From: Candidatus Magasanikiibacteriota bacterium
GTDB taxonomy: Bacteria > Patescibacteriota > Patescibacteriia > Magasanikbacterales > GWA2-37-8
Length of the DNA: 64,000 nucleotides
Direction of reading: 5' to 3'
Assembly: GCA_016189025.1 (NCBI GenBank)
Contig: JACPGS010000019.1
Span: forward strand, 16,272-80,271
Both the position numbers and the translations under genes were made by a program. A model generated the notes under the pieces. The model worked only from the letters and a program-made list of their open reading frames with translations, ran no database searches and was not told where the DNA came from. Shown in pieces: positions 1-64,000 of this stretch. Each line of letters starts with the position of its first letter. Positions within the stretch are counted from its first letter, which is position 1.

Positions 1-1091
1 ATGACGCCGCGGTCCATCTGCAGAAACTTACCAGCAAATTCCGCGGGGCGGAGCGCATCGCCACGGTGATGGGGCGCTTCTATGCCATGGATCGCAATAA
101 AAACTGGGACCGGATCCGGCTGGCTTACGAGGCCATGGTATTGGGGCGCGGCCGGCAGGCGCCAGGCGCGGAGGCCGCCGTTGCCGAAGCCTATAATTGC
201 GGCGAGTCCGACGAGTTTATTTCCCCCACGGTAATCCGCGTCGGCAATAATCCGGTGGCGACCATCCGCGATAACGATGCCATTTTTTTCTTTAACTTGC
301 GCAGCGACCGCGCCCGCGAGCTGACCAAGGTGTTTGTCCAGCCGGATTTTGAAGCCATTACTCCGGGCGGCTTCCGGCGGGAGCAGTTCCCCCGCCACAC
401 GCGTTTTGTGGCAATGACTGATTTTGGTCCGGATTTGCCCGGGGTATTTACCGCTTTCCCCAGCCGCGATATTGCGCACGGTTTAGTGGCGGCGCTAGCC
501 ACCCGGCCCCAGCTTTATGTGGCCGAATCGGAAAAATTCGCCCACATCACTTACTTTTTTAACGGCGGCTATGCCCGGCATTTAGGCGGCGAACAATGGA
601 TGAAAATCGCTTCCGACGGGACCAAACATTGGCAAACCGCGCCGGCCATGAAAGCGCATCCGGTGGCCGAAGCAGTGCTAAAGGCAATCCGCGAAGGAAA
701 AACCGATTTTATTGCAGTTAATTTTGCCAATGCCGATATGCTGGGGCACACCGGGAATTTAGCCGCAGCCCGCCAGGCGATTAGCATTTTGGATCGCGAA
801 CTAAATCGTTTAGTGAAGGCGGTGCTTAAAGTTGACGGCCGGGCGATGATTACCGCCGACCACGGCAATGCCGAAGAGTTAATCAATGGTGAAACCAAAG
901 AAGTAGATACGGAACACTCCGCCAATCCGGTCCCCTGTTTATTGGTGGCCTCGGCCGCCCGGCTGCGCCGCTGGCAACTAAAAGGCGGGCAAAAACTGCG
1001 GCCGGGGAAACTCGCCGACGTGGCGCCGACTATTTTGAAAATGATGTCGGTCCCCCGGCCCCGGGCAATGGCCGGCCGCCCCTTATTTTAG
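1..1091 (+). CDS. gpmI: 2,3-bisphosphoglycerate-independent phosphoglycerate mutase, C-terminal part. The 5' end lies upstream of the window. The frame-3 reading is open from nt 3; the listed ORF 66..1091 is only the internal-Met version.
   Basis: The translation (…GRFYAMDRNKNWDRIRLAYEAM… ITADHGNAEE… ADVAPTILK) is collinear with the C-terminal half of the full-length iPGM paralog at 1192..2772 and shares its motifs. The frame stays open to position 3. Confidence 0.85.
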   Translation, partial: DAAVHLQKLTSKFRGAERIATVMGRFYAMDRNKNWDRIRLAYEAMVLGRGRQAPGAEAAVAEAYNCGESDEFISPTVIRVGNNPVATIRDNDAIFFFNLRSDRARELTKVFVQPDFEAITPGGFRREQFPRHTRFVAMTDFGPDLPGVFTAFPSRDIAHGLVAALATRPQLYVAESEKFAHITYFFNGGYARHLGGEQWMKIASDGTKHWQTAPAMKAHPVAEAVLKAIREGKTDFIAVNFANADMLGHTGNLAAARQAISILDRELNRLVKAVLKVDGRAMITADHGNAEELINGETKEVDTEHSANPVPCLLVASAARLRRWQLKGGQKLRPGKLADVAPTILKMMSVPRPRAMAGRPLF

Positions 1092-1097
1092 CAGAGT

Positions 1098-1181
1098 AAG
1101 CAGATTCAGTTTATCAGCAGATTCAGTAGCCAGCAATCGATCAGTCGCTGAATCTGCTGATTGCTGATTAGCTGAATCTGC
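1098..1181. repeat. Array of an 11-bp repeat, AGCAGATTCAG. There are two direct copies plus two inverted copies (CTGAATCTGCT). They form a perfect 12-bp inverted repeat (cagcagattcag…ctgaatctgctg) between the two gpmI paralogs.
   Basis: Read directly from sequence 1098-1181. The same 11-mer occurs twice inside argS at 14986-15010. The chance expectation for an 11-mer in 64 kb is about 0.03. Confidence 0.6.
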
Positions 1182-1191
1182 TTTATCTACT

Positions 1192-2772
1192 ATGGCTTAT
1201 CGTCCAGTAGTCCTTATTATCTTTGACGGCTGGGGCGTGGCGCCGCCGAATCCGGGGAACGCCATCACCCAGGCGGTACTCCCTCATTTTACCGAATATC
1301 TTAAACATTATCCCGCCCTCACCCTGCACGCTTCCGGCACCGAGGTCGGGCTGTTGTTCGGCGAAATCGGCAACTCCGAAGTGGGACACTTGAATATCGG
1401 CACCGGCCGGGTGTATTACCAATCCGGCCCGCGGATTAATCAGGCCATCAGCGACGGGAGTTTTTATGAAAACCGCGCGCTGCAGGGGGCCATCACCCAC
1501 GTCAAAAAAAATAATTCGCGCCTGCATCTCTTAGGTTTGCTGTCGTCCGGCAATGTGCACGCCAGCCGAGAGCATCTCGCTGCCCTGCTGGAGCTTGCCC
1601 AGCGCGCCAAATTATCGCGCGAGAGCTTGGCCGTGCACGTTATTTTAGACGGCCGGGACTGTCCGTATAACAGCGGCGAGCGGCTGGTCCGCGAACTGGA
1701 AGAAACCATGAAGAAGCTGGGGGTCGGGAGAATTGCCAGCCTGACCGGCCGCTGGTTTGCGCTGGATCGCGATAACCGGTGGGAGCGGATTGAGGCGGCT
1801 TACCGCGCCATCGTGGAGGGTAAAGGAGAGAGAGCAGCCGACAGTGCCGCCGCGGCCATCGCCAGCGCTTACGGAGAAAAAATTTATGACGAAGAATTCC
1901 CCCCCACCGTAATTACCAAAGGGGGCGAGCCGCTGGCGCCGATTCGCCCCGGCGACGCCGTGATTTTTTTTAATTTTCGCCCCGACCGCGCCCGCGAGCT
2001 GACCAAGGCCATAGTGCTGCCCGGCTTTGATAAATTTTCCCGGCGATACCTTAGCAATCTCTATTTTGTTACCCTGCTGGAGTATGAGCGCGATTTGCCG
2101 GTGGCGGTAGCCTTTGCGCCGGTTGTTATCCGCCAGTGTTTAGCCGAAGTAGTAAGCGCCGCGGGCCTTAAGCAATTTCACATTGGCGAAACCGAGAAAT
2201 ACGCCCACGTTACCTATTTTTTGAACGGTATGATTGAGGACCCCTTCCCGGGCGAAGAGCGGGCGCTGGTGCCATCGCCGCGGGTCGCCAATTATGCCGC
2301 CACGCCGGAGATGTCGGCCGCCGGCATTGCCCGCGAGGTGATTAAGCGCCTGGGCAAAAACCAGCACGATCTGATTATAGTGAATTTTGCCAATGCCGAT
2401 ATGGTGGGGCACACCGGCGATCTCGCCGCCACCGTCAAATCCGTGGCGGCGGCCGACCGCGCTTTGGGCGACCTGGTGGACCATACTCTGGCGCAGGGCG
2501 GGGTGGCGGTGATTACCGCCGATCACGGCAATGCCGAGGAAGTAATCAATCTGCAGACCGGCGAAATTGACAAAGAACACTCCACCAATCCGGTCCCCTT
2601 TATTGTCGTCGGTAAGGATTTCCAGGGGATTGCTGGCCCGGCCGGCGACCCGCCAGAAGGGGATTTAAGCCTCTTGCCGCCAGCCGGGGTACTGGCGGAC
2701 GTGGCGCCCACCGTGCTAAAACTGTTGGGTTTGCCGCAGCCGGAAGAAATGACCGGGCGGGCGTTGATTTAG
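1192..2772 (+). CDS. gpmI: 2,3-bisphosphoglycerate-independent phosphoglycerate mutase, full length (526 aa).
   Basis: The N-terminal metalloenzyme motif is IFDGWG. Other motifs are SEVGHLNIGTGR, NFANADMVGHTGD and ITADHGNAEE. The length fits iPGM. Confidence 0.9.
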   Translation: MAYRPVVLIIFDGWGVAPPNPGNAITQAVLPHFTEYLKHYPALTLHASGTEVGLLFGEIGNSEVGHLNIGTGRVYYQSGPRINQAISDGSFYENRALQGAITHVKKNNSRLHLLGLLSSGNVHASREHLAALLELAQRAKLSRESLAVHVILDGRDCPYNSGERLVRELEETMKKLGVGRIASLTGRWFALDRDNRWERIEAAYRAIVEGKGERAADSAAAAIASAYGEKIYDEEFPPTVITKGGEPLAPIRPGDAVIFFNFRPDRARELTKAIVLPGFDKFSRRYLSNLYFVTLLEYERDLPVAVAFAPVVIRQCLAEVVSAAGLKQFHIGETEKYAHVTYFLNGMIEDPFPGEERALVPSPRVANYAATPEMSAAGIAREVIKRLGKNQHDLIIVNFANADMVGHTGDLAATVKSVAAADRALGDLVDHTLAQGGVAVITADHGNAEEVINLQTGEIDKEHSTNPVPFIVVGKDFQGIAGPAGDPPEGDLSLLPPAGVLADVAPTVLKLLGLPQPEEMTGRALI

Positions 2773-3923
2773 CTGTTCGTCGCGAGCGCTTCTTTAATTA
2801 TTTTTAAAACAGTTTCTTCTGCTTGGGATAACGTTTTCCCCGGGAGCGTCACCGACGCTTGTTTTTTTGTGCCCGTCGGCTGCAGGGGGGAGAGTAAAAC
2901 CGCGGCGTTATCGTGGTCGTTATTTACGGTAAAAATTCCCTGTACTGCTTCTGCCTTAGCTCCGGGCACTTCGTATAGCAACAGGGTGCGTTTGGCTTCC
3001 GGGGCGCCGGCAATCAGCTCCTCCACCATTCCTCCCAAATCTTCGGGAGTGGCGCCGGCGCGGGTAAAGTCATCGCGGGTGAGAGTAGTAACTATCAGCC
3101 CTAGGTTGGGGTGGCTGGTGAGGTGAGCGAGGGCTTGTCCCCATAGCTTCAGCGCCGCTACCGAACGGGTGCGATAGAGTTCGCGGATTACCCGTTCCCG
3201 ATCGGCGCCGTGTTCCACCAATTCTCCGGCCAGCTGCAGCGCCGCGGGTTTTAAGCGGGGATGGCGGAAGCCGTCGGTAGCAATAGTAAGGCCGGTAAGC
3301 AGTGCCGTGGCAATATCCGAGGTAATCGCCGTCGCCTCAATATTTAACAGCAGACGGTAGACCACTTCGGATAATGACGCGGCCGCCGGATTCACCAGCG
3401 CTATCGCGCCAAAACGTTCGTTGGCGGCGGCATTATCCAGATTAATCAGCGGTAGGCGGTGGAACAAGTCGGTATTGTTCAGATAGATGTCGCCGAGCGC
3501 CGCCAGGTCCGGCGCCCCCACGGTAACAATCAAATCGTATTTAAAAGCGCTTTGCGCCGTGCGCAGCTCGCGGCGGGTGATATTGCCCTGTTTGGGAGTG
3601 AGATAGATGGACAGCCAGCCGTCCTTAACGTCGTAGCTTAAAGTTTCCACCGGCGCCTGGGAAACGTCCACTTTGATAATGAATTTTTGTAAGTGCGTCA
3701 GCTCCGGCTTAATGGCGTTGGCGCCCGGCAGCCAGGCGAGCGTCCGCGGCAGCTGCCAGCCGCTGGCGGCAATTTCCGGCCGCTGGCCGGCGGACTTCAG
3801 GTAGCCGTAAAGCGCCAGGGCGCTGCCCGCCGCATCCCCGCCGGCGCGCGCCTCAAACAGCACCAGGGGGTAGCGGCTTTCCTGCACCAGTTGTTTAATT
3901 TGTTCAATGTCATTTAATGCCAT
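2769..3923 (-). CDS. DHH-family phosphoesterase (NrnA-like; DHH plus DHHA1). The longest ORF extends to 4007, but the Met at 3923 (MALNDIEQIKQL…) is the more plausible start.
   Basis: The N-terminal segment LVLFEARAGGDAAGSALAL resembles the HxxPDGDAxGS motif of NrnA in degenerate form. A C-terminal 'NNDHD… GAG…' region is DHHA1-like. The size is about 385 aa. Confidence 0.55.
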   Translation of the reverse strand: MALNDIEQIKQLVQESRYPLVLFEARAGGDAAGSALALYGYLKSAGQRPEIAASGWQLPRTLAWLPGANAIKPELTHLQKFIIKVDVSQAPVETLSYDVKDGWLSIYLTPKQGNITRRELRTAQSAFKYDLIVTVGAPDLAALGDIYLNNTDLFHRLPLINLDNAAANERFGAIALVNPAAASLSEVVYRLLLNIEATAITSDIATALLTGLTIATDGFRHPRLKPAALQLAGELVEHGADRERVIRELYRTRSVAALKLWGQALAHLTSHPNLGLIVTTLTRDDFTRAGATPEDLGGMVEELIAGAPEAKRTLLLYEVPGAKAEAVQGIFTVNNDHDNAAVLLSPLQPTGTKKQASVTLPGKTLSQAEETVLKIIKEALATNS

Positions 3924-4119
3924 AATAGCTAGGGCCCGGGCGATGCTGGGCAGTAATCGGGGAAGCAAAAAGCCAATTAGTGTACCAAGGCCAGTACCTA
4001 TTGTCAAGGATTTTTTAGGCCAGTAGTGTGGATAAACAATATGCTCGCTACAGCCAAAATCTTGCTAATTTCGCGACTTTCCGGTAGACTATGGGGTATC
4101 ATCAGGATGTTGTTGTTTT

Positions 4120-6411
4120 ATGATGGAAAAAGCCTACGACCCTAAAAAATACGAGGCGGACATTTACCGGCGCTGGGAGGCGAGCGGGTTTTTCGCGCCC
4201 GAGGCGCGTCCGCCTTGGGCGGATAATCCAGGGCCAGACACTCGTGAGCCGTACACTATTATCATGCCGCCGCCGAACGCCAATGCCCCTTCGCATGTGG
4301 GACATGCGCTGGGTTATACTATTCAGGATATTTTAATCCGCTGGCAGCGGATGCGCGGCCGGCGCACCCTGTGGCTGCCGGGCACCGACCACGCCGGGTT
4401 TGAAACCCAGGTGGTATTTGAAAAAAAGCTGGAGAAAGAAGGGCTTAGCCGTTTTAAAATGACGCGGGAAGAATTTTACCAGGCTTGCTGGGATTACGTG
4501 CAGACCAACAAACATATTTCCGAAGAGGCGATCAGGCGCCTCGGCGCTTCCTGCGACTGGAGCCGCAATATCTTTACCCTGGATCCGGAAATTATTAAGG
4601 TAGTGTACCAGACCTTCAAGCAGATGTATGATGACGGGCTGATTTATCGCGGCAACCGCATCAGCCACTGGTGCCCCAAACATCAGACCACTCTGTCCGA
4701 TTTGGAAACTAAATACGAAGAGCGCGCCGAGCCTTTTTATTATTTTAAATACGGCCCGTTTGTCATCGGCACCAGCCGCCCGGAAACCAAGTTTGGCGAT
4801 AAATACGTGGTAATGCACCCGGACGATCCGCGCTATGCTAAGTATCACGAGGGACAGCAGATAAATTTGGAATGGATCAACGGGCCGATTACGGCAACCA
4901 TCATTAAGGACCAGGCGGTGGACCGGGAATTTGGCACCGGGGTGATGACCATTACCCCGGCCCACGATGCGGTGGACTTTGCGATTGCGGAACGCCGCGG
5001 GCTTGATATTGAGCCGGTGATTGATAAGCGCGGCAAGCTGTTGCCGATCGCCGGCGAGTTCGCCGGCCGGAAGATTTTAGAGGCCCGATCGAAGATTGTG
5101 GAGAAGCTGCAGGCTAAAGGACTGGTGGATCATATTGACAAAAAATACCAACATAATGTTCAAATGTGTTATAAATGCAGCACCCTAATTGAGCCGCAGA
5201 TTGTGCCGCAGTGGTATGTAGCCATGACTAAACCATTGCCGGGCGGCCGGCCTAGCCTGCGCGATCTGGCTTTACAGGCGCTAGATAAAAAAGAAGTAGA
5301 GATTGTTACCGAACGGTTTGCCAAAATTTTCCGCCACTGGATGGAGAATATCCGCGACTGGCCGATCAGCCGGCAGATTTGGTGGGGGATTCCGATTCCC
5401 GTGAAATATTGCGGTGATTGCGGAGAGATAATTATTGATGTCATCGGTTCAGTGAAAAAGTGTCCGCAGTGTTCGCGCGAACAGCTGACCCCCGATCCCG
5501 ATACCTTTGACACCTGGTTTTCCTCGGGCCAGTGGCCGTATGCCACCTTGCTTGCTAACGATGCCAAGCAGGGCACGCAGACGTTGGCGCAGTATTACCC
5601 CACGCAGGTGATGGAGACCGCCTGGGATATTCTGTTTTTTTGGGTGGCGCGGATGATAATGTTCTCTTATTACCGCACCGGCAAGCCGCCGTTCCAAAAA
5701 GTATTTTTGCATGGTTTAGTGCGCGACAAAGACCGCCAAAAAATGAGCAAAAGCAAGGGCAATGTGATTGACCCTTTGGGAGTGATTGATTTATACGGCG
5801 CCGATGCCCTGCGTTTTGCCCTGATTTTTTCCACCGCCGCGGGCAACGACATTCCGCTCGCCGAAGATAAAATTAAAGGCATGAAGCATTTTGCCAATAA
5901 AGTGTGGAACATTGCGCGGTATATTACTGGCATTGGCGATGGTCATGTCATTCCCGCCCCCGTGTCATTCCCGCGTAAGCGGGAATCCACGGGGGTAAAC
6001 TCCAGCGGGAATCCAGTGCCGGCGAGCGACTGGATCCCCGCGTTCGGCGGGGATGACAAATGGACAGACGCCGACAAACTAATTCTCTCCCAACTCAACC
6101 AAACCATTACAGACGTCACAGACAACCTAGAAAATTTCCGCCTGCACGAAGCGGCGCAGACGCTTTACGATTTTATCTGGCATGAGTTTGCCGATAAATA
6201 TCTGGAAGCCAGCAAAGAACAGCTGAAAAACGAAGCGCTCAAAAACTCCACCCTTAATAATTTATACTTTGTCCTTGCTACCTCGCTCAAACTCCTCCAC
6301 CCGTTTATGCCTTTTGTTACCGAAGCGATTTGGGGTGAGATGTATGGGAAAGAAAGGTTACTTATAGTTGAGAAATGGTCTTCTTCAACGGACGAGTCCG
6401 AAGTGGTATAA
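4120..6411 (+). CDS. valS: Valyl-tRNA synthetase. It is a short form (763 aa) without the C-terminal coiled-coil.
   Basis: 'PPPNANAPSHVGHALGYTIQDILIRWQRMRGRRTLWLPGTDHAGFETQ' matches the ValRS HIGH region. 'KMSKSKGNVIDP' is the exact ValRS KMSKS motif. The anticodon-binding region 'KVWNIARYI…LILSQLNQTI' is present. Confidence 0.85.
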   Translation: MMEKAYDPKKYEADIYRRWEASGFFAPEARPPWADNPGPDTREPYTIIMPPPNANAPSHVGHALGYTIQDILIRWQRMRGRRTLWLPGTDHAGFETQVVFEKKLEKEGLSRFKMTREEFYQACWDYVQTNKHISEEAIRRLGASCDWSRNIFTLDPEIIKVVYQTFKQMYDDGLIYRGNRISHWCPKHQTTLSDLETKYEERAEPFYYFKYGPFVIGTSRPETKFGDKYVVMHPDDPRYAKYHEGQQINLEWINGPITATIIKDQAVDREFGTGVMTITPAHDAVDFAIAERRGLDIEPVIDKRGKLLPIAGEFAGRKILEARSKIVEKLQAKGLVDHIDKKYQHNVQMCYKCSTLIEPQIVPQWYVAMTKPLPGGRPSLRDLALQALDKKEVEIVTERFAKIFRHWMENIRDWPISRQIWWGIPIPVKYCGDCGEIIIDVIGSVKKCPQCSREQLTPDPDTFDTWFSSGQWPYATLLANDAKQGTQTLAQYYPTQVMETAWDILFFWVARMIMFSYYRTGKPPFQKVFLHGLVRDKDRQKMSKSKGNVIDPLGVIDLYGADALRFALIFSTAAGNDIPLAEDKIKGMKHFANKVWNIARYITGIGDGHVIPAPVSFPRKRESTGVNSSGNPVPASDWIPAFGGDDKWTDADKLILSQLNQTITDVTDNLENFRLHEAAQTLYDFIWHEFADKYLEASKEQLKNEALKNSTLNNLYFVLATSLKLLHPFMPFVTEAIWGEMYGKERLLIVEKWSSSTDESEVV
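5947..6061. repeat. MITE/RPE-like palindromic element inserted in-frame within valS. The terminal inverted repeats are GTCATTCCCGC…GCGGGGATGAC. There are two internal hairpins: attcccgcg-taa-cgcgggaat and atccccgc-gttcg-gcggggat.
   Basis: A second copy with the same core (gtcattcccgc…gcgggaatccagt…gagcgactggatcccc…ggggatgacaaat) sits intergenically at 29725..29796. The valS copy carries a 43-bp internal duplication. It encodes an extra ~30 aa (…PAPVSFPRKRESTGVNSSGNPVPASDWIPAFGGDDKW…) in the loop between KMSKS and the anticodon-binding helix. Confidence 0.65.
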
Positions 6412-6421
6412 TTAATGCATT

Positions 6422-7621
6422 ATGAAAGTTTCCCCTGACGCTAAAAAAATTGAGGAATTGCTTACCCGCGGAGTTGAGCATGTGTATCCAGCTAAAGAAT
6501 TTTTAGAGAAAGAACTGAAATCCGGCCGCCAGTTGACACTGTATACCGGTTATGACCCCACTGCGCCGACGTTGCATATCGGCCATGGAATCACCTTGCT
6601 TAAGCTAAAACAGTTTCAGGAATTGGGGCATAAGGTGATTATGCTTATTGGTGATTTCACCGCGATGATTGGCGATCCGACGGACAAAACGGCGGCGCGC
6701 CAGCAACTGAACCGTGAACAAGCTTTGAAAAATTCTCGATTATACCGCAAACAAGCGGGAGCAATTTTAGATTTTAGTGGTCAAGTGGGCGGTGAAATTG
6801 TAAAGTACAATAGCGAATGGCTTGATAAGCTGTCATTGCGCGAATTTGTACAAAATATTGCGCCGCATTTCACTACCCAGCAGTTGATGGCACGAGATAT
6901 GTTTGAATTGCGCTTAAAGGAGGATAAGCCAATTTTTATTCACGAATTCATATATCCGTTGTTGCAGGCGTTCGACAGCGTGGCGATGGATGTTGATGGA
7001 GAGGTCGGCGGCAATGACCAGACGTTTAATATGCTCGTGGGACGCGATCTGATGAAAGATTTAAAACAACAGGAGAAGTTTGTGGTAAGCATGAAACTTC
7101 TTACCGATCCCAGCGGTCAAAAAATGGGCAAGACCGAAGGTAACATGGTGGCGTTTTCCGACACGCCCGAAGATATGTTTGGCAAGGTAATGCGCTGGAC
7201 CGACGAAATGATCGCGCTGAGCTTTGAATTATGCACGCGAGTGTCAATGGCGGAGATCAGTCAGATAAAAAAAGCAATGGCGCAGGGTGCTAATCCGCGC
7301 GACTTCAAATTGCGCCTGGCTTACGAGATTACCAAAACATTTTTAGGCGAGTCCGCGGCTAAAAGCGGCCAGGCATATTTTGCTAGCGTGATTCAAAAAG
7401 ATGAACTGCCGGCTGACATTCCCGCCGTCAAGCCGTCGGCCTATGATATTGTTACGGTCCTGGCCGAAAGCAAACTCGTTGCCAGTAAATCCGACGCCCG
7501 CCGAGCCGTTGAACAAGGCGGGGTAAAGTTAAACGATAAAAAAGTAGTTAACGAAAAACAAGCCGTAAAATCGGGCGACGTTATTCAAAAAGGCAAGCGG
7601 TGGTTTGTGCGGGTGAAGTAG
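6422..7621 (+). CDS. tyrS: Tyrosyl-tRNA synthetase
   Basis: HIGH motif 'TLHIGHG'. KMSKS variant 'KMGKTEGN', typical of TyrRS (KFGKT). C-terminal S4 RNA-binding domain. Length 399 aa. Confidence 0.9.
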   Translation: MKVSPDAKKIEELLTRGVEHVYPAKEFLEKELKSGRQLTLYTGYDPTAPTLHIGHGITLLKLKQFQELGHKVIMLIGDFTAMIGDPTDKTAARQQLNREQALKNSRLYRKQAGAILDFSGQVGGEIVKYNSEWLDKLSLREFVQNIAPHFTTQQLMARDMFELRLKEDKPIFIHEFIYPLLQAFDSVAMDVDGEVGGNDQTFNMLVGRDLMKDLKQQEKFVVSMKLLTDPSGQKMGKTEGNMVAFSDTPEDMFGKVMRWTDEMIALSFELCTRVSMAEISQIKKAMAQGANPRDFKLRLAYEITKTFLGESAAKSGQAYFASVIQKDELPADIPAVKPSAYDIVTVLAESKLVASKSDARRAVEQGGVKLNDKKVVNEKQAVKSGDVIQKGKRWFVRVK

Positions 7622-7633
7622 AGCAGAAGGAAT

Positions 7634-8278
7634 ATGTTGGATGCCACTCGTTTAACCGAGCAGAATCGTCGGCTGTTTAATTGGTTGGCGCGCTGGTATG
7701 ATTTGGCGGTCCCCATCCAAATTTTTTTTCAGCCCGTGTACCGGCAAACGATTGAGGTTATCCGGCGTGAGGCTGGGTTGATTCTTCGTCGGGGCGGGCG
7801 GATAGTAGATGTGGCTTGCGGCACGGGAGAAGTAATCGTACGTCTGGCGCGGGAATTTCCGGCCGCGGAATTTATCGGTATTGATTTCGCTCCTGCCATG
7901 TTGCAAAAAGCGCGGGAGAAGGCCAGAGCGTTAACTCAAGCGCGATTTATTGAGGCGCCGGCTGCCGCCATCCCGCTGCCTGCCTCCAGCGCGGACGCGG
8001 TGCTATGTTCCGATGCTTTCCATCACTTGGCTGAACCCCAGGCGGTAATTGCCGAAATACATCGCGTCCTTAAACCAGGAGGGTTGTTTCTCTTGGTTGA
8101 CCCGGCTTTTAATAGCCGCCTGGCTCGTTGGTTGGGGAATTTGGTAAAAGGATTTGAGCACGCTTACCATTACTATTCTTTAACCGAACTCAAAACTTTG
8201 CTTACGGCGCCGGGTTTTACTATCACTGCCGGATTCCGCTATCGCTGGAATAATTATGTCCTCGCCAAAAAATCATAA
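7634..8278 (+). CDS. Class I SAM-dependent methyltransferase
   Basis: Motif I 'VDVACGTGEV'. Rossmann-fold methyltransferase layout (UbiE/COQ5-like). Confidence 0.7.
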   Translation: MLDATRLTEQNRRLFNWLARWYDLAVPIQIFFQPVYRQTIEVIRREAGLILRRGGRIVDVACGTGEVIVRLAREFPAAEFIGIDFAPAMLQKAREKARALTQARFIEAPAAAIPLPASSADAVLCSDAFHHLAEPQAVIAEIHRVLKPGGLFLLVDPAFNSRLARWLGNLVKGFEHAYHYYSLTELKTLLTAPGFTITAGFRYRWNNYVLAKKS

Positions 8279-8669
8279 CTTAATTCCGGCGCGCGAATTG
8301 TCGATATCGTTCAGCCGCTCCTCGGGCGCCGGCGGACAGAACGTCAATAAGGTGGCGACCAAAGCCACGGTGCGTTGGTACTTAGGCGGCTCGGCGGTGT
8401 TTTCCGAGGAAGTAAAACAGCGTCTGCGGCAGAAGCTGGCAGGGCGCCTTACCCAAAACGACGAATTAGTAATATCTTCACAGAATGAGCGCTCGCAAGC
8501 CCAAAATCGCGCGCAAGCAATCCGGCGGCTGAATGATTTAGTACGTCGCGCTCTTTTCGTCCCCAAAACCCGTCGCCCTACCCGCCCCACCCGCGCTTCC
8601 CAAGAGCGGCGTTTGGCTGCCAAAAAACGCCGCTCGCTCCTCAAACAGCGGCGGCGCCCTGGCGAATAG
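8256..8669 (+). CDS. arfB: Peptidyl-tRNA hydrolase ArfB (alternative ribosome-rescue factor, YaeJ-like)
   Basis: GGQ motif in 'SGAGGQNVNKVATK'. Basic C-terminal tail. 137 aa. It overlaps the upstream methyltransferase by 23 nt. Confidence 0.8.
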   Translation: MSSPKNHNLIPARELSISFSRSSGAGGQNVNKVATKATVRWYLGGSAVFSEEVKQRLRQKLAGRLTQNDELVISSQNERSQAQNRAQAIRRLNDLVRRALFVPKTRRPTRPTRASQERRLAAKKRRSLLKQRRRPGE

Positions 8670-8673
8670 CACT

Positions 8674-9210
8674 ATGGGTGAAAAAGAAACCTCCCAATTT
8701 TTATTAGGCCACCTGACCGATTTGCCGTTTATTGATCTGCATCGGCGCGGCGATTTAATCGGCGCGCTGTTGCAGCTGCCACCCGACGAGGCGCTGCGGC
8801 ATATCCCCAGAATCAGGAATTTGATTGCCGGCGAGGATTATCTGTTTACTTCCGGAGAGAATAATTATCGCGTGTGGCGCAGTCGGGAGGGGAATTATGA
8901 TGCAGAGAAATCAGCCGTCCCGCCCCCGGAGCGGTTTGCGCAGGAAGTTACTGCCAACGGCGTGACTATCAAGCTGCAGTGGAACCCGCCAGCGCAAATT
9001 TATGAGTTAGTTTTCCCTAATATGGATTTAGAGGAAGCGCCGGCGGATATTTTAAATAACGTTTTGCTGATTCCGAGCGCCGACCGCCAGCTAGCACGCC
9101 ATATTTTTACGCGCGCCCGCTCGTTAGCTCAACAAGCGCAAGGGTCGGGCAAAGTGTATCAGGTGTATCGGGGGGTGATGCGGTTTATTCGTCAGTTGCT
9201 GGGAGAATAA
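8674..9210 (+). CDS. Hypothetical protein
   Basis: 178-aa ORF with a start 4 nt after the arfB stop and the same composition as its neighbours. No motif recognised. Confidence 0.45.
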   Translation: MGEKETSQFLLGHLTDLPFIDLHRRGDLIGALLQLPPDEALRHIPRIRNLIAGEDYLFTSGENNYRVWRSREGNYDAEKSAVPPPERFAQEVTANGVTIKLQWNPPAQIYELVFPNMDLEEAPADILNNVLLIPSADRQLARHIFTRARSLAQQAQGSGKVYQVYRGVMRFIRQLLGE

Positions 9211-9299
9211 ATCAGATGTCTGATGTCCAAACTTAGCCCCGGCCCGGCCATTGACCGGGAGCGAAAAGTGCTCTAAACTACCGAAGAAAGGAGTTGGCC

Positions 9300-9584
9300 A
9301 TGGAGAACGAAAGAACGCGTGCACTGCTGGAGTGGGTGCGCGCCAAGCTGGTGGAATGGGGCGTACCTCACGACGAGGTGAAGGCAACTTTCGAGCTGCC
9401 ACTCCACCTGGTGCTCGCTTTGATCGGAGCAGCCAGGGCGGAGCTCGGCGTAGAACCCTTCTTCGGCCCCTCGCTCCATCGCGGGCGCTCGCCGGTCTAC
9501 CGGCTCGGTGGCCTGGGCAGGGAGCTGCTCCGGGTGGTGGTGGCCAACCAGGAAGCCGCTCCGCTGCCCGCGCCGCCGTCGTAG
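9300..9584 (+). CDS. Small hypothetical protein (~94 aa) encoded in a ~500 bp GC-rich micro-island
   Basis: Strong RBS AAAGGAG 8 nt upstream of the ATG at 9300. It is followed by the terminator at 9681-9716. In this GC-rich stretch, ORFs appear in all frames, so caution is needed. Confidence 0.35.
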   Translation: MENERTRALLEWVRAKLVEWGVPHDEVKATFELPLHLVLALIGAARAELGVEPFFGPSLHRGRSPVYRLGGLGRELLRVVVANQEAAPLPAPPS

Positions 9585-9680
9585 TACACTTGGGTCGCAG
9601 GTCTAACACCCGCCATCTCACCGCTCTTCGTGCGAAGCGTGGGACGCCAACAGAAAGGAGGTATCGCACGCAGCACAAAA

Positions 9681-9716
9681 CCCGCCTCGCCACTACGCTT
9701 GAGGCGGTTTTTGTTT
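9681..9716 (+). terminator. Rho-independent terminator
   Basis: cccgcctcgcc-actacgct-tgaggcggg followed by a TTTTTGTTT tract. Confidence 0.6.
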
Positions 9717-9772
9717 GGGGGAGAATGGACAAACCCGGCGGGGAGTGGTAGAGTAGGAGCAACTTTTGAATT

Positions 9773-10516
9773 ATGTTCCAAGCTAAAACAGAAAAAATTC
9801 AGCAATTAGCTCAAAAGTATCCCCATCGTATCAAAGAGCTTGAGGAAATTTTTAGCCGCAAGACTAACGTATATATTGACTATGCCAACGTTAAGCCGTG
9901 GGCAAGCAAGTTGGGGTGGCATGTAGAATTAAAGCGTTTAAAGCAGCTTTTAAATTCTTTTGGTACCATTAACGCCGTAAAAATTTATTGCGGCACGCTG
10001 GTGGGGAACAAAGAGTCGGTTGAGTTTAGTGAAGAATTGAAGCGGCTGGGTTATATCGTTACGACTAAGCCAGTTAAAATAATGAAAAAATCAATTGATG
10101 TTTCAAGCATTACCTCTGCTTCGCCAGATATTCTCAAAGATTTTATTCGTCGGTCATTGCTCCAGAAGCTAAAAGTTGAAACCGTCGAATATTTGAACAG
10201 TCGTTTGAAAGAACTCAATGATCAGGGTATATTCTATATCGAAGATTTAAAATGTAATTTTGATGTGGAGATTGGCAGAGACATGTTAATTGATTATGAT
10301 AAAAACGGCATTGAAAATTTTGTGTTGTGGAGCGGCGATAGCGACTTCGCCAGTTCGTTGGAGCAGCTTTTAGCCGACGGCAAAAGAGTATTCATTTTTG
10401 CCACCGCACGCAAAGTTGCAAACGAGCTCAATGAGCTTCGTAAGAAAGGATTGGCAATTTTTGATATTCAAAAAGTACGCAATTTTATTTGTTGGAATAA
10501 AGAAAAGACTGTATAA
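9773..10516 (+). CDS. NYN-domain (LabA/DUF88-like) predicted RNase
   Basis: 'NVYIDYANV' at the N-terminus and 'VLWSGDSDF' are the paired acidic motifs of NYN/LabA nucleases. AT-rich gene. Confidence 0.65.
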   Translation: MFQAKTEKIQQLAQKYPHRIKELEEIFSRKTNVYIDYANVKPWASKLGWHVELKRLKQLLNSFGTINAVKIYCGTLVGNKESVEFSEELKRLGYIVTTKPVKIMKKSIDVSSITSASPDILKDFIRRSLLQKLKVETVEYLNSRLKELNDQGIFYIEDLKCNFDVEIGRDMLIDYDKNGIENFVLWSGDSDFASSLEQLLADGKRVFIFATARKVANELNELRKKGLAIFDIQKVRNFICWNKEKTV

Positions 10517-10930
10517 AAGCAAAAAGGACTCCTGGCGGAGCCCTTAAGCTTTAGAATTCATGATCATCACTGATCAATAACACTATACCACATCACTAGC
10601 TAATTTGTCAAGCGGAGTGGTGTGGATATAATATCCGACCTATTTTATACCTTTAAGCCATCTCAAAACCCACTATTGTCATCCTTTCACCCCGCCTAGC
10701 GAGGTTCAGGACAGGCTTTGAGACTATTAGGCCCCCCGACTTAGTCGGGGTCGCTCAGGGTAAACTCCGCGGAAAGCTTTGCCCTAAGCCATGTGGTAAG
10801 CTTGCCAAATCAATTGCCGAAGGGATCTCTGTCTTAAGGGAAATTTTGGACAGAGATTCCTCGCTTGACACTCGGAATGACAGTTTTGAGATGACCTCCA
10901 TTTGAGATTTATAAATTGGCGGAGTGAGAT

Positions 10931-11473
10931 ATGAGGACTCCAAAAGAAATAGGTCAATGGCTGTTCAAAATAATTGTTGAAGCATTTATAATCGGCATCA
11001 TTGTAAGTTTGATTAGTAGTGCTTTATGGGCATATTATGATAGTTTTTCTTCATCGGCTGATTTTGTTAAGAATTTAAAGGGTGAAATCTCGTATAATAT
11101 ACAGATACTTGGCAGTCTTCAAACTTTAGCTAATTCAGCTGGTGAAAAACGCATTCCCTTTTATCGAAACCAAATAAAGACAAGCGTCAGGGATTCATTC
11201 TGGTATGTGCACAAAAATCAATTTTCTTCTGAAGAGATTACAAAGATTGAAAATTATTATACGAATATTGAATACTTACGAGAGTCAGTCGAACGTATTT
11301 GGATTGCAGGTAGTTCTGGGCAACAGGAACTTGCAAAAAATTTGTTAGATGGTGCCACAAAGCTACAGATTAGTTTAATTGCTGAAGGAGATGAGTTGCA
11401 AAGTATCTTGAAAAAAAATTCCTTAATAAGACCACGCTTGTGCGTTAGCAAATACTGTGTGCTCAGGCCATAA
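10931..11473 (+). CDS. Small membrane-anchored protein (N-terminal TM helix), hypothetical
   Basis: Hydrophobic helix 'LFKIIVEAFIIGIIVSLISSALWAYY'. AT-rich. It ends 15 nt before the SIR2-like gene, so the two are probably co-transcribed. Confidence 0.5.
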   Translation: MRTPKEIGQWLFKIIVEAFIIGIIVSLISSALWAYYDSFSSSADFVKNLKGEISYNIQILGSLQTLANSAGEKRIPFYRNQIKTSVRDSFWYVHKNQFSSEEITKIENYYTNIEYLRESVERIWIAGSSGQQELAKNLLDGATKLQISLIAEGDELQSILKKNSLIRPRLCVSKYCVLRP

Positions 11474-11488
11474 ACGAGCGGATTAAAT

Positions 11489-12511
11489 ATGAATTGGATT
11501 AATAATACAAGCGAGATAGGTTTGCTAACCGGAGCAGGGTTCACAGCAAATTTTGGAGGTTATCTACAACGGGAAATGTGGAATAAAATGTTTAATCATG
11601 AATTTACCCAAAAAAATGAGGTTATTAAAAAGAAAATGTTGAAAGCTGCAAGGGGGGCATGTCTGTCAAAAAGAGACTATGATTATGAGTCGGTTTATAC
11701 GGAACTATTTGAAACGCAGCCAGCAATTATACAAATTTTAATGGATACTTACAAGGTTCTAGACCAGAGTATTAGTATTAGTCACTATAACGAAACATCC
11801 TATAATGAACAAAAATTTAGAGAATTTATTGCTGAAGTTAGCAGGGCAAGCAATCAAACACCAATGGTATGGTTTACGTTGAACCAGGATTTATTTTGTG
11901 AAAATTTTGCTCAAGTTACCCCGCTCTGGATTAGGTATACGCGCCAGGACGATAATAACAACGATAAAGTTGTAGAACTGCCAAACGAGTTAAAACTTCA
12001 AGAAATACAAACACGTCATCCGAATGGCCAATTAGTGTATGTAAAACTTCATGGTTCGTATGGATGGTTGTCAAGTCGTGGTGGCAAGGCCGTAGCAGTT
12101 GGCGCAGATAAGAAAAAATTTATAGATCAAGAGCCTCTTTTAAAATCCTACTTTGATGAAATATTCTCCCCTTGGCTTAGACAGAAAAGAAAGCTATTAG
12201 TGATTGGATACTCTTTCCGCGATCAACATGTCAATGACTATTTGATTAAAGCTATACAAGATGAAAATTTGAGGCTGTTTATTATTAGTTTAGCCGACAT
12301 GAAGGACTTAGTTGATAGTTTTGCAAAGCAAGGCGATTCTAAAAAGGTAGAAATGGCTATAGATGGTTATTGGCAGAAAAAGTTGGTTGATATATTTACT
12401 GATTATGCACAAACCTCTGTTGAGGTAGATGAATTAAGGCAAGCCTTAACTAGAGATTGGATGAACAAAGATTTTTTTGGAACTCAAAGACTACCAAATC
12501 AAAACGCTTGA
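11489..12511 (+). CDS. SIR2-like (SIR2_2/DHS-like NAD-binding fold) protein of the kind found in anti-phage systems
   Basis: N-terminal 'GAGFTANFGG' resembles SIR2_2 'GAGFS'. 'FTLNQDLF' resembles 'TTNYD'. 'KLHGSYGW' carries the catalytic His. 'LLVIGYSFRDQHV' resembles the 'GYSxxD' motif. Confidence 0.65.
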   Translation: MNWINNTSEIGLLTGAGFTANFGGYLQREMWNKMFNHEFTQKNEVIKKKMLKAARGACLSKRDYDYESVYTELFETQPAIIQILMDTYKVLDQSISISHYNETSYNEQKFREFIAEVSRASNQTPMVWFTLNQDLFCENFAQVTPLWIRYTRQDDNNNDKVVELPNELKLQEIQTRHPNGQLVYVKLHGSYGWLSSRGGKAVAVGADKKKFIDQEPLLKSYFDEIFSPWLRQKRKLLVIGYSFRDQHVNDYLIKAIQDENLRLFIISLADMKDLVDSFAKQGDSKKVEMAIDGYWQKKLVDIFTDYAQTSVEVDELRQALTRDWMNKDFFGTQRLPNQNA

Positions 12512-12636
12512 ATTGTATATAGTTATGTCTTTTTTTAGTCATCCAGATATACACAGCATGAACTTGACAACCGGACGGCTGTATAGTATGCTTATATTAG
12601 CTAACCACCCCCACCCTGCCCCCGAAAGGGGGCCCG

Positions 12637-13362
12637 GTGGGGTTTTTTCTTATGTCCAAACTAGTTTTTGACATTGAAACGGTCGGCGAGGATTGGGAAT
12701 CCCTGGATCAAACTACGCAGGAAGCCCTGACGCGCTGGATTAAACGCGAGGCCGAGAGCGAAGCTGAATACCAGGTGTCGCTCGCCGCGGTAAAAGACGG
12801 GTTAGGGTTTTCGCCGCTCACCGGGCAGATTGTGGCGATCGGCGTATTGGATTGCGAAAAGAATAAAGGCGCCGTGTATTTTCAGGCGCCGGGAACTTCC
12901 CTTACGGAGTCAGAGGAAGACGGCATAAAATTCAAACCCGCTACCGAACGAGAAATGCTGGAACAATTCTGGCAGGGCGCCCGGCAGTACCAGGAATTTA
13001 TCAGCTTCAACGGCCGGGCATTTGACGCGCCGTTTTTAATGGTGCGCTCCGCTATCCACGGAATTCGCCCCAGTAAAGACCTAATGTCCAACCGCTATCT
13101 GGGGAGCCAGCGCTACGACTGCAAGCATATTGACCTCATGGATCAGTTGTCGTTTTACGGCGCTGCGCGCCGCAAGGGCAGCCTGCATTTGTGGAGTCGC
13201 GCTTTTAGCATCAAGAGCCCCAAAGCCGACGGCATCAGCGGCGACGACGTTAAACGATTATTCAGCGAGAAAAAATTTTTGGACATCGCCCGCTACAACG
13301 TCGGCGATTTAGCGGCGACGCGGCAGCTGTACGAACAATGGGAAAAGTATTTGCGGTTTTAG
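12637..13362 (+). CDS. RNase H-like 3'-5' exonuclease (PolB-exonuclease-like / YprB family). The true start is probably the Met at 12652.
   Basis: 'LVFDIETVG' is a DEDD-type Exo I motif. '…FNGRAFDAPFL…' and a later 'YNVGDL' give Exo II/III-like acidic residues. Confidence 0.55.
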   Translation: MGFFLMSKLVFDIETVGEDWESLDQTTQEALTRWIKREAESEAEYQVSLAAVKDGLGFSPLTGQIVAIGVLDCEKNKGAVYFQAPGTSLTESEEDGIKFKPATEREMLEQFWQGARQYQEFISFNGRAFDAPFLMVRSAIHGIRPSKDLMSNRYLGSQRYDCKHIDLMDQLSFYGAARRKGSLHLWSRAFSIKSPKADGISGDDVKRLFSEKKFLDIARYNVGDLAATRQLYEQWEKYLRF

Positions 13363-13586
13363 ACTTATCCACAGCGCCGGATCATTATTTATGGTTGATT
13401 CTGTGCTATACTATAGCAATCAGGGAGGGAGAAAATAATCCCTTTTTAATTTTGGGGATTGTTTTTTTTAACACTGATTTCACGGGTTAGACTTGGATTC
13501 CACGGATTGAGAATATACACGGATTAGAGTTCGCTGCCAGCCCAGGCTTTGACCGCCGCCTATCTTTTTGCTAGCATTAAGAGGAT

Positions 13587-15302
13587 ATGAATTACCCCGA
13601 GGTGATTGGCCAGCTGCTACGCCAGGCGGGAGTTACCGGTGAACTTAAATTCACCGCTCCGCCGCATACAGCGCAGGGCGATTTGGCCTTAGCTTGTTTT
13701 GATTTAGCTAAAGAATCAGGCGGACGTTCGCCGGCTGCCGCGGCCAAGGATTTAGCGGCGAGTATTACCCAAATGGCTTCCCCGCTGGTGGAACAGGCGC
13801 AGGCGGCCGGGCCGTATGTCAACTTTTTTTTGCGCGGGGGAGAGCTGGCGCGCTTAGTGTTGCCGGCAGTGGGGGATGATTACGGAGCGCATACCCTCGG
13901 CAAGGAAGAGACCATTATGGTGGAATTTGCCCATCCCAACACGCACAAGGCCTTCCACGTCGGGCATCTGCGCAACATTGTTACCGGCGAGAGCCTGGCC
14001 AGGTTGTTTCAGAACGCCGGCTACACCGTGGTGCGCGCCAACTATCAGGGCGATATCGGCTTGCACATCGGCAAATGTTTGTGGGGGTTATTACATGGCG
14101 AACCGCCGGCTGATCAGCTGGTCAGCAATCAGCAGTTAACTACGCCGGCGGCGCGGGTCAAGGTTTTGGGCGAAGCGTACGCGCGCGGAGCCGCCGCTTA
14201 CGAAGCGGATGAATCAGCTAAAAAAGAAATTCAGGAATTGAACGGCGCGGTTTATACCAATGACCCCAGCATCAGAAAAATTTACACCACCACGCGGGCC
14301 TGGAGCTTGGAGTATTTTGATACTCTATATCGCCGGCTCGACACCCGTTTTGACCGCCTTTATTTTGAATCCGAAATGTTTAGCCGGGGCAAGGAAATTG
14401 TGGAAGAGTGGCTTCCCCGCGGCGTATTTGTAGAGAGCGAAGGCGCGGTGATTTTTCCGGGGAAGCGCTTTGGCCTCCACGACCGGGTATTTTTGACCCG
14501 CGAACGGCTGCCCACTTATGAAGCTAAAGACTTGGCGCTGGCCGAGCGGCAATTTGCCGATTACCATCCGGCGCATATTTATCATGTAGTAGCCACGGAA
14601 CAGAGTGAGTATTTCCGGGTATTGTTCCAGGCGCTGGAAGCCACTTTGCCGGCCAGCCGCGGTCGGGAACATCATCTGGTATACGGCTGGGTGCGTTTGC
14701 GCGAAGGGAAAATGAGTTCGCGCACCGGCCAGGTGGTATTGGCAGAATGGCTGCTGGATACGGTCGGCGCCAAAATCCGGGAAATGATGGGCGAACGGGC
14801 AGCGGCGCTCCCCGACGCCACCGTAGAGCGGATTGCCGTGGCCGCAGTTAAGTACGCTTTTCTTAAAACCGGCGTTAGTAATGAACTGGCGTTTGACCTG
14901 GAGCGTTCGGTAAGTTTATCGGGCGATTCTGGTCCCTACCTCCTTTATATGGTAGCGCGGATGAAGAGTATTTTACGGCAGCAATCAGCAGATTCAGCAA
15001 GTCAGCAGATTCAGCAATTGGTTGGCGGAGTAACCATTACCACTTCCGAGAAACGCCTGTTGTTACAAATTGCCGAGTTTCCGGCAGTGACCCGCACCGC
15101 GGCCGAGCGCACCGACCCGTCGCTTGTTGCTCATTATTTATTAACGCTGGCCCAGCGCTTTAGTGATTTTTACGAAACCTGCCCCGTGCTCAAAGCCGAG
15201 CCGGCCACCCGCACTTTCCGCCTGGCGCTCCTTCACGCTACGCAATTAGTGCTGGAGCGCGGCCTGCAGCTGTTGGGCATTGCCACGGTAGAGGAGATGT
15301 AG
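13587..15302 (+). CDS. argS: Arginyl-tRNA synthetase
   Basis: 'HPNTHKAFHVGHLRN' is the HIGH region. The anticodon-binding DALR domain is present. It ends with the C-terminal Met conserved in ArgRS (…VEEM). 571 aa. Confidence 0.9.
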   Translation: MNYPEVIGQLLRQAGVTGELKFTAPPHTAQGDLALACFDLAKESGGRSPAAAAKDLAASITQMASPLVEQAQAAGPYVNFFLRGGELARLVLPAVGDDYGAHTLGKEETIMVEFAHPNTHKAFHVGHLRNIVTGESLARLFQNAGYTVVRANYQGDIGLHIGKCLWGLLHGEPPADQLVSNQQLTTPAARVKVLGEAYARGAAAYEADESAKKEIQELNGAVYTNDPSIRKIYTTTRAWSLEYFDTLYRRLDTRFDRLYFESEMFSRGKEIVEEWLPRGVFVESEGAVIFPGKRFGLHDRVFLTRERLPTYEAKDLALAERQFADYHPAHIYHVVATEQSEYFRVLFQALEATLPASRGREHHLVYGWVRLREGKMSSRTGQVVLAEWLLDTVGAKIREMMGERAAALPDATVERIAVAAVKYAFLKTGVSNELAFDLERSVSLSGDSGPYLLYMVARMKSILRQQSADSASQQIQQLVGGVTITTSEKRLLLQIAEFPAVTRTAAERTDPSLVAHYLLTLAQRFSDFYETCPVLKAEPATRTFRLALLHATQLVLERGLQLLGIATVEEM

Positions 15303-15311
15303 GGCGAAGCC

Positions 15312-15340
15312 TTGACTGGTGAGTTTTTTGGGTGTATAAT
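15312..15340 (+). promoter_or_regulatory. Near-consensus sigma70-type promoter: TTGACT, 17-nt spacer, TATAAT
   Basis: TTGACT at 15312-15317. Spacer 'ggtgagttttttgggtg'. TATAAT at 15335-15340. Confidence 0.55.
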
Positions 15341-15381
15341 GAAACTGTAGAAGAATTAAAAATACCAGTTAGCATTAGGGC

Positions 15382-15450
15382 GCGGCAGACGAGTGTCTTT
15401 GGGCGCGCACCCCGATTAAATCGGGGGAGCACCCAAAGAGTGTCTGCCGC
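15382..15450 (+). ncRNA. Long imperfect hairpin in the ~230-nt leader downstream of the promoter. Outer stem gcggcagac…gtctgccgc, inner hairpin CCCCGATTAAATCGGGGG. Possible small RNA or cis-regulatory structure.
   Basis: Seen directly. A related nested hairpin with inner CCCCGACTAGATCGGGGG lies at 26011-26078. A third inner-hairpin copy, CCCCGACTTAGTCGGGG, lies at 10734-10750. Confidence 0.35.
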
Positions 15451-15528
15451 GACCAACCAGGCTAATTTTAGCAATAGCGATAGCGACCAGGCGGATAACG
15501 ATTATGTTCGGCATTCTTCTGCAGTTTC

Positions 15529-15565
15529 ATCCTACTATCCTACTATCCTACTTACCTACTATCCT
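15529..15565 (+). repeat. Four tandem 8-bp repeats (ATCCTACT/ACCTACT) immediately upstream of the RHH gene start. Candidate operator.
   Basis: tcctactatcctactatcctacttacctactatcc, read directly. Confidence 0.5.
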
Positions 15566-15573
15566 AAACCAAT

Positions 15574-15777
15574 ATGCCTCGCGTCCGCACCCACAACGAG
15601 CCCATTGAGCGGGTTACGCTCAAGCTCCCCAAAAGCATCGCCACTTATTTCCGCCAGGCCTTTGGCCACGGCCGGCGCAGCGAATTTGTGGCCAACTGCC
15701 TGCGCCGCCACCGCCAGGAGCGGGAGGTCGCCGCTTTGGAAGAAGATCTGCGCGGCATCGGCGGCAAACGCGTCTGA
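15574..15777 (+). CDS. Ribbon-helix-helix (CopG/ParD-like) antitoxin candidate
   Basis: 67 aa, basic, with a 'VTLKLPKSIATYFRQ' beta-strand/helix pattern typical of RHH. It lies directly upstream of the MazF-like gene. Confidence 0.5.
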   Translation: MPRVRTHNEPIERVTLKLPKSIATYFRQAFGHGRRSEFVANCLRRHRQEREVAALEEDLRGIGGKRV

Positions 15778-15806
15778 CGCTCTGTTTTATCAATCAAACC
15801 AGGAAT

Positions 15807-16178
15807 ATGATAGCTCATTTTGATCTGGACAAAATGTACTGCGGCAAAATTAAACGGGGGGATATTTTTTTGGCCGAACACGAGCGCGAGCAGGTGGTGG
15901 TGGTAGTGCAGGATGATATTCTTAATGAACGGCTGGGGACGGTGCTCGCAGTTCCCGTTGAGCCGCACCGCGCCGGGGAGCCGGTGTTTAAAAATGAATT
16001 ATTGCTGTCTGCCAAAGAAATTAATTTGGGCCGGCCCGGCGTCTGCCTGACGCACAAACTGATGACCGTGGATCGCCGGCATCTGACTGCCAAAAAAGGG
16101 GAATTAGCTCCCGAGCGGCTAGGGGAATTATTAGCTGCCCTGGATATTACGCTCGGGCGATTCCGGGACCGCGGATAG
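15807..16178 (+). CDS. MazF/PemK-family endoribonuclease toxin
   Basis: 'KRGDIFLAEHE…QVVVVVQDDILN…LAVPV' matches the PemK/MazF N-terminal motif (RGDIYxxDL…RPxLVVSN…). 123 aa. Confidence 0.6.
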   Translation: MIAHFDLDKMYCGKIKRGDIFLAEHEREQVVVVVQDDILNERLGTVLAVPVEPHRAGEPVFKNELLLSAKEINLGRPGVCLTHKLMTVDRRHLTAKKGELAPERLGELLAALDITLGRFRDRG

Positions 16179-16196
16179 AGGTTCGTTTCAAGTAAC

Positions 16197-16226
16197 ACGA
16201 CTCGCCCAGTCGTGTTTTTCGTTGGG
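16197..16226 (+). terminator. Rho-independent terminator
   Basis: aacacgact-cgccc-agtcgtgtt followed by TTTCG. Confidence 0.5.
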
Positions 16227-16347
16227 TTCCTGGCGGTCATTGCCAATTTGGGCGATTAGTGTTTTAATTCTCCTCGGCATGTCTTTTTGCCTAGCTCCTT
16301 AACAACCAGGCAATTTTGCCTAGTGCTTCCGCCAAAAAACAGCAACC

Positions 16348-19300
16348 ATGGACCGCCACTTGCGGCCTAAAAAGGAGGCTTCCATGAAGTCGAAACGGAA
16401 TAACGCGGCGCTCATTTTCACCCTGTATTTGTTCGGTGCGGTTGGTTGCGCGAGTTCCGGGCCTACCCCGGGCACGGACGGCGATGCCAACGACGCCCGA
16501 GGGGATGCGGTGCTACCCGCCTGTGCCAAGGATCAGGACTGTCCGCCCGGCCAGCTCTGCGAGCTCGCCACACAGGTCTGCCGGCCTGGCTGCTCAACGG
16601 CCCACGGCTGCGGTCAAGGACGCCTCTGCGAGCTCGATGCCGGTGCCTGTGTGGAGTGCTTCGCCGACAGCGACTGTCTCCTAAAGCAGGAGCCCCGTTG
16701 TAACGCGAGCAAGCACCGCTGCGTCCCTTGCCTACCAGCGGGAGACAACTGCGGTCCGGGGGAGTATTGCCTTTTTGATGGCACGAACTACCGCTGCGAG
16801 GCCGGCTGCAAGGGAGACAGCGACTGCGGCGGAAACACGCCGCGCTGCGACCTGACCGCCCACCAGTGCGTCGCCTGCCTCGCCCACGCCGACTGCGCCG
16901 CCGGCACGTGCTGTACCGCCTCCCAGGAATGTATGGCCACGGACTTTCAGTCCGATGCGCGACACTGCGGCGCCTGCGGGGTGGAGTGTCTTGGCGGCTG
17001 GCTCTGCTGTGGGGGAACCTGCAGTAATCCCGCCAACGATCTCACGAACTGCGGCGGTTGTGGTAACGTCTGCACCGCCGCCCACGGTGCCCCGAAGTGC
17101 GCGGCGCGCGTTTGCGGTATTGAAGTCTGCGACAGCGGATGGGCCGACTGTAGTGGCGGAATCAGCGATGGGTGCGAAACCAACACCCAGATCAACTCCA
17201 ACCACTGCGGCGGCTGCAACCAGACCTGCCCTTTTCCTCCCAACGGGACACCGCGCTGCGCCCAGGGCCAATGTGAGATCATCTGCCAAGGTGGCTTCGC
17301 AGACTGCGACCAAGACCCGACCAGTGGCTGCGAGGTGAACACGATGACCAGCCAGGCCAACTGCGACGGCTGCGGTAACGTCTGCACCGCCGCCCACGCG
17401 ACAGCTCGCTGCTCCCAAGCCACCTGCCAGGTAGCAATCTGTGACCCCGGATATGCCGACTGCAACAGCAATCCCGCCGATGGCTGCGAATCCATGACTG
17501 AATCGGACACGGCGAACTGTGGTGGCTGTAATCGGGTATGTTCCCTACCCAACGCCATCGCTCAATGTTCCAGTGGGGCCTGCCTGCCTACCAGCTGTCT
17601 GTCGGGCTACGACAATTGCGACAATTTCGCCGGCAACGGTTGCGAAACCAGCCTCACGAGCGACCCGGCTCACTGTGGCGCCTGCGCCGCTGTCTGTTCG
17701 GATCTAAATGGCACGCCATCTTGTCGCAGCGGGACGTGCCGAATCACCTGTGCGCTGCCGTTTGACAACTGCGATAGTGACCTCGCGAATGGCTGCGAGG
17801 CCAATCTAGATGTTGACCCGAACAGCTGCGGCGGCTGTGGAGTGGTCTGTTCCTCACTGAATGTAGCAGTCCGGACGTGCAGCAATGGCATGTGCGCCGG
17901 AATCTGCGTTTCGGGATTCCAGGACTGCAATGGTAACAAGCAAGTGGACGGGTGTGAAATCAACCTCGTTACCGATGCTGCGAACTGCGGCGGCTGTGGG
18001 AACCGGTGCGACCTGCCGAACGCTACGGCCACCTGTACGCAGAGCGCCTGCGCCATTGATTCCTGCCAGTCTGGCTTTGGCAACTGTGACGGAGCGCCGA
18101 CCAACGGTTGCGAGGCAAACCTCCAGACCGATAGGGGTAACTGTGGAGTCTGCAATGTGATCTGTGCAATGCCGAATGGCACGCCGCGCTGTGTCCTCGG
18201 CAACTGCGCAATCGGCCCCTGCAACGCCGGGTACGCGGACTGCGACCGTAACATCAGCAACGGCTGCGAGTCCAATTCGCAAACCGATTCCAATAACTGC
18301 GGCGCCTGCGGCACGGTCTGTAGTGGCAGCGGTGCAACCTGCGTTGCTGGCCTGTGCACTTGCTCAATCTCAATGGGGGGGACGCTCTGCGGTGGTACCT
18401 GTGTCAACACCGCTACTGATCCGAACCACTGCGGCGGGTGCGGTCGGTCGTGCATGACTAGGCCTTGCATAAACTCGCTGTGCGATGGCATTAATTGTCC
18501 CGCTGGCTGGGCTGACTGCGACCAAAACAATCTCTGCGAAACAAATATCACCACAGTACAGAACTGTGGCCGGTGCGGCGTGGTCTGTTTGGTGCCGAAC
18601 GGTACCCCGGCTTGCGTCGGAGGGATCTGCCAGATCGCCTCCTGCACCGCGCCGTTCGCTGACTGCGTCAACGGCATCGCCGACGGCTGCGAAACGAATG
18701 TGAGCGGCAGCGATCTTCAGAACTGCGGAGCCTGCCAACAGACCTGCGTCCTAGCCCACGCGACGGCCCGTTGCTCCCAGGGCGCTTGCCAAGTAGTAGC
18801 CTGTGAGTCTAGCTATGGCGACTGCAATAGCGACCCCACCGACGGCTGTGAAACTAATCTCCTTACGGACTCTGCCCACTGCTTTAATTGCGGGAACAAG
18901 TGCCCACCAGATGCGCCAGTCTGCGTAAACGGAAATTGCCGTTGCAACAGCGACACGGATTGTGCCTTGGCGACCGGTCGGCCGAGGTGTAGTACACCGC
19001 TCCCGCCATACTTATGTGTTCAATGCCTGGACGACGCGATTGATTGCCCGCTCTATACTGCCTGTCATAAGGACGGGTATAGGTGCGAGGCTGTCTGCGG
19101 CGACGGAGCGCACACTCTCTGCAATGGCGGCTGTTGCCAGCAGGGCGTCTGCACCCAGGGGGTTGCCAATGACGCGTGTGGGAACAGTGGCGGGAGCTGT
19201 TCTGCCTGTAGTCCTTTTACGCCGATCTGCCTACCCACTGGAACGTGCAGCGGCTGCACAACATCAGCCGACTGCAAATTCGGCGTTCCTTGTATTAACG

Positions 19301-19569
19301 GCCTTTGCACCTGCCTGTTGGATGGTAATCGTTGCGTTACCAATTCAGATTGCTGCAGTGGGAATTGTGACGGTACCTTCTGTGGTGTTCCGAATAATTG
19401 CTATGAACCCGGGTTTGGCGGCCATTGCGGAGGAGGTGGAGATCCACCCTGCTGTTTTGGTGGAGAATGTTTTTTGAACGCCTGCTCCTTTGTTGATAAC
19501 GGTGAACGGTGTAGCGCCGATCGACAGTGTTCTAGCAAGAAATGTGAGGCCGGCGTTTGTGTTAGATGA
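16348..19569 (+). CDS. Cysteine-rich tandem-repeat lipoprotein with about 20 copies of a ~40-aa 'NCGxCGxxC…C…G…C' unit, ending in knottin-like 'C…CCS..C.G..C' units. The start is probably the Met at 16384.
   Basis: Signal peptide plus lipobox 'LFGAVGC'. Repeats such as 'TNCGGCGNVCTAAHGAPKCAARVCGIEVCDSGWADCSGGISDGCETN'. They resemble Myxococcus-type cysteine-rich repeats. Confidence 0.7.
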   Translation: MDRHLRPKKEASMKSKRNNAALIFTLYLFGAVGCASSGPTPGTDGDANDARGDAVLPACAKDQDCPPGQLCELATQVCRPGCSTAHGCGQGRLCELDAGACVECFADSDCLLKQEPRCNASKHRCVPCLPAGDNCGPGEYCLFDGTNYRCEAGCKGDSDCGGNTPRCDLTAHQCVACLAHADCAAGTCCTASQECMATDFQSDARHCGACGVECLGGWLCCGGTCSNPANDLTNCGGCGNVCTAAHGAPKCAARVCGIEVCDSGWADCSGGISDGCETNTQINSNHCGGCNQTCPFPPNGTPRCAQGQCEIICQGGFADCDQDPTSGCEVNTMTSQANCDGCGNVCTAAHATARCSQATCQVAICDPGYADCNSNPADGCESMTESDTANCGGCNRVCSLPNAIAQCSSGACLPTSCLSGYDNCDNFAGNGCETSLTSDPAHCGACAAVCSDLNGTPSCRSGTCRITCALPFDNCDSDLANGCEANLDVDPNSCGGCGVVCSSLNVAVRTCSNGMCAGICVSGFQDCNGNKQVDGCEINLVTDAANCGGCGNRCDLPNATATCTQSACAIDSCQSGFGNCDGAPTNGCEANLQTDRGNCGVCNVICAMPNGTPRCVLGNCAIGPCNAGYADCDRNISNGCESNSQTDSNNCGACGTVCSGSGATCVAGLCTCSISMGGTLCGGTCVNTATDPNHCGGCGRSCMTRPCINSLCDGINCPAGWADCDQNNLCETNITTVQNCGRCGVVCLVPNGTPACVGGICQIASCTAPFADCVNGIADGCETNVSGSDLQNCGACQQTCVLAHATARCSQGACQVVACESSYGDCNSDPTDGCETNLLTDSAHCFNCGNKCPPDAPVCVNGNCRCNSDTDCALATGRPRCSTPLPPYLCVQCLDDAIDCPLYTACHKDGYRCEAVCGDGAHTLCNGGCCQQGVCTQGVANDACGNSGGSCSACSPFTPICLPTGTCSGCTTSADCKFGVPCINGLCTCLLDGNRCVTNSDCCSGNCDGTFCGVPNNCYEPGFGGHCGGGGDPPCCFGGECFLNACSFVDNGERCSADRQCSSKKCEAGVCVR

Positions 19570-19802
19570 TACCCCAATGGAGGCCCCTGCGGCGCGGACA
19601 ATGCTAGTTGCTGTTCGAGGCAATGCACTGGTAACTACTGTCTGTAGTATTTCCAGCCGGAGACTTCAATTGAACTTAAACTTCGAGTCTTAAATCTACC
19701 GACATTCAAGTTTCTCGCTCTTTCCTTCATCCCTCTAGGACAACACTCCGCGGTTCTCGCGGAGGAGTGCCGCGGCGACACTCAACCTTCGCCCCACTCA
19801 AC

Positions 19803-19836
19803 AACCGCCTTTCGTACGAAGGGCGGTTTTTGTTCA
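19803..19836 (+). terminator. Rho-independent terminator
   Basis: aaccgccttt-cgtacg-aagggcggtt followed by TTTTGTT. Confidence 0.6.
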
Positions 19837-19859
19837 TCTCGTTGCCAGATTCAGTTACC

Positions 19860-19900
19860 AGTTTATCCACAAGTACCCCTTGACAGGTATATTATATAGT
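19860..19900 (+). promoter_or_regulatory. Conserved motif GTTTATCCACAAGTACCCCTTGACA (contains a perfect DnaA-box 9-mer, TTATCCACA) followed by a -35/-10-like TTGACA…TACTAT
   Basis: The same ~25-nt motif occurs at 29840-29866, and a variant at 29694-29720. Further TTATCCACA 9-mers occur at 13369 and 44207. Confidence 0.4.
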
Positions 19901-20006
19901 TATACTATAAAGTGGTAATTAGTACCGAGCTAATGCCACGGCCGCGCTCTAGTTGCCTGCTGGTCGGCAAACCAAACGGGCGGCGCGGGCAGGCGGGGCT
20001 GTTTTT

Positions 20007-20393
20007 ATGGATAAATCTAGCCATCATATTTTGTTGGTGGAAGACGACAAATTTTTAGCGGGAATTTACCAGCGGAAGTTCACCCTGGAAAAATTCAAAT
20101 TTACTGTGGTCGGCGACGGCTTCAGCGCTCTTAATTTTGTTGCCCGCCAGCGGCCGGATTTAATCTTACTTGATATTTTGCTGCCTAAACTAGACGGCAT
20201 GGCCGTATTGAAAAAGTTAAAGGCTGATCCGGCCACCCGTAATATCCCGGTGATTCTGCTCACTAACCTAGGGCAGCATGACGAAGTAGTGCGCGGGCTG
20301 CAAGCCGGCGCCGCCGCCTTCCTCATTAAAGCGCACTTTAAGCCGTCGGCGGTGGTGGCGAAGGTAAAAGAAGTACTGGGGAAACCCGAATAA
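20007..20393 (+). CDS. Stand-alone response-regulator receiver domain (CheY-like). The ORF could start at 19953.
   Basis: 'ILLVEDD', phospho-acceptor 'LILLDILLP', 'PVILLT' and 'K' in the REC-domain layout. No output domain. Confidence 0.75.
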   Translation: MDKSSHHILLVEDDKFLAGIYQRKFTLEKFKFTVVGDGFSALNFVARQRPDLILLDILLPKLDGMAVLKKLKADPATRNIPVILLTNLGQHDEVVRGLQAGAAAFLIKAHFKPSAVVAKVKEVLGKPE

Positions 20394-20409
20394 ATAAAAT
20401 CCGAATCTT

Positions 20410-20910
20410 ATGGCTTTTTTGCTATCTCGCCGCGGTAAAGCCGCTCTGATCATCGGCATAGTCGCCGGCAGTCTGGCGGGGCTCGTTTTGCTCTGGCGAA
20501 TAGCGTTGGCAGTGTCGCCCTCGTTGCGTTCGCGGGCGCCGTACTGGAACGCCCAACTGATGGTAAGACTAATCAAATGGGACCAGCGCCGGGCCCAGGC
20601 GCAGGCGGCCGCGGACACGGTGGGCGGCAAAACGCCAGAAGAGACCCTGCGTCTTTATCTGGCCGCGGTGGACAGCGGCGATTATCGGAGGGCGAGCACA
20701 TTTTTTGTGCCGGAAAAACAAAAGCAAGAACGCCAATCGTTTTCGCAATCAGTTCCGGCTGATATCGGGCGCATTCAAAATTTATTAGTAGAAGCGTTAA
20801 AACGCGGCGGCACCTATAGTGCGGACGGCAAGGAGTATGTTATTCATCAGCCGATCTTTGTTCATTTAGTACGTTATCCGGCCGGCAATTGGAAATTATT
20901 GGAGATTTAG
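20410..20910 (+). CDS. Hypothetical membrane-anchored protein
   Basis: N-terminal TM 'AALIIGIVAGSLAGLVLLW'. 166 aa. Confidence 0.45.
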   Translation: MAFLLSRRGKAALIIGIVAGSLAGLVLLWRIALAVSPSLRSRAPYWNAQLMVRLIKWDQRRAQAQAAADTVGGKTPEETLRLYLAAVDSGDYRRASTFFVPEKQKQERQSFSQSVPADIGRIQNLLVEALKRGGTYSADGKEYVIHQPIFVHLVRYPAGNWKLLEI

Positions 20911-20920
20911 CTTTGCTGCT

Positions 20921-23851
20921 ATGCGCCGCTTATCTGGGGTTTTTGTTCTTATCTTGTTAATCGGCGGGGTGGTTCCGGTGGGGTTGCCGGCGGCCCGGGC
21001 TTTTGATGAGCGCACCACTCATCCGGCGCTGACCGAGCAAATGGCCGAATTTTTTAATCTGAATTATCCGCAGGAGCCGCTCACTCCCAAGGAGAAAGCC
21101 CTGCTGGTGCAGGGCTCCATTGACGAAGATACTGAACCGCGCTGGATCAATCATTTTTATGATCCGATTTATAACGAAGGGTGGCGGGGGGAGCGAATGG
21201 GAATTTTGCCTTCGTGGCTAGTGCGGGCGTTAAGCCGGATTTTACTTTCACCCGAAGAGGCAGTTACCTCTAAACAATGGTCGCAGGATCGCGCGCGGCA
21301 GACTCGCTACGCTCTGGTGAAAGGCGATCGCACCTGGCAGCGCGCCCTGGAAGAAGCAGCAGTAAAGAAAAATCCCCGCGAGGCCTACTATACTTTGGGT
21401 TTTATTCTGCACCTTTTGGAAGATGCCGTAGTGCCCGATCATACGCGGGGCGATACGCACGCGCATCCTTTGGCATCAGTTACCGGCGATTACGGCAGCC
21501 CGTACGAGGAATATGCCAAAAGGATGTTTAATTCGGCGAGTATCAGCGGGCTGGCCAAAAGTTTTTTTCAGAGCGGCATTCGGCCGGTAAAGTTGTCGGA
21601 GTTGAATGATAACTTTGATATTTTAGCACGGTACTCCAATCAATACTTTTTTAGCAAAGACACCATTGAGAGTAAAAAATATCTTTTACCTGCCATCGTT
21701 AAAGAAGACAGTCAATTCGGTTATGGGCGCGATCAGGATAAAAGTATTTTTCCCCTCGTCAGAGTGAGTTATCTACGTACCGCCAGTCATAAATTGATTA
21801 AGCAATACACTTTAACTCAAGATCAAGCCAACTATCCCATTCTTAACGCCTATTTTGTCCGCCATTCCCGCGCTGCCCTTGCTTACGGCGCCGGGGTAAT
21901 TAAATTCTTCCGCGACGAGGTGCGTCGGCTGGTCCAAGCCGGCGCCGCGCTTCCCCCGGCGCCCCGGGGGATGCCCCTGGCTTTATCTCCTTTAATCCTT
22001 CATTCTGCCATAGAAAATGGCGGCACCCAGCCGGCCCCCACTTATTTTATTCCTGCCACCGGCACCATCAGCACGCCGCCCCTTAATGCCGATAATCCGC
22101 ATTTGCCCGGGGTTACCAATCCGCCGCTGTTACCCGCTTTATCCTTGCTCTCTCCTCTTCCCCCTTCGGAACGCGGAGCGTTCTCCCTCCCCGAAGAGCG
22201 TACCGCGTTTCCCGAGGGTGGAAGCGGGCAGGGCAATTTTTCGCCGGGTACGCCGGCGCTGGGCGCAGCGGTTGCTCCCGGGGTTCCGGCCAACGAAGAG
22301 CAGGTTTTGCGCCAGGCCATAGCCGGAGTCAGCCAGGCGCTGATTGACGGCGCGGCCGCCGGGGCGGCCGCGCCAGTAGCCGCTGGTTTGTTGCTGGCCA
22401 CCACCCTAGGCGCCCTGGGCTATGTTTTGCGGCCCCAGGCCACCGGGGACGGCGCCTCCGGCTGGGATATTGTGAGACTAGTGCCGCGCACTATTTATAC
22501 CACGGTTACCCGCACCGTAGAGCGCCTGGTGCCGGTAGTCCGTACGGTGGTGGAAGAAGTGCGTCAGGTGGTTTACCGCACGGTTTGGCAGCTGCGGGAG
22601 GTGGTGGTGCGGGCAGTTGGCCTGGTGCGGCGGATAATTATTCGGGTACCGGTACGCGAAGCAGTTACGGTAATCCGGCAGGTCACCCGCCAGGTAGTAG
22701 AGCTGGTTAAACGTTCGGTAGTGGAAGTTTACCAGACAGCGCAGACAATTTACCAAGAAATTAAAGTAGGAGAAGTAAGGGTTTCCCTGCCCTCACCCGC
22801 GCCTGCCGTCACTACTCCGGTAGCCGCTCCCATTGCTCCGGCCGCTCCGCCGCCTAATCTATATCGCTGGGTTGATTCGGTGTGGGGGCCGCGCTACGGC
22901 ATGGTGGTCGGCGGCGTATGGCACGACGTGGCGGGTTGGGAAAATTCTCGCTTAGATCAGATTTTTGGCGATACTATTTCCACTGTTTCTCGCGGCGCCT
23001 ATTCCGCGGGCTGGAGCGCGGCGCACGGCGGCGGCACGGTGGCGGGCGGCGCCAAATCCTTGGACGCGCTCTGGAGCATGCAGACTGGCGTAATGCACGG
23101 CGGATTGGCGCCGACGCCGGAGCTTTACGCTCGCGGCTTTACTTCGCGTTTCCCTAAAGGCAGCCGCGAACAGCAGGCGGAAATCGCCGCTTTTAACCGC
23201 GGGGTGGCTGATTATCATTATTTTGAGCCGGCGCTGATGTACAATCCGGCCGATGGCACCGTTTACACGGTTAATAGTGCCTTGGCCGCCGAGTTCAGCG
23301 CCCGGCTGGACTTCCGCCGCTTAAGCAACGACACGCCGCGCGATCAGGTGTCGCTTGCCGTGTACGATACTCCCGAAGATTTTTTGGCCGGACAGCCTAA
23401 TGCTAATCACGTTCCTCTTTTTCCCGAAGCGCCCCCGCCGCCCACCCTGTTTGAAGTTTATTTCAAGGAAGAGCGCGCTAAAGGGCGCTCTCCCGAAGAT
23501 ATTTTGCGCCATAATCCCTTTATGGGCACCGCCAGCCAGCCCGGGGCGCTGTATACCCCTTTATTAGCATCAGCTCCGGAGGGCAGCCTGGCCGCCTGGG
23601 CGCAGGCCGCTTTGCCCTGGCGCGCCGGGCTAAGCGAAGCCCAGCAGCGCAGCATTACCCACCTGCTAGAGACCCGGGCTAACGAAGGCAGACCGCTTAA
23701 CAATACCGACGCCAAAAATCTGGCCTTTGCCCTGGGCCGGCCGCCGGACTGGCCGCAGTTTGCCGGCGTTGCCGTTGCGGTCGCTCTCTCCCGCGCCCTC
23801 CCCCGGCCGGAGCTTTCCTTCACCCCCGCGTCAGCAAAACCAAGTCGGTAA
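20921..23851 (+). CDS. Large secreted protein (976 aa) with an N-terminal zinc-dependent phospholipase C / P1-nuclease-like motif and a Pro/Ala/Val-rich repetitive C-terminal half
   Basis: Signal peptide 'VFVLILLIGGVVPVGLPAARA'. 'FILHLLEDAVVPDHTRGDTHAH' resembles the H..D…P.H zinc-ligand motif of PLC/S1-P1 nucleases. This assignment is tentative. Confidence 0.45.
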   Translation: MRRLSGVFVLILLIGGVVPVGLPAARAFDERTTHPALTEQMAEFFNLNYPQEPLTPKEKALLVQGSIDEDTEPRWINHFYDPIYNEGWRGERMGILPSWLVRALSRILLSPEEAVTSKQWSQDRARQTRYALVKGDRTWQRALEEAAVKKNPREAYYTLGFILHLLEDAVVPDHTRGDTHAHPLASVTGDYGSPYEEYAKRMFNSASISGLAKSFFQSGIRPVKLSELNDNFDILARYSNQYFFSKDTIESKKYLLPAIVKEDSQFGYGRDQDKSIFPLVRVSYLRTASHKLIKQYTLTQDQANYPILNAYFVRHSRAALAYGAGVIKFFRDEVRRLVQAGAALPPAPRGMPLALSPLILHSAIENGGTQPAPTYFIPATGTISTPPLNADNPHLPGVTNPPLLPALSLLSPLPPSERGAFSLPEERTAFPEGGSGQGNFSPGTPALGAAVAPGVPANEEQVLRQAIAGVSQALIDGAAAGAAAPVAAGLLLATTLGALGYVLRPQATGDGASGWDIVRLVPRTIYTTVTRTVERLVPVVRTVVEEVRQVVYRTVWQLREVVVRAVGLVRRIIIRVPVREAVTVIRQVTRQVVELVKRSVVEVYQTAQTIYQEIKVGEVRVSLPSPAPAVTTPVAAPIAPAAPPPNLYRWVDSVWGPRYGMVVGGVWHDVAGWENSRLDQIFGDTISTVSRGAYSAGWSAAHGGGTVAGGAKSLDALWSMQTGVMHGGLAPTPELYARGFTSRFPKGSREQQAEIAAFNRGVADYHYFEPALMYNPADGTVYTVNSALAAEFSARLDFRRLSNDTPRDQVSLAVYDTPEDFLAGQPNANHVPLFPEAPPPPTLFEVYFKEERAKGRSPEDILRHNPFMGTASQPGALYTPLLASAPEGSLAAWAQAALPWRAGLSEAQQRSITHLLETRANEGRPLNNTDAKNLAFALGRPPDWPQFAGVAVAVALSRALPRPELSFTPASAKPSR

Positions 23852-23892
23852 CCTTGTTGTTCACTAGGTAGTCGTGGTAAACTACCGCTAGT

Positions 23893-24492
23893 ATGCTGGA
23901 GACAATTTTTGATACGCTTAATCAAGTCGCGCCCCAGGCGGCAATTTACGCCGCCATTATTTTAGTGGTGGGATTGTTAGTGTACCACTTTACCAAATTT
24001 TGGGTCGCTACCAATAAAACTAATCAGGCTCTGCCCGAAATCCAGGCCTCCCTCATAAAAATTGACCGCGGCCTGAACACTCTTAATAAGGTACTATTGG
24101 AAAAAAATATTATCAGTCAGTCCTGTTACTCTAACGTAAACAGTCCGCGCGCTTTGAATGATCTGGGTCGGCGACTATTGCCAGCTAGCGGGGCGGATCG
24201 CTTGCTGGCGCAACAAGCCGGGGCATTTCTCAATGAGCTGGAACAAAAACCGTACGATTCGCCACTGGAGGTGGAGCGCGAGGCGCTTAATCTGCTCCTG
24301 GCTAAAATGGATGATGCTGAATTCAGAGAATTGCAAAATTTCGCTTACAACCACCCCCAGTTTGACGGCAAGCCACTCACCTACACCGATATTTTATTTG
24401 TGATGTCGCTCGTTTTGCGCGATCAGTACCTGGCGCGCCACCCAGAACTTCGGTCAGATTTCGGTCAACTCCCTTCGCCAGGGTCAATTTGA
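23893..24492 (+). CDS. Hypothetical membrane-anchored protein
   Basis: N-terminal TM 'AAIYAAIILVVGLLVYHF'. Ends in a TGA stop. Confidence 0.45.
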   Translation: MLETIFDTLNQVAPQAAIYAAIILVVGLLVYHFTKFWVATNKTNQALPEIQASLIKIDRGLNTLNKVLLEKNIISQSCYSNVNSPRALNDLGRRLLPASGADRLLAQQAGAFLNELEQKPYDSPLEVEREALNLLLAKMDDAEFRELQNFAYNHPQFDGKPLTYTDILFVMSLVLRDQYLARHPELRSDFGQLPSPGSI

Positions 24493-24820
24493 ATTGTGGG
24501 TCTACTCAATGTAATCAACGTCCTAGTAATCATTATTGGCTTGCCTAGTTTGATTGTGAGCTGTGTTTATCTTAGGCGGAAGTTAAAAATTTTGGACAAT
24601 CGGAATCATCATTGGCAAAAATTAACTCTTAAAGAAAGACTTTAAAAATTATCACCGGCAGACCACAATTTAGTCGCCTCCTGGGTCATTCGCAATGATT
24701 ACGCCAAGGCGCATTCCGAGCTTAAGTAATCATCTAAATTACCGTCCGCTTGCTCTAGTTCCGCCATAATTATTGTGGTCGAGGGCTAGCCAGGCGGGTT
24801 TTTTTGTGGTATAGTATGGG

Positions 24821-25924
24821 GTGCGAGAATTTAGAAAAAATATGCTTCGTCCCCTAGAGCGCCCCGAGCTAATTGGCATCCCTGGTTTTGACGAACATGA
24901 GGTAGTGTTAAAAATAGAAGATGGCAACGTGGGGTTGCGCGGTTTTATTGCTTTGCACAACACCAATTTAGGGACCGCGGTAGGAGGAACGCGGATGTAT
25001 CCTTATGCTTCGGAGCGGGAAGCCCTGGAGGATGTGCTGCGCCTGTCGCGGGTGATGACCTATAAGTGCGCGATGGTGGGGGTGCCCCACGGCGGGGGCA
25101 AGGGGGTAATTATCGGTGACCCGGCTACCGGCAAAACCGAGGCTCTCCTCCAAGCTTACGCGCGGGCGGTTAACGAACTGCACGGCCGCTTTTATACCGG
25201 TGAAGATGTCGGCCTGGCCGAGGCCGATGTGCGGCTGATGCTGCAGCATTCTCCTTATTTTATCGGCAAACCAGGGCTGGCGGGCGACCCCTCTCCCTAC
25301 GCCGCCTTAAGCACTTTCTATGCCATGCAAACCATTGCGCGATTGCGGTTTGGTTCAGATGATTTAAGAGGGCGTTCGGTAGCGATTAAGGGAGTCGGCA
25401 AGGTGGGCAGCGAATTGGCGCGGTTGCTGGTGGAAGCCGGAGCAAAAGTGGCCATTGCCGACATCAACCCTCTGGCAATCAAGGCAGTTACCGATAAATT
25501 TCCGGCCGTGAAAATAGTGGCGCCGGCGGCCATCCACCAGGAAACCGCTGATTTATACGCTCCCTGCGCCTTAAGCAGCGAATTCACGCCCACTACGATG
25601 CGGGCGGTGCGCGCCCGGGTAATCTGCGGCGCCGCCAACAGCCAGCTGGCCGATGACTCGGTGGGGGATTGGTTTTGGCAGGAGAGCATTGCTTACGTGC
25701 CTGATTATGTAGCGAACGCCGGCGGCCTGATTAATGTGGTGGACGAGCTGGAGGAGGGCGGCTACCAGCATCGCCGGGTGCTGGAGCGCATCAACCAGGT
25801 GCGGCAGACCGTGGCCGATATTTTTCAGCTGTCCGCCAAGCGCCGGGAATCTCCCCACCGGGTGGCGGATTTGTTAGCCGAACATATTTTCAAAAATTTG
25901 CCGCCCACTCATATTATTGCTTAA
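24821..25924 (+). CDS. ldh: Glu/Leu/Phe/Val dehydrogenase family, leucine-dehydrogenase-like
   Basis: 'GTAVGGTRMY…MTYKCAMVGVPHGGGKGVI' is the family signature with the catalytic Lys. 'IKGVGKVGSELA' is the NAD-binding GxGxxG. ~360 aa fits Leu/Val DH rather than Glu DH. Confidence 0.8.
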   Translation: MREFRKNMLRPLERPELIGIPGFDEHEVVLKIEDGNVGLRGFIALHNTNLGTAVGGTRMYPYASEREALEDVLRLSRVMTYKCAMVGVPHGGGKGVIIGDPATGKTEALLQAYARAVNELHGRFYTGEDVGLAEADVRLMLQHSPYFIGKPGLAGDPSPYAALSTFYAMQTIARLRFGSDDLRGRSVAIKGVGKVGSELARLLVEAGAKVAIADINPLAIKAVTDKFPAVKIVAPAAIHQETADLYAPCALSSEFTPTTMRAVRARVICGAANSQLADDSVGDWFWQESIAYVPDYVANAGGLINVVDELEEGGYQHRRVLERINQVRQTVADIFQLSAKRRESPHRVADLLAEHIFKNLPPTHIIA

Positions 25925-26010
25925 GGATGAAGCCAGATTCCGAGTTGACCCAGCGCCACCCCGTCTCCTGATTTTGAATTACGGAACTATCTTAATTTGG
26001 TCGCTCGGTC

Positions 26011-26078
26011 GTGGTAGACACCCTCCGTGCTCCCCCCGACTAGATCGGGGGTGCGCGCGTAGGGAACCCGTCTACCAC
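26011..26078. repeat. Nested hairpin element: outer stem gtggtagac…gtctaccac, inner CCCCCCGACTAGATCGGGGG. Related to the element at 15382-15450.
   Basis: Read directly. It lies between the ldh stop and the bidirectional terminator. Confidence 0.4.
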
Positions 26079-26133
26079 TCCCTCGCTCATTTCGTAATTC
26101 ACAGCTCCTGAAGCTGATGTAGCCAGCAAAACA

Positions 26134-26159
26134 AAAACCCCGGCCGAGCGGGGTTTTTG
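26134..26159. terminator. Bidirectional rho-independent terminator between the convergent ldh and 26178..29573 genes
   Basis: aaaaaccccggc-cgag-cggggttttt. Confidence 0.6.
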
Positions 26160-26177
26160 AGTTTGCGGCGCCGCTGC

Positions 26178-29100
26178 TTAGTAAGTGAGGGTCTTGGCCT
26201 GAAGCGGCAAGTCGGTGCCCATGGCGGTTATGTTCGTAGAGACGCCATCACCCCAAGTAACCTGGCGGCTGCCGATGCGCACCGAGAGACTGGGATTCGG
26301 GTTGGTAGTCGTCTTGGTGGCCGCATCGGTGGTATCCAAGGTGATGTAAATCGTTTTGGAAGCGCCCGAGGAGATTTGGAAATCCGTAAAGTTAGCGTCC
26401 CTTAGGGCAGAATTGCCGCTGTTGGCGCTGGCGAAAGTCTGGGTGGCGGCGTAGTTGGTGGTAGCCAACTGGTTAGCGGTAGCCACGGAATCTTTGTACA
26501 CCGTCAGGGCGCGCGTTGCCCCTACTCCCGCCGCCTGCGAAATAGTAGTGCCGAAGTTGAAGTTCATCAACTGCACCATAGCAGTGTGGCCTTCCACATT
26601 CGCCTTGTTGATAATCGTAAAGATTCCCACGATCTGTGCGCTGTTCGGCGACGAAGCGCCGGTGGGAGAATTGGCATCCCAGCCCACAGTAAGCTTGGCG
26701 CGGTACAAGGTAGTGGTTGGAGCATAAGCACCACGGCTCAATCCGTATTGATTGGCGTTAGTAAGGAACGAGACGGTCGGGGTAATTGAAACGCCGGATT
26801 GCGTACCTACCGCAGTGAACGGCGTAATACTGCCGACATTGAAGGCCGAAAGAATTACGGGTTCAACTGTTTGTCCGGTGGAAGCGGCACCGAGTTCGCC
26901 AAAGGCGGTAAAGTCAACCACCAGTTTAATCTTCTTCGTCGCTCCTTTCGGAACCTCTAAATTGAGGCCGGTGAAGGTGGCGTGCGAGTAGGTGCTGGTG
27001 GCCGCCGCGGTGCCGGCGACGCTGTCGCTGAAAGCAGACACCGTGCCGCCAATCTGGGCGTCGGTAGCATCATCCACCAGCCTGACATTTTTCATGGTAC
27101 CGGTGGCGCCGGGGCTGAACCGCGCGCTTACCACAAACTGGGTAATCTTAATTGGTTCCGTGGAGCTCGCTTGCAGAGCGAACTTGGCAATCGTCTGATT
27201 AATATCGCCCATCAGGTAGTTGTTGGCTACCGGCGAATCCGAGTCTACGGAAGCCATAAAGGCGCCCGACGAAGAGATTTCCACATTCTGCAGCCGGATG
27301 GTCTGACCGACTAAGCTGGCGGAGGCTCCGGTGGTCTTGCCAGTAGCGGTTACCCCTGTCAGGTTCATGAGGGGGGTTGCCGTAAGCGTGGTGGTCTTAA
27401 TATCCGCATACACATCCACCGTGTACTGCCCGCCGTTGGTAATGCTTACTGCTGGCGAAACATTATAGGTGAAAGTATTGACCGTGGCACAGGTTGTTGC
27501 CGGGTTCAACTCTTGGCCCAGCTTTTTACCGGTGGAATCCTTCAGCGTTAGGTACTGCAAGTAAGTGCCGGTACAGGTATAGGCGGTGCGGTCGGCCAGG
27601 GTAATCTGCGAAACTTCCACGTCTTCGCCGGCGCCGGCCGTAATGACAAACGAAGCTACTTTAATCTGGGCAGCATTAACAGTACCGGTAGGATTGTCGG
27701 CCGATTTGTCGCCAAAGGCTGTGTTCATTGCCAGACTGACGGTGCCGGAGCGTACCGTTAGGGGGTTTCCGGTTTGCATAGCGGTATTAATGCTCCCCAG
27801 CGAAAGCATGCCATAGGCATTATGGTAACCTGCCGATAAGGCAATAGTAATTATTTCGCCGGCGTCGATGCTGGTATGGGTGAGGTCAGCGACAATAGTT
27901 ACCGTAGCCGTGGCGCCGGCTTTAAGGATAAAACTATTGCCGAAACTGCCCCAGCCATTGTGGGGCGCGCCATTGGCAGTAAGCATGGGTATAGTAGAAC
28001 CAACCTGCGATCCATCAACCTTGAGCCGGACATTGACTAAAGCATTATCCTGGCTGCCGCCTGAGGTGGAAGATACGTTTAAACTGCTGATTTTAATATC
28101 TTCGCCATTCGCTTGCCATAAGAATTTGGCCAGCACTAGATTGGTTGCGCTGTCCGGCACGATACCGGTGGGAGCATCGGCGGCAGTGGTTTGCGCCAGC
28201 GTGCCGGCGCTGAAACCGCCGGCGGTTCTTAATAATAAATTATCCAGCCGGCCGGTGCCGTAGGCCGAGAAGTATTGAATCCCAAGAATGCGAGTGTTAG
28301 GCGAGTAGGCCGATACATCTTGCTGTAAGTCGCGGGCAATGGTATGCCAGGCGCTGTTGGCGACGGTAGGGTCAATTTGGTAATATAAGGTATTGCCGCG
28401 CCAGCCGGGGATGTTATTAGTGGCGTAAGAAAGATATAGATACCCGTTGTTAAGGTCCGTGTAATCGGTTTTTAGCATGATCAGGAAATTGGCCTGATTC
28501 TGGTATTTGAAGTCCCACTGTAACACTGGGAAATTAGGGAATTGCCAGGGATTATTGGCCGGAGCGTAAAACACCATTCTGACCGAAGGGGAGCTGGCGG
28601 TCAGCGAGATTACCCGGCCATGCGCCGGATCTTCATCCACTATATTCTGAATTACCGAAGTAGTGCCGCTCGGATGAATAAACCAGGGATTGGTGTCGCC
28701 GTCACTGCCGTCTTCGTAGATTACCGAAGACAGAGGCGCGTTCGCGGAAAAATTCGCCACCACATCAGTACCGGCCGCATCAACGGTTACTGCCACATTG
28801 GGGAAAGTATATCCTTGCTTTTGCGCTACTAACTGATAATTGCCTGGCGGCAGGCCGGGCAACCCATAGCGGCCGGTCGCATCAGTTAACACACTGGCAT
28901 TGCCCGCCACTCCCACCGCTACTCCGGAGAGCGGATTATTTTGACTATCCGTGACCGTACCGGAAACCGTAGCCAAGGGCACTGTTTTTAAGAGCGCTAG
29001 ATTGTCTATCCGGCCAGTGCCATAACTAGAGAAGTATTGAATGCCGAGAATGGTAGTGCCCTGGGCATAGGCCGCCACGTCAGCCTGCAGATTGCGGGTT

Positions 29101-29573
29101 AAGGTGTGCCAAGCCCCATCGGCCAAGGAGAGATCAAGTTTGTAATAGAAAGTATTGCCGCGCCAGCCCGGAGTATTATCGGTGGCATAAGAAAGATAAA
29201 GATAGCCATTATTGATGCTGGTGTTATCGGTTTTAAGCATGACGAGGAAATTGGCGCGACTCTGGTATTTATAATCCCACTGGAGGATAGGGAAGCTGGG
29301 GAATTGCCAGGTGTTATTGGCGGGAGCGTAAAACACCATCCGTACCGAAGGAGAGCTGGCGGTAAGTGAGATTACCCGATCGTGAGCCGGGTCTTCATCC
29401 ACTATATTCTGAATTACCGAAGTGGTGCCGCTAGGATGAATAAACCAGGGGGCGGTGTCGCCGTCACTGCCGTCTTCGTAGACGACAATGTCGGCGGCCT
29501 GCGCCGGGAGGGGTGAATTTAACAAAACCAGGGCGAGCGTTAGGAGGGCGCTTAAATAGCGGCGGAATAGCAT
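26178..29573 (-). CDS. Large secreted protein (1131 aa). It has two N-terminal copies of an uncharacterised ~190-aa module, each followed by a carboxypeptidase-regulatory-like (CarbopepD_reg) beta-sandwich. The rest is a Thr/Ser/Ala/Val-rich beta-repeat region.
   Basis: Signal peptide 'LLTLALVLLNSPLPAQA'. Module copies start 'VVYEDGSDGDTAPWFIHPSGTTSV…' and 'VIYEDGSDGDTNPWFIHPSGTTSV…', and end 'YFSSYGTGRIDNLALL'. 'TVSGTVTDSQNNPLSGVAV…TDATGRYGLPGLPPGNYQLVAQKQGYTF' is CarbopepD_reg-like. Confidence 0.7.
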   Translation of the reverse strand: MLFRRYLSALLTLALVLLNSPLPAQAADIVVYEDGSDGDTAPWFIHPSGTTSVIQNIVDEDPAHDRVISLTASSPSVRMVFYAPANNTWQFPSFPILQWDYKYQSRANFLVMLKTDNTSINNGYLYLSYATDNTPGWRGNTFYYKLDLSLADGAWHTLTRNLQADVAAYAQGTTILGIQYFSSYGTGRIDNLALLKTVPLATVSGTVTDSQNNPLSGVAVGVAGNASVLTDATGRYGLPGLPPGNYQLVAQKQGYTFPNVAVTVDAAGTDVVANFSANAPLSSVIYEDGSDGDTNPWFIHPSGTTSVIQNIVDEDPAHGRVISLTASSPSVRMVFYAPANNPWQFPNFPVLQWDFKYQNQANFLIMLKTDYTDLNNGYLYLSYATNNIPGWRGNTLYYQIDPTVANSAWHTIARDLQQDVSAYSPNTRILGIQYFSAYGTGRLDNLLLRTAGGFSAGTLAQTTAADAPTGIVPDSATNLVLAKFLWQANGEDIKISSLNVSSTSGGSQDNALVNVRLKVDGSQVGSTIPMLTANGAPHNGWGSFGNSFILKAGATATVTIVADLTHTSIDAGEIITIALSAGYHNAYGMLSLGSINTAMQTGNPLTVRSGTVSLAMNTAFGDKSADNPTGTVNAAQIKVASFVITAGAGEDVEVSQITLADRTAYTCTGTYLQYLTLKDSTGKKLGQELNPATTCATVNTFTYNVSPAVSITNGGQYTVDVYADIKTTTLTATPLMNLTGVTATGKTTGASASLVGQTIRLQNVEISSSGAFMASVDSDSPVANNYLMGDINQTIAKFALQASSTEPIKITQFVVSARFSPGATGTMKNVRLVDDATDAQIGGTVSAFSDSVAGTAAATSTYSHATFTGLNLEVPKGATKKIKLVVDFTAFGELGAASTGQTVEPVILSAFNVGSITPFTAVGTQSGVSITPTVSFLTNANQYGLSRGAYAPTTTLYRAKLTVGWDANSPTGASSPNSAQIVGIFTIINKANVEGHTAMVQLMNFNFGTTISQAAGVGATRALTVYKDSVATANQLATTNYAATQTFASANSGNSALRDANFTDFQISSGASKTIYITLDTTDAATKTTTNPNPSLSVRIGSRQVTWGDGVSTNITAMGTDLPLQAKTLTY
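28160..29500 (-). repeat. Two tandem copies of the ~190-aa 'YEDGSDGDTxPWF…YFSAYGTGRIDNL' module (protein-level repeat, roughly 60-90% aa identity)
   Basis: Aligned by eye against the six copies in 39225..41225 and 53160..55150. Confidence 0.6.
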
Positions 29574-29724
29574 ATTAACCAGGCGAATTAAAGGTTATTT
29601 AGGCGGGTTGTAACCGCGTTTTGTTCGCTAAAGATAGTAAACGACAAATTATAGCATAAGTCAATGCCGGCGTCAAGGGCAGGCAGAGGCGGTGGAGTTA
29701 TCCGCAGGTATCCCTTGGCAACAT

Positions 29725-29796
29725 GTCATTCCCGCCGCAAGCGGGAATCCAGTATCGGTGAGCGACTGGATCCCCGTTTTGACGGGGATGACAAAT
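29725..29796. repeat. Intergenic copy of the MITE/RPE-like element found in valS
   Basis: gtcattcccgccgcaagcgggaatccagtatcggtgagcgactggatccccgttttgacggggatgacaaat. The spurious ORFs 5943..6125(-) and 29673..29855(-) both translate it to 'GIQSL.GTGFPL…'. Confidence 0.6.
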
Positions 29797-29837
29797 AGTG
29801 GGTGAACCAAACGCCATGATTTACGTCGCAATGGGAT

Positions 29838-29880
29838 ACGTGTGGAGTTATCCACAAGTACACCTTGACGGGTTAACTAT
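29838..29880 (+). promoter_or_regulatory. Second copy of the GAGTTATCCACAAGTACACCTTGAC motif (DnaA-box-like TTATCCACA plus a -35-like element) upstream of the transglutaminase-like giant gene
   Basis: Compare 19860-19885. A degenerate copy lies at 29694-29720 (gagttatccgcaggtatcccttggcaac). Confidence 0.4.
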
Positions 29881-30010
29881 AAAGAATTACTCTTAAAGTA
29901 GAAAAGATGTTTCGGTCGGGCTGGTTGGTTCGTTTTCCTTGCCCTTGCTTTTGTTATTGCTAAAGAGGTATACTAGGGTGGAGAGCGCACAAAATTTAAG
30001 TTTTTCAGGT

Positions 30011-33000
30011 ATGACGACAGCAGCCAGGCGAATCATTGTTTGGGCAGTCATTGTCCAGTTAGTTTTTTTGCCGCTGGCGCCGCTCTGGGCGCAAGAAGCG
30101 GCAGTTGCCCCGTCGGGCAGCGTTCCCCAGGCCAGCGCCCCTGATTCTTTTGGCGCCGCCTCTCTGTTACCATCAGTTAATACCGGCACGTTAAATGTTG
30201 CCGGTTTTAATTTACCGGCTGATTCCACCGCCGCTGCCCCCAGTACTACTATTAATATCGTTAATCCTGGCAATCTCGGCAGCGATAATCAAGTCGGCAA
30301 TGCGGCGCCGGAGATGGCAACTTCCACCCCCGCAGGAGCGGCCACTCCCTTGCCTTCCTATTCGTCTTTAATGCGCCAGGTCAAAGACATCAAAGCAGGC
30401 AAGATTAAGAATGATGGATCAGTCGCTGCCGCATTTAAAGCCTTTATTGAAGCGGAAGAGAAAAAATTGGATCAGCTGGGGGTGGATTCAGATAAGCAAG
30501 AGCGATATTTTACCTTGCTTAAACAGCAATGGCGCGCGGTGGGCGGCAGTCCCGCTTTAACGACTTGGGAAAAGGCTTCGCAAAAATTACGCGGAATTTT
30601 TGGCCTGACCGAAACCACCGAAGAAGCGGCCACGCCGCCGGAGGACAACATCTTAATTCCCCGGCAGCCCGGCTCGTTTAAATTTAATGATGAGAAAATA
30701 ATCGTTGAATCTCTAAATAGCGCGGCCAATAAACCGAAGCCGGCGCCCTTAAGCTGGTGGCGCAATATTTTTTGGGTTGACTCGGCAGTAGCGGCCGATG
30801 ACCCGAATTTACCCCAACTGGCGGACGTTCAACCAGACAATGGCGAGGTGGTGATTAACTCGGAAATAATGGATTTAGCCGGTTCCCTCAATAATAATCC
30901 GGTGAAGATTTTGAACTATGTAAGAAATAATGTTAGTTACGTACCGTATTATGGCGCCAAAAAAGGGAGCCTCGGTTGTTTAAGAGAAAAAGTTTGCAAT
31001 GATGTGGACGCCTCGTCTTTGCTGATTGCTCTCTTGCGTGCCGGCGGTATCCCCGCTCGCTATAAAAAAAGTCTGGCGCTGTTTCCGGTGGGCCAGCTAA
31101 ACAATTTTCTGGGGGTAGATGAAACCAAAACTGCTTTTGCGGCGCTGGCTTTGAATAAAGTGCCGGTGTACACCATCAACAGCGTTAATGCCGGCAAAAC
31201 CCTGGCGGATGCCGATTTTTCCCTGGAAACCCAATTAGCCGTGGAATGGGTATTTGCGGAGGCTTTTTATGATTATGACCAGCGCGGCGGCGATATTGAT
31301 AATCAGCTTAGTTTTACCGATGCCACCACTACGGCGGCAGTGCAGCTGGCACTCGGCGGATCTCCCAAAAAACAATGGCTGGCGCTGGACGCAGTGGTTA
31401 AGCCGTCTACCCGCCTAAAAAAAGAAATCGTCGCGGATACGGCGCAGTTTGATACCCAGAGTTTTTGGAACAACTATCTTTCCTATCAAGGCAGTTTATC
31501 GCCGCTTAATAAATATATTGATGATCTTGCCAGCGCTACCGGCAAAAATATTACTGATCCGGCTTATCAGTCGGTGAAAATCCCCGCCAGCGCGGATTTG
31601 CCCTATCTGCCCCCCACTTTGCCGTATTATACCCGCACCGGTTCAGTGGGCGGTTCGCTAATCCAGCCCGAGGCCTGGTCGGTGTTGCCTGCTAGTTTAC
31701 GTCAGCAGGTAACCATCAGTTTGCGCAAAGCGGCGGATAATAGTGTAGTGTTGCAGCATACTTTTTTTGGCAATGAAATCAATAATGTGGAGTTGAATTT
31801 GAATTATGAAGGCGCCACCGACCAAGACCGGCAAATTATTGACAGCTATGGCGGTATTGCCTATACGCCGGCGGCTTTGGCCAGCCTTAAGCCGTATTTA
31901 GAAAGCGAGGGAGCGCGCTATGATTCCACCGCCGTTCTCCAGGTTGGCGATACCCTGATTCTGGAGTTTAATTATTTAGTGCAAGGACAAAGCGTTTATT
32001 TAGACGAAAAGTTTTCCCTGGCCGGCAATCAAGAGGGTATTTATATCGTATTATCCAAAGTTCAGGATGACCCGGCGCTAGATACCAATTCTCATATTCT
32101 GTTGCGCGGCAACACCGGGCTGGCGCGCAAGTATTTACTGCAAGATGAGCAGAGCGGTAGGTTGTTGGGAAAGTCGCTGGATTATGAGTTTCATTTCTCT
32201 TTTGTGCGCGCGGTGGTAACGCAAAACCGCGTGCTTGCCAAGGTCAACGGTCTGCCCACCACCTTTGACTTCCAGGGGCTGACCTTGGATTCCAGCACCT
32301 ATATTACCGACTATTCCAATCGCGGCGATTACCGCACTCACCAAAAAGATTTCCGGCTCCTGTGGGGGCTGAACAGCTCGTATTACGAGGGGCAGCTACT
32401 GGAAGATATTACCGGTTTGCAGAGCATTGCTACGGTCCAGGGATTGCAGTACGCCTACGCCCACCCGGCCGATTACACTGTTTATACCATCGCCAGCACC
32501 ACGCCCAATTACCAGTCGCTGGTAAGTTCGCTGGCGCTGTCTGACGCCACGAAAAACAACATAATTTGGGAAATCCAGCAGGGCAATACCGTGATTACGC
32601 CCGATAAAATAATCACTGACGGCATTTGGCGAGGCGTGCTTTATATTGTTCGGCGCCCGGATTTTACCGCCCAGTTCGCGATTGGCGAGCAGGTGAGCAA
32701 TGGGGGGTGGACGACGGATGGATACGAGATAATTTTGGTGTTAATTGATGGCAAGGAGTACGCGCGCTTTAAGAATGAGGGAGTAAACGATAATTTTGTA
32801 TTTGCTGATGGCATCTTTGGTGCTGATGATAAAAAATGTCGCATGCCTAAGACACAGTTTTTGGGTATTATGAATAATCAGAATAATGAAGGCTGGCAAC
32901 CGGCATATGGTCTACCTTGCTTGACTGAAACCAAACAGTTTGGCTCGGTAAATCATACCTATATTTTAACCACCGAGGCGGCTAAATTCTACAGTCCAAG

Positions 33001-34639
33001 TAAGTATGATTATTGGGTAACAGAAGCGAATGCTAAGAATATTTTGAGCAATGATAAGGATAAGGACAATACCGAAAACTTGAGTGATATTAAGTTAGAT
33101 AGTACTTTTAAATTTAACCCTATCGCTGGGACATATTCTTGGTTCGGGCACTATGGCTGGCGAGGCAAAATGATCACCGCCTATTATCAACCTACCAGCC
33201 AGGGTGGAGCGGGGCGCATGGTTTATGGCGATATTTTAGATAAACTTACGCAAGCGCACTTTAATCCCCAGAGCTATCTTTGTTCTTCACGAGACACCTA
33301 TTGCGGAAAGGAGAACTATGTGTTGAATACGATAGGTTTTCCCACTGGGAACAAAAGAGTAGCGGCACCATTCATTATAAATTGGGGGATTGACACCCAA
33401 GGTTATTATCAGGATTTTATCGGCGGACAGGTATATGTAAAAACCAGCGGTAGAAATAAAATTTACTATGTTCCCGGCAAAATTTCAGAGTATTACAATA
33501 ACCAGCAGAACTGCCGCCTAGTTAATGGTCAAACAGTCTGCGGCAGTGGAGGGGTGTTTGGGTTTCCCACCAGTGACCCTTATCTAAAAAACGACAAAAT
33601 TACCTTAAAACAAACTTTTGAGAGCGAAGCAATTGTGTGGAATACGCAAACTGGTGCCACCGGCCCTGAATATGCCGCCTATTATTATTGTGATGAAGTT
33701 GATACCAATAGTAATTTTATCATCGGCAAAGCACTTCTGCATGGTTTATGGGACGGCGGAAGTTCTTTAGCCAAAGGCGCGATTATTTTTGGCGCCACCG
33801 CCTTTGCCGCCGGGGCCACAATTGATTTTGTATTTGGCACTCATGGCGGCGCCACCATTGCCGCTTGGAGTGCCATTGGTATTGGAGCCACAATAGGTGT
33901 GGCAGAGGTTTATCGGCAGGGAGTTAGTAATGTTTTTGCCAATGTCGACCAACGAATTCAATATGAATTTGAGCATTCCAACTGTACAGCCCGTAAAGCA
34001 TATTTGTTTTCCCGGTATGTGCCAGAAGCGGCAGTGATAGTTTTGGGGATTAAGGATTTAGCTGTTAAAACACCGTCTGAATTACGCGGTATCACTCTTA
34101 CTAATAATATTTTTACTGCTTCCCAAAGCGAGGTCTTGCCGAGGATGAAGAGTGCGTTTATTCAGAATTTGGGCTTTTTTGACAGAGTATTCAGAAGAGG
34201 TGAGGCGGATAGAACAAAAATTATTGAGGATATTGATCTAAAAGTGCAGTCTGAATTGGCGACACAGACTAAGATAAAGGGCACATCATTGACACAAGAA
34301 GAAGAGAGTTCGGTAATAACCAAAGAGTATACAAAAGACTTATCACAAAATAAGTTAGTTGTTAAGAAAATTACAGAAGAAGTGGAACCGACACTAGATC
34401 GAATCACCCGAGGGGAAAAGTATCCCTGGCAAAATGATGGCAGTATATATAAAAATATTTCCCCAGCTGATAGCGGGAGGCCGCCAATCATGAATGATCC
34501 TAATTATTATACTGAGTATGTACACCCCACATATGGTTTGCAATTGGGTGACCCAGGGCTACAAAGGGTGATTATTGGTAAGGGTGGAGAAGTTTATTTT
34601 ACCGCCGATCATTATCACAATTTTATCCGACTAAAATAG
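30011..34639 (+). CDS. Giant secreted protein (about 1540 aa from the Met at 30011; the ORF is open from 29939). It has a transglutaminase-like cysteine-protease core, a C-terminal glycine-zipper/TM-like segment and an AT-rich C-terminal ~250-aa module. Polymorphic-toxin-like architecture.
   Basis: Signal peptide 'RRIIVWAVIVQLVFLPLAPLWAQEA'. 'GSLGCLREKVCNDVDASSLLIALLRAGGIPARY' matches the transglutaminase-like core (the catalytic Cys followed by the ALLRAxGIPAR motif). 'GAIIFGATAFAAGATIDFVFGTHGGATIAAWSAIGIGATIGVA' is a glycine-zipper. GC content drops sharply from about 33.0 kb to the end. Confidence 0.6.
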   Translation: MTTAARRIIVWAVIVQLVFLPLAPLWAQEAAVAPSGSVPQASAPDSFGAASLLPSVNTGTLNVAGFNLPADSTAAAPSTTINIVNPGNLGSDNQVGNAAPEMATSTPAGAATPLPSYSSLMRQVKDIKAGKIKNDGSVAAAFKAFIEAEEKKLDQLGVDSDKQERYFTLLKQQWRAVGGSPALTTWEKASQKLRGIFGLTETTEEAATPPEDNILIPRQPGSFKFNDEKIIVESLNSAANKPKPAPLSWWRNIFWVDSAVAADDPNLPQLADVQPDNGEVVINSEIMDLAGSLNNNPVKILNYVRNNVSYVPYYGAKKGSLGCLREKVCNDVDASSLLIALLRAGGIPARYKKSLALFPVGQLNNFLGVDETKTAFAALALNKVPVYTINSVNAGKTLADADFSLETQLAVEWVFAEAFYDYDQRGGDIDNQLSFTDATTTAAVQLALGGSPKKQWLALDAVVKPSTRLKKEIVADTAQFDTQSFWNNYLSYQGSLSPLNKYIDDLASATGKNITDPAYQSVKIPASADLPYLPPTLPYYTRTGSVGGSLIQPEAWSVLPASLRQQVTISLRKAADNSVVLQHTFFGNEINNVELNLNYEGATDQDRQIIDSYGGIAYTPAALASLKPYLESEGARYDSTAVLQVGDTLILEFNYLVQGQSVYLDEKFSLAGNQEGIYIVLSKVQDDPALDTNSHILLRGNTGLARKYLLQDEQSGRLLGKSLDYEFHFSFVRAVVTQNRVLAKVNGLPTTFDFQGLTLDSSTYITDYSNRGDYRTHQKDFRLLWGLNSSYYEGQLLEDITGLQSIATVQGLQYAYAHPADYTVYTIASTTPNYQSLVSSLALSDATKNNIIWEIQQGNTVITPDKIITDGIWRGVLYIVRRPDFTAQFAIGEQVSNGGWTTDGYEIILVLIDGKEYARFKNEGVNDNFVFADGIFGADDKKCRMPKTQFLGIMNNQNNEGWQPAYGLPCLTETKQFGSVNHTYILTTEAAKFYSPSKYDYWVTEANAKNILSNDKDKDNTENLSDIKLDSTFKFNPIAGTYSWFGHYGWRGKMITAYYQPTSQGGAGRMVYGDILDKLTQAHFNPQSYLCSSRDTYCGKENYVLNTIGFPTGNKRVAAPFIINWGIDTQGYYQDFIGGQVYVKTSGRNKIYYVPGKISEYYNNQQNCRLVNGQTVCGSGGVFGFPTSDPYLKNDKITLKQTFESEAIVWNTQTGATGPEYAAYYYCDEVDTNSNFIIGKALLHGLWDGGSSLAKGAIIFGATAFAAGATIDFVFGTHGGATIAAWSAIGIGATIGVAEVYRQGVSNVFANVDQRIQYEFEHSNCTARKAYLFSRYVPEAAVIVLGIKDLAVKTPSELRGITLTNNIFTASQSEVLPRMKSAFIQNLGFFDRVFRRGEADRTKIIEDIDLKVQSELATQTKIKGTSLTQEEESSVITKEYTKDLSQNKLVVKKITEEVEPTLDRITRGEKYPWQNDGSIYKNISPADSGRPPIMNDPNYYTEYVHPTYGLQLGDPGLQRVIIGKGGEVYFTADHYHNFIRLK

Positions 34640-34662
34640 CGGCGGCAGATTGCTTAAAGTTA

Positions 34663-35313
34663 TTGTTTTTATCTATCACTATTATGGAAAATTTTGCAGA
34701 TTTGAAGAAATTTGAAAATCGTGAGTCTCTGAAAAGAGATTTAGAAAATCGGGGTATTATTTTTAGTGATGGTTTAACTGGCCAAGAGATTACGCATGCG
34801 GAGAAAAAATTTAAGTTTAATTTTCCGCCCGACTTAAAAATGTTTCTTCAACATGCATTGCCAATCGCTAGAAAAGAGCGAGATGAATCGTTTTTTCCCG
34901 ATTGGAGGCATTTGAATAGTGATAGTTTGAATTTTTATATGGGTCTTCCATTAGAGGGAATATTGTTTGATGTTGAAAACAATAACTTCTGGTTGCCTGA
35001 ACTGGAACAGAAACCGCAAGATAGCGAGAAAGCAAAAAAGATTATGATTGAAGCTGTTAATAAAGCCCCAAAATTGATTCCTATTTATGCACACCGGTAT
35101 CTTCCCGCTGAGCCGCTTGAAGAAAATAACCCTATTTTTAGCGTGCATCAGACGGACATTATTTATTACGGATCATATTTGTATGATTATTTTCAAGTCG
35201 AATTTAATAAAAGGGTCTATGCAAGTAGTGGCGTAAAGCCGAAAAAAATAAAATTTTGGAGTGCAATTATAGAAAGCAATACCGGCCGGAGTGAATCGAT
35301 GCTGGCTCCATAG
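34663..35313 (+). CDS. SUKH/SMI1-KNR4-like immunity-protein candidate
   Basis: 'GLTGQEITHAEKKFKFNFPPDLKMFLQH' resembles the SUKH N-terminal 'I..aEk.lg..lP.dyk.FL' motif. It lies immediately downstream of the AT-rich C-terminus of the giant protein and shares its composition. Confidence 0.4.
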   Translation: MFLSITIMENFADLKKFENRESLKRDLENRGIIFSDGLTGQEITHAEKKFKFNFPPDLKMFLQHALPIARKERDESFFPDWRHLNSDSLNFYMGLPLEGILFDVENNNFWLPELEQKPQDSEKAKKIMIEAVNKAPKLIPIYAHRYLPAEPLEENNPIFSVHQTDIIYYGSYLYDYFQVEFNKRVYASSGVKPKKIKFWSAIIESNTGRSESMLAP

Positions 35314-35566
35314 TCCCGCTATAACCACCGCCACGATAATTTGCCACTCTGTCGATGTCCATTATGGTCAAGATTATAGCTATTTTGGTGGTCAAAAAGC
35401 AGCACAAGCGATATTAAATGGCAATGTGGTGTATTTGGTAGGTAATGATGTGTTGAAAATATATAATGCACAGGGTGGCGTTTGTGGGATATTAGGGTCA
35501 CCAATTAGCGAGTTTGATTCTGTCACTAGATCGCAACGTTTCGAAAACGGTGTTATATCGTTATAG
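35291..35566 (+). CDS. Small hypothetical ORF (91 aa), possibly a second immunity/orphan module
   Basis: Open frame, AT-rich, overlaps the previous gene's end. No motif. It could be spurious. Confidence 0.25.
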   Translation: MNRCWLHSPAITTATIICHSVDVHYGQDYSYFGGQKAAQAILNGNVVYLVGNDVLKIYNAQGGVCGILGSPISEFDSVTRSQRFENGVISL

Positions 35567-35596
35567 TAACTACTCTCATTTTCATTTATTACACAT

Positions 35597-35914
35597 ATGT
35601 TAGAAAAAATGCACAGTAAAATTTACCATCTATTCATGCCGAATATTTATAAGATTGTTATATTTATTATAATGAGCTTTATCACAATTTATGCTATAGG
35701 AATTTCTTTTTCCCTTGCGTTGACGGATGTGGAGGAAAAATTTAGCACAATCAACGGCATTATTAGCATATTTTTTGTATGGCCGTTATTGGCTATCGGC
35801 AATTTGATAGCGGGCTTAAGTTTAAATATCATATATATTTATATATTGAGTTGCATAATCTATTTTTCATTATTCTGGTTAAAAAATAAGCTGAAACAAG
35901 AAAAAGAAAATTAG
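35597..35914 (+). CDS. Small membrane protein with 3 predicted TM helices, hypothetical
   Basis: 'IYKIVIFIIMSFITIYAIGISFSLAL', 'IISIFFVWPLLAIGNLIAGL' and 'IIYIYILSCIIYFSLFWL'. Very AT-rich. Confidence 0.4.
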   Translation: MLEKMHSKIYHLFMPNIYKIVIFIIMSFITIYAIGISFSLALTDVEEKFSTINGIISIFFVWPLLAIGNLIAGLSLNIIYIYILSCIIYFSLFWLKNKLKQEKEN

Positions 35915-35917
35915 TAT

Positions 35918-38900
35918 ATGCCCAAACTTAAAAAAATTCTTGTTTGGTTTACGGTATTCGCCAATCTGGCGTTTAATTTTACGCTGGGCGGGCAAGTATT
36001 GGCGCTAGGCGCATCGGTTTCTGATTCTCAAAAAGCGTCTGTGGCTGAAATTGCGTCCCAACCCAAGGCCTCAGCCGCGCTCAATCGGGCAAGTATCAGC
36101 GGGGACACGGACAGTCCGGTGATTGATTTAACCACGGCGCCGCGTTGGCAGCCGAAAAAATTAATACCGGTAACGCCGGGATCGGCCCAGGTAAAAGCAG
36201 AGGCAATCAGATATCAAGAGGCGCCGGCCTCGCCCCGGGCCTTGCGGGGGGCGACCATTAAACAGTTATGGCAGAAAAAATCCGAGGCCGAGCGGAAAAA
36301 TGTATCAGCCGGGCAGTCTAAGTCCGTCAGTTTTAGCCAATGGAACCGATTGGTGGCTTGGGTGGGTAAGATGCTCGGGCCAACTCCGGCGCGGGCCGCC
36401 ACGCCGCTCATCGCCTATGAGGCCGGCATTGAACAGCGGCCGCTGGATTATGCTTTGTATTATTTAGCCAATCAGCAAAATCCCAATGGATCGTTTGGCG
36501 CGGCTAATGTTTATGAGGCCACGGCCGAGATGGTTTTCTTTCTTAATGACATCGGCCGCACCGCCAATGATCAGTATCTGCCGGCGCTTAATTATATTTT
36601 GAATACTACGCCGACCACGACGCGCGCCCAAGCGTTGAAAGCCAGAATAGTTGCCGGCCTGGGGCAAAACGCGACCCCGTTACTGGATGAAATCGTTTCC
36701 AGCCAAAACGCGGACGGCGGCTATGGGTTGTTGCCAGGCTACGAAAGCGATCTAGTAACTACTTTAGAGGTCGCGCTGGCTTTGCGGGCGGCCAATTATC
36801 AGCCGGCGGACCGGCAGACGGAAGCGTTATGGTTTGCGCTTAATCAGATTCCTGCTTCCGGAGAATTGCGTTATGCCGCCGTCAGCCCGCCCAGTTATTA
36901 TTTGATTAACAAAACGGCGCAAAATTTGCAGCCATTCCAAGGTTTGACAATTACCGACAGCCAGTCACAAATCACGGTGGCGGTTAATGATAAAGTGAAT
37001 GCCTTGCTGGGGTATTTGAGTTCGCAATACGATGCGTCATCCGGACGCTTGTTGGGAGCGGCCGATGTGCTGGATGAAATTATGACGGCGCAAACCTGGC
37101 GCCGTTACGGGGTGGAATTAATTAATTGGCACGCCTTGCGTCAATCAATTTTAAGCCAACAGCAAACCGACGGCTCGTTTATGAACTCGGTGCTGGCTAC
37201 CGAGCAGGGCATTGACGCCACGGCCTTGCCGGATTTGTCTTTGGTAGATCATATCAATACCACTCCTTTGGTTAATAAAAATAACGTTACTTGGCAGGTT
37301 ACCGTTACCAATGCGGGTTATGCCTCTAACGGTCAGGCCCGGCTTAATTTGGTGGCGGATAATGTTTGGGTGAGCACGGTGGATTTTGCGGGTCAGGGGA
37401 TAGTAGTCCCGCCCAACAGCACCGTAACTTTGAATATTAACGTGGCCGATACCACCGGATTGATTGGCGATACGGAAATCAAGTATTATCTTAGCGACGC
37501 GGAAGAGCTGAATTACGACAATAACTGGCTGGCCAAGCATTTTACTTTTGCCTCGGCCGCCGATGGTTCCCCGGCCTTGCCGCTTTATTATATTGCGCAA
37601 AAATGGGAGATCGGAAACGACCCGGCGGTGAACGTGCGCTGGCAGCGAAAAAGCGACCCGCAGCGGTTTAATTACGTATTTATGTACCGGGAGAAAGGAA
37701 CGGGACAGTGGAATTTTGCCTCTTTGGATAATTCTTTAGCCGGGGCATTTTTATCTCCTTTTGGCGAAGGGATAACTTACGAGATAACCATTGGGACAGT
37801 GCATTTAGACCAGCAAACCATAACTTATTTTAATAATTTAAGCGAGGTTACCACTAGCGCCGATCCCAATAAATTTATGGGTCAGGTGAGCGGCACGGTG
37901 GGTGATGCGTTTCAGAAGTTCCCTAATTTAAACACCACGGCCTACGGCGCCGGCGCTCTCACTGACAGTCAGTCAGCGTTTGTTTATGCGAAGATGGAAA
38001 ACGGTACTTCTGCGGCGCAGGTTGACGCCGCGCCCCATGAGTCAATCAGGAAAAAATTCGCAGTGGCAGTTGGTGCCACCACTACGGTGGCTCTTCCCAC
38101 CCGGTTAAAAGAGGATACCGTAGCGCCGCAGATTACCTACTTAGCCATTCCTTTAAGTAATTTCCTGATTAAAAATCAAACCGAAGCTAGCCTTAGCGCC
38201 AGCGTCTCGGATAATGTGGCGGCCAAGGAAGTTGATTTTTACTATTGGGATCCCGGTCCGGGCGCCTGGTTATTTTTGGGCACCGCCGAGGTAAGGAGCG
38301 GCGGGGCTTCGTTTTTGTGGTATGTGCCGGCAGATTTGCTGGGGGTGGGTTATAAAATAAAAGCAGTGGCCCGGGATTATCGCGGCAATGTATCGGCGCC
38401 CCAAGAGTGGGGTCCGTTCCAGATTATTGACGGCAGCCCGCCCGCCCGCACCATCTCCGGCACAATCAGATATTACGACGGTGTAAAAACAGTGCCCAAT
38501 GCCACGGTAATTTTACAAAATGATGTTGGCGCGCAATTAGCCGCCACCACTACCGACAGCAACGGCAGGTATCAATTTACCGGTGTGGCCGATGGCGGCG
38601 CTTACGGGGTGACGGTAACCTCAACCGACATGAGCACCAATGGCGTTGATAGTGCTGATCAGACCAAGATCGGCAGGCACATTGTTGGTTTGGAGCCTTT
38701 TGATTCCATTTACAAAATAATTGCCGGGGATGTTAATGATAGCGGTGGTCTTACTAGTGCTGATCAGGGAAAGATCGGCCGGTTTATCACTGGCCTTGAT
38801 GTGAACCTGCCTTCCGGTATTTGGAAGTTTTATGATGCCAGCGTTGTTTTAACTTCCGCCAATTATTTAACCACCGGTTTAGCCAAAACATATACCAACT

Positions 38901-41230
38901 TAACCGCGGACCAGGCTGACCAGGATTTTGTCGGCATTAAAATGGGAGACGTAGACAATTCGTGGAGTACTGCCAATAAAGATATCACCCTATTCAGCTT
39001 CCCCTCTGCCACCAGCACCATCACCGGCGCCAATATCGCCGTCACCGTTCCGTCTGGCACTAATGTTACGGCTCTGGTGCCCACCATTATCCACACCGGC
39101 GCTTCGGTCAGCCCGGGGAGCGGCGCGGCGCAAGATTTTACCAATCCGGTCACCTATACTGTCACCGCCCTTGATGGTTCAACCCAGGCGTACACAGTGA
39201 CGGTTACGGTTTCGCCTCCCCTGGTCATTATTTATGAAGACGGAAACGACCTGGACACTGCCCCCTGGTTCGTGAGCCCCGCGGGCACCACCTCGCAACT
39301 GGAAAATATCGCGGCCGACGATCCGGCCCACGGCCGCGTAATTAAGCTCACTGCCAGCCCTGCCTCCAGCCGGATGGTATTCTATGCCCCCACCAGCAAC
39401 CCCTGGCAATACCCCAGCCTCCCTATTTTACAGTGGGATTTTAAGTACCAAACCCAGGCCAACTTCTTTATCTCGCTCAAAACCGATAACACGGCCATTA
39501 ACAACGGCTATCTCTACCTCTCGTACGCCACCGCCAACACCCCCGGCTTCCGCGGCAACACCTTTTATTATCAGCTAGACCCCGCGCTTGCCGATGGTTC
39601 TTGGCGTACCTTAACCCGCAACCTTCAGCAGGATGTGGCGGCTTTTTCGCCCAACACCACCATCCTCGGCATTCAGTACTTCTCGGCCTATGGCACTGGC
39701 AGCATAGACAATCTGGCTCTGCTCAAAGAAAGCGCCCTCGCTACCGTATCGGGCAAAGTCGTTGACGCCAAAGGCAACCCGATCGTCGGCGCTCTTATCA
39801 GCGCCCCGCCCTATAATCTGACGACAGTTACCGACAGCCAAGGCAACTACCGCTTACCGGGCCTGCCCCCGGGTTCGTATACGCTCACTCCGGTAAAGTT
39901 TGGCCTTGATCTGCCCGCTGCTTCGGTCACGGTTGGCGTTTCTGGCGCTGATGTTTCTGGAATTAATTCGTCAGGCAACTTCGTCCTCTACGAATCCGGC
40001 GATGACCTGGACACCGCCCCGTGGTTCATTTCCCCCGCTGGCACCGCCTCCACCCTGGCCAACGTCAGCGACGACGCTAACCACGGCCGCGCCATTGCCC
40101 TGACCGCTAACGACCCTTCCACCCGGATGGTGTTCTACGCTCCTACGAATAACCCCTGGGCGCTCGCCACTCACCCGGTACTGCAGTGGGAAATGAAATA
40201 TTCGAGCGATCCGGAATTCCTGATCTATCTTAACACCAACAACGGCGTCCGCTACTTGTCATACGGCACGCAAAACACCCCAGGCTGGCGGGGCAATAAG
40301 TTTTATTTTAAGCTTGACCCTGGTTTTAAGGATGGTAAATGGCACACCCTCATTCGCAATCTCCAGCAAGACGTTGCTTCACTTTCCTCCACTACTACCA
40401 TTACCGGCATCAGCTATTTCTCCGCGTACAACAGCGGCCGGATTGACAATCTTCAGCTTAGGCCCGCCCAGCCCCTCTCCACTGTTTCCGGCACGGTTAC
40501 CGACGACCAGGGGAATTCCGTGGCTGGAGTAGCGGTTTCCGCTCCGCCTTACGGGGTCAGCGTTCAAACCGATGCCACTGGTAAGTACTCCCTCCCCGGC
40601 CTTCCTGCTGGTTCTTACACTCTGACCTTCCAAAAACCAGGCTACACTTTCCCCACGACCCTCCTGACCGTAGACGGCTCTAACCCTAACCTGACGCAAG
40701 ACGTGAGCGGCACCCTGCCCGCCTCAATCACCTACGAAGACGGCAGTGACGGCGATACCAACCCCTGGTTTATCAGCCCCGCTGGCACTAATTCAACTCT
40801 GGTAAACATCATAGACGAAGACCCGGCGCACGACCGCGTCATCAGTCTTACTGCCAACGCCAATTCCACCCGCCTGGTCTTCTACGCTCCGGCCTCTAAC
40901 CCCTGGGCCTATCCGGCGCTTCCCATTATTCAGTGGGACCAGAAGTACGCCGGCGATTGGGAAGTCCTTGTCTACCTGGACACCTCGGCCGGCGCCCGTT
41001 ATCTCTCCTATTCGCCGCATCACGCCAGCAATTACCTCTACAACAATAACACCGCCCGCCTTAAAATGGACGCCAATCTGGCAGACGGCGCCTGGCACAC
41101 CATTACCCGCGATTTGCAGGCTGATTTCGCCACGCTCTTCCCGGGCGTTACCATTACCGGTGTCAAGTATTTCTCGGTTTACGGGACGGGGCGGATAGAC
41201 AATTTACGGTTATTGAAGCAGCTGCCGTAA
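35918..41230 (+). CDS. Giant secreted protein (1770 aa). Domain order: an alpha/alpha-toroid (prenyltransferase/terpene-cyclase-like 'QxxDGSFG' repeats), Ig-like domains, a dockerin-like Ca-binding repeat pair, then three copies of [uncharacterised ~190-aa module + CarbopepD_reg].
   Basis: Signal peptide 'ILVWFTVFANLAFNFTLGGQVLALGASV'. 'QQNPNGSFG', 'SQNADGGYG' and 'QQQTDGSFM' are toroid repeats. 'GDVNDSGGLTSADQGKIGRFITG' and 'STNGVDSADQTKIGRHIVG' are dockerin-like. Module copies start at 'LVIIYEDGNDLDTAPWF', 'FVLYESGDDLDTAPWF' and 'ASITYEDGSDGDTNPWF'. Confidence 0.75.
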   Translation: MPKLKKILVWFTVFANLAFNFTLGGQVLALGASVSDSQKASVAEIASQPKASAALNRASISGDTDSPVIDLTTAPRWQPKKLIPVTPGSAQVKAEAIRYQEAPASPRALRGATIKQLWQKKSEAERKNVSAGQSKSVSFSQWNRLVAWVGKMLGPTPARAATPLIAYEAGIEQRPLDYALYYLANQQNPNGSFGAANVYEATAEMVFFLNDIGRTANDQYLPALNYILNTTPTTTRAQALKARIVAGLGQNATPLLDEIVSSQNADGGYGLLPGYESDLVTTLEVALALRAANYQPADRQTEALWFALNQIPASGELRYAAVSPPSYYLINKTAQNLQPFQGLTITDSQSQITVAVNDKVNALLGYLSSQYDASSGRLLGAADVLDEIMTAQTWRRYGVELINWHALRQSILSQQQTDGSFMNSVLATEQGIDATALPDLSLVDHINTTPLVNKNNVTWQVTVTNAGYASNGQARLNLVADNVWVSTVDFAGQGIVVPPNSTVTLNINVADTTGLIGDTEIKYYLSDAEELNYDNNWLAKHFTFASAADGSPALPLYYIAQKWEIGNDPAVNVRWQRKSDPQRFNYVFMYREKGTGQWNFASLDNSLAGAFLSPFGEGITYEITIGTVHLDQQTITYFNNLSEVTTSADPNKFMGQVSGTVGDAFQKFPNLNTTAYGAGALTDSQSAFVYAKMENGTSAAQVDAAPHESIRKKFAVAVGATTTVALPTRLKEDTVAPQITYLAIPLSNFLIKNQTEASLSASVSDNVAAKEVDFYYWDPGPGAWLFLGTAEVRSGGASFLWYVPADLLGVGYKIKAVARDYRGNVSAPQEWGPFQIIDGSPPARTISGTIRYYDGVKTVPNATVILQNDVGAQLAATTTDSNGRYQFTGVADGGAYGVTVTSTDMSTNGVDSADQTKIGRHIVGLEPFDSIYKIIAGDVNDSGGLTSADQGKIGRFITGLDVNLPSGIWKFYDASVVLTSANYLTTGLAKTYTNLTADQADQDFVGIKMGDVDNSWSTANKDITLFSFPSATSTITGANIAVTVPSGTNVTALVPTIIHTGASVSPGSGAAQDFTNPVTYTVTALDGSTQAYTVTVTVSPPLVIIYEDGNDLDTAPWFVSPAGTTSQLENIAADDPAHGRVIKLTASPASSRMVFYAPTSNPWQYPSLPILQWDFKYQTQANFFISLKTDNTAINNGYLYLSYATANTPGFRGNTFYYQLDPALADGSWRTLTRNLQQDVAAFSPNTTILGIQYFSAYGTGSIDNLALLKESALATVSGKVVDAKGNPIVGALISAPPYNLTTVTDSQGNYRLPGLPPGSYTLTPVKFGLDLPAASVTVGVSGADVSGINSSGNFVLYESGDDLDTAPWFISPAGTASTLANVSDDANHGRAIALTANDPSTRMVFYAPTNNPWALATHPVLQWEMKYSSDPEFLIYLNTNNGVRYLSYGTQNTPGWRGNKFYFKLDPGFKDGKWHTLIRNLQQDVASLSSTTTITGISYFSAYNSGRIDNLQLRPAQPLSTVSGTVTDDQGNSVAGVAVSAPPYGVSVQTDATGKYSLPGLPAGSYTLTFQKPGYTFPTTLLTVDGSNPNLTQDVSGTLPASITYEDGSDGDTNPWFISPAGTNSTLVNIIDEDPAHDRVISLTANANSTRLVFYAPASNPWAYPALPIIQWDQKYAGDWEVLVYLDTSAGARYLSYSPHHASNYLYNNNTARLKMDANLADGAWHTITRDLQADFATLFPGVTITGVKYFSVYGTGRIDNLRLLKQLP
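39225..41225 (+). repeat. ~2 kb segment (module copies B1-B3) about 88-90% nucleotide-identical to 53160..55150 in the 2994-aa gene
   Basis: Long near-identical runs, for example 39961-40450 vs 53911-54400, and 40700-41220 vs 54650-55140. Confidence 0.75.
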
Positions 41231-41242
41231 GCCAACAATCAA

Positions 41243-41278
41243 AATACCTCGCTAGCCAAGCGGCGAGGTATTTTGTGG
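41243..41278 (+). terminator. Rho-independent terminator
   Basis: aaaatacctcgc-tagccaagc-ggcgaggtatttt followed by GTGG…TTTTTT. Confidence 0.6.
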
Positions 41279-41409
41279 ACTTTTTTGGTAAGCCTTGGTA
41301 TTATTAAGAGAGCATCAAGATTCTAAAATTGCATTGCGTTATTTCACCTTTTTCCCTCTCGGTATTACCAATGATAAGAGCACTGAATTCGTAGTGAGTT
41401 TATTTGTTT

Positions 41410-41495
41410 GTCATTTCGACCGAAGGGAGAAATTTCTCTCCAATTGGCCAAAACGATAAGATAGAGATTCCTCACATTCGTTCGGAATGACAGTC
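41410..41495. repeat. Second MITE-like element family. TIR GTCATTTCGACCGAA…TTCGGAATGACAGTC. Core …gaagggaga…tctc…agagattcctc…tcggaatgacagt.
   Basis: A divergent copy lies at about 10815-10885 (…gccgaagggatctctgtc…cagagattcctcgcttgacactcggaatgacagtt). Both share the GTCATTCC-type terminus of the valS element. Confidence 0.45.
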
Positions 41496-41529
41496 AAAAA
41501 TTTCTGTCAATTTTGGCTGTAGTAAACTA

Positions 41530-43062
41530 ATGGTAGGAATAACTCGCTATAAGTTCATTATGAAGCCAGATTCCGATCGGCGCGCGACGGCAATTCAGCG
41601 TTTACTAAGTACTAAACCGTCAGCGTTTTGGGAGCGCCTCCGCGAGCGCCGGACGTTGGAGCTGTTCCACCGGGCGGCCGAAGGAGTGCCGGCTTATCGT
41701 GATTTTTTGCGCCGGCATCAGATTAATCATGCTAAAATAAAAAGTTGGGCCGATTTTCAGCAGGTGCCCATTATCAACAAAAAAAATTATCTGCGCCACT
41801 ATCCTCTGCCGGCGCTTTGCTGGGGCGGCACCTTAAAGCGTCCCTTAGTTTTTACTGCCACCTCCGGCTCCACCGGCGAGCCGGTTTATTTCCCCCGCGG
41901 CGAGGCGCTGGACTGGCAGTATTCAATAATAGTCGAAACATTTCTCCGCCAGTCGCGCTCGGGGGGACCGGTCTTGGTGATTGTCGGGTTTGGCATGGGA
42001 GTGTGGATTGGGGGGCTGATTACGTATCGCGCCTTCGAAATTGCGGCGGCGCGACTCGGTTATCCGCTTTCGATTATTACGCCCGGGATTAACAAAGAAG
42101 AAATTTTTAATGCGTTCCGGCGGCTGGCGCCGCACTACCGGCAGACCATTCTCATCGGCTATCCGCCGTTTATTAAAGATATTATTGACGAAGCGCCGGA
42201 GCGTGGCATTAAGCTGAAGCAGTTAAATCTTCGCCTCTGGTTTGCCGCCGAAGCTTTTAGCGAAACCTTCCGCGATTATCTGGCGCAGCGGGGCGGCGTG
42301 CAGAGCTGTTACCGGGGTACTATTAATATTTACGGCAGCGCCGATATCGGCGCCATGGCTTACGAATCCAACGTCAGTATTATGGTGAAGCGGCTGGCGC
42401 GGCGCCGCCCGCGTTTATTTACCAGTTTATTTTCGGCGATTAACAAAACGCCCACTTTGGCCCAGTATCATCCGCTGTTTATTAATTTTGAGGCGCCGGG
42501 GGGCGAGATTGTGTTAACCGGCGACAATGCTCTGCCCTTGGTGCGCTACGCGATTGGCGACCACGGTGGGGTGTTTAGTTTTGCCGAAATGGAGGAGCGG
42601 CTGGCAGGCGCCGGCGTGCGGCTCTCGGCAGAACTCCGCGCCGCCGGCTTCTCGCGCGCCAGTATCGCCGCGCTGCCGTTTGTCTATGTTTACGAGCGGA
42701 GCGATTTTTCGGCCACGATTTACGGATTGCAGGTGTATCCCGAAACGATTCGGGAGGTTTTGGCGGATAAATCGTGGGCACCGTATTTTACCGGTAAACT
42801 TACTATGCGCACCGAATTTGATTCCCGGCAAAATCAGTTTTTGGAAATTAATGTGGAGCGGCGCAAAAACCGCGTCGCTCCCCCGGCACTGCGCCGTAAA
42901 TTAATCGCGGCGATCCTGCAGAATCTGCAGCGTAAGAATTCGGAATTCCGGGAATTGGTAAAGTATGTTCAAGGGCGCCCGTTGGTGCAGCTGGCGGTTT
43001 GGCCGGCGGAGCATCCGCAGTATTTTCGCCCGGGCGTTAAACAAAGATGGGTGGAAAAATAA
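41530..43062 (+). CDS. Phenylacetate-CoA-ligase-like (PaaK/CapK/F390-synthetase family) adenylate-forming enzyme
   Basis: 'FTATSGSTGEPVYFP' is a P-loop-like AMP-binding motif of the PaaK family. 510 aa. The start may be the Met at 41560 (MKPDSDRR…). Confidence 0.65.
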   Translation: MVGITRYKFIMKPDSDRRATAIQRLLSTKPSAFWERLRERRTLELFHRAAEGVPAYRDFLRRHQINHAKIKSWADFQQVPIINKKNYLRHYPLPALCWGGTLKRPLVFTATSGSTGEPVYFPRGEALDWQYSIIVETFLRQSRSGGPVLVIVGFGMGVWIGGLITYRAFEIAAARLGYPLSIITPGINKEEIFNAFRRLAPHYRQTILIGYPPFIKDIIDEAPERGIKLKQLNLRLWFAAEAFSETFRDYLAQRGGVQSCYRGTINIYGSADIGAMAYESNVSIMVKRLARRRPRLFTSLFSAINKTPTLAQYHPLFINFEAPGGEIVLTGDNALPLVRYAIGDHGGVFSFAEMEERLAGAGVRLSAELRAAGFSRASIAALPFVYVYERSDFSATIYGLQVYPETIREVLADKSWAPYFTGKLTMRTEFDSRQNQFLEINVERRKNRVAPPALRRKLIAAILQNLQRKNSEFRELVKYVQGRPLVQLAVWPAEHPQYFRPGVKQRWVEK

Positions 43063-44144
43063 ACCTGTTTATGGAACCGCAGCTGATTACTAAAGTCGGC
43101 GCCTCACTTGAGGAATTAAGGCAGCAGTTTCCCGCCGCCGAGATAATTGACCGTTACCAGGAACAACTGGAAGAGCTGTTTTTAATCCGCCATCCCCAGT
43201 ATCGCTTTAATAAAAATTATCAATCAGACTGGGCGACCTTTTTGGCCGCGCACCAGGGAGGCCGTCCCCTCTCGGCGCTCGGCAGCTGGTTTTATTTTCC
43301 CTGGAGCCGTCAGCTGGTTCATTATTTGCCTCACGAGTTGCACCAAGAATTGCGCACGGCGCGCAACCGCAACCTTATTACTGTTGCCGAGCAGGAGAGA
43401 TTTTATAATTTTACCGTCGGCATTGCCGGGTTAAGTGTCGGCAGTCATCCTGCCGCTACCTTGGCGATGATGGGCGGAGCGCGGGCAATGAAACTGGCCG
43501 ATGCCGACACCCTGTCGGCATCTAATTTGAACCGCGTGCGTTATGACTACACCCAGCTCGGCGTCGCTAAGTGCGAACTGGCGGCGCGCTATATTTATCA
43601 GCTTAACCCGTACGCCTCTCTTCGGCTATACCAGGCCGGCATTACGGTTGACAATATCACAGAATTTTTAGCGGGCGACCCTCGGCTGGATGTATTGATA
43701 GAGGAGATGGATAATCTGGAGATGAAAATTCGGATTCGCCTGGCGGCGCGGGAATTAGGAATCCCGGTAATTATGGCGACCGACAACGGCGACGGCATCA
43801 TTGTTGATATTGAGCGATATGATTTGGATCGCCATTTGCCGCTTTTCAACGGCGCTGCCGGTGATTTAACTCTGGAAGAATTTCAAAATTTTCCGCCGGA
43901 GCGGCTGCCGGAGTTAGCGGCCAAAATTGTCGGTCCCGAGCTGATTGTGCCCCGCATGCGCGCCTCGCTCGGGGAGGTCGGCAAAACTCTGTATTCCTGG
44001 CCCCAGCTGGGGGATGCGGCTACGCTGTGCGGGGTGGCTGCGGCTTATTTAGTTAAGCGGCTGGCGATTGGCGAAGAGGTAAAAAGCGGGAAATATGAGA
44101 TTAATTTGGGCTCCCTGTTTAGCAGTGATAAGGATTATCAGTGA
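43047..44144 (+). CDS. ThiF/MoeB/E1-like adenylyltransferase-fold protein with an N-terminal extension
   Basis: 'FTVGIAGLSVGSHPAATLAMMGGARAMKLADADTLSASNLNR' matches ThiF 'GxGxxGS…A..LA..G…L.L.D.D.V..SNLNRQ'. 'MATDN' matches the MoeB 'DATDN'. It overlaps the PaaK-like gene by 16 nt, so the two are translationally coupled. Confidence 0.65.
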   Translation: MGGKINLFMEPQLITKVGASLEELRQQFPAAEIIDRYQEQLEELFLIRHPQYRFNKNYQSDWATFLAAHQGGRPLSALGSWFYFPWSRQLVHYLPHELHQELRTARNRNLITVAEQERFYNFTVGIAGLSVGSHPAATLAMMGGARAMKLADADTLSASNLNRVRYDYTQLGVAKCELAARYIYQLNPYASLRLYQAGITVDNITEFLAGDPRLDVLIEEMDNLEMKIRIRLAARELGIPVIMATDNGDGIIVDIERYDLDRHLPLFNGAAGDLTLEEFQNFPPERLPELAAKIVGPELIVPRMRASLGEVGKTLYSWPQLGDAATLCGVAAAYLVKRLAIGEEVKSGKYEINLGSLFSSDKDYQ

Positions 44145-44399
44145 TGAGCCAAGAAGTACCATTCCGGTAGTTCTGTCGCGGTACTATACGCCCCTCATGG
44201 GCGTATTTTTATCCACAGTTTTAGCCGCGAGTTCACCTTTACAAGCATCTTGTATAGTTGTATATTAGCATTGAGGGGGCAAGGATTGACGTAAAATGTG
44301 TCTGCAGGTATTCTGCAGAGAGGAACCCTCCCCGCTATTTTAGTAGTGAATTAGGATAAGTTTATCAAATTATCGTAATTACTCCCTTTTCTTCTCTTT

Positions 44400-45086
44400 A
44401 TGCAACCAAACACCGTAAAAATCACAATCATTTTTTCACTGGCGGCGATAATTTTACTCGGTGCCGGTTGCGTACTATTTCAACCAAAAAATAACGCTCG
44501 TCGCCAGCAGTCTGTTGCCAACGTTACCAATGATGAGCGAAAGAAATTGTACGAAAATAAAGAATTAGGTTTTGCCTTTGCTTATCCCGCTGAATTTGGC
44601 GAAGTGATTCTAGAAAAGGGGGCAGGCGAAACCGGAAATATATATAGCGGAAAGTTTACTGTGAAGAGCGACATTATATTTGGTGGCCTTAGCGTTGACT
44701 ATACTGCCGGCACTGATTTCGGGACTATTAGTTTTAATCAAGGCTTTCAGAAGAAGTTGGCGAATCGGTATGAATTAAAGTATGGCCCAGATATCAATGT
44801 ATCCATTCTTAATATTGAACCGTTACAAACGTTATACACGGCAGACAATGAGGAGATATTAGTGTTTGATGCCAGTGGCATGCTTGATTATCGCGATTAT
44901 GATCCCGAAACCGATGGCGGGATGGGCGGCCAGGTTTCGCCGGAAGGCAAAGCAGCAGTTATCAATTTGAAGGGCAATATCTATAAATCCATTACCTTTG
45001 AATTGTTAAATGCCACAGAAAACAAAGAAGCCAATAAACAGTTCATTGATATTTTGGAATCTATCAAGGTAACCTCCCCGGAATAG
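44400..45086 (+). CDS. Lipoprotein paralog 1 (228 aa), hypothetical
   Basis: 'MQPNTVKITIIFSLAAIILLGAGC' is a signal peptide with lipobox. The N-terminal 45 aa are nearly identical to paralogs 2 and 3. Confidence 0.6.
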   Translation: MQPNTVKITIIFSLAAIILLGAGCVLFQPKNNARRQQSVANVTNDERKKLYENKELGFAFAYPAEFGEVILEKGAGETGNIYSGKFTVKSDIIFGGLSVDYTAGTDFGTISFNQGFQKKLANRYELKYGPDINVSILNIEPLQTLYTADNEEILVFDASGMLDYRDYDPETDGGMGGQVSPEGKAAVINLKGNIYKSITFELLNATENKEANKQFIDILESIKVTSPE

Positions 45087-45135
45087 CGATATGTTTATCA
45101 AATTATCGTAATTACTCATTTTCCTACTTCTCTTT

Positions 45136-46377
45136 ATGCAACCAAACACCGCAAAAATCACAATCGTCTTTTCGCTTTCCGCAATCATTTTATTTGGCGG
45201 TGGTTGCGTACTATTTCAACCAAAAAATAACGCTCGTCGCCAGCAGTCTGTTGCCAACGTTTCCGCACCCGGGAGCGAAAACATCATCGCTAACGCTTTT
45301 TATCTCCCGATGGCGCCGGCAGATATCCAAACATTCCTTAACTCCCAACCGGGAATTCTCAAAAATTATCAAGAGCAGAATTACAGCCAGACTTTTTCCG
45401 GCGCGGAAATTATAGACTCTGCTGCCAATGACAGCCTGCGCGGGTTATTGAACCCGCGCATTTTACTGGTTTTGTTAGAATTCAAAAAAAACGTCATCAC
45501 CAATAGCAATCTCCAGGCCAGCGATCTTAAAAATCTGTTCGGTCTATCGTCAGAACGCGTGGAACGATTGAATGCCCGCATTTTCCTCGGCGGCGAATAC
45601 TGGACAGAATTTCCTGACGCCTGGCAAAATCTCCTCCTCCAGCTCACGGCGGCCGCCGAAACATTGCGACAGTATCCTGCCAATATCTCTATCGTGTCTT
45701 TTCGTGACGGCACAACCTCGACGCTACCCAATACTCTAAACGAGGAGACCAAACGCCTGGAGGCGTTGCTGGCTGAACTGGCCGATACGCCAGCACAGTG
45801 GCGGCGCTGGATCTCCAAGGAGCCGGGGTCGTTTTATGAGGTTTATAAAAGGTGGTTTGGGAATCCAGTGAAGGAAATTACTACTTTAACCGCAACAAGC
45901 ACCAGTGCAGATACTATCTCTCCAACATACCTCAACCAAGATTATCGTTCCTCCAAATTATATTATGATTTTGGAACACTTGAGTTGTCAGGTTATTTGG
46001 CTATTCAAAAATTTACTTGCGACCCCGAGATAGAGCCAATGTGTGAGGGTAATACCGATTATGCTTTTTTCGTTATTACCAATTCTTCTAATAAGAGTAA
46101 TTTTTACGATTTTCTGAAGGCCGGTGGTTATTATCCGTTAATTCAGTCAGATAGAATTGGGATAGGTTGTTACCAAGAAAAAGAGCAGAAGATTCATTCT
46201 GTTAATACCAGCGATCTAGATTGGGTTACGAGCGTTATCGGTGGGGACGAATTTAAAAAGTTAGTGGCCAGCGATAAAGAACACCCAGTTCGTCTCCGCC
46301 TAACCCGTCCCATTTTTAGCGGGGGTAGTGGCGCCCCCGAATGTTACTCGCATTTTAGATATTTTAAGGTGTGGTAA
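45136..46377 (+). CDS. Lipoprotein paralog 2 (413 aa) with a middle domain shared with the S8/M23 giant protein
   Basis: 'MQPNTAKITIVFSLSAIILFGGGC'. The middle ~200 aa '…NPRILLVLLEFKKNVITNS…QWRRWISKEPGSFYEVYKRWFGNPV' aligns with the 47238-gene segment '…NQRILLVLLELKAQVITNS…QWQQWVSKNGGSFYDLYQRWFGTPL'. Confidence 0.6.
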   Translation: MQPNTAKITIVFSLSAIILFGGGCVLFQPKNNARRQQSVANVSAPGSENIIANAFYLPMAPADIQTFLNSQPGILKNYQEQNYSQTFSGAEIIDSAANDSLRGLLNPRILLVLLEFKKNVITNSNLQASDLKNLFGLSSERVERLNARIFLGGEYWTEFPDAWQNLLLQLTAAAETLRQYPANISIVSFRDGTTSTLPNTLNEETKRLEALLAELADTPAQWRRWISKEPGSFYEVYKRWFGNPVKEITTLTATSTSADTISPTYLNQDYRSSKLYYDFGTLELSGYLAIQKFTCDPEIEPMCEGNTDYAFFVITNSSNKSNFYDFLKAGGYYPLIQSDRIGIGCYQEKEQKIHSVNTSDLDWVTSVIGGDEFKKLVASDKEHPVRLRLTRPIFSGGSGAPECYSHFRYFKVW

Positions 46378-46403
46378 CAGATTATTTTTACTTTTTTCTC
46401 TTT

Positions 46404-47231
46404 ATGCAACCAAACACCGCAAAAATCACCATCATCTTTTCGCTTTCCGCCATAATTTTGCTCGGCGGTGGTTGTGCGTTTTTTAAATTACAGCCATTCT
46501 CACGGGCCCCGCGGCAATTAAGCTCGGTGCCGGTAACAAGCTCTCAGCCAGCTAACCCTACAGCAGTTCCGGGGAGTGAAAACATTATGAATGGCATATT
46601 TGATATGATTATGGAGAAAAAAGATATACAAAAATTTATTGACCAGCAACACGGTATTTTAAGTAAATATAAAGAAGATTCTTCTGATGGTTTAAGGACT
46701 GTGGCAGAGGAGTTAGACCAAGTTACCACTTTAGATTTGCCCACGTCTCTTAATCCGCGCGTGTTTTTAGTTTTAATGGAATTAAAATCAAGTATTGTTA
46801 CCAGGCCTAACGTTACTGATTCGGAGGTTAGGAATGTTTTTGGCGTAACCACACAGCAGTATATAGATTGGCTGATAAAATATATCAACGCGCGAAGGCC
46901 TAGTGAAAAATTGTCACCGGGAGAAATAACAGAACTTAAGGGCCAGTTTAGCACCACCACACTACTAATGCAGTTGGAGTATGTTACCGATAAATTTATG
47001 GGTGCAATTTTTGAGGAACAATCCTCGCGTAAAATTATTTTTAAAAATGGCGATTCCTTCCAACCAGCGGCCAATATCAATTCAGAGACCTATGCTATTC
47101 AAGCGATAATGGCAGACTTAGCGGATTCGCAAGAGCAGTGGGAATTATGGGTGTCTAAAAAACCAGGGTCGTTCTACCAAACTTACAAGCAGTGGTTTGG
47201 CGACCCTGTATTAAGTGAGGATTTAAAATAG
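46404..47231 (+). CDS. Lipoprotein paralog 3 (276 aa; the listed ORF starts at 46371)
   Basis: 'MQPNTAKITIIFSLSAIILLGGGC'. It carries the same middle domain (…NPRVFLVLMELKSSIVTRP…QWELWVSKKPGSFYQTYKQWFGDPV). Confidence 0.6.
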   Translation: MQPNTAKITIIFSLSAIILLGGGCAFFKLQPFSRAPRQLSSVPVTSSQPANPTAVPGSENIMNGIFDMIMEKKDIQKFIDQQHGILSKYKEDSSDGLRTVAEELDQVTTLDLPTSLNPRVFLVLMELKSSIVTRPNVTDSEVRNVFGVTTQQYIDWLIKYINARRPSEKLSPGEITELKGQFSTTTLLMQLEYVTDKFMGAIFEEQSSRKIIFKNGDSFQPAANINSETYAIQAIMADLADSQEQWELWVSKKPGSFYQTYKQWFGDPVLSEDLK

Positions 47232-47237
47232 CCAACT

Positions 47238-50200
47238 TTGCGATTCAAAACGCTTGGTAATATGTACAAAACCATTTTTTTAAAATGGCTGCCAGCTCCA
47301 TTAGCGGCAATTTCCTTAGTTAGCTTGCTTTCGACGCCGGCTTTAGCATTGGAGAATGAAAATGTTGGCCCGTTGTCTGCTTCGTCTACTTTAGAGGCGC
47401 CGGTAGCGGACGCCTTGGCCACTTCTACCTTTCTTTTTGGCGCCTCTTCAACCACCGCTGTTTTAGAGCCAGGCAAACAACCGGGTAGTGATAAGACTGA
47501 TAAGGCGGCGGCAGAAAAGAAACAACGAAACTTTACGATTCCAATTTTTGATAAATCCCTGCGCGATAAGTATGGGGATAATTTAACGATTACCGATGAC
47601 GATGTATTCCTTGGCAGTGGCTTGATCAGCAGAACGGCCAGCACCACGCCCGCCGAAGCCGAACAAGCAGCCCGCGAGCGCCAGCGCGACTATGCAGCGC
47701 GGCGAGAGCGCATTAAAACCCGTCAGCAAAAGAAGGAGCAGTCATTACTTGCCCCTCGTTTCCGACCCGATGAACTGATTATTAAATTTAAGGTCAATGT
47801 TTCCGAGCTGGAGCGGGCAGAAGTATTGCGGGGGCAGGCATTAAAAGAGTTGGCCATTCGTTCTGTGCGTTCGCGCGTCGTTTTGCCGGGCGAAAAAATT
47901 ATCCTTAACAAGCAGTTAAAATTTGATGAGATGCGTTCGCTGGCGGCGACCCTGAAGCAGGATCCGCGCGTGGAATATGCGGAACCCAATTTTATCGCCC
48001 GCGCGTTGTCGGTAGCGCCCAATGACAGTGATTATGGCCAGCAGTGGGCGCTATCCAAAATACAAGCGCCGGATAGCTGGGAAATTACCACCGGCACCCC
48101 TTCGGCGGTGATTGCTATTTTAGATAGCGGCTGGAGCGCAACGCATCCCGACGCGCCGGCGCGTACGGTAGCAGGTTATGACTTTGTAGGCGATGACAGC
48201 GTGCCAGACGATGATAACGGCCATGGCACCTTGGTGACCGGGGTAATTGCCGGTAAAGCCAACAACGGCCTTGGCATTGCCGGCGTTTGTTGGGAGTGCG
48301 CCATTATGCCGGTTAAGGTGGTAAATAGCGTCGGAGAAGCCACTGTCGCGGATGTGGCAGACGGTATCCGGTGGGCCGTTGATCACGGAGCCAAAATTAT
48401 CAATATCAGCGTCGGCTCTTATGATTATTCGGTATATTTAAAAGAAGCCATTGATTATGCCCTAGCTCGGGACGTACTAGTGGTGGCGGCGGCTGGCAAT
48501 GATAAATCCAATTTTCCGGTGTACCCAGCCGCGTTGCCCGGTGTTATTGCCGTTTCGGCTACTACCAATGCCGACCAGTTGTGGGCTAGCTCAAATTATG
48601 GCGGTTATGTAACTTTAAGCGCCCCGGGTGAAAATATCTACAGCACGGATTTTAACGGCGGATATTCGTTAACGAGCGGCACCTCGTTAGCGAGCGCTTA
48701 CATTTCTGGGGCCTTGGGCATTCTGCAGTCGGCTAAACCCAATACCACTTCCACGCCATTGCTACAGGCGCTACTGGCCGGCGCTGATGATGTTGGTTTT
48801 GCTGGTAAAGACAGCTATTTCGGCGTCGGGCGGCTTAATATTATGAAGGCCCTGCAGGCGCTTTTGGGCAATAATTTAACCGGCGGTTTGCCGGAGAAGC
48901 CGGCGTATAGCGAGGATGATATATTTGGAGATGCTTTTTATTCCACCATTTCACTATCAGAAATCAGAAATTTTCTTAGTGCTCAAGCTGGCATACTCAA
49001 AAATTATCAAGAGGAGAGCCAAGGGCAAATTTTAGCCGGAGCAGATATTGCTGATATCGCTTCAATCGATAGTCAATTGGCGCCAATCAACCAGCGGATT
49101 CTTTTGGTGCTTTTAGAATTGAAAGCGCAAGTTATTACCAATTCTGCTCTTTCCCCGTCAACGTTACCGACTATATTTGGCGTTACTCAACAACAATATC
49201 TGCAATTTCTTCGCGCCATAGGTGTTTCTGAAGATAAATTAACACCCCTACCCACCACTGACCGTCTGCTCATTCAACTTACCTATGTAGCGGAAAAACT
49301 TCGGGAATACTTGAATTTAGGTGAATCAGGAGTGAGACAAATTATCTTTAAGGATGGTACGACGGTGGATACACCAACGCAAATTAACGCGGAGACTTAT
49401 GCACTGCAACGGCTGTTAGCTGAACAGGCGGATTCCCGCGCGCAATGGCAGCAATGGGTCTCAAAGAATGGCGGTTCTTTTTATGATTTATATCAACGTT
49501 GGTTTGGTACGCCGCTACAAACACTAGCTGGCAAAATAATTGAGCCACCCGCCATTCCTTTTTTACAGAAGCCGTATCGCGATGAAACATATTGGTGTGG
49601 TGTCACCAGTTTTTTTGATCATAAGTATCCTGTTTATTATTCTCAAGAAGTCGCTCGCGGTAATTTTGCTACCGACACCGTTGCATTATTCACAGGGAAT
49701 ATTCTAACTGCAGTGCCTACCACTACGGGATATAATTCTTATACTGGGCATGACGGGTTTGATATGCTTATTCGAGACTGTAATACATCCGGTCCTGCAG
49801 CTATTGGTAAAAATGTTCTTGCTGTCGCCGATGGCGTAGTCACGAAAGCCACTTCAACAAATTCGGCTGGTAATATCGTTTGGGTCGAACACGATGCGGA
49901 TGGTGACGGAAGAAATGATTACCGAACTGCCTACTATCATCTCAAAGAACCCAGTTCTCTTCATCCCGGTGTCACTGTATCAGCAGGTGTAACAATTATA
50001 GGGATAGCAGGCGATACAGGTCGTTCATCTAAAGGGGTACATTTGCATTTCGGCGTTTATAAATTGATCTATAATTCTAACGGTTCTTTTAATTCGGCTA
50101 AAGCTATTGACCCCTACGGCTGGTGGGGTGATTATCCTGATCCCTGGGAGGTGGCTAATAAATATGCCAAGAGTTCCTTTTTGTGGAAATCCTCCACCGA

Positions 50201-53200
50201 AGTTGATGACTTAGACCCAGGATTTACTGCGTTTAACAAACAATCCAAAGATACTCTATGGAATTATTATCCGAGTAAACTAGCCACCGCGGGTCGCGCG
50301 CTGTATACCTACGCCCAATTCCAGCCTGCCCGCCACTGGGATAACTGGGCGTTTTGGGGTGCGGATTTGCCTACCGCCGGTAAATATCAGGTATTTGCCT
50401 ATATCCCCTCCAGCACTTTAAAAAAGGAAATCTCCTCGGCCGTAATTTATCACGTTTATCACCAGGGAGGGATGACTACTACCACGGTTAACCAAAAGCA
50501 ATGGGCCGGGCAGTGGGCGCCGCTCGGTGAATTTATGTTTGAGGCCGGTGCTCATGCGGCGGTGCGGCTGGTGGACGAAACCGAGGACGCGGCCGATCAG
50601 GGCAAAGTGATCTGGGCCGATCGGGTTAAATGGATTCCGGTGGGCGACGCGCCGGCGCCTGCTCCACCGCCTCCGGATTTGCAGATTATGAATGACGGCA
50701 GTTTAAAGTTCGTGCGCTATACTCCCGGATTGCTCTCGCAACGTTATCAGTATTATCTGACGGCGACTGTTAAAAATATCGGCGGCAGCGACACGGTTGA
50801 TGCGGCGATCTGTTTTAAGGTTAAAGTCGGCGCGGAAAATGGGCAATGCGTGGGTAATAAAAAGCTCGGGGCGATTGCTGCTTCCCAATGGCAAACCATA
50901 AATTTGTCTTTTACCCTGGCGGATGACCTCGCCCGCTACTCTACCAGCACTATCGTGGGCGCGCTGACAATTGTGCCAACTAGCGTGTATCCCGCGGAGT
51001 CCGAGTCCGGCACCAGCAACAATAGCGTGGATCTTAGCCGCGGATTATTCGGCGACACGGTAGGCGGCGTGGATTTTACTCTAACCGAGTTATCCGGTTT
51101 GCAGATTGAGTCCGGCAGCGGCGACGTGAAATTTGTGATGAAATCCGAACAAGCCGCGGCCGGCGATGCAGTAATTGATTTGAACAATTTTCACTCCGAG
51201 ATGGCCAAAATATTTTTGCAAGCCTTGAGTATTCCCAACTACAAGCAGCATATTTCTCTTGATATCATCAAGATCAGCGGCGGTTATACCGGCCAAGCTG
51301 CCCTGGCGCCGCCGTTTGAACAGACTGATCAAGCCGATGCCATGCTGAATGCTGACCTAGCCATGAAATTTGATCTGTTCGGCAAATCTGACCTGGTTAC
51401 TTACGGCGATATTTGGACTAATTTAGTCAGCCAAAGTCCTTATTTGGCAGAAATCCAGGCCTCGGGTTTTCGCGAACAACCCCGCTGGATCATCGCCGCC
51501 ACCATTATCCCCGGCCGCATCACCGCCAGTCAGACCGGCAACACGATGTTTTTTGAAGACATTGATTTGGATATTAATACCGGCTGGTGGGTGGAGGAAC
51601 CTGCCCTTAATTTAACTCCTTACAATCTAAGCAGCGCGGCGCAGCAAGATTTGCAACAACGTTTAGCGGTTTATAAATCCCGGCTGGAAACTATTGTTAA
51701 AGATTACGCCAAAAATATTTTAATTCCCGAAATGAATAGTCCCGATGGCATTGCCGATCCCCGCTATAAGCGGCTGCGTTCGGTATACGGCGCCGTGGCC
51801 GCGGCGCAGTGGTATAAAGAACAGGTGCGCCGCAATCCGCAACTCCCGTTTGCCGCGCTGGTGGATTCCGAAAATCTTGCCGGGCTGGAATTGCCGACGC
51901 CGTTTGACCGCGCCTATTGGGATGTCCAGGCTTATCAATTGATCGCCAAGCAACCCTGCAACTGGTGGATTAATACGCCCGGCGAGTGTTCCCTGACAGG
52001 CGGCGCGGATTGGCAGCAAAGCCAGCCAGCCGTTACCGGCGCTCTGTCTTTTACCGAACAGTATATTGCCTCGTCTACTCTAGGCAGTTTTGAGGCAGTG
52101 CAGGGCAGCGGTATCAATTATGCTTTCGGGTCGGCTGTGCATGATGATAAGAATGCGCTGCCAGACATTGCTTTTAAAGATGCCGTGGTTACTGATCACA
52201 ATAATGAGAAGATTTTAGCCGGGGAGCCGGTGTCGTTTGTCGCCAGAACAACCAGCACTAATTTTCCCGCCTCGCAAGAATACTTTGTTAAGGTGCTTGA
52301 TACTTATTCTACTGAAGACGGACGCACCATTACCGACGAAACATGGTTGTTAAGACTTACTGCGGGCATTGGTAACTCCGAGATATTATCCACCACCGGG
52401 CGCGCCTTCCGTAATATTGGTTTGCATCATATTACTTTTGTGATTGACCCCTCTAATGATATTCCGGAATCCGACGAAACAAATAATACCCATGATTTAT
52501 ATATCAATGTTAAGCCGAACGGTTTGATCTTACAAGTGCGGCAACCGGCAGCGGGGGCAACGGTAATGCTTGACCCCGATCACCCGCTGGTGTTGAGAGG
52601 CGAAGCCTATGATGCCCCCCGGGAAGTTTATCTGTCTGGCACTTCGGTGGAATGGCGATCTGATGTTGATGGCTTTTTAGGGTACGGGCCGGTGGTGATT
52701 AAAGAAGCGTTGACGCCCGGGTTGCATACCTTTTCGTTTCTTGCTTTTGGCTTATACCACGAGGCAGTTACCACTACTCGTTTGAATGTACAAATCAAGC
52801 CCCAGCCGGGACTTGCCGTCAGCAGCAGCCAGGCCAGCGTTACCAGTTCGGCGACGTATGATTTTGGCAAAGTATATATTGGCGCCAGCAGCAGCGTTTC
52901 GTATGTGTTACGCAATAACGGCGCTGCCGACCTCAATTTTTATGATACGCCCCCGGTTATGGTGAGCGGGGCTGACGCCGGTGAATTTACCGTAGTAGAA
53001 CAGCCGCCGTCGGTATTGCCGCCGGGTTCCGCCGCTACCTTCACCATACGTTTTGCTTCAATGGCCACCGGGACAAAAGAGGCGGCTGTTAATATTGCCA
53101 ATAACGATCATCGTGTTGCGTTGTTTACTATTGAATTACGCGGCCGGGCGGAAATTGCACCGCTAATCTACGAATCTGGCTCGGACGGCGATACCAATCC

Positions 53201-56200
53201 CTGGTTCATCTACCCCTCTGGCACGGCCTCCACGCTCGCCAATGTGGTGGATGACGACCCGGCCCACGACCGCGTTATTCACCTCATCGCCAACACTCTG
53301 TCCACCCGCATGGTGTTCTATGCCCCGGCGAATAACCCCTGGCAATACCCCAGCTTCCCCGTCATGCAATGGGGCTTCAAGTACCAAAACCAGGCCAACT
53401 TCTTAATCATGCTCAAAACCGACAATCTCGCTCTCAACAACGGCTACCAGTATCTTTCTTATTCTACGCACAATACCCCGGGCTGGCGCGGCAATACTTT
53501 TTACTACCAGCTTGATCCGGCTTTGGCCGATGGTTCTTGGCGCACCTTGACTCGCAACCTCCAGCAGGATGTGAGCGCCTTTTCGCCCAACACTACCATC
53601 CTTGGTATTCAGTACTTCTCGGCCTATGGCACCGGGAGCATTGACAATCTGGCTTTGCTTAAAGAGGGTGCTCTCGCTACGGTTTCAGGCAAGGTCGCTG
53701 ACGCCAAGGGCAATCCTATCATTGGCGCTCTCATCAGCGCCCCGCCCTACCAGCTGACGACAGTTACCGACAGCCAAGGCAATTACCGCTTACCGGGGTT
53801 GCCCCAGGGCTCTTATACGCTCACTCCGGCAAAGTTTGGCCTTGATCTGCCTGCCGCTTCTACCACAGTTGCCGCCTCTGGCGTTGATATTTCCGGACTC
53901 AATCTCTCCGGCAACTTCGTGCTCTACGAATCCGGCGATGACCTGGACACCGCCCCCTGGTTCGTGAGCCCCGCCGGCACCGCTTCCACCCTGGCCAATG
54001 TCGGGGACGACACCAGCCACGGCCGCGCCATTGCCCTGACCGCTAACGACCCTTCCACCCGGATGGTGTTCTACGCTCCGGCGAATAATCCCTGGACACT
54101 CGCCACTCACCCGGTACTGCAGTGGGAAATGAAATACACCAGCGATCCGGAATTCCTGATCTATCTCAATACCACCGGCGGCGTTTATTATCTTTCCTAC
54201 GGCACCAACAATACTCCAGGCTGGCGGGGCAATAAGTTTTATTTTAAGCTTGATTCCAGCCTTAAAGATGGTAAATGGCACATTCTGGCCCGCGACCTCC
54301 AGACAGATGTCGCCTTGCTCTCGTCTACCACTACCATTACCGGTATTCAGTACTTCTCGGCCTATAATTCGGGCAGAATTGACAACCTCCAGCTTAAACC
54401 TATTCAACCTCTGGTCGCCGCCCTTACGGGCACGGTACGCGATGACGCCGGATATCCCGTTCCCGACGCCGCAGTGAGTATCGCTGCTTATCCAGTTGTT
54501 GTTCTCACCGACAGTCAGGGCATCTATAAGCTATTTGGATTGCCCTACGGAGATTATATTTTAGCAGTACAAAAGTCAGGTTATTACTTTCCCACCAGCT
54601 CAATCTCCTTCTCTGGCTATCGGCAATACGATATCAGTGGTACAGCTTTGTCTGTCGTCACCTACGAAGACGGCTCGGATGGCGACACCAGTCCCTGGTT
54701 TATCAGCCCCGGCGGCACTAATTCAACTCTGGCAAATATCGTGGATGACGACCCGGCGCACGACCGCGTTATCAGCCTGATTGCCAACGCCAATTCAACG
54801 CGAATGGTCTTCTACGCTCCCGCCACTAACCCCTGGGTTTTTCCTACGTTCCCTATCCTCCAGTGGGACGAGAAGTATGCCGGCGACTGGGAAGCGCTGA
54901 TCTATCTGGATACCTCGGCTGGAGCGCGCTATCTTTCCTACTCCCCGCATCACGCCAGCAATTACGTCTACAACAATAACACCGCCCGCCTGAAAGTTGA
55001 CGTGGCTCTCGCGGACGGCGCCTGGCATACCCTTACCCGCGATCTGCAAGCTGACTTCAATACGTTGTTCCCGGGCGTTACCATTACCGGCCTCAAGTAC
55101 TTCTCGGTTTACGGAACGGGGCGGGTAGATAATTTACGCCTACTTAAACAGTTGCCTGCTTCCCGTTTAAGTTTCGCCGATCCAGTATATTATGGATACG
55201 GTTCGTTTTATCAAGCCTCCGATTTAGCAGTCGGCGACCTGAATAAAGATGGAAACACGGATGTAGTAGTAATAGAAAATTTCATTTATTCTTCTCAAGG
55301 AAATGATGTTAATGTATTTTTTGGCAATAGTAACGGCACGTTTCAATTATCCCGAGACTACGCCAGCGGCAATGCCCAATTGCGGCGGGTGGCATTGCAA
55401 GATTTTAATGGCGATCAGTTTACTGATATTGCGGTAATCACCCACGGAGGCCAGACGGTATATGTATTCTTAAATCAAGGCGATGGCACGTTTGGCAATC
55501 CGGTCGGTTATCTTTTACCTGGTTGGGGGGAAGGATTGGCGGCGGCAGATGTAAATAACGACCATATATCGGATATCATTACGTCCAGCGGTGGCACCTA
55601 TAGCATCTTGCTGGGTAATGGTGATGGCAGTTTTCAGCCCCTCCTGACAGCGTATGTTAACAGTAAACCCTATGATATTCTTGCTGCCGACATGAATAAT
55701 GATGGCAAAATAGATTTAGTATTTGCTAACATGAATCAAAGCACGGTAGGTATTCTTTTAGGAAACGGCGACGGTATCTTTGGCAGTCAAGCCGAATACA
55801 TTACGGGGCGTTACCCGAGTGCTTTGACGGTAGGGGATTTTAATGGCGATAAACGGTTGGATATAGTGACGGCGGATCGCGCTACTATTAGTACACTGCT
55901 CGGCAACGGCGACGGCACTTTCCAGCCGGCGCAGATTAAAATAGGCGAATTTGAGAGCCTGATTGACATTGACGCCGCTGATTTTAATGGTGATGGTTTT
56001 TTAGATATTGCCGTTACCGATAGGCGTTGCTGCAATGACTACGCTAGCCGGGTATTAGTGATGACGGGCGACGGTCAGGGGTCATTTGCTAATGCCACTG
56101 AATATTTGGTAATTGGCTCCTTGGGGGCCTTAAAAAGTGATGATTTTAATCACGACAATAAGCCTGACGTTGCCGCATTAGGTAGTTCCTTAAGTATCTT

Positions 56201-56222
56201 GTTGAATACTACTGCCCCCTAG
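47238..56222 (+). CDS. Giant secreted multidomain protease/adhesin (2994 aa). Domain order: I9-like propeptide, S8 subtilisin domain, lipoprotein-shared domain, M23 (LytM) peptidase domain, multiple Ig-like/beta domains, 3× [uncharacterised ~190-aa module + CarbopepD_reg], C-terminal FG-GAP/VCBS beta-propeller repeats.
   Basis: S8 triad context: 'AILDSGWSATHPD', 'DDNGHGTLVTGVIAG', 'GTSLASAYISGALG'. M23: 'YTGHDGFDM…' and 'GVHLHFGVY'. FG-GAP: 'DLNKDGNTDVVV', 'DFNGDQFTDIAV', 'DVNNDHISDIIT', 'DMNNDGKIDLVF', 'DFNGDKRLDIVT', 'DFNGDGFLDIAV'. Signal peptide 'LAAISLVSLLSTPALA'. Confidence 0.8.
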   Translation: MRFKTLGNMYKTIFLKWLPAPLAAISLVSLLSTPALALENENVGPLSASSTLEAPVADALATSTFLFGASSTTAVLEPGKQPGSDKTDKAAAEKKQRNFTIPIFDKSLRDKYGDNLTITDDDVFLGSGLISRTASTTPAEAEQAARERQRDYAARRERIKTRQQKKEQSLLAPRFRPDELIIKFKVNVSELERAEVLRGQALKELAIRSVRSRVVLPGEKIILNKQLKFDEMRSLAATLKQDPRVEYAEPNFIARALSVAPNDSDYGQQWALSKIQAPDSWEITTGTPSAVIAILDSGWSATHPDAPARTVAGYDFVGDDSVPDDDNGHGTLVTGVIAGKANNGLGIAGVCWECAIMPVKVVNSVGEATVADVADGIRWAVDHGAKIINISVGSYDYSVYLKEAIDYALARDVLVVAAAGNDKSNFPVYPAALPGVIAVSATTNADQLWASSNYGGYVTLSAPGENIYSTDFNGGYSLTSGTSLASAYISGALGILQSAKPNTTSTPLLQALLAGADDVGFAGKDSYFGVGRLNIMKALQALLGNNLTGGLPEKPAYSEDDIFGDAFYSTISLSEIRNFLSAQAGILKNYQEESQGQILAGADIADIASIDSQLAPINQRILLVLLELKAQVITNSALSPSTLPTIFGVTQQQYLQFLRAIGVSEDKLTPLPTTDRLLIQLTYVAEKLREYLNLGESGVRQIIFKDGTTVDTPTQINAETYALQRLLAEQADSRAQWQQWVSKNGGSFYDLYQRWFGTPLQTLAGKIIEPPAIPFLQKPYRDETYWCGVTSFFDHKYPVYYSQEVARGNFATDTVALFTGNILTAVPTTTGYNSYTGHDGFDMLIRDCNTSGPAAIGKNVLAVADGVVTKATSTNSAGNIVWVEHDADGDGRNDYRTAYYHLKEPSSLHPGVTVSAGVTIIGIAGDTGRSSKGVHLHFGVYKLIYNSNGSFNSAKAIDPYGWWGDYPDPWEVANKYAKSSFLWKSSTEVDDLDPGFTAFNKQSKDTLWNYYPSKLATAGRALYTYAQFQPARHWDNWAFWGADLPTAGKYQVFAYIPSSTLKKEISSAVIYHVYHQGGMTTTTVNQKQWAGQWAPLGEFMFEAGAHAAVRLVDETEDAADQGKVIWADRVKWIPVGDAPAPAPPPPDLQIMNDGSLKFVRYTPGLLSQRYQYYLTATVKNIGGSDTVDAAICFKVKVGAENGQCVGNKKLGAIAASQWQTINLSFTLADDLARYSTSTIVGALTIVPTSVYPAESESGTSNNSVDLSRGLFGDTVGGVDFTLTELSGLQIESGSGDVKFVMKSEQAAAGDAVIDLNNFHSEMAKIFLQALSIPNYKQHISLDIIKISGGYTGQAALAPPFEQTDQADAMLNADLAMKFDLFGKSDLVTYGDIWTNLVSQSPYLAEIQASGFREQPRWIIAATIIPGRITASQTGNTMFFEDIDLDINTGWWVEEPALNLTPYNLSSAAQQDLQQRLAVYKSRLETIVKDYAKNILIPEMNSPDGIADPRYKRLRSVYGAVAAAQWYKEQVRRNPQLPFAALVDSENLAGLELPTPFDRAYWDVQAYQLIAKQPCNWWINTPGECSLTGGADWQQSQPAVTGALSFTEQYIASSTLGSFEAVQGSGINYAFGSAVHDDKNALPDIAFKDAVVTDHNNEKILAGEPVSFVARTTSTNFPASQEYFVKVLDTYSTEDGRTITDETWLLRLTAGIGNSEILSTTGRAFRNIGLHHITFVIDPSNDIPESDETNNTHDLYINVKPNGLILQVRQPAAGATVMLDPDHPLVLRGEAYDAPREVYLSGTSVEWRSDVDGFLGYGPVVIKEALTPGLHTFSFLAFGLYHEAVTTTRLNVQIKPQPGLAVSSSQASVTSSATYDFGKVYIGASSSVSYVLRNNGAADLNFYDTPPVMVSGADAGEFTVVEQPPSVLPPGSAATFTIRFASMATGTKEAAVNIANNDHRVALFTIELRGRAEIAPLIYESGSDGDTNPWFIYPSGTASTLANVVDDDPAHDRVIHLIANTLSTRMVFYAPANNPWQYPSFPVMQWGFKYQNQANFLIMLKTDNLALNNGYQYLSYSTHNTPGWRGNTFYYQLDPALADGSWRTLTRNLQQDVSAFSPNTTILGIQYFSAYGTGSIDNLALLKEGALATVSGKVADAKGNPIIGALISAPPYQLTTVTDSQGNYRLPGLPQGSYTLTPAKFGLDLPAASTTVAASGVDISGLNLSGNFVLYESGDDLDTAPWFVSPAGTASTLANVGDDTSHGRAIALTANDPSTRMVFYAPANNPWTLATHPVLQWEMKYTSDPEFLIYLNTTGGVYYLSYGTNNTPGWRGNKFYFKLDSSLKDGKWHILARDLQTDVALLSSTTTITGIQYFSAYNSGRIDNLQLKPIQPLVAALTGTVRDDAGYPVPDAAVSIAAYPVVVLTDSQGIYKLFGLPYGDYILAVQKSGYYFPTSSISFSGYRQYDISGTALSVVTYEDGSDGDTSPWFISPGGTNSTLANIVDDDPAHDRVISLIANANSTRMVFYAPATNPWVFPTFPILQWDEKYAGDWEALIYLDTSAGARYLSYSPHHASNYVYNNNTARLKVDVALADGAWHTLTRDLQADFNTLFPGVTITGLKYFSVYGTGRVDNLRLLKQLPASRLSFADPVYYGYGSFYQASDLAVGDLNKDGNTDVVVIENFIYSSQGNDVNVFFGNSNGTFQLSRDYASGNAQLRRVALQDFNGDQFTDIAVITHGGQTVYVFLNQGDGTFGNPVGYLLPGWGEGLAAADVNNDHISDIITSSGGTYSILLGNGDGSFQPLLTAYVNSKPYDILAADMNNDGKIDLVFANMNQSTVGILLGNGDGIFGSQAEYITGRYPSALTVGDFNGDKRLDIVTADRATISTLLGNGDGTFQPAQIKIGEFESLIDIDAADFNGDGFLDIAVTDRRCCNDYASRVLVMTGDGQGSFANATEYLVIGSLGALKSDDFNHDNKPDVAALGSSLSILLNTTAP
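53160..55150 (+). repeat. ~2 kb segment (module copies C1-C3), about 88-90% nucleotide-identical to 39225..41225
   Basis: See the paired feature. This is a risk for assembly collapse or chimeras. Confidence 0.75.
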
Positions 56223-56379
56223 ACACCTTCCAGATTACTTTAACTCTAAAAGCGTAAATATCCTCGCTTCGTGCCGGGGATATTTTTTGCGGTAGACTTC
56301 TTGTGCAAATTTTGATAATATTAAGGGGAGGCCTCAACCAGGTTGAATACAGGATATTATCATAATTCAAGGTAAAAAT

Positions 56380-57405
56380 ATGGATTTAACCCAAGCCAAT
56401 TACAATGCCTGGGCAGTAAAGCCGGAAGATTTCCCCAAAAACGGGCCGCTCTCCGAGCAGCTGAAGTTTTTGTTGCGATATGGCATTTTGGCGCCGTCCG
56501 CGCATAATACCCAACCATGGTATTTTGATATCAAGGATAATGTCATAGAGATATACATCAATAAAAAGCGAATACTCGGCGCCTCAGACCCTACCGGTAG
56601 GCAGACGTATGAGAGTATGGGCGCTTGTATAGAAAATTTAGTTATCGCGGCGAATTATTTTAATTTTCACGTACAAGTTAACTATTCTTTTGGCAAAGAA
56701 GACGATGAAAGGAAATTAGTTGCGATAGTGGCTGTTTCACTTTCTACAAGTTCTATCCGGCCACCCCTTGCTTCTTTGCTACCTTTTGTGCCAAAACGTC
56801 ATAGCGCAAAATTAGCATATCATAGGGATCGTTTGAGCGAAGATCAAAAGAAAGGTTTGATGAGCGCAAATGAGTGGCCAGATTTGGAGTTAAAAATTAT
56901 TGATGATTCGTACATAATTGGAAAGATAGCTTATTTGGTTGGTGAGGGGACGCGCCGTGCAATGCAATGGCCGGAGTTCTTAGAAGAACTACGAAACTGG
57001 TTAAAGCCAAATTGGACTAAAGAGTATGAAGGAATGCCCGGTTTTACAGTCGGTATGCCAGGCTTTGTTTCTTGGCTATTTCCAAAATTACTTGGAAAGA
57101 TTGACGTGAGTAGAATGCAAGAGAAAATGATGCAAAAATTAGTTAGAAAAACACCCGCTATTGGAATTATTTCTGTCTACAGTCAAGGGCCAATGGCCTG
57201 GATGAATGCTGGCAGGCTATTCGAGCGTATTTCACTCCTTGTTACTAAAGACGGTTTTGGGACATCTGCAATGGGGGCGCCAGTTGAGTTTAATGATATA
57301 GCCAGAAAATTAAAAATTATACTGCAAATAAGTGGCTGTCCGACTTTGGTTTTTAGAATCGGACGGCCTAAAGTTAATGTTGGGCATAGTCCACGTCATC
57401 TATAA
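56380..57405 (+). CDS. Nitroreductase-family protein (two-lobed, Acg-like; 341 aa)
   Basis: 'LAPSAHNTQPWYF' is the nitroreductase FMN-binding signature. The length suggests tandem nitroreductase-like halves. AT-rich. Confidence 0.6.
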   Translation: MDLTQANYNAWAVKPEDFPKNGPLSEQLKFLLRYGILAPSAHNTQPWYFDIKDNVIEIYINKKRILGASDPTGRQTYESMGACIENLVIAANYFNFHVQVNYSFGKEDDERKLVAIVAVSLSTSSIRPPLASLLPFVPKRHSAKLAYHRDRLSEDQKKGLMSANEWPDLELKIIDDSYIIGKIAYLVGEGTRRAMQWPEFLEELRNWLKPNWTKEYEGMPGFTVGMPGFVSWLFPKLLGKIDVSRMQEKMMQKLVRKTPAIGIISVYSQGPMAWMNAGRLFERISLLVTKDGFGTSAMGAPVEFNDIARKLKIILQISGCPTLVFRIGRPKVNVGHSPRHL

Positions 57406-57459
57406 GACATCACACTCCAAAATCGGACTCACCACTAAATCCGAGCAAGGAGTAATTAA

Positions 57460-57726
57460 ATTTGTTGGTGTTTAATTTGGATCAAGCAGCATCTCTCGAT
57501 TGAATCGTTCTGGGGACAGAGCGCGAATGCTGTCAAGATTCAAATCTGTGTTGCTCTCGCCGCGTACCTGCTGCTGACCGTTCTGAAGAAGCAACAGCGC
57601 AGCATCGATCGCAATTCCTACGAAATTCTACAAATTTTAACTGTGTCGCCATTCGATAAAACCCCCATAGCCAAGCTCGTTTCCGAGTTTCAGCTACCAA
57701 TTCCATGGCCATCTGGCCAGAAATAG
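57460..57726 (+). mobile_element. C-terminal remnant (~88 codons) of an IS4/IS5-superfamily (DDE_Tnp_1-like) transposase gene. Pseudogene fragment.
   Basis: Translation '…SANAVKIQICVALAAYLLLTVLKKQQRSIDRNSYEILQILTVSPFDKTPIAKL…' resembles the conserved C-terminus of IS4/IS5-type transposases (NAVKTQIWIA…LLL…K…SLYEILQ…). There is no start and no upstream part. The frame opens right after a TAA. Confidence 0.5.
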
Positions 57727-57782
57727 GCTCAGTTATTGGAGTTTTAACGAGACACTAGTGACATCAATTTAGAATCAAACTT

Positions 57783-58817
57783 ATGATTTTTAATTATACT
57801 TTGCTTGAAAAGTTACTTTTGCGTTTTAATGTCATTCCACATCCAGTATATGATGCATTAGTAAATGTAATTGCTGGCAGAGCATTACAAGCCAGTTTGA
57901 AACTTGGTCTAGTTGATCTTTTAAGCGAAGGGTATCATGGTTTATCTGAAATTCAGCAGCGCCTGAGTTTTTCTACTGAAGGTATAGAGTTATTAATGAC
58001 CAACTTAGTTGCGCTCGGGTATGTAAAAAAAACTAAAAAAGACATGTATAGTTTATCAAAAAGGGGACAAAGGTTTTTTAATATAGAATCGAAGTATGCA
58101 ATAAGGAATTTTGTATATTTTTCTGAACAAGTTTATAAAGAATTTTTAGATTTAGAACAATCAATAAAAAGTGGCGAAGCGGTAAGAAGCCTGGAAACCT
58201 TAAATCCACAGCAATGGGAGATATTTACTAATGCAATGATTGAAATGGCGAGAACTAATGCAAAAAGTATAGCGCGGGCAATACCCTTGCTTCCTAGTCA
58301 AAAAAGGCTCCTTGATTTGGGCGGGATGCATGGTTTATATGCAATTGAATTTTGCAAATATTTTCCGCAGTTAACTGCGGTAATCGTAGATTATGAAGAC
58401 GTTAGGAAATATGCTGAACGATTGATTGCGCAAAATAATTTGCAGGAGCGTATTATATTTCGCGTAGGTGATTTCGTTAAAGAGAGTTTTGGTAGTGGTT
58501 ATGATATTATTCTTGCGTTCAATATCATCCATGGATTAAAGGCGGATGTAAATAATGATTTGACAAAGAAAGTTTTTTCCGCTTTAAATCCTGCTGGCTT
58601 TTATGTAATTTTAGATCAGATTAAGGATAGTTTCACAATGTCTAATCTCTCACGGTTGTTTGTTTCTTCCATTGGTTTGATGTTGTTAAATAAAGTTGGT
58701 GGGAAAACCTATCCTTTGGAAGAAATAAAGAAATGGTGTAGAGATGCTGCTTTTAGTAAATTAGAATTTAAAAGAATGATGCCGCCAGGTTACGGTATGA
58801 TAATAGCAACAAAATAA
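57783..58817 (+). CDS. Class I SAM-dependent O-methyltransferase (PF00891-like, with an N-terminal winged-helix dimerisation domain)
   Basis: 'LVDLLSEGYHGLSEIQQRLSFSTEGIELLMTNLVALGYVKK' is the dimerisation/wHTH region. 'LLDLGGMHGLYAIEFCKYFPQLTAVIVDYEDV' is SAM motif I. AT-rich. Confidence 0.75.
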   Translation: MIFNYTLLEKLLLRFNVIPHPVYDALVNVIAGRALQASLKLGLVDLLSEGYHGLSEIQQRLSFSTEGIELLMTNLVALGYVKKTKKDMYSLSKRGQRFFNIESKYAIRNFVYFSEQVYKEFLDLEQSIKSGEAVRSLETLNPQQWEIFTNAMIEMARTNAKSIARAIPLLPSQKRLLDLGGMHGLYAIEFCKYFPQLTAVIVDYEDVRKYAERLIAQNNLQERIIFRVGDFVKESFGSGYDIILAFNIIHGLKADVNNDLTKKVFSALNPAGFYVILDQIKDSFTMSNLSRLFVSSIGLMLLNKVGGKTYPLEEIKKWCRDAAFSKLEFKRMMPPGYGMIIATK

Positions 58818-58820
58818 ATT

Positions 58821-60455
58821 TTGATAGTTATGGAAATCTTCCAATTTTTTTCATCGATAAAGACGCTTATATTGATTTTTGCTGTAATGGCGAATATTTT
58901 GTTAGCTATTTTAGTATTGCGTAGCAATATTAAAAGCGCAACGAATATAATTTTTATATTATTCAACTTCACCACCATTGGTTGGTTGATTGCCGCACAC
59001 GCCTACTCGCTTTTGTCTGCCACTTCAGTTTTTGCGTTATTATTAACTCGCCTCAGCCTTTTTTTTGCAGTACCCATGTGTATGTTGTTATTCTTATTTG
59101 CGCATACCTTTCCTTTTAATAAAATTCAATTAAAAAAGACTATTTTTGATTTATTCATTTTTTTTACCATCATTCTAATGTTGCTTATGTTGTCGCCATA
59201 TACGTTTATTGGCGTGGCTGCGGCGCAGAATTCTCCTAAGCCGTTGTTTAGTTTTATTATTCTTTCCTTATTTATATCCTTCATAATCATTTTTAGCATG
59301 CTTACGGTATATACTCTAATAAGAAAGTTTTTAACATTTAAAGGTGTAGAGAGGCGACAGGCTTACATTATTCTTTGGGGGATATTTTTGCTAGTTGGTC
59401 TAATTATTACGACAGTTTCCATCCCAGCCATATTTTTTGGTATTACAAGTTTTGTATTTTTAGTCCCATTATATACTCTCGTTTTCGTAGGTGCCGCTAC
59501 GTATGCAATAGTAAAGCATCATATGTTTAATATTGAAATAATCACTACAGAAATTTTGGTAATATTATTATGGGCCATCCTTTTTTCAAAGATTTTGATT
59601 GTTGGGCAAGTAAAAGGCAAGGCTTCTGACATCGTGATTTTTGTGATGACAATCATATTTGGGATTTTTTTAATAAGAAGTGTAAAGCGGGAAATTATGC
59701 AACGAGAAGAACTGTCCAGTTTAGCAGCCTCACTCCAAGTCGCCAACACCCGTCTTAAAGAACTTGATCAACAAAAAACCGATTTTTTGTCCATTGCCGC
59801 GCATCAGTTGAGGACGCCGTTGTCCATTCTCAATGGCTATTTGGAATTGATGCGGGAGAAAGCATATAAAAAAGAGGAGTTGGCAGAAGTATATTCTAAC
59901 ATGGAGGCGAGCAATCAACGGCTGGTAAAATTGATAGACGAATTTTTGGATATTACCAGAATTGAGCAGGGCCGCACTAAATACGATTTTGTGGAAAAAG
60001 ATATCCGGGAAATTATTGATAGCGTAATAGAAGAATTTACCGAACGGTTGGAGCAAAAGGGGTTAAAGATAACATGGCACCGGCCCCCCGAGGCGTTAAA
60101 GGCCAACTTGGATACGGAAAAGATTCGGCATGTGGTGTTTAATTTTGTTGATAATGCTGCCAAGTATAGCGAGAAAGGCACTATTACCATTGAAACTGCG
60201 GCAGAAGATGATGGTTTGGCAGTGAGAGTAAAAGACCATGGGATAGGTTTTAATAAAACCGATCAAAGCAATCTGTTCCAAAAATTTTATCGCGGTGAAA
60301 ATGTAAAACATATTGATGTCAGCGGTACCGGATTAGGGCTGTATGTATGCAGCAAGTTTATAGAAGGACATAAGGGGAGGATTTGGGGGAAAAGTGAAGG
60401 GTTGGGGAAAGGGAGCGAGTTTGGATTTTGGATTCCTTATGTGACTAATCAATAG
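58821..60455 (+). CDS. Sensor histidine kinase with an N-terminal ~7-TM domain
   Basis: Multiple hydrophobic helices, then HisKA 'LSIAAHQLRTPLSILNGY' and HATPase_c ('DNAAKYS…GTGLGLYVCSKFIE'). Confidence 0.8.
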   Translation: MIVMEIFQFFSSIKTLILIFAVMANILLAILVLRSNIKSATNIIFILFNFTTIGWLIAAHAYSLLSATSVFALLLTRLSLFFAVPMCMLLFLFAHTFPFNKIQLKKTIFDLFIFFTIILMLLMLSPYTFIGVAAAQNSPKPLFSFIILSLFISFIIIFSMLTVYTLIRKFLTFKGVERRQAYIILWGIFLLVGLIITTVSIPAIFFGITSFVFLVPLYTLVFVGAATYAIVKHHMFNIEIITTEILVILLWAILFSKILIVGQVKGKASDIVIFVMTIIFGIFLIRSVKREIMQREELSSLAASLQVANTRLKELDQQKTDFLSIAAHQLRTPLSILNGYLELMREKAYKKEELAEVYSNMEASNQRLVKLIDEFLDITRIEQGRTKYDFVEKDIREIIDSVIEEFTERLEQKGLKITWHRPPEALKANLDTEKIRHVVFNFVDNAAKYSEKGTITIETAAEDDGLAVRVKDHGIGFNKTDQSNLFQKFYRGENVKHIDVSGTGLGLYVCSKFIEGHKGRIWGKSEGLGKGSEFGFWIPYVTNQ

Positions 60456-60460
60456 GGATT

Positions 60461-62053
60461 ATGATTATTATTGATCAACTACGCGCTGTCCTTTGGGGTT
60501 CAGTGACTATACTCAATGGTTGGTTAGTGTATTTTGTTTACAAATCAAACAAGAAGAGTATTACAAGTTGGTTATTTACTATTTTGAGCATATCGCTCCA
60601 ATGGTGGTTATGGTCAATTTTTTTAGCGTTTATTTATTTCGGTCCTTTCTTCCCGCGACTGAGTATGTCTGCTGCAGTATTTATTAATACCAGCACATTT
60701 TTGTTAGCTTATGTATTAGCTTATAAGAAGTTACCTAAAAAAATTGTCCTAATGTGCTTGGTTATCTGGATCATTATAACGGTGCCCTTAACTTTATCTT
60801 CTTATGTTTTTGAGCAAGCAAGTACGAGACCGATAATTAATGCTGTGCCAGGCCCAGCGATTCATGTTTTTGGTATCCCCACACTTATTTTAATTTTTGG
60901 CGCGATCTATGTTCTTATTAAAGCCAGCCTTACAGCCACAGGTTTAAGAAAGAAACAAATCCAACTATTTTTGTACGGGATAATCGGAATGTTTTCCTGT
61001 ATAATTTTTACCATTTTTTTACCAATTGTTTTTTTCCAATATGCTTCCTTTGTTCAAATTGCTCCTCTTTACGTATTTCTTTTTCTCGTTTGTGTTGCCA
61101 TCGCCATCCTCAAATATCAGCTTTTCAATGTAGAAATCCTGGCCATTGAAGGGTTGGCCATTCTCCTCAATGGCGCTCTTTTTATTCAGCTGTTATTTTC
61201 CGAAAGCACCAGCGGAGTAGCGGTGCGTTCTTTAATTCTGGCGACCTCGGCAGTTGTTTCTTATTGGTTTGTAAAGCTTCATAAAAGACAGTTTAAGCAG
61301 CAGGAAGAAATAATGCGCCTGAAGGTATTTGCCGATTTGGACAAGAAAAAAACCGAATTCCTTACCATCGCCGCCCACCAGCTGCGCACGCCGGTTTCCA
61401 TTATCAGCAGTTATACCAGCCTGATTGAGGAAGGCGCCTACGGGCAGGTGAATGCGGAGCTGAAGGAAGTGCTGGACAATATGAGCGACAGCACCAAGTG
61501 GCTGGTGCGCCTGGCCGATGAAATGATGAGCATCGCCCACCTGGAGCAGAACCAGGTCAAGTATCACTTCTCGCAGTTTGATCTGGGCAGTCTGGCCGAC
61601 GGCGTGGCAAAGGAATTAGCTTCTAAAGCCCGAGAGGCTAAAGTTAAATTGGTTTGGCAGCGCCCTGCTAAGCCCAGCCCGGTGCGGGGCGATGCGGAAA
61701 AGCTGCGCGCCTGCATGCTTAATCTGCTGGACAACGCCATTAAGTACGGCAGCCAGGAAGACCGGGCAAGCGCTGTTACCATTACTTTGCAGTCCGCCAA
61801 AGACGGCTATCGTTTTGCGGTGGCGGACCAGGGTTTGGGATTTGCGGAAGCGGACCGGGCGCATTTTTTTGAGAAATTCTCGCGCGGCGACAATGCCCGG
61901 GGCGTCCACGTCAATTACAGCTCCGGCCTGGGCCTCTACATCGTCAAATCATTCGTGGCCGCCCACGACGGGGAAGTGTTTGCCGAAAGCCCGGGCCTGG
62001 GGCAGGGGAGCACGTTCGGGTTTTGGGTGCCGCGGGAGAGAAAAGCGGAATAA
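60461..62053 (+). CDS. Sensor histidine kinase, tandem paralog of the previous gene (7TM + HisKA + HATPase_c)
   Basis: 'LTIAAHQLRTPVSIISSY', 'LLDNAIKYGS' and 'GLGLYIVKSFVAAHDG'. The C-terminal half is markedly more GC-rich than the N-terminal half. Confidence 0.8.
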   Translation: MIIIDQLRAVLWGSVTILNGWLVYFVYKSNKKSITSWLFTILSISLQWWLWSIFLAFIYFGPFFPRLSMSAAVFINTSTFLLAYVLAYKKLPKKIVLMCLVIWIIITVPLTLSSYVFEQASTRPIINAVPGPAIHVFGIPTLILIFGAIYVLIKASLTATGLRKKQIQLFLYGIIGMFSCIIFTIFLPIVFFQYASFVQIAPLYVFLFLVCVAIAILKYQLFNVEILAIEGLAILLNGALFIQLLFSESTSGVAVRSLILATSAVVSYWFVKLHKRQFKQQEEIMRLKVFADLDKKKTEFLTIAAHQLRTPVSIISSYTSLIEEGAYGQVNAELKEVLDNMSDSTKWLVRLADEMMSIAHLEQNQVKYHFSQFDLGSLADGVAKELASKAREAKVKLVWQRPAKPSPVRGDAEKLRACMLNLLDNAIKYGSQEDRASAVTITLQSAKDGYRFAVADQGLGFAEADRAHFFEKFSRGDNARGVHVNYSSGLGLYIVKSFVAAHDGEVFAESPGLGQGSTFGFWVPRERKAE

Positions 62054-62073
62054 GAAATAAGTAGAAATAAACC

Positions 62074-62116
62074 CGACCCTGCAGCAGAGCTGCAGGGTAT
62101 CTGGGCGGGTTTTTTA
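62074..62116 (+). terminator. Rho-independent terminator. A near-identical second hairpin lies at 62163-62190.
   Basis: cccgaccctgcagc-agag-ctgcagggtatctgggcgggtttttt. The second hairpin is accctgcggc-agag-ccgcagggt. Confidence 0.6.
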
Positions 62117-62222
62117 GTAGCGGAGTCGGCTCCGCCGACGGATCTATCTTTAATTGTCCGCTTACCCTGCGGCAGAGCCGCAGGGTATTCGCGGACTTCT
62201 AATAAATAAGGCGGATACCGGT

Positions 62223-63416
62223 ATGCCTGAATCCAAGCAAAATTTTCCTAAAACTATCACAGCCGATTTTGAATACACCTTCAAGGTATCGGCGGACGGT
62301 CTTTATGCTATCACTATCAACGCGCGTTGCCGCTCGATTGCCCAAACCGGCGCCAGCAACGATGAAGATCTTCGGGTGGAAATTGCCGGTCGCCAGTTCC
62401 GCGAATTGCCGCCGATTGATAAAGTTCAGTATTACAACATTCCGCCGGCCTGGAACGGTACGGAGTTAAAAGGTTTAACCAAGACCATAGTTTTTATCCT
62501 GCGACTCGCTGCCGGGGATTGGCGGCTGAAGCTAACCCCGCGGGGAGAGGCGGTAATTGAGCGGCAACCGGCAATTCATTTAATTGCTAACCTGGCAGTG
62601 GTTGAGTTTAAGCCGGATACCCAGGCTGAAGATGGTGATCGTCGGCCGTGGTATACTTTTGTTTTAGTGGGGCTACCGTTGCAGTCTGTTTCTGCTGATG
62701 TCAGCGTAGGCTGGCATTGGTGGGATGGCGATGATGTTAAATTAGTGATTGACGGTGCAATTCAAAAAAATTCAGAATCTCGTTTTCACCGCGGTTGGTT
62801 GTGGTCAGCTAGTTTATGGCAGTTGTTTGGTGACAAACGAGAGCAGAAGCGTATTGAGGTAAATTTGCAGCGAGGCCTCCATTATATTGAATTTGGGGCT
62901 GATCGCACACCAACGCTCCATGCCGTGAGTTTGGATTTAGGCGCTGGCGGAGCAAAGCGAACCCCGACGCGCGAAGATCCAAAGTGGACTGGAAATAATT
63001 TTGCCGATGACAGCGATCAGATGATTTTAGCGCGAATGATTTTCGGTGAGGCCAGGAGCGCTTCCAATAAAGCGAGAGCGGGAGTTGGTTGGACAGCGCG
63101 GAATCGTCTTACCATTGGTGGTTGGCGTGGCAGAATATATCGCGAAGTAATTTTGAAAAATTCGCAGTATAGCGCTTTTAATCAAGGCGACCCTAACCGG
63201 TTATTGGTGGAAGATCCTTTGCGCGCTGAAAATCTAATAGACAAACAAGCTTGGCTTGATTGTTATGACCTTGCCGGGCAAATAATTGCTGGTGAGGTTG
63301 ACGATCCAACCAATGGCGCGACTAATTATTATGACCAAAGCATTACGGCGCCCTCTTGGGCGACTAAAGAGAATTTTATTATCAAGATTGATACGATTTT
63401 TTTTCATCGGTTATGA
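62223..63416 (+). CDS. Protein with a C-terminal SleB-like cell-wall hydrolase domain (Hydrolase_2). The ORF is open from 62154.
   Basis: 'MILARMIFGEARSASNKARAGVGWTARNRL…NSQYSAFNQGDPN' matches the SleB/CwlJ-type domain (…EA…gq.aVa.Vi.NR…QFs…). Confidence 0.55.
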   Translation: MPESKQNFPKTITADFEYTFKVSADGLYAITINARCRSIAQTGASNDEDLRVEIAGRQFRELPPIDKVQYYNIPPAWNGTELKGLTKTIVFILRLAAGDWRLKLTPRGEAVIERQPAIHLIANLAVVEFKPDTQAEDGDRRPWYTFVLVGLPLQSVSADVSVGWHWWDGDDVKLVIDGAIQKNSESRFHRGWLWSASLWQLFGDKREQKRIEVNLQRGLHYIEFGADRTPTLHAVSLDLGAGGAKRTPTREDPKWTGNNFADDSDQMILARMIFGEARSASNKARAGVGWTARNRLTIGGWRGRIYREVILKNSQYSAFNQGDPNRLLVEDPLRAENLIDKQAWLDCYDLAGQIIAGEVDDPTNGATNYYDQSITAPSWATKENFIIKIDTIFFHRL

Positions 63417-64000
63417 AAAGATCACTGAAGATTGGCATCGGCTTTTTTACGGTTTGGGGAGTAATTAACTTTGCCTTCTTTTCAATTATAGTGGTTAACT
63501 ATTTAAAAGAAGATTGGGAAGACTGGCGAACTACCCCTAAGGTAAAGTTAGCAGCAATACCGCCTGCGTCTGCATCACAAGTTTCTTCGTCTACGGTAGT
63601 CCAGCCGGTAGTAGAGCCGGTTGAAATTACCCATTTGTCTAGTTCCGATTTTGAAAGATTGACATTGAGTGAGAAAGGAGAACCGTTTTATTATTTGCAT
63701 TTCAAATTACAGCCGGTTACCTACCAGGGTAAATCAATGAAATCTTTAAAATTTTCTCCGCTTCGGGACAAAGTTGGTTTTCTTTATGAATCTTCTAATT
63801 ATGGAATTGCCGAAGATCGGGCCTTGGTTGCTTTAGACATCAAGACCAAACGTTTTATCAAGGTTTATCAAGGGACCTTTCGCACGGGGTCCTGGAAGTG
63901 GGAAGACAATCACACAATCATTGTTTTGCAATCGTGTGGGACGCATTGTTTGCTTGCTTCACGTCGCGACGCCGGCACCGGTAAAGAATTGGCTTTTTAT
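63413..64000 (+). CDS. Hypothetical membrane-anchored protein, 3' end beyond the window
   Basis: ATG at 63413 overlapping the upstream stop (ATGA). TM helix 'IGIGFFTVWGVINFAFFSIIVV'. The frame is open to the window end. Confidence 0.4.
   Translation, partial: MKRSLKIGIGFFTVWGVINFAFFSIIVVNYLKEDWEDWRTTPKVKLAAIPPASASQVSSSTVVQPVVEPVEITHLSSSDFERLTLSEKGEPFYYLHFKLQPVTYQGKSMKSLKFSPLRDKVGFLYESSNYGIAEDRALVALDIKTKRFIKVYQGTFRTGSWKWEDNHTIIVLQSCGTHCLLASRRDAGTGKELAFY

Follow-up and report, generated by a model that had tools for sequence, protein, structure and literature searches.

A conserved cassette of Patescibacteria that joins a PaaK-like ligase to a ThiF-fold enzyme, a candidate pathway to an oxazolone-type heterocycle

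Two neighbouring genes, here called A and B, were analysed in a 64-kb stretch of DNA (the window) from a Candidatus Magasanikbacteria MAG. They belong to a five-gene operon that occurs in hundreds of candidate phyla radiation (CPR) bacteria, in which a Leu/Trp-type amino-acid dehydrogenase (DH) or an aminotransferase (AT) is followed by A, B, a flavin-dependent oxidase (N) and a multi-TM histidine kinase (HK). We give an even chance to the idea that this operon builds a small oxazolone (azlactone)-type heterocycle: A would make an N-acyl amino acid, B would cyclise it and N would perform a desaturation, while HK may sense the product.

The two ORFs of the pair lie on the plus strand, exactly where a first-pass annotation of the window had placed them:

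41530..43062 (probable start 41560), + strand: A, PaaK-family adenylate-forming ligase, 510 aa as the longest ORF (family search, structure, motifs and synteny)
43047..44144 (probable start 43071), + strand: B, ATP-dependent enzyme with a ThiF fold and an extra N-terminal domain, Rv1355c/TrzS type, 365 aa as the longest ORF (NCBIfam PRK07877 and motifs)

Both have hundreds of homologues at 45-65% identity, and the A family comprises 743 clusters at E<=1e-30; A and B are therefore real genes as opposed to chance ORFs. The 16-nt overlap initially reported for them holds for the longest ORFs. However, the homologues of B start in alignment with its M9 (ATG at 43071), and the NCBI annotation gives B 357 aa (P0001) and A 500 aa, starting at M11 (41560; P0121). 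The true starts are probably 41560 and 43071, which would leave A and B 8 nt apart with no overlap. Across 72 loci the gap between the two genes has a median of 8 nt and 24 pairs overlap, so the close packing is kept under either choice of start.

Conservation of the neighbourhood, a check proposed with the first-pass annotation, was assessed in 80 species-representative Patescibacteria loci, 72 of which had upstream room for A. A was found upstream of B in all 72, directly (within about 100 nt) in 65 and nearby in the other 7. N was adjacent to B in 69 of the 80 loci (median gap 3 nt), fused to it in 2 and nearby in 3, and an HK orthologue followed N in 73. The slot upstream of A is occupied by DH in 25-28 loci and by a HisC-like aminotransferase in 14, an instance of analogous displacement. 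The closest relative of the window (locus L090) carries DH, A, B, N and HK contiguously. Gene fusions of the types DH-A, A-B, B-A, DH-A-B and B-N (the last in loci L022 and L075) were also found; the A-B and DH-A-B types argue for A and B working on one and the same substrate or on successive ones. Thus, two distinct adenylating folds do reside within one conserved transcription unit, as had been suspected from the pair itself. Genes for aminoacyl-tRNA synthetases (Arg, Tyr, Leu/Val-type and class II) surround the cassette as housekeeping synteny, with TrpRS after HK in about 14-20 loci. Assignment to a known anti-phage defence system was rejected, PADLOC having returned only weak superfamily matches.

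In the window, the remaining cassette genes lie at a distance from the pair:

19953..20393, + strand: CheY-like stand-alone receiver, 146 aa (Pfam Response_reg, E 1.5e-21); cassette membership possible
24821..25924, + strand: DH, Leu/Trp/Phe-type amino-acid dehydrogenase, first gene of the ancestral cassette (Pfam ELFV_dehydrog_N and ELFV_dehydrog)
56380..57405, + strand: N, flavin-dependent oxidase of the nitroreductase superfamily, Acg-like subtype (NCBIfam Acg, 8.6e-56)
57783..58817, + strand: MT, SAM methyltransferase of the COMT/natural-product type (Pfam Methyltransf_2 and Dimerisation)
58821..60455, + strand: HK1, multi-TM (HisKA_7TM-type) sensor histidine kinase, last cassette gene (Pfam HisKA, HATPase_c and HisKA_7TM)
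60461..62053, + strand: HK2, paralogous multi-TM histidine kinase, tandem duplicate (Pfam)

The partners that proved decisive, namely N 12 kb downstream, DH 16 kb upstream and the histidine kinases, had not figured in the first-pass annotation.

The assignment of A to the PaaK/CapK-like enzymes was borne out by several lines of evidence. Its N-terminal half matches NCBIfam PaaK (E 5e-13), its sequence matches PaaK in the PDB (2y4o, E 1.6e-8) and its AlphaFold2 model (pLDDT 86) finds PaaK1 (2y27) as the top Foldseek match (E 1.3e-22, TM 0.66/0.76). The ANL motifs TSGSTGxP, YG..D.G and GD.GG and the C-terminal K504 are invariant. Phenylacetate-CoA ligases (Burkholderia PaaK1/2, BT_0428) are the best matches of A in both sequence and structure and have the adenylation motifs in common with it. 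However, A carries extra insertions, scores 48.4 bits against a PaaK equivalog cut-off of 646.3, and lacks a catabolic context, no paa genes being present in the window or in the related loci. The same fold is seen in the PaaK-family AMP-ligases of benzoxazole pathways (NatL2, AjiA1, BomJ and ClxA; Foldseek E 1e-17 to 1e-14). A has about 70 residues more than these ligases and is 16-17% identical to them. NatL2 joins its acyl-AMP directly to a second substrate, with no need of CoA, and this provides a PaaK-type precedent for acyl transfer from the adenylate to the OH or NH2 of a second small molecule en route to an oxazole-type ring (PMC7204872). The NatL2-type systems differ in using an amidohydrolase (NatAM), not a ThiF-like protein, as ring former and 3-hydroxyanthranilate-type aryl acids as substrates. 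Given the PaaK fold with intact adenylation motifs, the structural neighbours NatL2, AjiA1 and ClxA and the NatL2 precedent, it is plausible by analogy that A acts as a non-CoA ligase. We propose that A would form an acyl-AMP and then an amide bond with an amino acid.

B combines a ThiF fold (Pfam ThiF, residues 106-244, E 2e-19) with about 100 extra N-terminal residues, as the first-pass annotation had said; these are predicted to be folded (pLDDT 75-96, against 84 for the whole model). By far its best family match, which takes in the extra domain, is to positions 26-342 of 722 of NCBIfam PRK07877, the Rv1355c family (E 4.6e-90); the next-best ThiF family scores E 2.5e-18. The 302.8 bits of this match, in which B spans half the model, fall under the curated cut-off of 476, and so do the 450.5 bits of the fused B-N homologue of locus L022, which covers positions 25-712 (E 1e-134). 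The B proteins thus form a related but distinct subfamily. The ATP motifs GxAGLSVGS and SNLNRxR, K175 and D222 are invariant, while the family alignment holds no invariant Cys. D222 aligns with the catalytic Asp of TcdA/ThiF (IDAID in TcdA); the D217A change in TrzS abolishes cyclase activity, and D222 is equivalent to that residue by position and motif rather than by direct alignment. The best structural neighbour of B is AclA (PDB 9egb). We propose a cyclodehydratase role for B. Its identification as an ordinary ThiF, MoeB or TcdA was rejected, since it scores 66 bits against a cut-off of 159 for ThiF, 42 against 449 for MoeB and 35 against 304 for TcdA, and since no carrier protein accompanies it: no gene for a beta-grasp carrier (ThiS/MoaD) is conserved near B in the 80 loci. 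The pair is kept as neighbours and B stands apart from ordinary ThiF and MoeB, so neither of the findings that the first-pass annotation had named as counting against its suggestion was made.

N matches the C-terminal half of the Rv1355c model (positions 373-653 of 722, E 6.5e-20) and carries the conserved motif APSxxNxQPW. Loci L029 and L082 have an oxidase of this subtype in the position after B (E about 1e-77); in the window, an insertion places N 12.2 kb downstream of B. A role as C-alpha/C-beta desaturase is proposed for it. In 25 loci and in L090, the gene directly upstream of A is an orthologue of DH (E down to 8e-125). DH matches LeuDH (PDB 3vpx, 3e-80), TrpDH (5b37, 2e-69) and PheDH (1e-41). 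Tryptophan-specific chemistry, to which a 'ScyB Trp dehydrogenase' best match and the TrpRS gene after HK had pointed, was downgraded because DH is slightly nearer to LeuDH than to TrpDH and because the occurrence of several aminoacyl-tRNA synthetase genes reflects housekeeping synteny. MT, whose PDB relatives are DsyB, MfnG, RedM, SibL and ASMT, has no homologue in the 80 loci and is specific to the window. A natural-product-type methyltransferase in this place fits a small-molecule pathway, in which MT could possibly perform a tailoring step.

Oxazolone synthetases were discovered between 2020 and 2025 in Proteobacteria and mycobacteria. They comprise OxzAB of Pseudoalteromonas rubra and, in Mycobacterium tuberculosis, TyzACB (Rv2336-2338c) and TrzAS (Rv1356c-Rv1355c). 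Rv1355c is TrzS, which turns N-acyl-Trp into an oxazolone by ATP-dependent cyclisation and O2-dependent desaturation (PMC12856293); OxzB (10.1101/2020.06.11.147165) and TyzB/TyzC (PMC10404671) perform the same reactions on N-acyl-Tyr. Like these systems, the CPR cassette has a ThiF-like ATP-dependent cyclase paired or fused with a nitroreductase-superfamily flavin oxidase, B and N matching the two halves of the Rv1355c model, and a third, upstream gene in the operon placed to supply the substrate. This third gene encodes a PaaK-family adenylate-forming ligase in the CPR cassette, whereas in the known systems it encodes a GNAT/AHL-synthase-like acyl-CoA N-acyltransferase. Only the CPR cassette has DH or AT and HK as further conserved genes, and its hosts are Patescibacteria in place of Proteobacteria or Actinomycetota. 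The two papers on the mycobacterial oxazolones (PMC12856293; PMC10404671) make no mention of CPR, of a ligase partner or of a kinase. Literature searches on ThiF plus nitroreductase in Patescibacteria, PaaK in Parcubacteria, AclA, and indolmycin with phenylacetate-CoA ligase returned nothing relevant.

From these likenesses we infer which reactions take place, on which substrates, and what the kinase does, as follows. DH or AT would interconvert an amino acid and its 2-oxo acid, thereby supplying a precursor. A would then adenylate a carboxylic acid and use it to acylate an amino acid at its amino group, yielding an N-acyl amino acid and dispensing with a CoA thioester as NatL2 does with its own substrates. 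B would use ATP to activate the carboxylate of the amino acid, with ring closure by the amide oxygen. The flavin oxidase N would set the C-alpha/C-beta double bond. Finally, the multi-TM histidine kinase, sometimes together with CheY-like receivers, may sense the product or control the pathway.

Several observations speak against an oxazolone. The component that defines the known systems, an N-acyltransferase of the OxzA/TyzA/TrzA type (GNAT/AHL-synthase-like), is absent from the conserved neighbour clusters of the 80 loci, its slot being held by the PaaK-like ligase. N is nearer to the Acg family than to the Rv1355c oxidase domain, and B lies under the family cut-off. Many CPR bacteria live anaerobically, and the known oxazolone oxidases depend on O2. 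Furthermore, an identity of 45-65% over a superphylum of genome-reduced organisms looks more like housekeeping than like secondary metabolism.

This last point bears on the possibility, which we consider unlikely, that the operon is a housekeeping unit and no natural-product pathway. In this case A would be an ordinary ligase for aryl- or branched-chain acyl-CoA, working with DH or AT in the catabolism or salvage of amino acids or 2-oxo acids, while B and N would serve a different substrate: a cofactor, for instance, or a housekeeping metabolite, or a tRNA base as in TcdA. True phenylacetate-CoA ligases are indeed the closest matches of A, TcdA ranks among the nearer relatives of B with a solved structure, and the cassette is highly conserved in minimal genomes amid aminoacyl-tRNA synthetase and other housekeeping genes. 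Yet the cassette holds no conserved oxidoreductase converting a 2-oxo acid to an acyl-CoA (IOR/BCKDH type), thiolase or transferase, the PaaK and TcdA scores are as low as those given above, and the A-B and DH-A-B fusions argue for shared or consecutive substrates. The operon could also make a different heterocycle, A joining an amino acid to a second one or to a 2-oxo acid, B forming for example a diketopiperazine-like ring and N desaturating it in the manner of AlbA. The operon and the fusion proteins include DH or AT, which does point to an amino acid or a 2-oxo acid as the substrate of A, and the indolmycin coupling enzyme Ind3 is probably PaaK-like. In indolmycin synthesis a Trp-derived acid is coupled in an ATP-dependent step, which yields an oxazolinone (PMC8246080), and the oxazolone preprint lists AlbA, a nitroreductase-family cyclic-dipeptide oxidase, as desaturating an amino-acid-derived substrate (10.1101/2020.06.11.147165). 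What makes this alternative quite improbable in our view is the strong and specific likeness of B to the cyclase half of TrzS. Moreover, we know of no characterised ThiF enzyme that makes diketopiperazines.

The first-pass annotation had offered protein or glycan tagging and a small-molecule amide as functions for the pair. The latter is nearest to the oxazolone pathway favoured here, while the former was not supported. In it, the E1-like enzyme and the second adenylase would modify proteins (Ubl-type), peptides (RiPP/TOMM-type) or glycans, and the giant surface proteins nearby might carry the modification. ThiF-like and nitroreductase-like proteins do co-occur in azoline/azole RiPP systems, and B has an E1/ThiF fold with an N-terminal extra domain, as have the RiPP enzymes MccB and PaaA; its ThiF core also weakly matches CBASS Cap2 E1-E2 models (1e-8). 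The extra domain of B, some 100 residues long, would be the candidate for a peptide-binding (RRE/peptide-clamp) domain; the Foldseek alignments of B with MccB and PaaA span about 260-290 columns, which is not enough to cover this domain together with the core. Against tagging, the B family lacks an invariant cysteine. The 80 loci share no conserved Ubl, E2, JAB, YcaO or small precursor ORF, and their gaps of 3-8 nt leave no room for a precursor peptide gene. A functional link of A-B to the flanking giant proteins was rejected as well, these proteins being missing from L090 and from nearly all of the 80 loci, where the operon is compact, and the inserts of other interrupted cassettes being of different kinds. 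Tagging of a protein, peptide or glycan appears very unlikely.

A further idea, speculative and rated low by us, is that the favoured oxazolone pathway forms a self-contained module of signal synthase and receptor, widespread among the Patescibacteria, in which DH or AT, A, B and N would make a diffusible oxazolone-type molecule and the adjoining HK would be its receptor, acting via CheY-like regulators of a single domain. Autoinducer synthases are paired with multi-TM sensor kinases in CqsA/CqsS and LuxM/LuxN. There, as in the cassette, the biosynthetic gene or genes sit directly beside a polytopic histidine kinase of the membrane that lacks a periplasmic domain, but the analogy is one of gene arrangement only, with no sequence relationship. 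HK1 has about 7-8 hydrophobic helices; HK2 matches the same ORFs of the related loci, but more weakly. About 14 related loci encode a single-domain CheY-like receiver immediately 5' of A or DH, and the receiver of the window, 4.4 kb upstream of DH, is possibly the response-regulator partner of the cassette kinase. Such signalling, if real, would amount to quorum-sensing-like or symbiont-host chemistry in bacteria thought to be nearly devoid of biosynthetic capacity, and would be the first physiological role for oxazolones.

If the oxazolone pathway itself is correctly read, it would be a third, ligase-dependent version, independent of an acyl-CoA N-acyltransferase. It would be conserved over a large part of the Patescibacteria, whose minimal genomes are unlikely to keep dispensable chemistry, and would almost always be paired with a dedicated membrane sensor kinase, giving a testable handle on the purpose of oxazolones and on small-molecule signalling or metabolism in uncultivated episymbiotic bacteria. 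On that reading, one coherent pathway would lie hidden behind the labels 'ThiF family' and 'phenylacetate-CoA ligase family' that thousands of CPR proteins bear.

In the window this conserved operon is broken up by insertions of giant surface-protein genes. The cassette is cut twice, into DH at 24821, A-B, and N-MT-HK-HK at 56380-62053, by blocks of 15 kb and 12 kb:

26178..41230, unstranded: insertion 1, not part of the pathway (Pfam; L090 and most of the 80 loci have contiguous cassettes that lack it)
44186..44206, + strand: terminator-like hairpin and T-run directly 3' of B (consensus scan and sequence reading; a pattern match only)
44400..56222, + strand: insertion 2, not part of the pathway (Pfam, lipoboxes and shared 5' repeats)

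The first block comprises a 1131-aa giant gene on the minus strand, a 1566-aa transglutaminase/RNase-toxin protein with a SUKH immunity gene and a 1770-aa giant protein. The second holds three lipoprotein paralogues with lipoboxes and common 5' repeats (44400-45086, 45136-46377 and 46371-47231) and a 2994-aa protein with S8, M23 and FG-GAP domains. The flanks are thus made up of giant secreted proteins and lipoproteins, just as first described. The hairpin and T-run after B suggest that A-B is now a separate transcription unit. With the two giant-gene blocks inserted into the operon, A-B and N-MT-HK now appear to be separate units, and a methyltransferase has been gained. B in the window has also lost the C-terminal tail of about 25 aa that is common to all its homologues, and no leftover of it is evident upstream of N (56150-56480); with this loss and the fragmentation of the operon, the window copy might be impaired. 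Other interrupted cassettes contain mixed inserts, among them ABC transporter genes, GmrSD and genes of no assigned function.

The first-pass annotation had described A as a PaaK-like adenylase and B as a ThiF-fold protein with an extra N-terminal part, and profile searches and structural models bore out both assignments. The pair is real and conserved, and it belongs to a larger unit, which lay beyond the reach of the annotation. Six-frame ORFs of 80 species-representative loci, each with a B homologue, were searched with the window proteins. Nearly all of these loci are labelled as Patescibacteria (CPR) lineages, and the few with other labels have the identical neighbour set. The search recovered a single same-strand cassette, A-B-N-HK, where N is a nitroreductase-superfamily flavin oxidase and HK a kinase of about 540 amino acids with HisKA_7TM, HisKA and HATPase_c domains. 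A was present in all 72 loci with room upstream (within about 100 nt in 65, at 1.1-5.2 kb in 7). N adjoins B in 69 of the 80 loci, is fused to it in 2 and lies 1.8-7 kb away in 3; HK was found in 73 of the 80. All-against-all clustering of the neighbour genes of these loci revealed a further slot directly upstream of A, occupied by an ELFV amino-acid dehydrogenase (DH) in 25-28 loci and by a HisC-like class I/II aminotransferase (AT) in 14 others. DH and AT are analogous routes for interconverting an amino acid and a 2-oxo acid. Genes for single-domain CheY-like receivers lie ahead of the cassette in about 14 loci, and the window has a CheY-like protein of its own at 19953-20393. The gene for TrpRS lies 3′ of HK in several subclades, probably as housekeeping synteny, since the cassette has further aaRS genes around it.

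An exhaustive profile search with A returned 743 clusters at E<=1e-30. Multi-domain relatives found by profile search with A have the architectures DH-A (P0251), A-ThiF (P0260), ThiF-A (P0332) and DH-A-ThiF (P0343); together with the B-N fusions of loci L022 and L075, they show each cassette enzyme fused to its neighbour somewhere. These proteins are metagenome gene calls, possibly with artefacts among them; the reversed ThiF-A order in P0332 disfavours simple read-through. No description of the cassette was found in the searchable literature.

The window, from a Candidatus Magasanikbacteria MAG, holds a split copy of the cassette, in which DH is followed by a 15-kb block, A-B, a 12-kb block, N, a SAM methyltransferase gene (MT) and two kinase genes:

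24821-25924: DH
26178-29573, minus strand: giant gene, 1131 aa (15-kb block)
29939-35313: polymorphic-toxin-like pair, a 1566-aa transglutaminase/RNase toxin and a SUKH-like immunity gene (15-kb block)
35918-41230, plus strand: giant gene, 1770 aa (15-kb block)
41530-43062, plus strand: A, longest ORF, 510 aa
43047-44144, plus strand: B, longest ORF, 365 aa
44348-47231: three tandem lipoprotein paralogues of 228, 413 and 286 aa (12-kb block)
47238-56222, plus strand: giant gene, 2994-aa S8/M23/FG-GAP protein (12-kb block)
56380-57405: N
58821-62053: tandem duplicate kinases HK1 (544 aa) and HK2 (530 aa)

In the closest relative outside this organism (locus L090, B 65% identical), DH-A-B-N-HK are contiguous within 6.4 kb. 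The inserts of other interrupted cassettes (GmrSD, ABC-transporter genes, unknowns) are unrelated to those of the window. These comparisons indicate that surface-protein genes are embedded in an operon here, not an operon among surface genes, and we found no evidence for the functional tie between A-B and the surface proteins that had been suggested earlier. The GC content of DH, A and B (0.57, 0.55 and 0.53) contrasts sharply with that of N, MT, HK1 and HK2 (0.42, 0.34, 0.37 and 0.46); 2-kb bins across the whole window run from 0.35 to 0.61. Possible causes of the contrast are a mosaic origin, a downstream half that has been replaced, and chimerism of the MAG contig. All three giant genes have in common a module of about 740-760 nt, repeated in tandem (CarboxypepD_reg plus Glce beta-sandwich), with 65-91% nucleotide identity. 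As a result, A-B is flanked by direct repeats at a spacing of 12.4-13.9 kb, on which recombination could act.

The 16-nt overlap reported between A and B holds for the longest ORFs. The identical proteins in NCBI have 500 (A) and 357 (B) amino acids, and M9 of window B aligns with the first residue of its homologues. These lengths and alignments place the starts probably at 41560 and 43071, so that the overlap gives way to an 8-nt spacer. The tight packing itself stands: across 72 related loci A and B are a median of 8 nt apart, with 24 overlapping pairs.

No Pfam family matched A; its match to PaaK models was weak (E 5e-13, 48 bits; cut-off 646), and it also matched PaaK structures by sequence (1.6e-8). 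The nearest structure to its AlphaFold2 model (pLDDT 86, pTM 0.82) was PaaK1 (E 1e-22, TM 0.66/0.76), followed by BT_0428 and the PaaK-family AMP-ligases NatL2, AjiA1 and ClxA. NatL2 shows that PaaK-family enzymes can hand their acyl-AMP straight on to a second small-molecule substrate with no CoA involved (PMC7204872). Thirty homologues of A share an invariant P-loop TSGSTGxP, YG..D.G, GD.GG, R390 and the lysine of a C-terminal FKPGxKQKW motif.

The ThiF core of B spans residues 106-244 (Pfam, 2e-19), and the roughly 100 additional N-terminal residues are confidently folded in the predicted structure. ATP-binding motifs are present, and the invariant D222 aligns with the catalytic-site Asp of TcdA. 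B matched positions 26-342 of the 722-position NCBIfam "Rv1355c family" model (E 4.6e-90; next ThiF family 2.5e-18), and N matched the other half (373-653, 6.5e-20); the scores of B (302.8) and of a fused B-N homologue (450.5) fall below the curated cut-off of 476. Window B is about 25 residues short, its homologues having a C-terminal tail, R..R..FLK.IGL, in 23 of 23 aligned sequences (44120-44144; alignment columns 405-430), and its end coincides exactly with the start of the 12-kb block. Pattern matching placed a terminator-like hairpin 3′ of B. By sequence profile and fold, the closest solved structure to B is AclA of Tenacibaculum discolor (PDB 9egb/9egc), a 2025 entry titled only "AclA in complex with substrate". 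The literature searched yielded no function for AclA, which could be one more ThiF-like enzyme acting on small molecules.

Window N matches the Acg family of FMN oxidoreductases (8.6e-56) and belongs to an Acg-like minority subtype common to few loci: L029 (11001-12095) and L082 (11066-12112), both at about 1e-77, and, more weakly, L028 and L084. The majority subtype is Rv1355c/PRK14851-like and matches window N at just 1e-8 to 1e-20. That one slot holds two subtypes means either that N has diverged very fast or that a paralogue has displaced it. Window DH is orthologous to the DH adjoining A elsewhere (E down to 8e-125); its matches to solved leucine (3e-80), tryptophan (2e-69) and phenylalanine (1e-41) dehydrogenases do not fix its specificity. 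MT has no homologue in any of the 80 loci. Locus L075 also carries two HK copies.

ThiF-type enzymes and oxidases cooperate in oxazolone synthesis. TrzS (Rv1355c) turns N-acyl-tryptophan into an N-acyl tryptazolone in two reactions, an ATP-dependent cyclisation and then an O2-dependent desaturation; D217A abolishes the cyclase and R540A the desaturase activity (PMC12856293). N-acyl-tyrosine is likewise cyclised and desaturated by OxzB of Pseudoalteromonas rubra (bioRxiv 10.1101/2020.06.11.147165) and by TyzB and TyzC of M. tuberculosis (PMC10404671). In all three systems the substrate is made from acyl-CoA by a GNAT/AHL-synthase-like N-acyltransferase encoded next to the ThiF/oxidase gene or genes (immediately upstream in the same operon for OxzAB and TrzAS). 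The CPR cassette, in contrast, has no such N-acyltransferase gene; the PaaK-like ligase takes its position and is fused to B in some organisms. The kinase that ends nearly every CPR cassette has no counterpart in the known systems. The cassette is not a member of the characterised oxazolone-synthetase families and is best filed as a CPR variant of that kind, ligase-dependent, DH/AT-linked and kinase-coupled.

Judging from homology and gene order at each chemical step, the most economical and most likely model is a five-step oxazolone-type pathway. DH or AT would provide a 2-oxo acid or amino acid; A would build an N-acyl (possibly N-2-oxoacyl) amino acid via acyl-AMP; B would cyclodehydrate this product and N would desaturate it. 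In the window genome, tailoring by the natural-product-type methyltransferase may follow. A caveat is that known oxazolone oxidases require O2. It is unlikely that A is a true CoA ligase of amino-acid or 2-oxo-acid metabolism with B and N acting elsewhere, and quite improbable that the identical enzymes make a different heterocycle. The ubiquitin-like, RiPP or glycan tagging put forward by the first-pass annotation is very hard to sustain: no conserved Ubl, E2, JAB, YcaO or precursor partner was found in the 80 loci or the window, and the alignment of B homologues has no invariant cysteine. High conservation in minimal genomes could also mean some other housekeeping role. A known defence system was excluded at the level of PADLOC models.

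Under the oxazolone-type model, the polytopic kinase closing nearly every cassette suggests that the product or a precursor is sensed by it. The authors of the TrzS study noted that oxazolones resemble signalling molecules (PMC12856293). The cassette would be of value chiefly as a lead to what oxazolones do and as one of the few small-molecule pathways conserved in Patescibacteria, perhaps serving as a signalling module.

Among the flanking genes, 29939-35313 looks like a polymorphic-toxin pair. The 1566-aa protein has a transglutaminase core and an LGFP repeat and ends in a ribonuclease domain of the barnase type (PF00545, residues 1467-1565), and the gene directly after it (GC 0.36) weakly matches SUKH/SMI1-KNR4 (E 5e-4, under the Pfam cut-off), a family known for toxin-immunity proteins. 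The three lipoprotein paralogues, without Pfam, NCBIfam or PADLOC matches, have their first ~138 nt in common (signal peptide with lipobox LLGAGC/GGGC); a shared segment of 48 nt also precedes the first two. Farther away, 9773-12511 (GC 0.38) has genes for proteins with NYN and SIR2_2 domains and for an unknown protein of 180 aa; this could be a small island, of defence or mobile type, within the aaRS genes.
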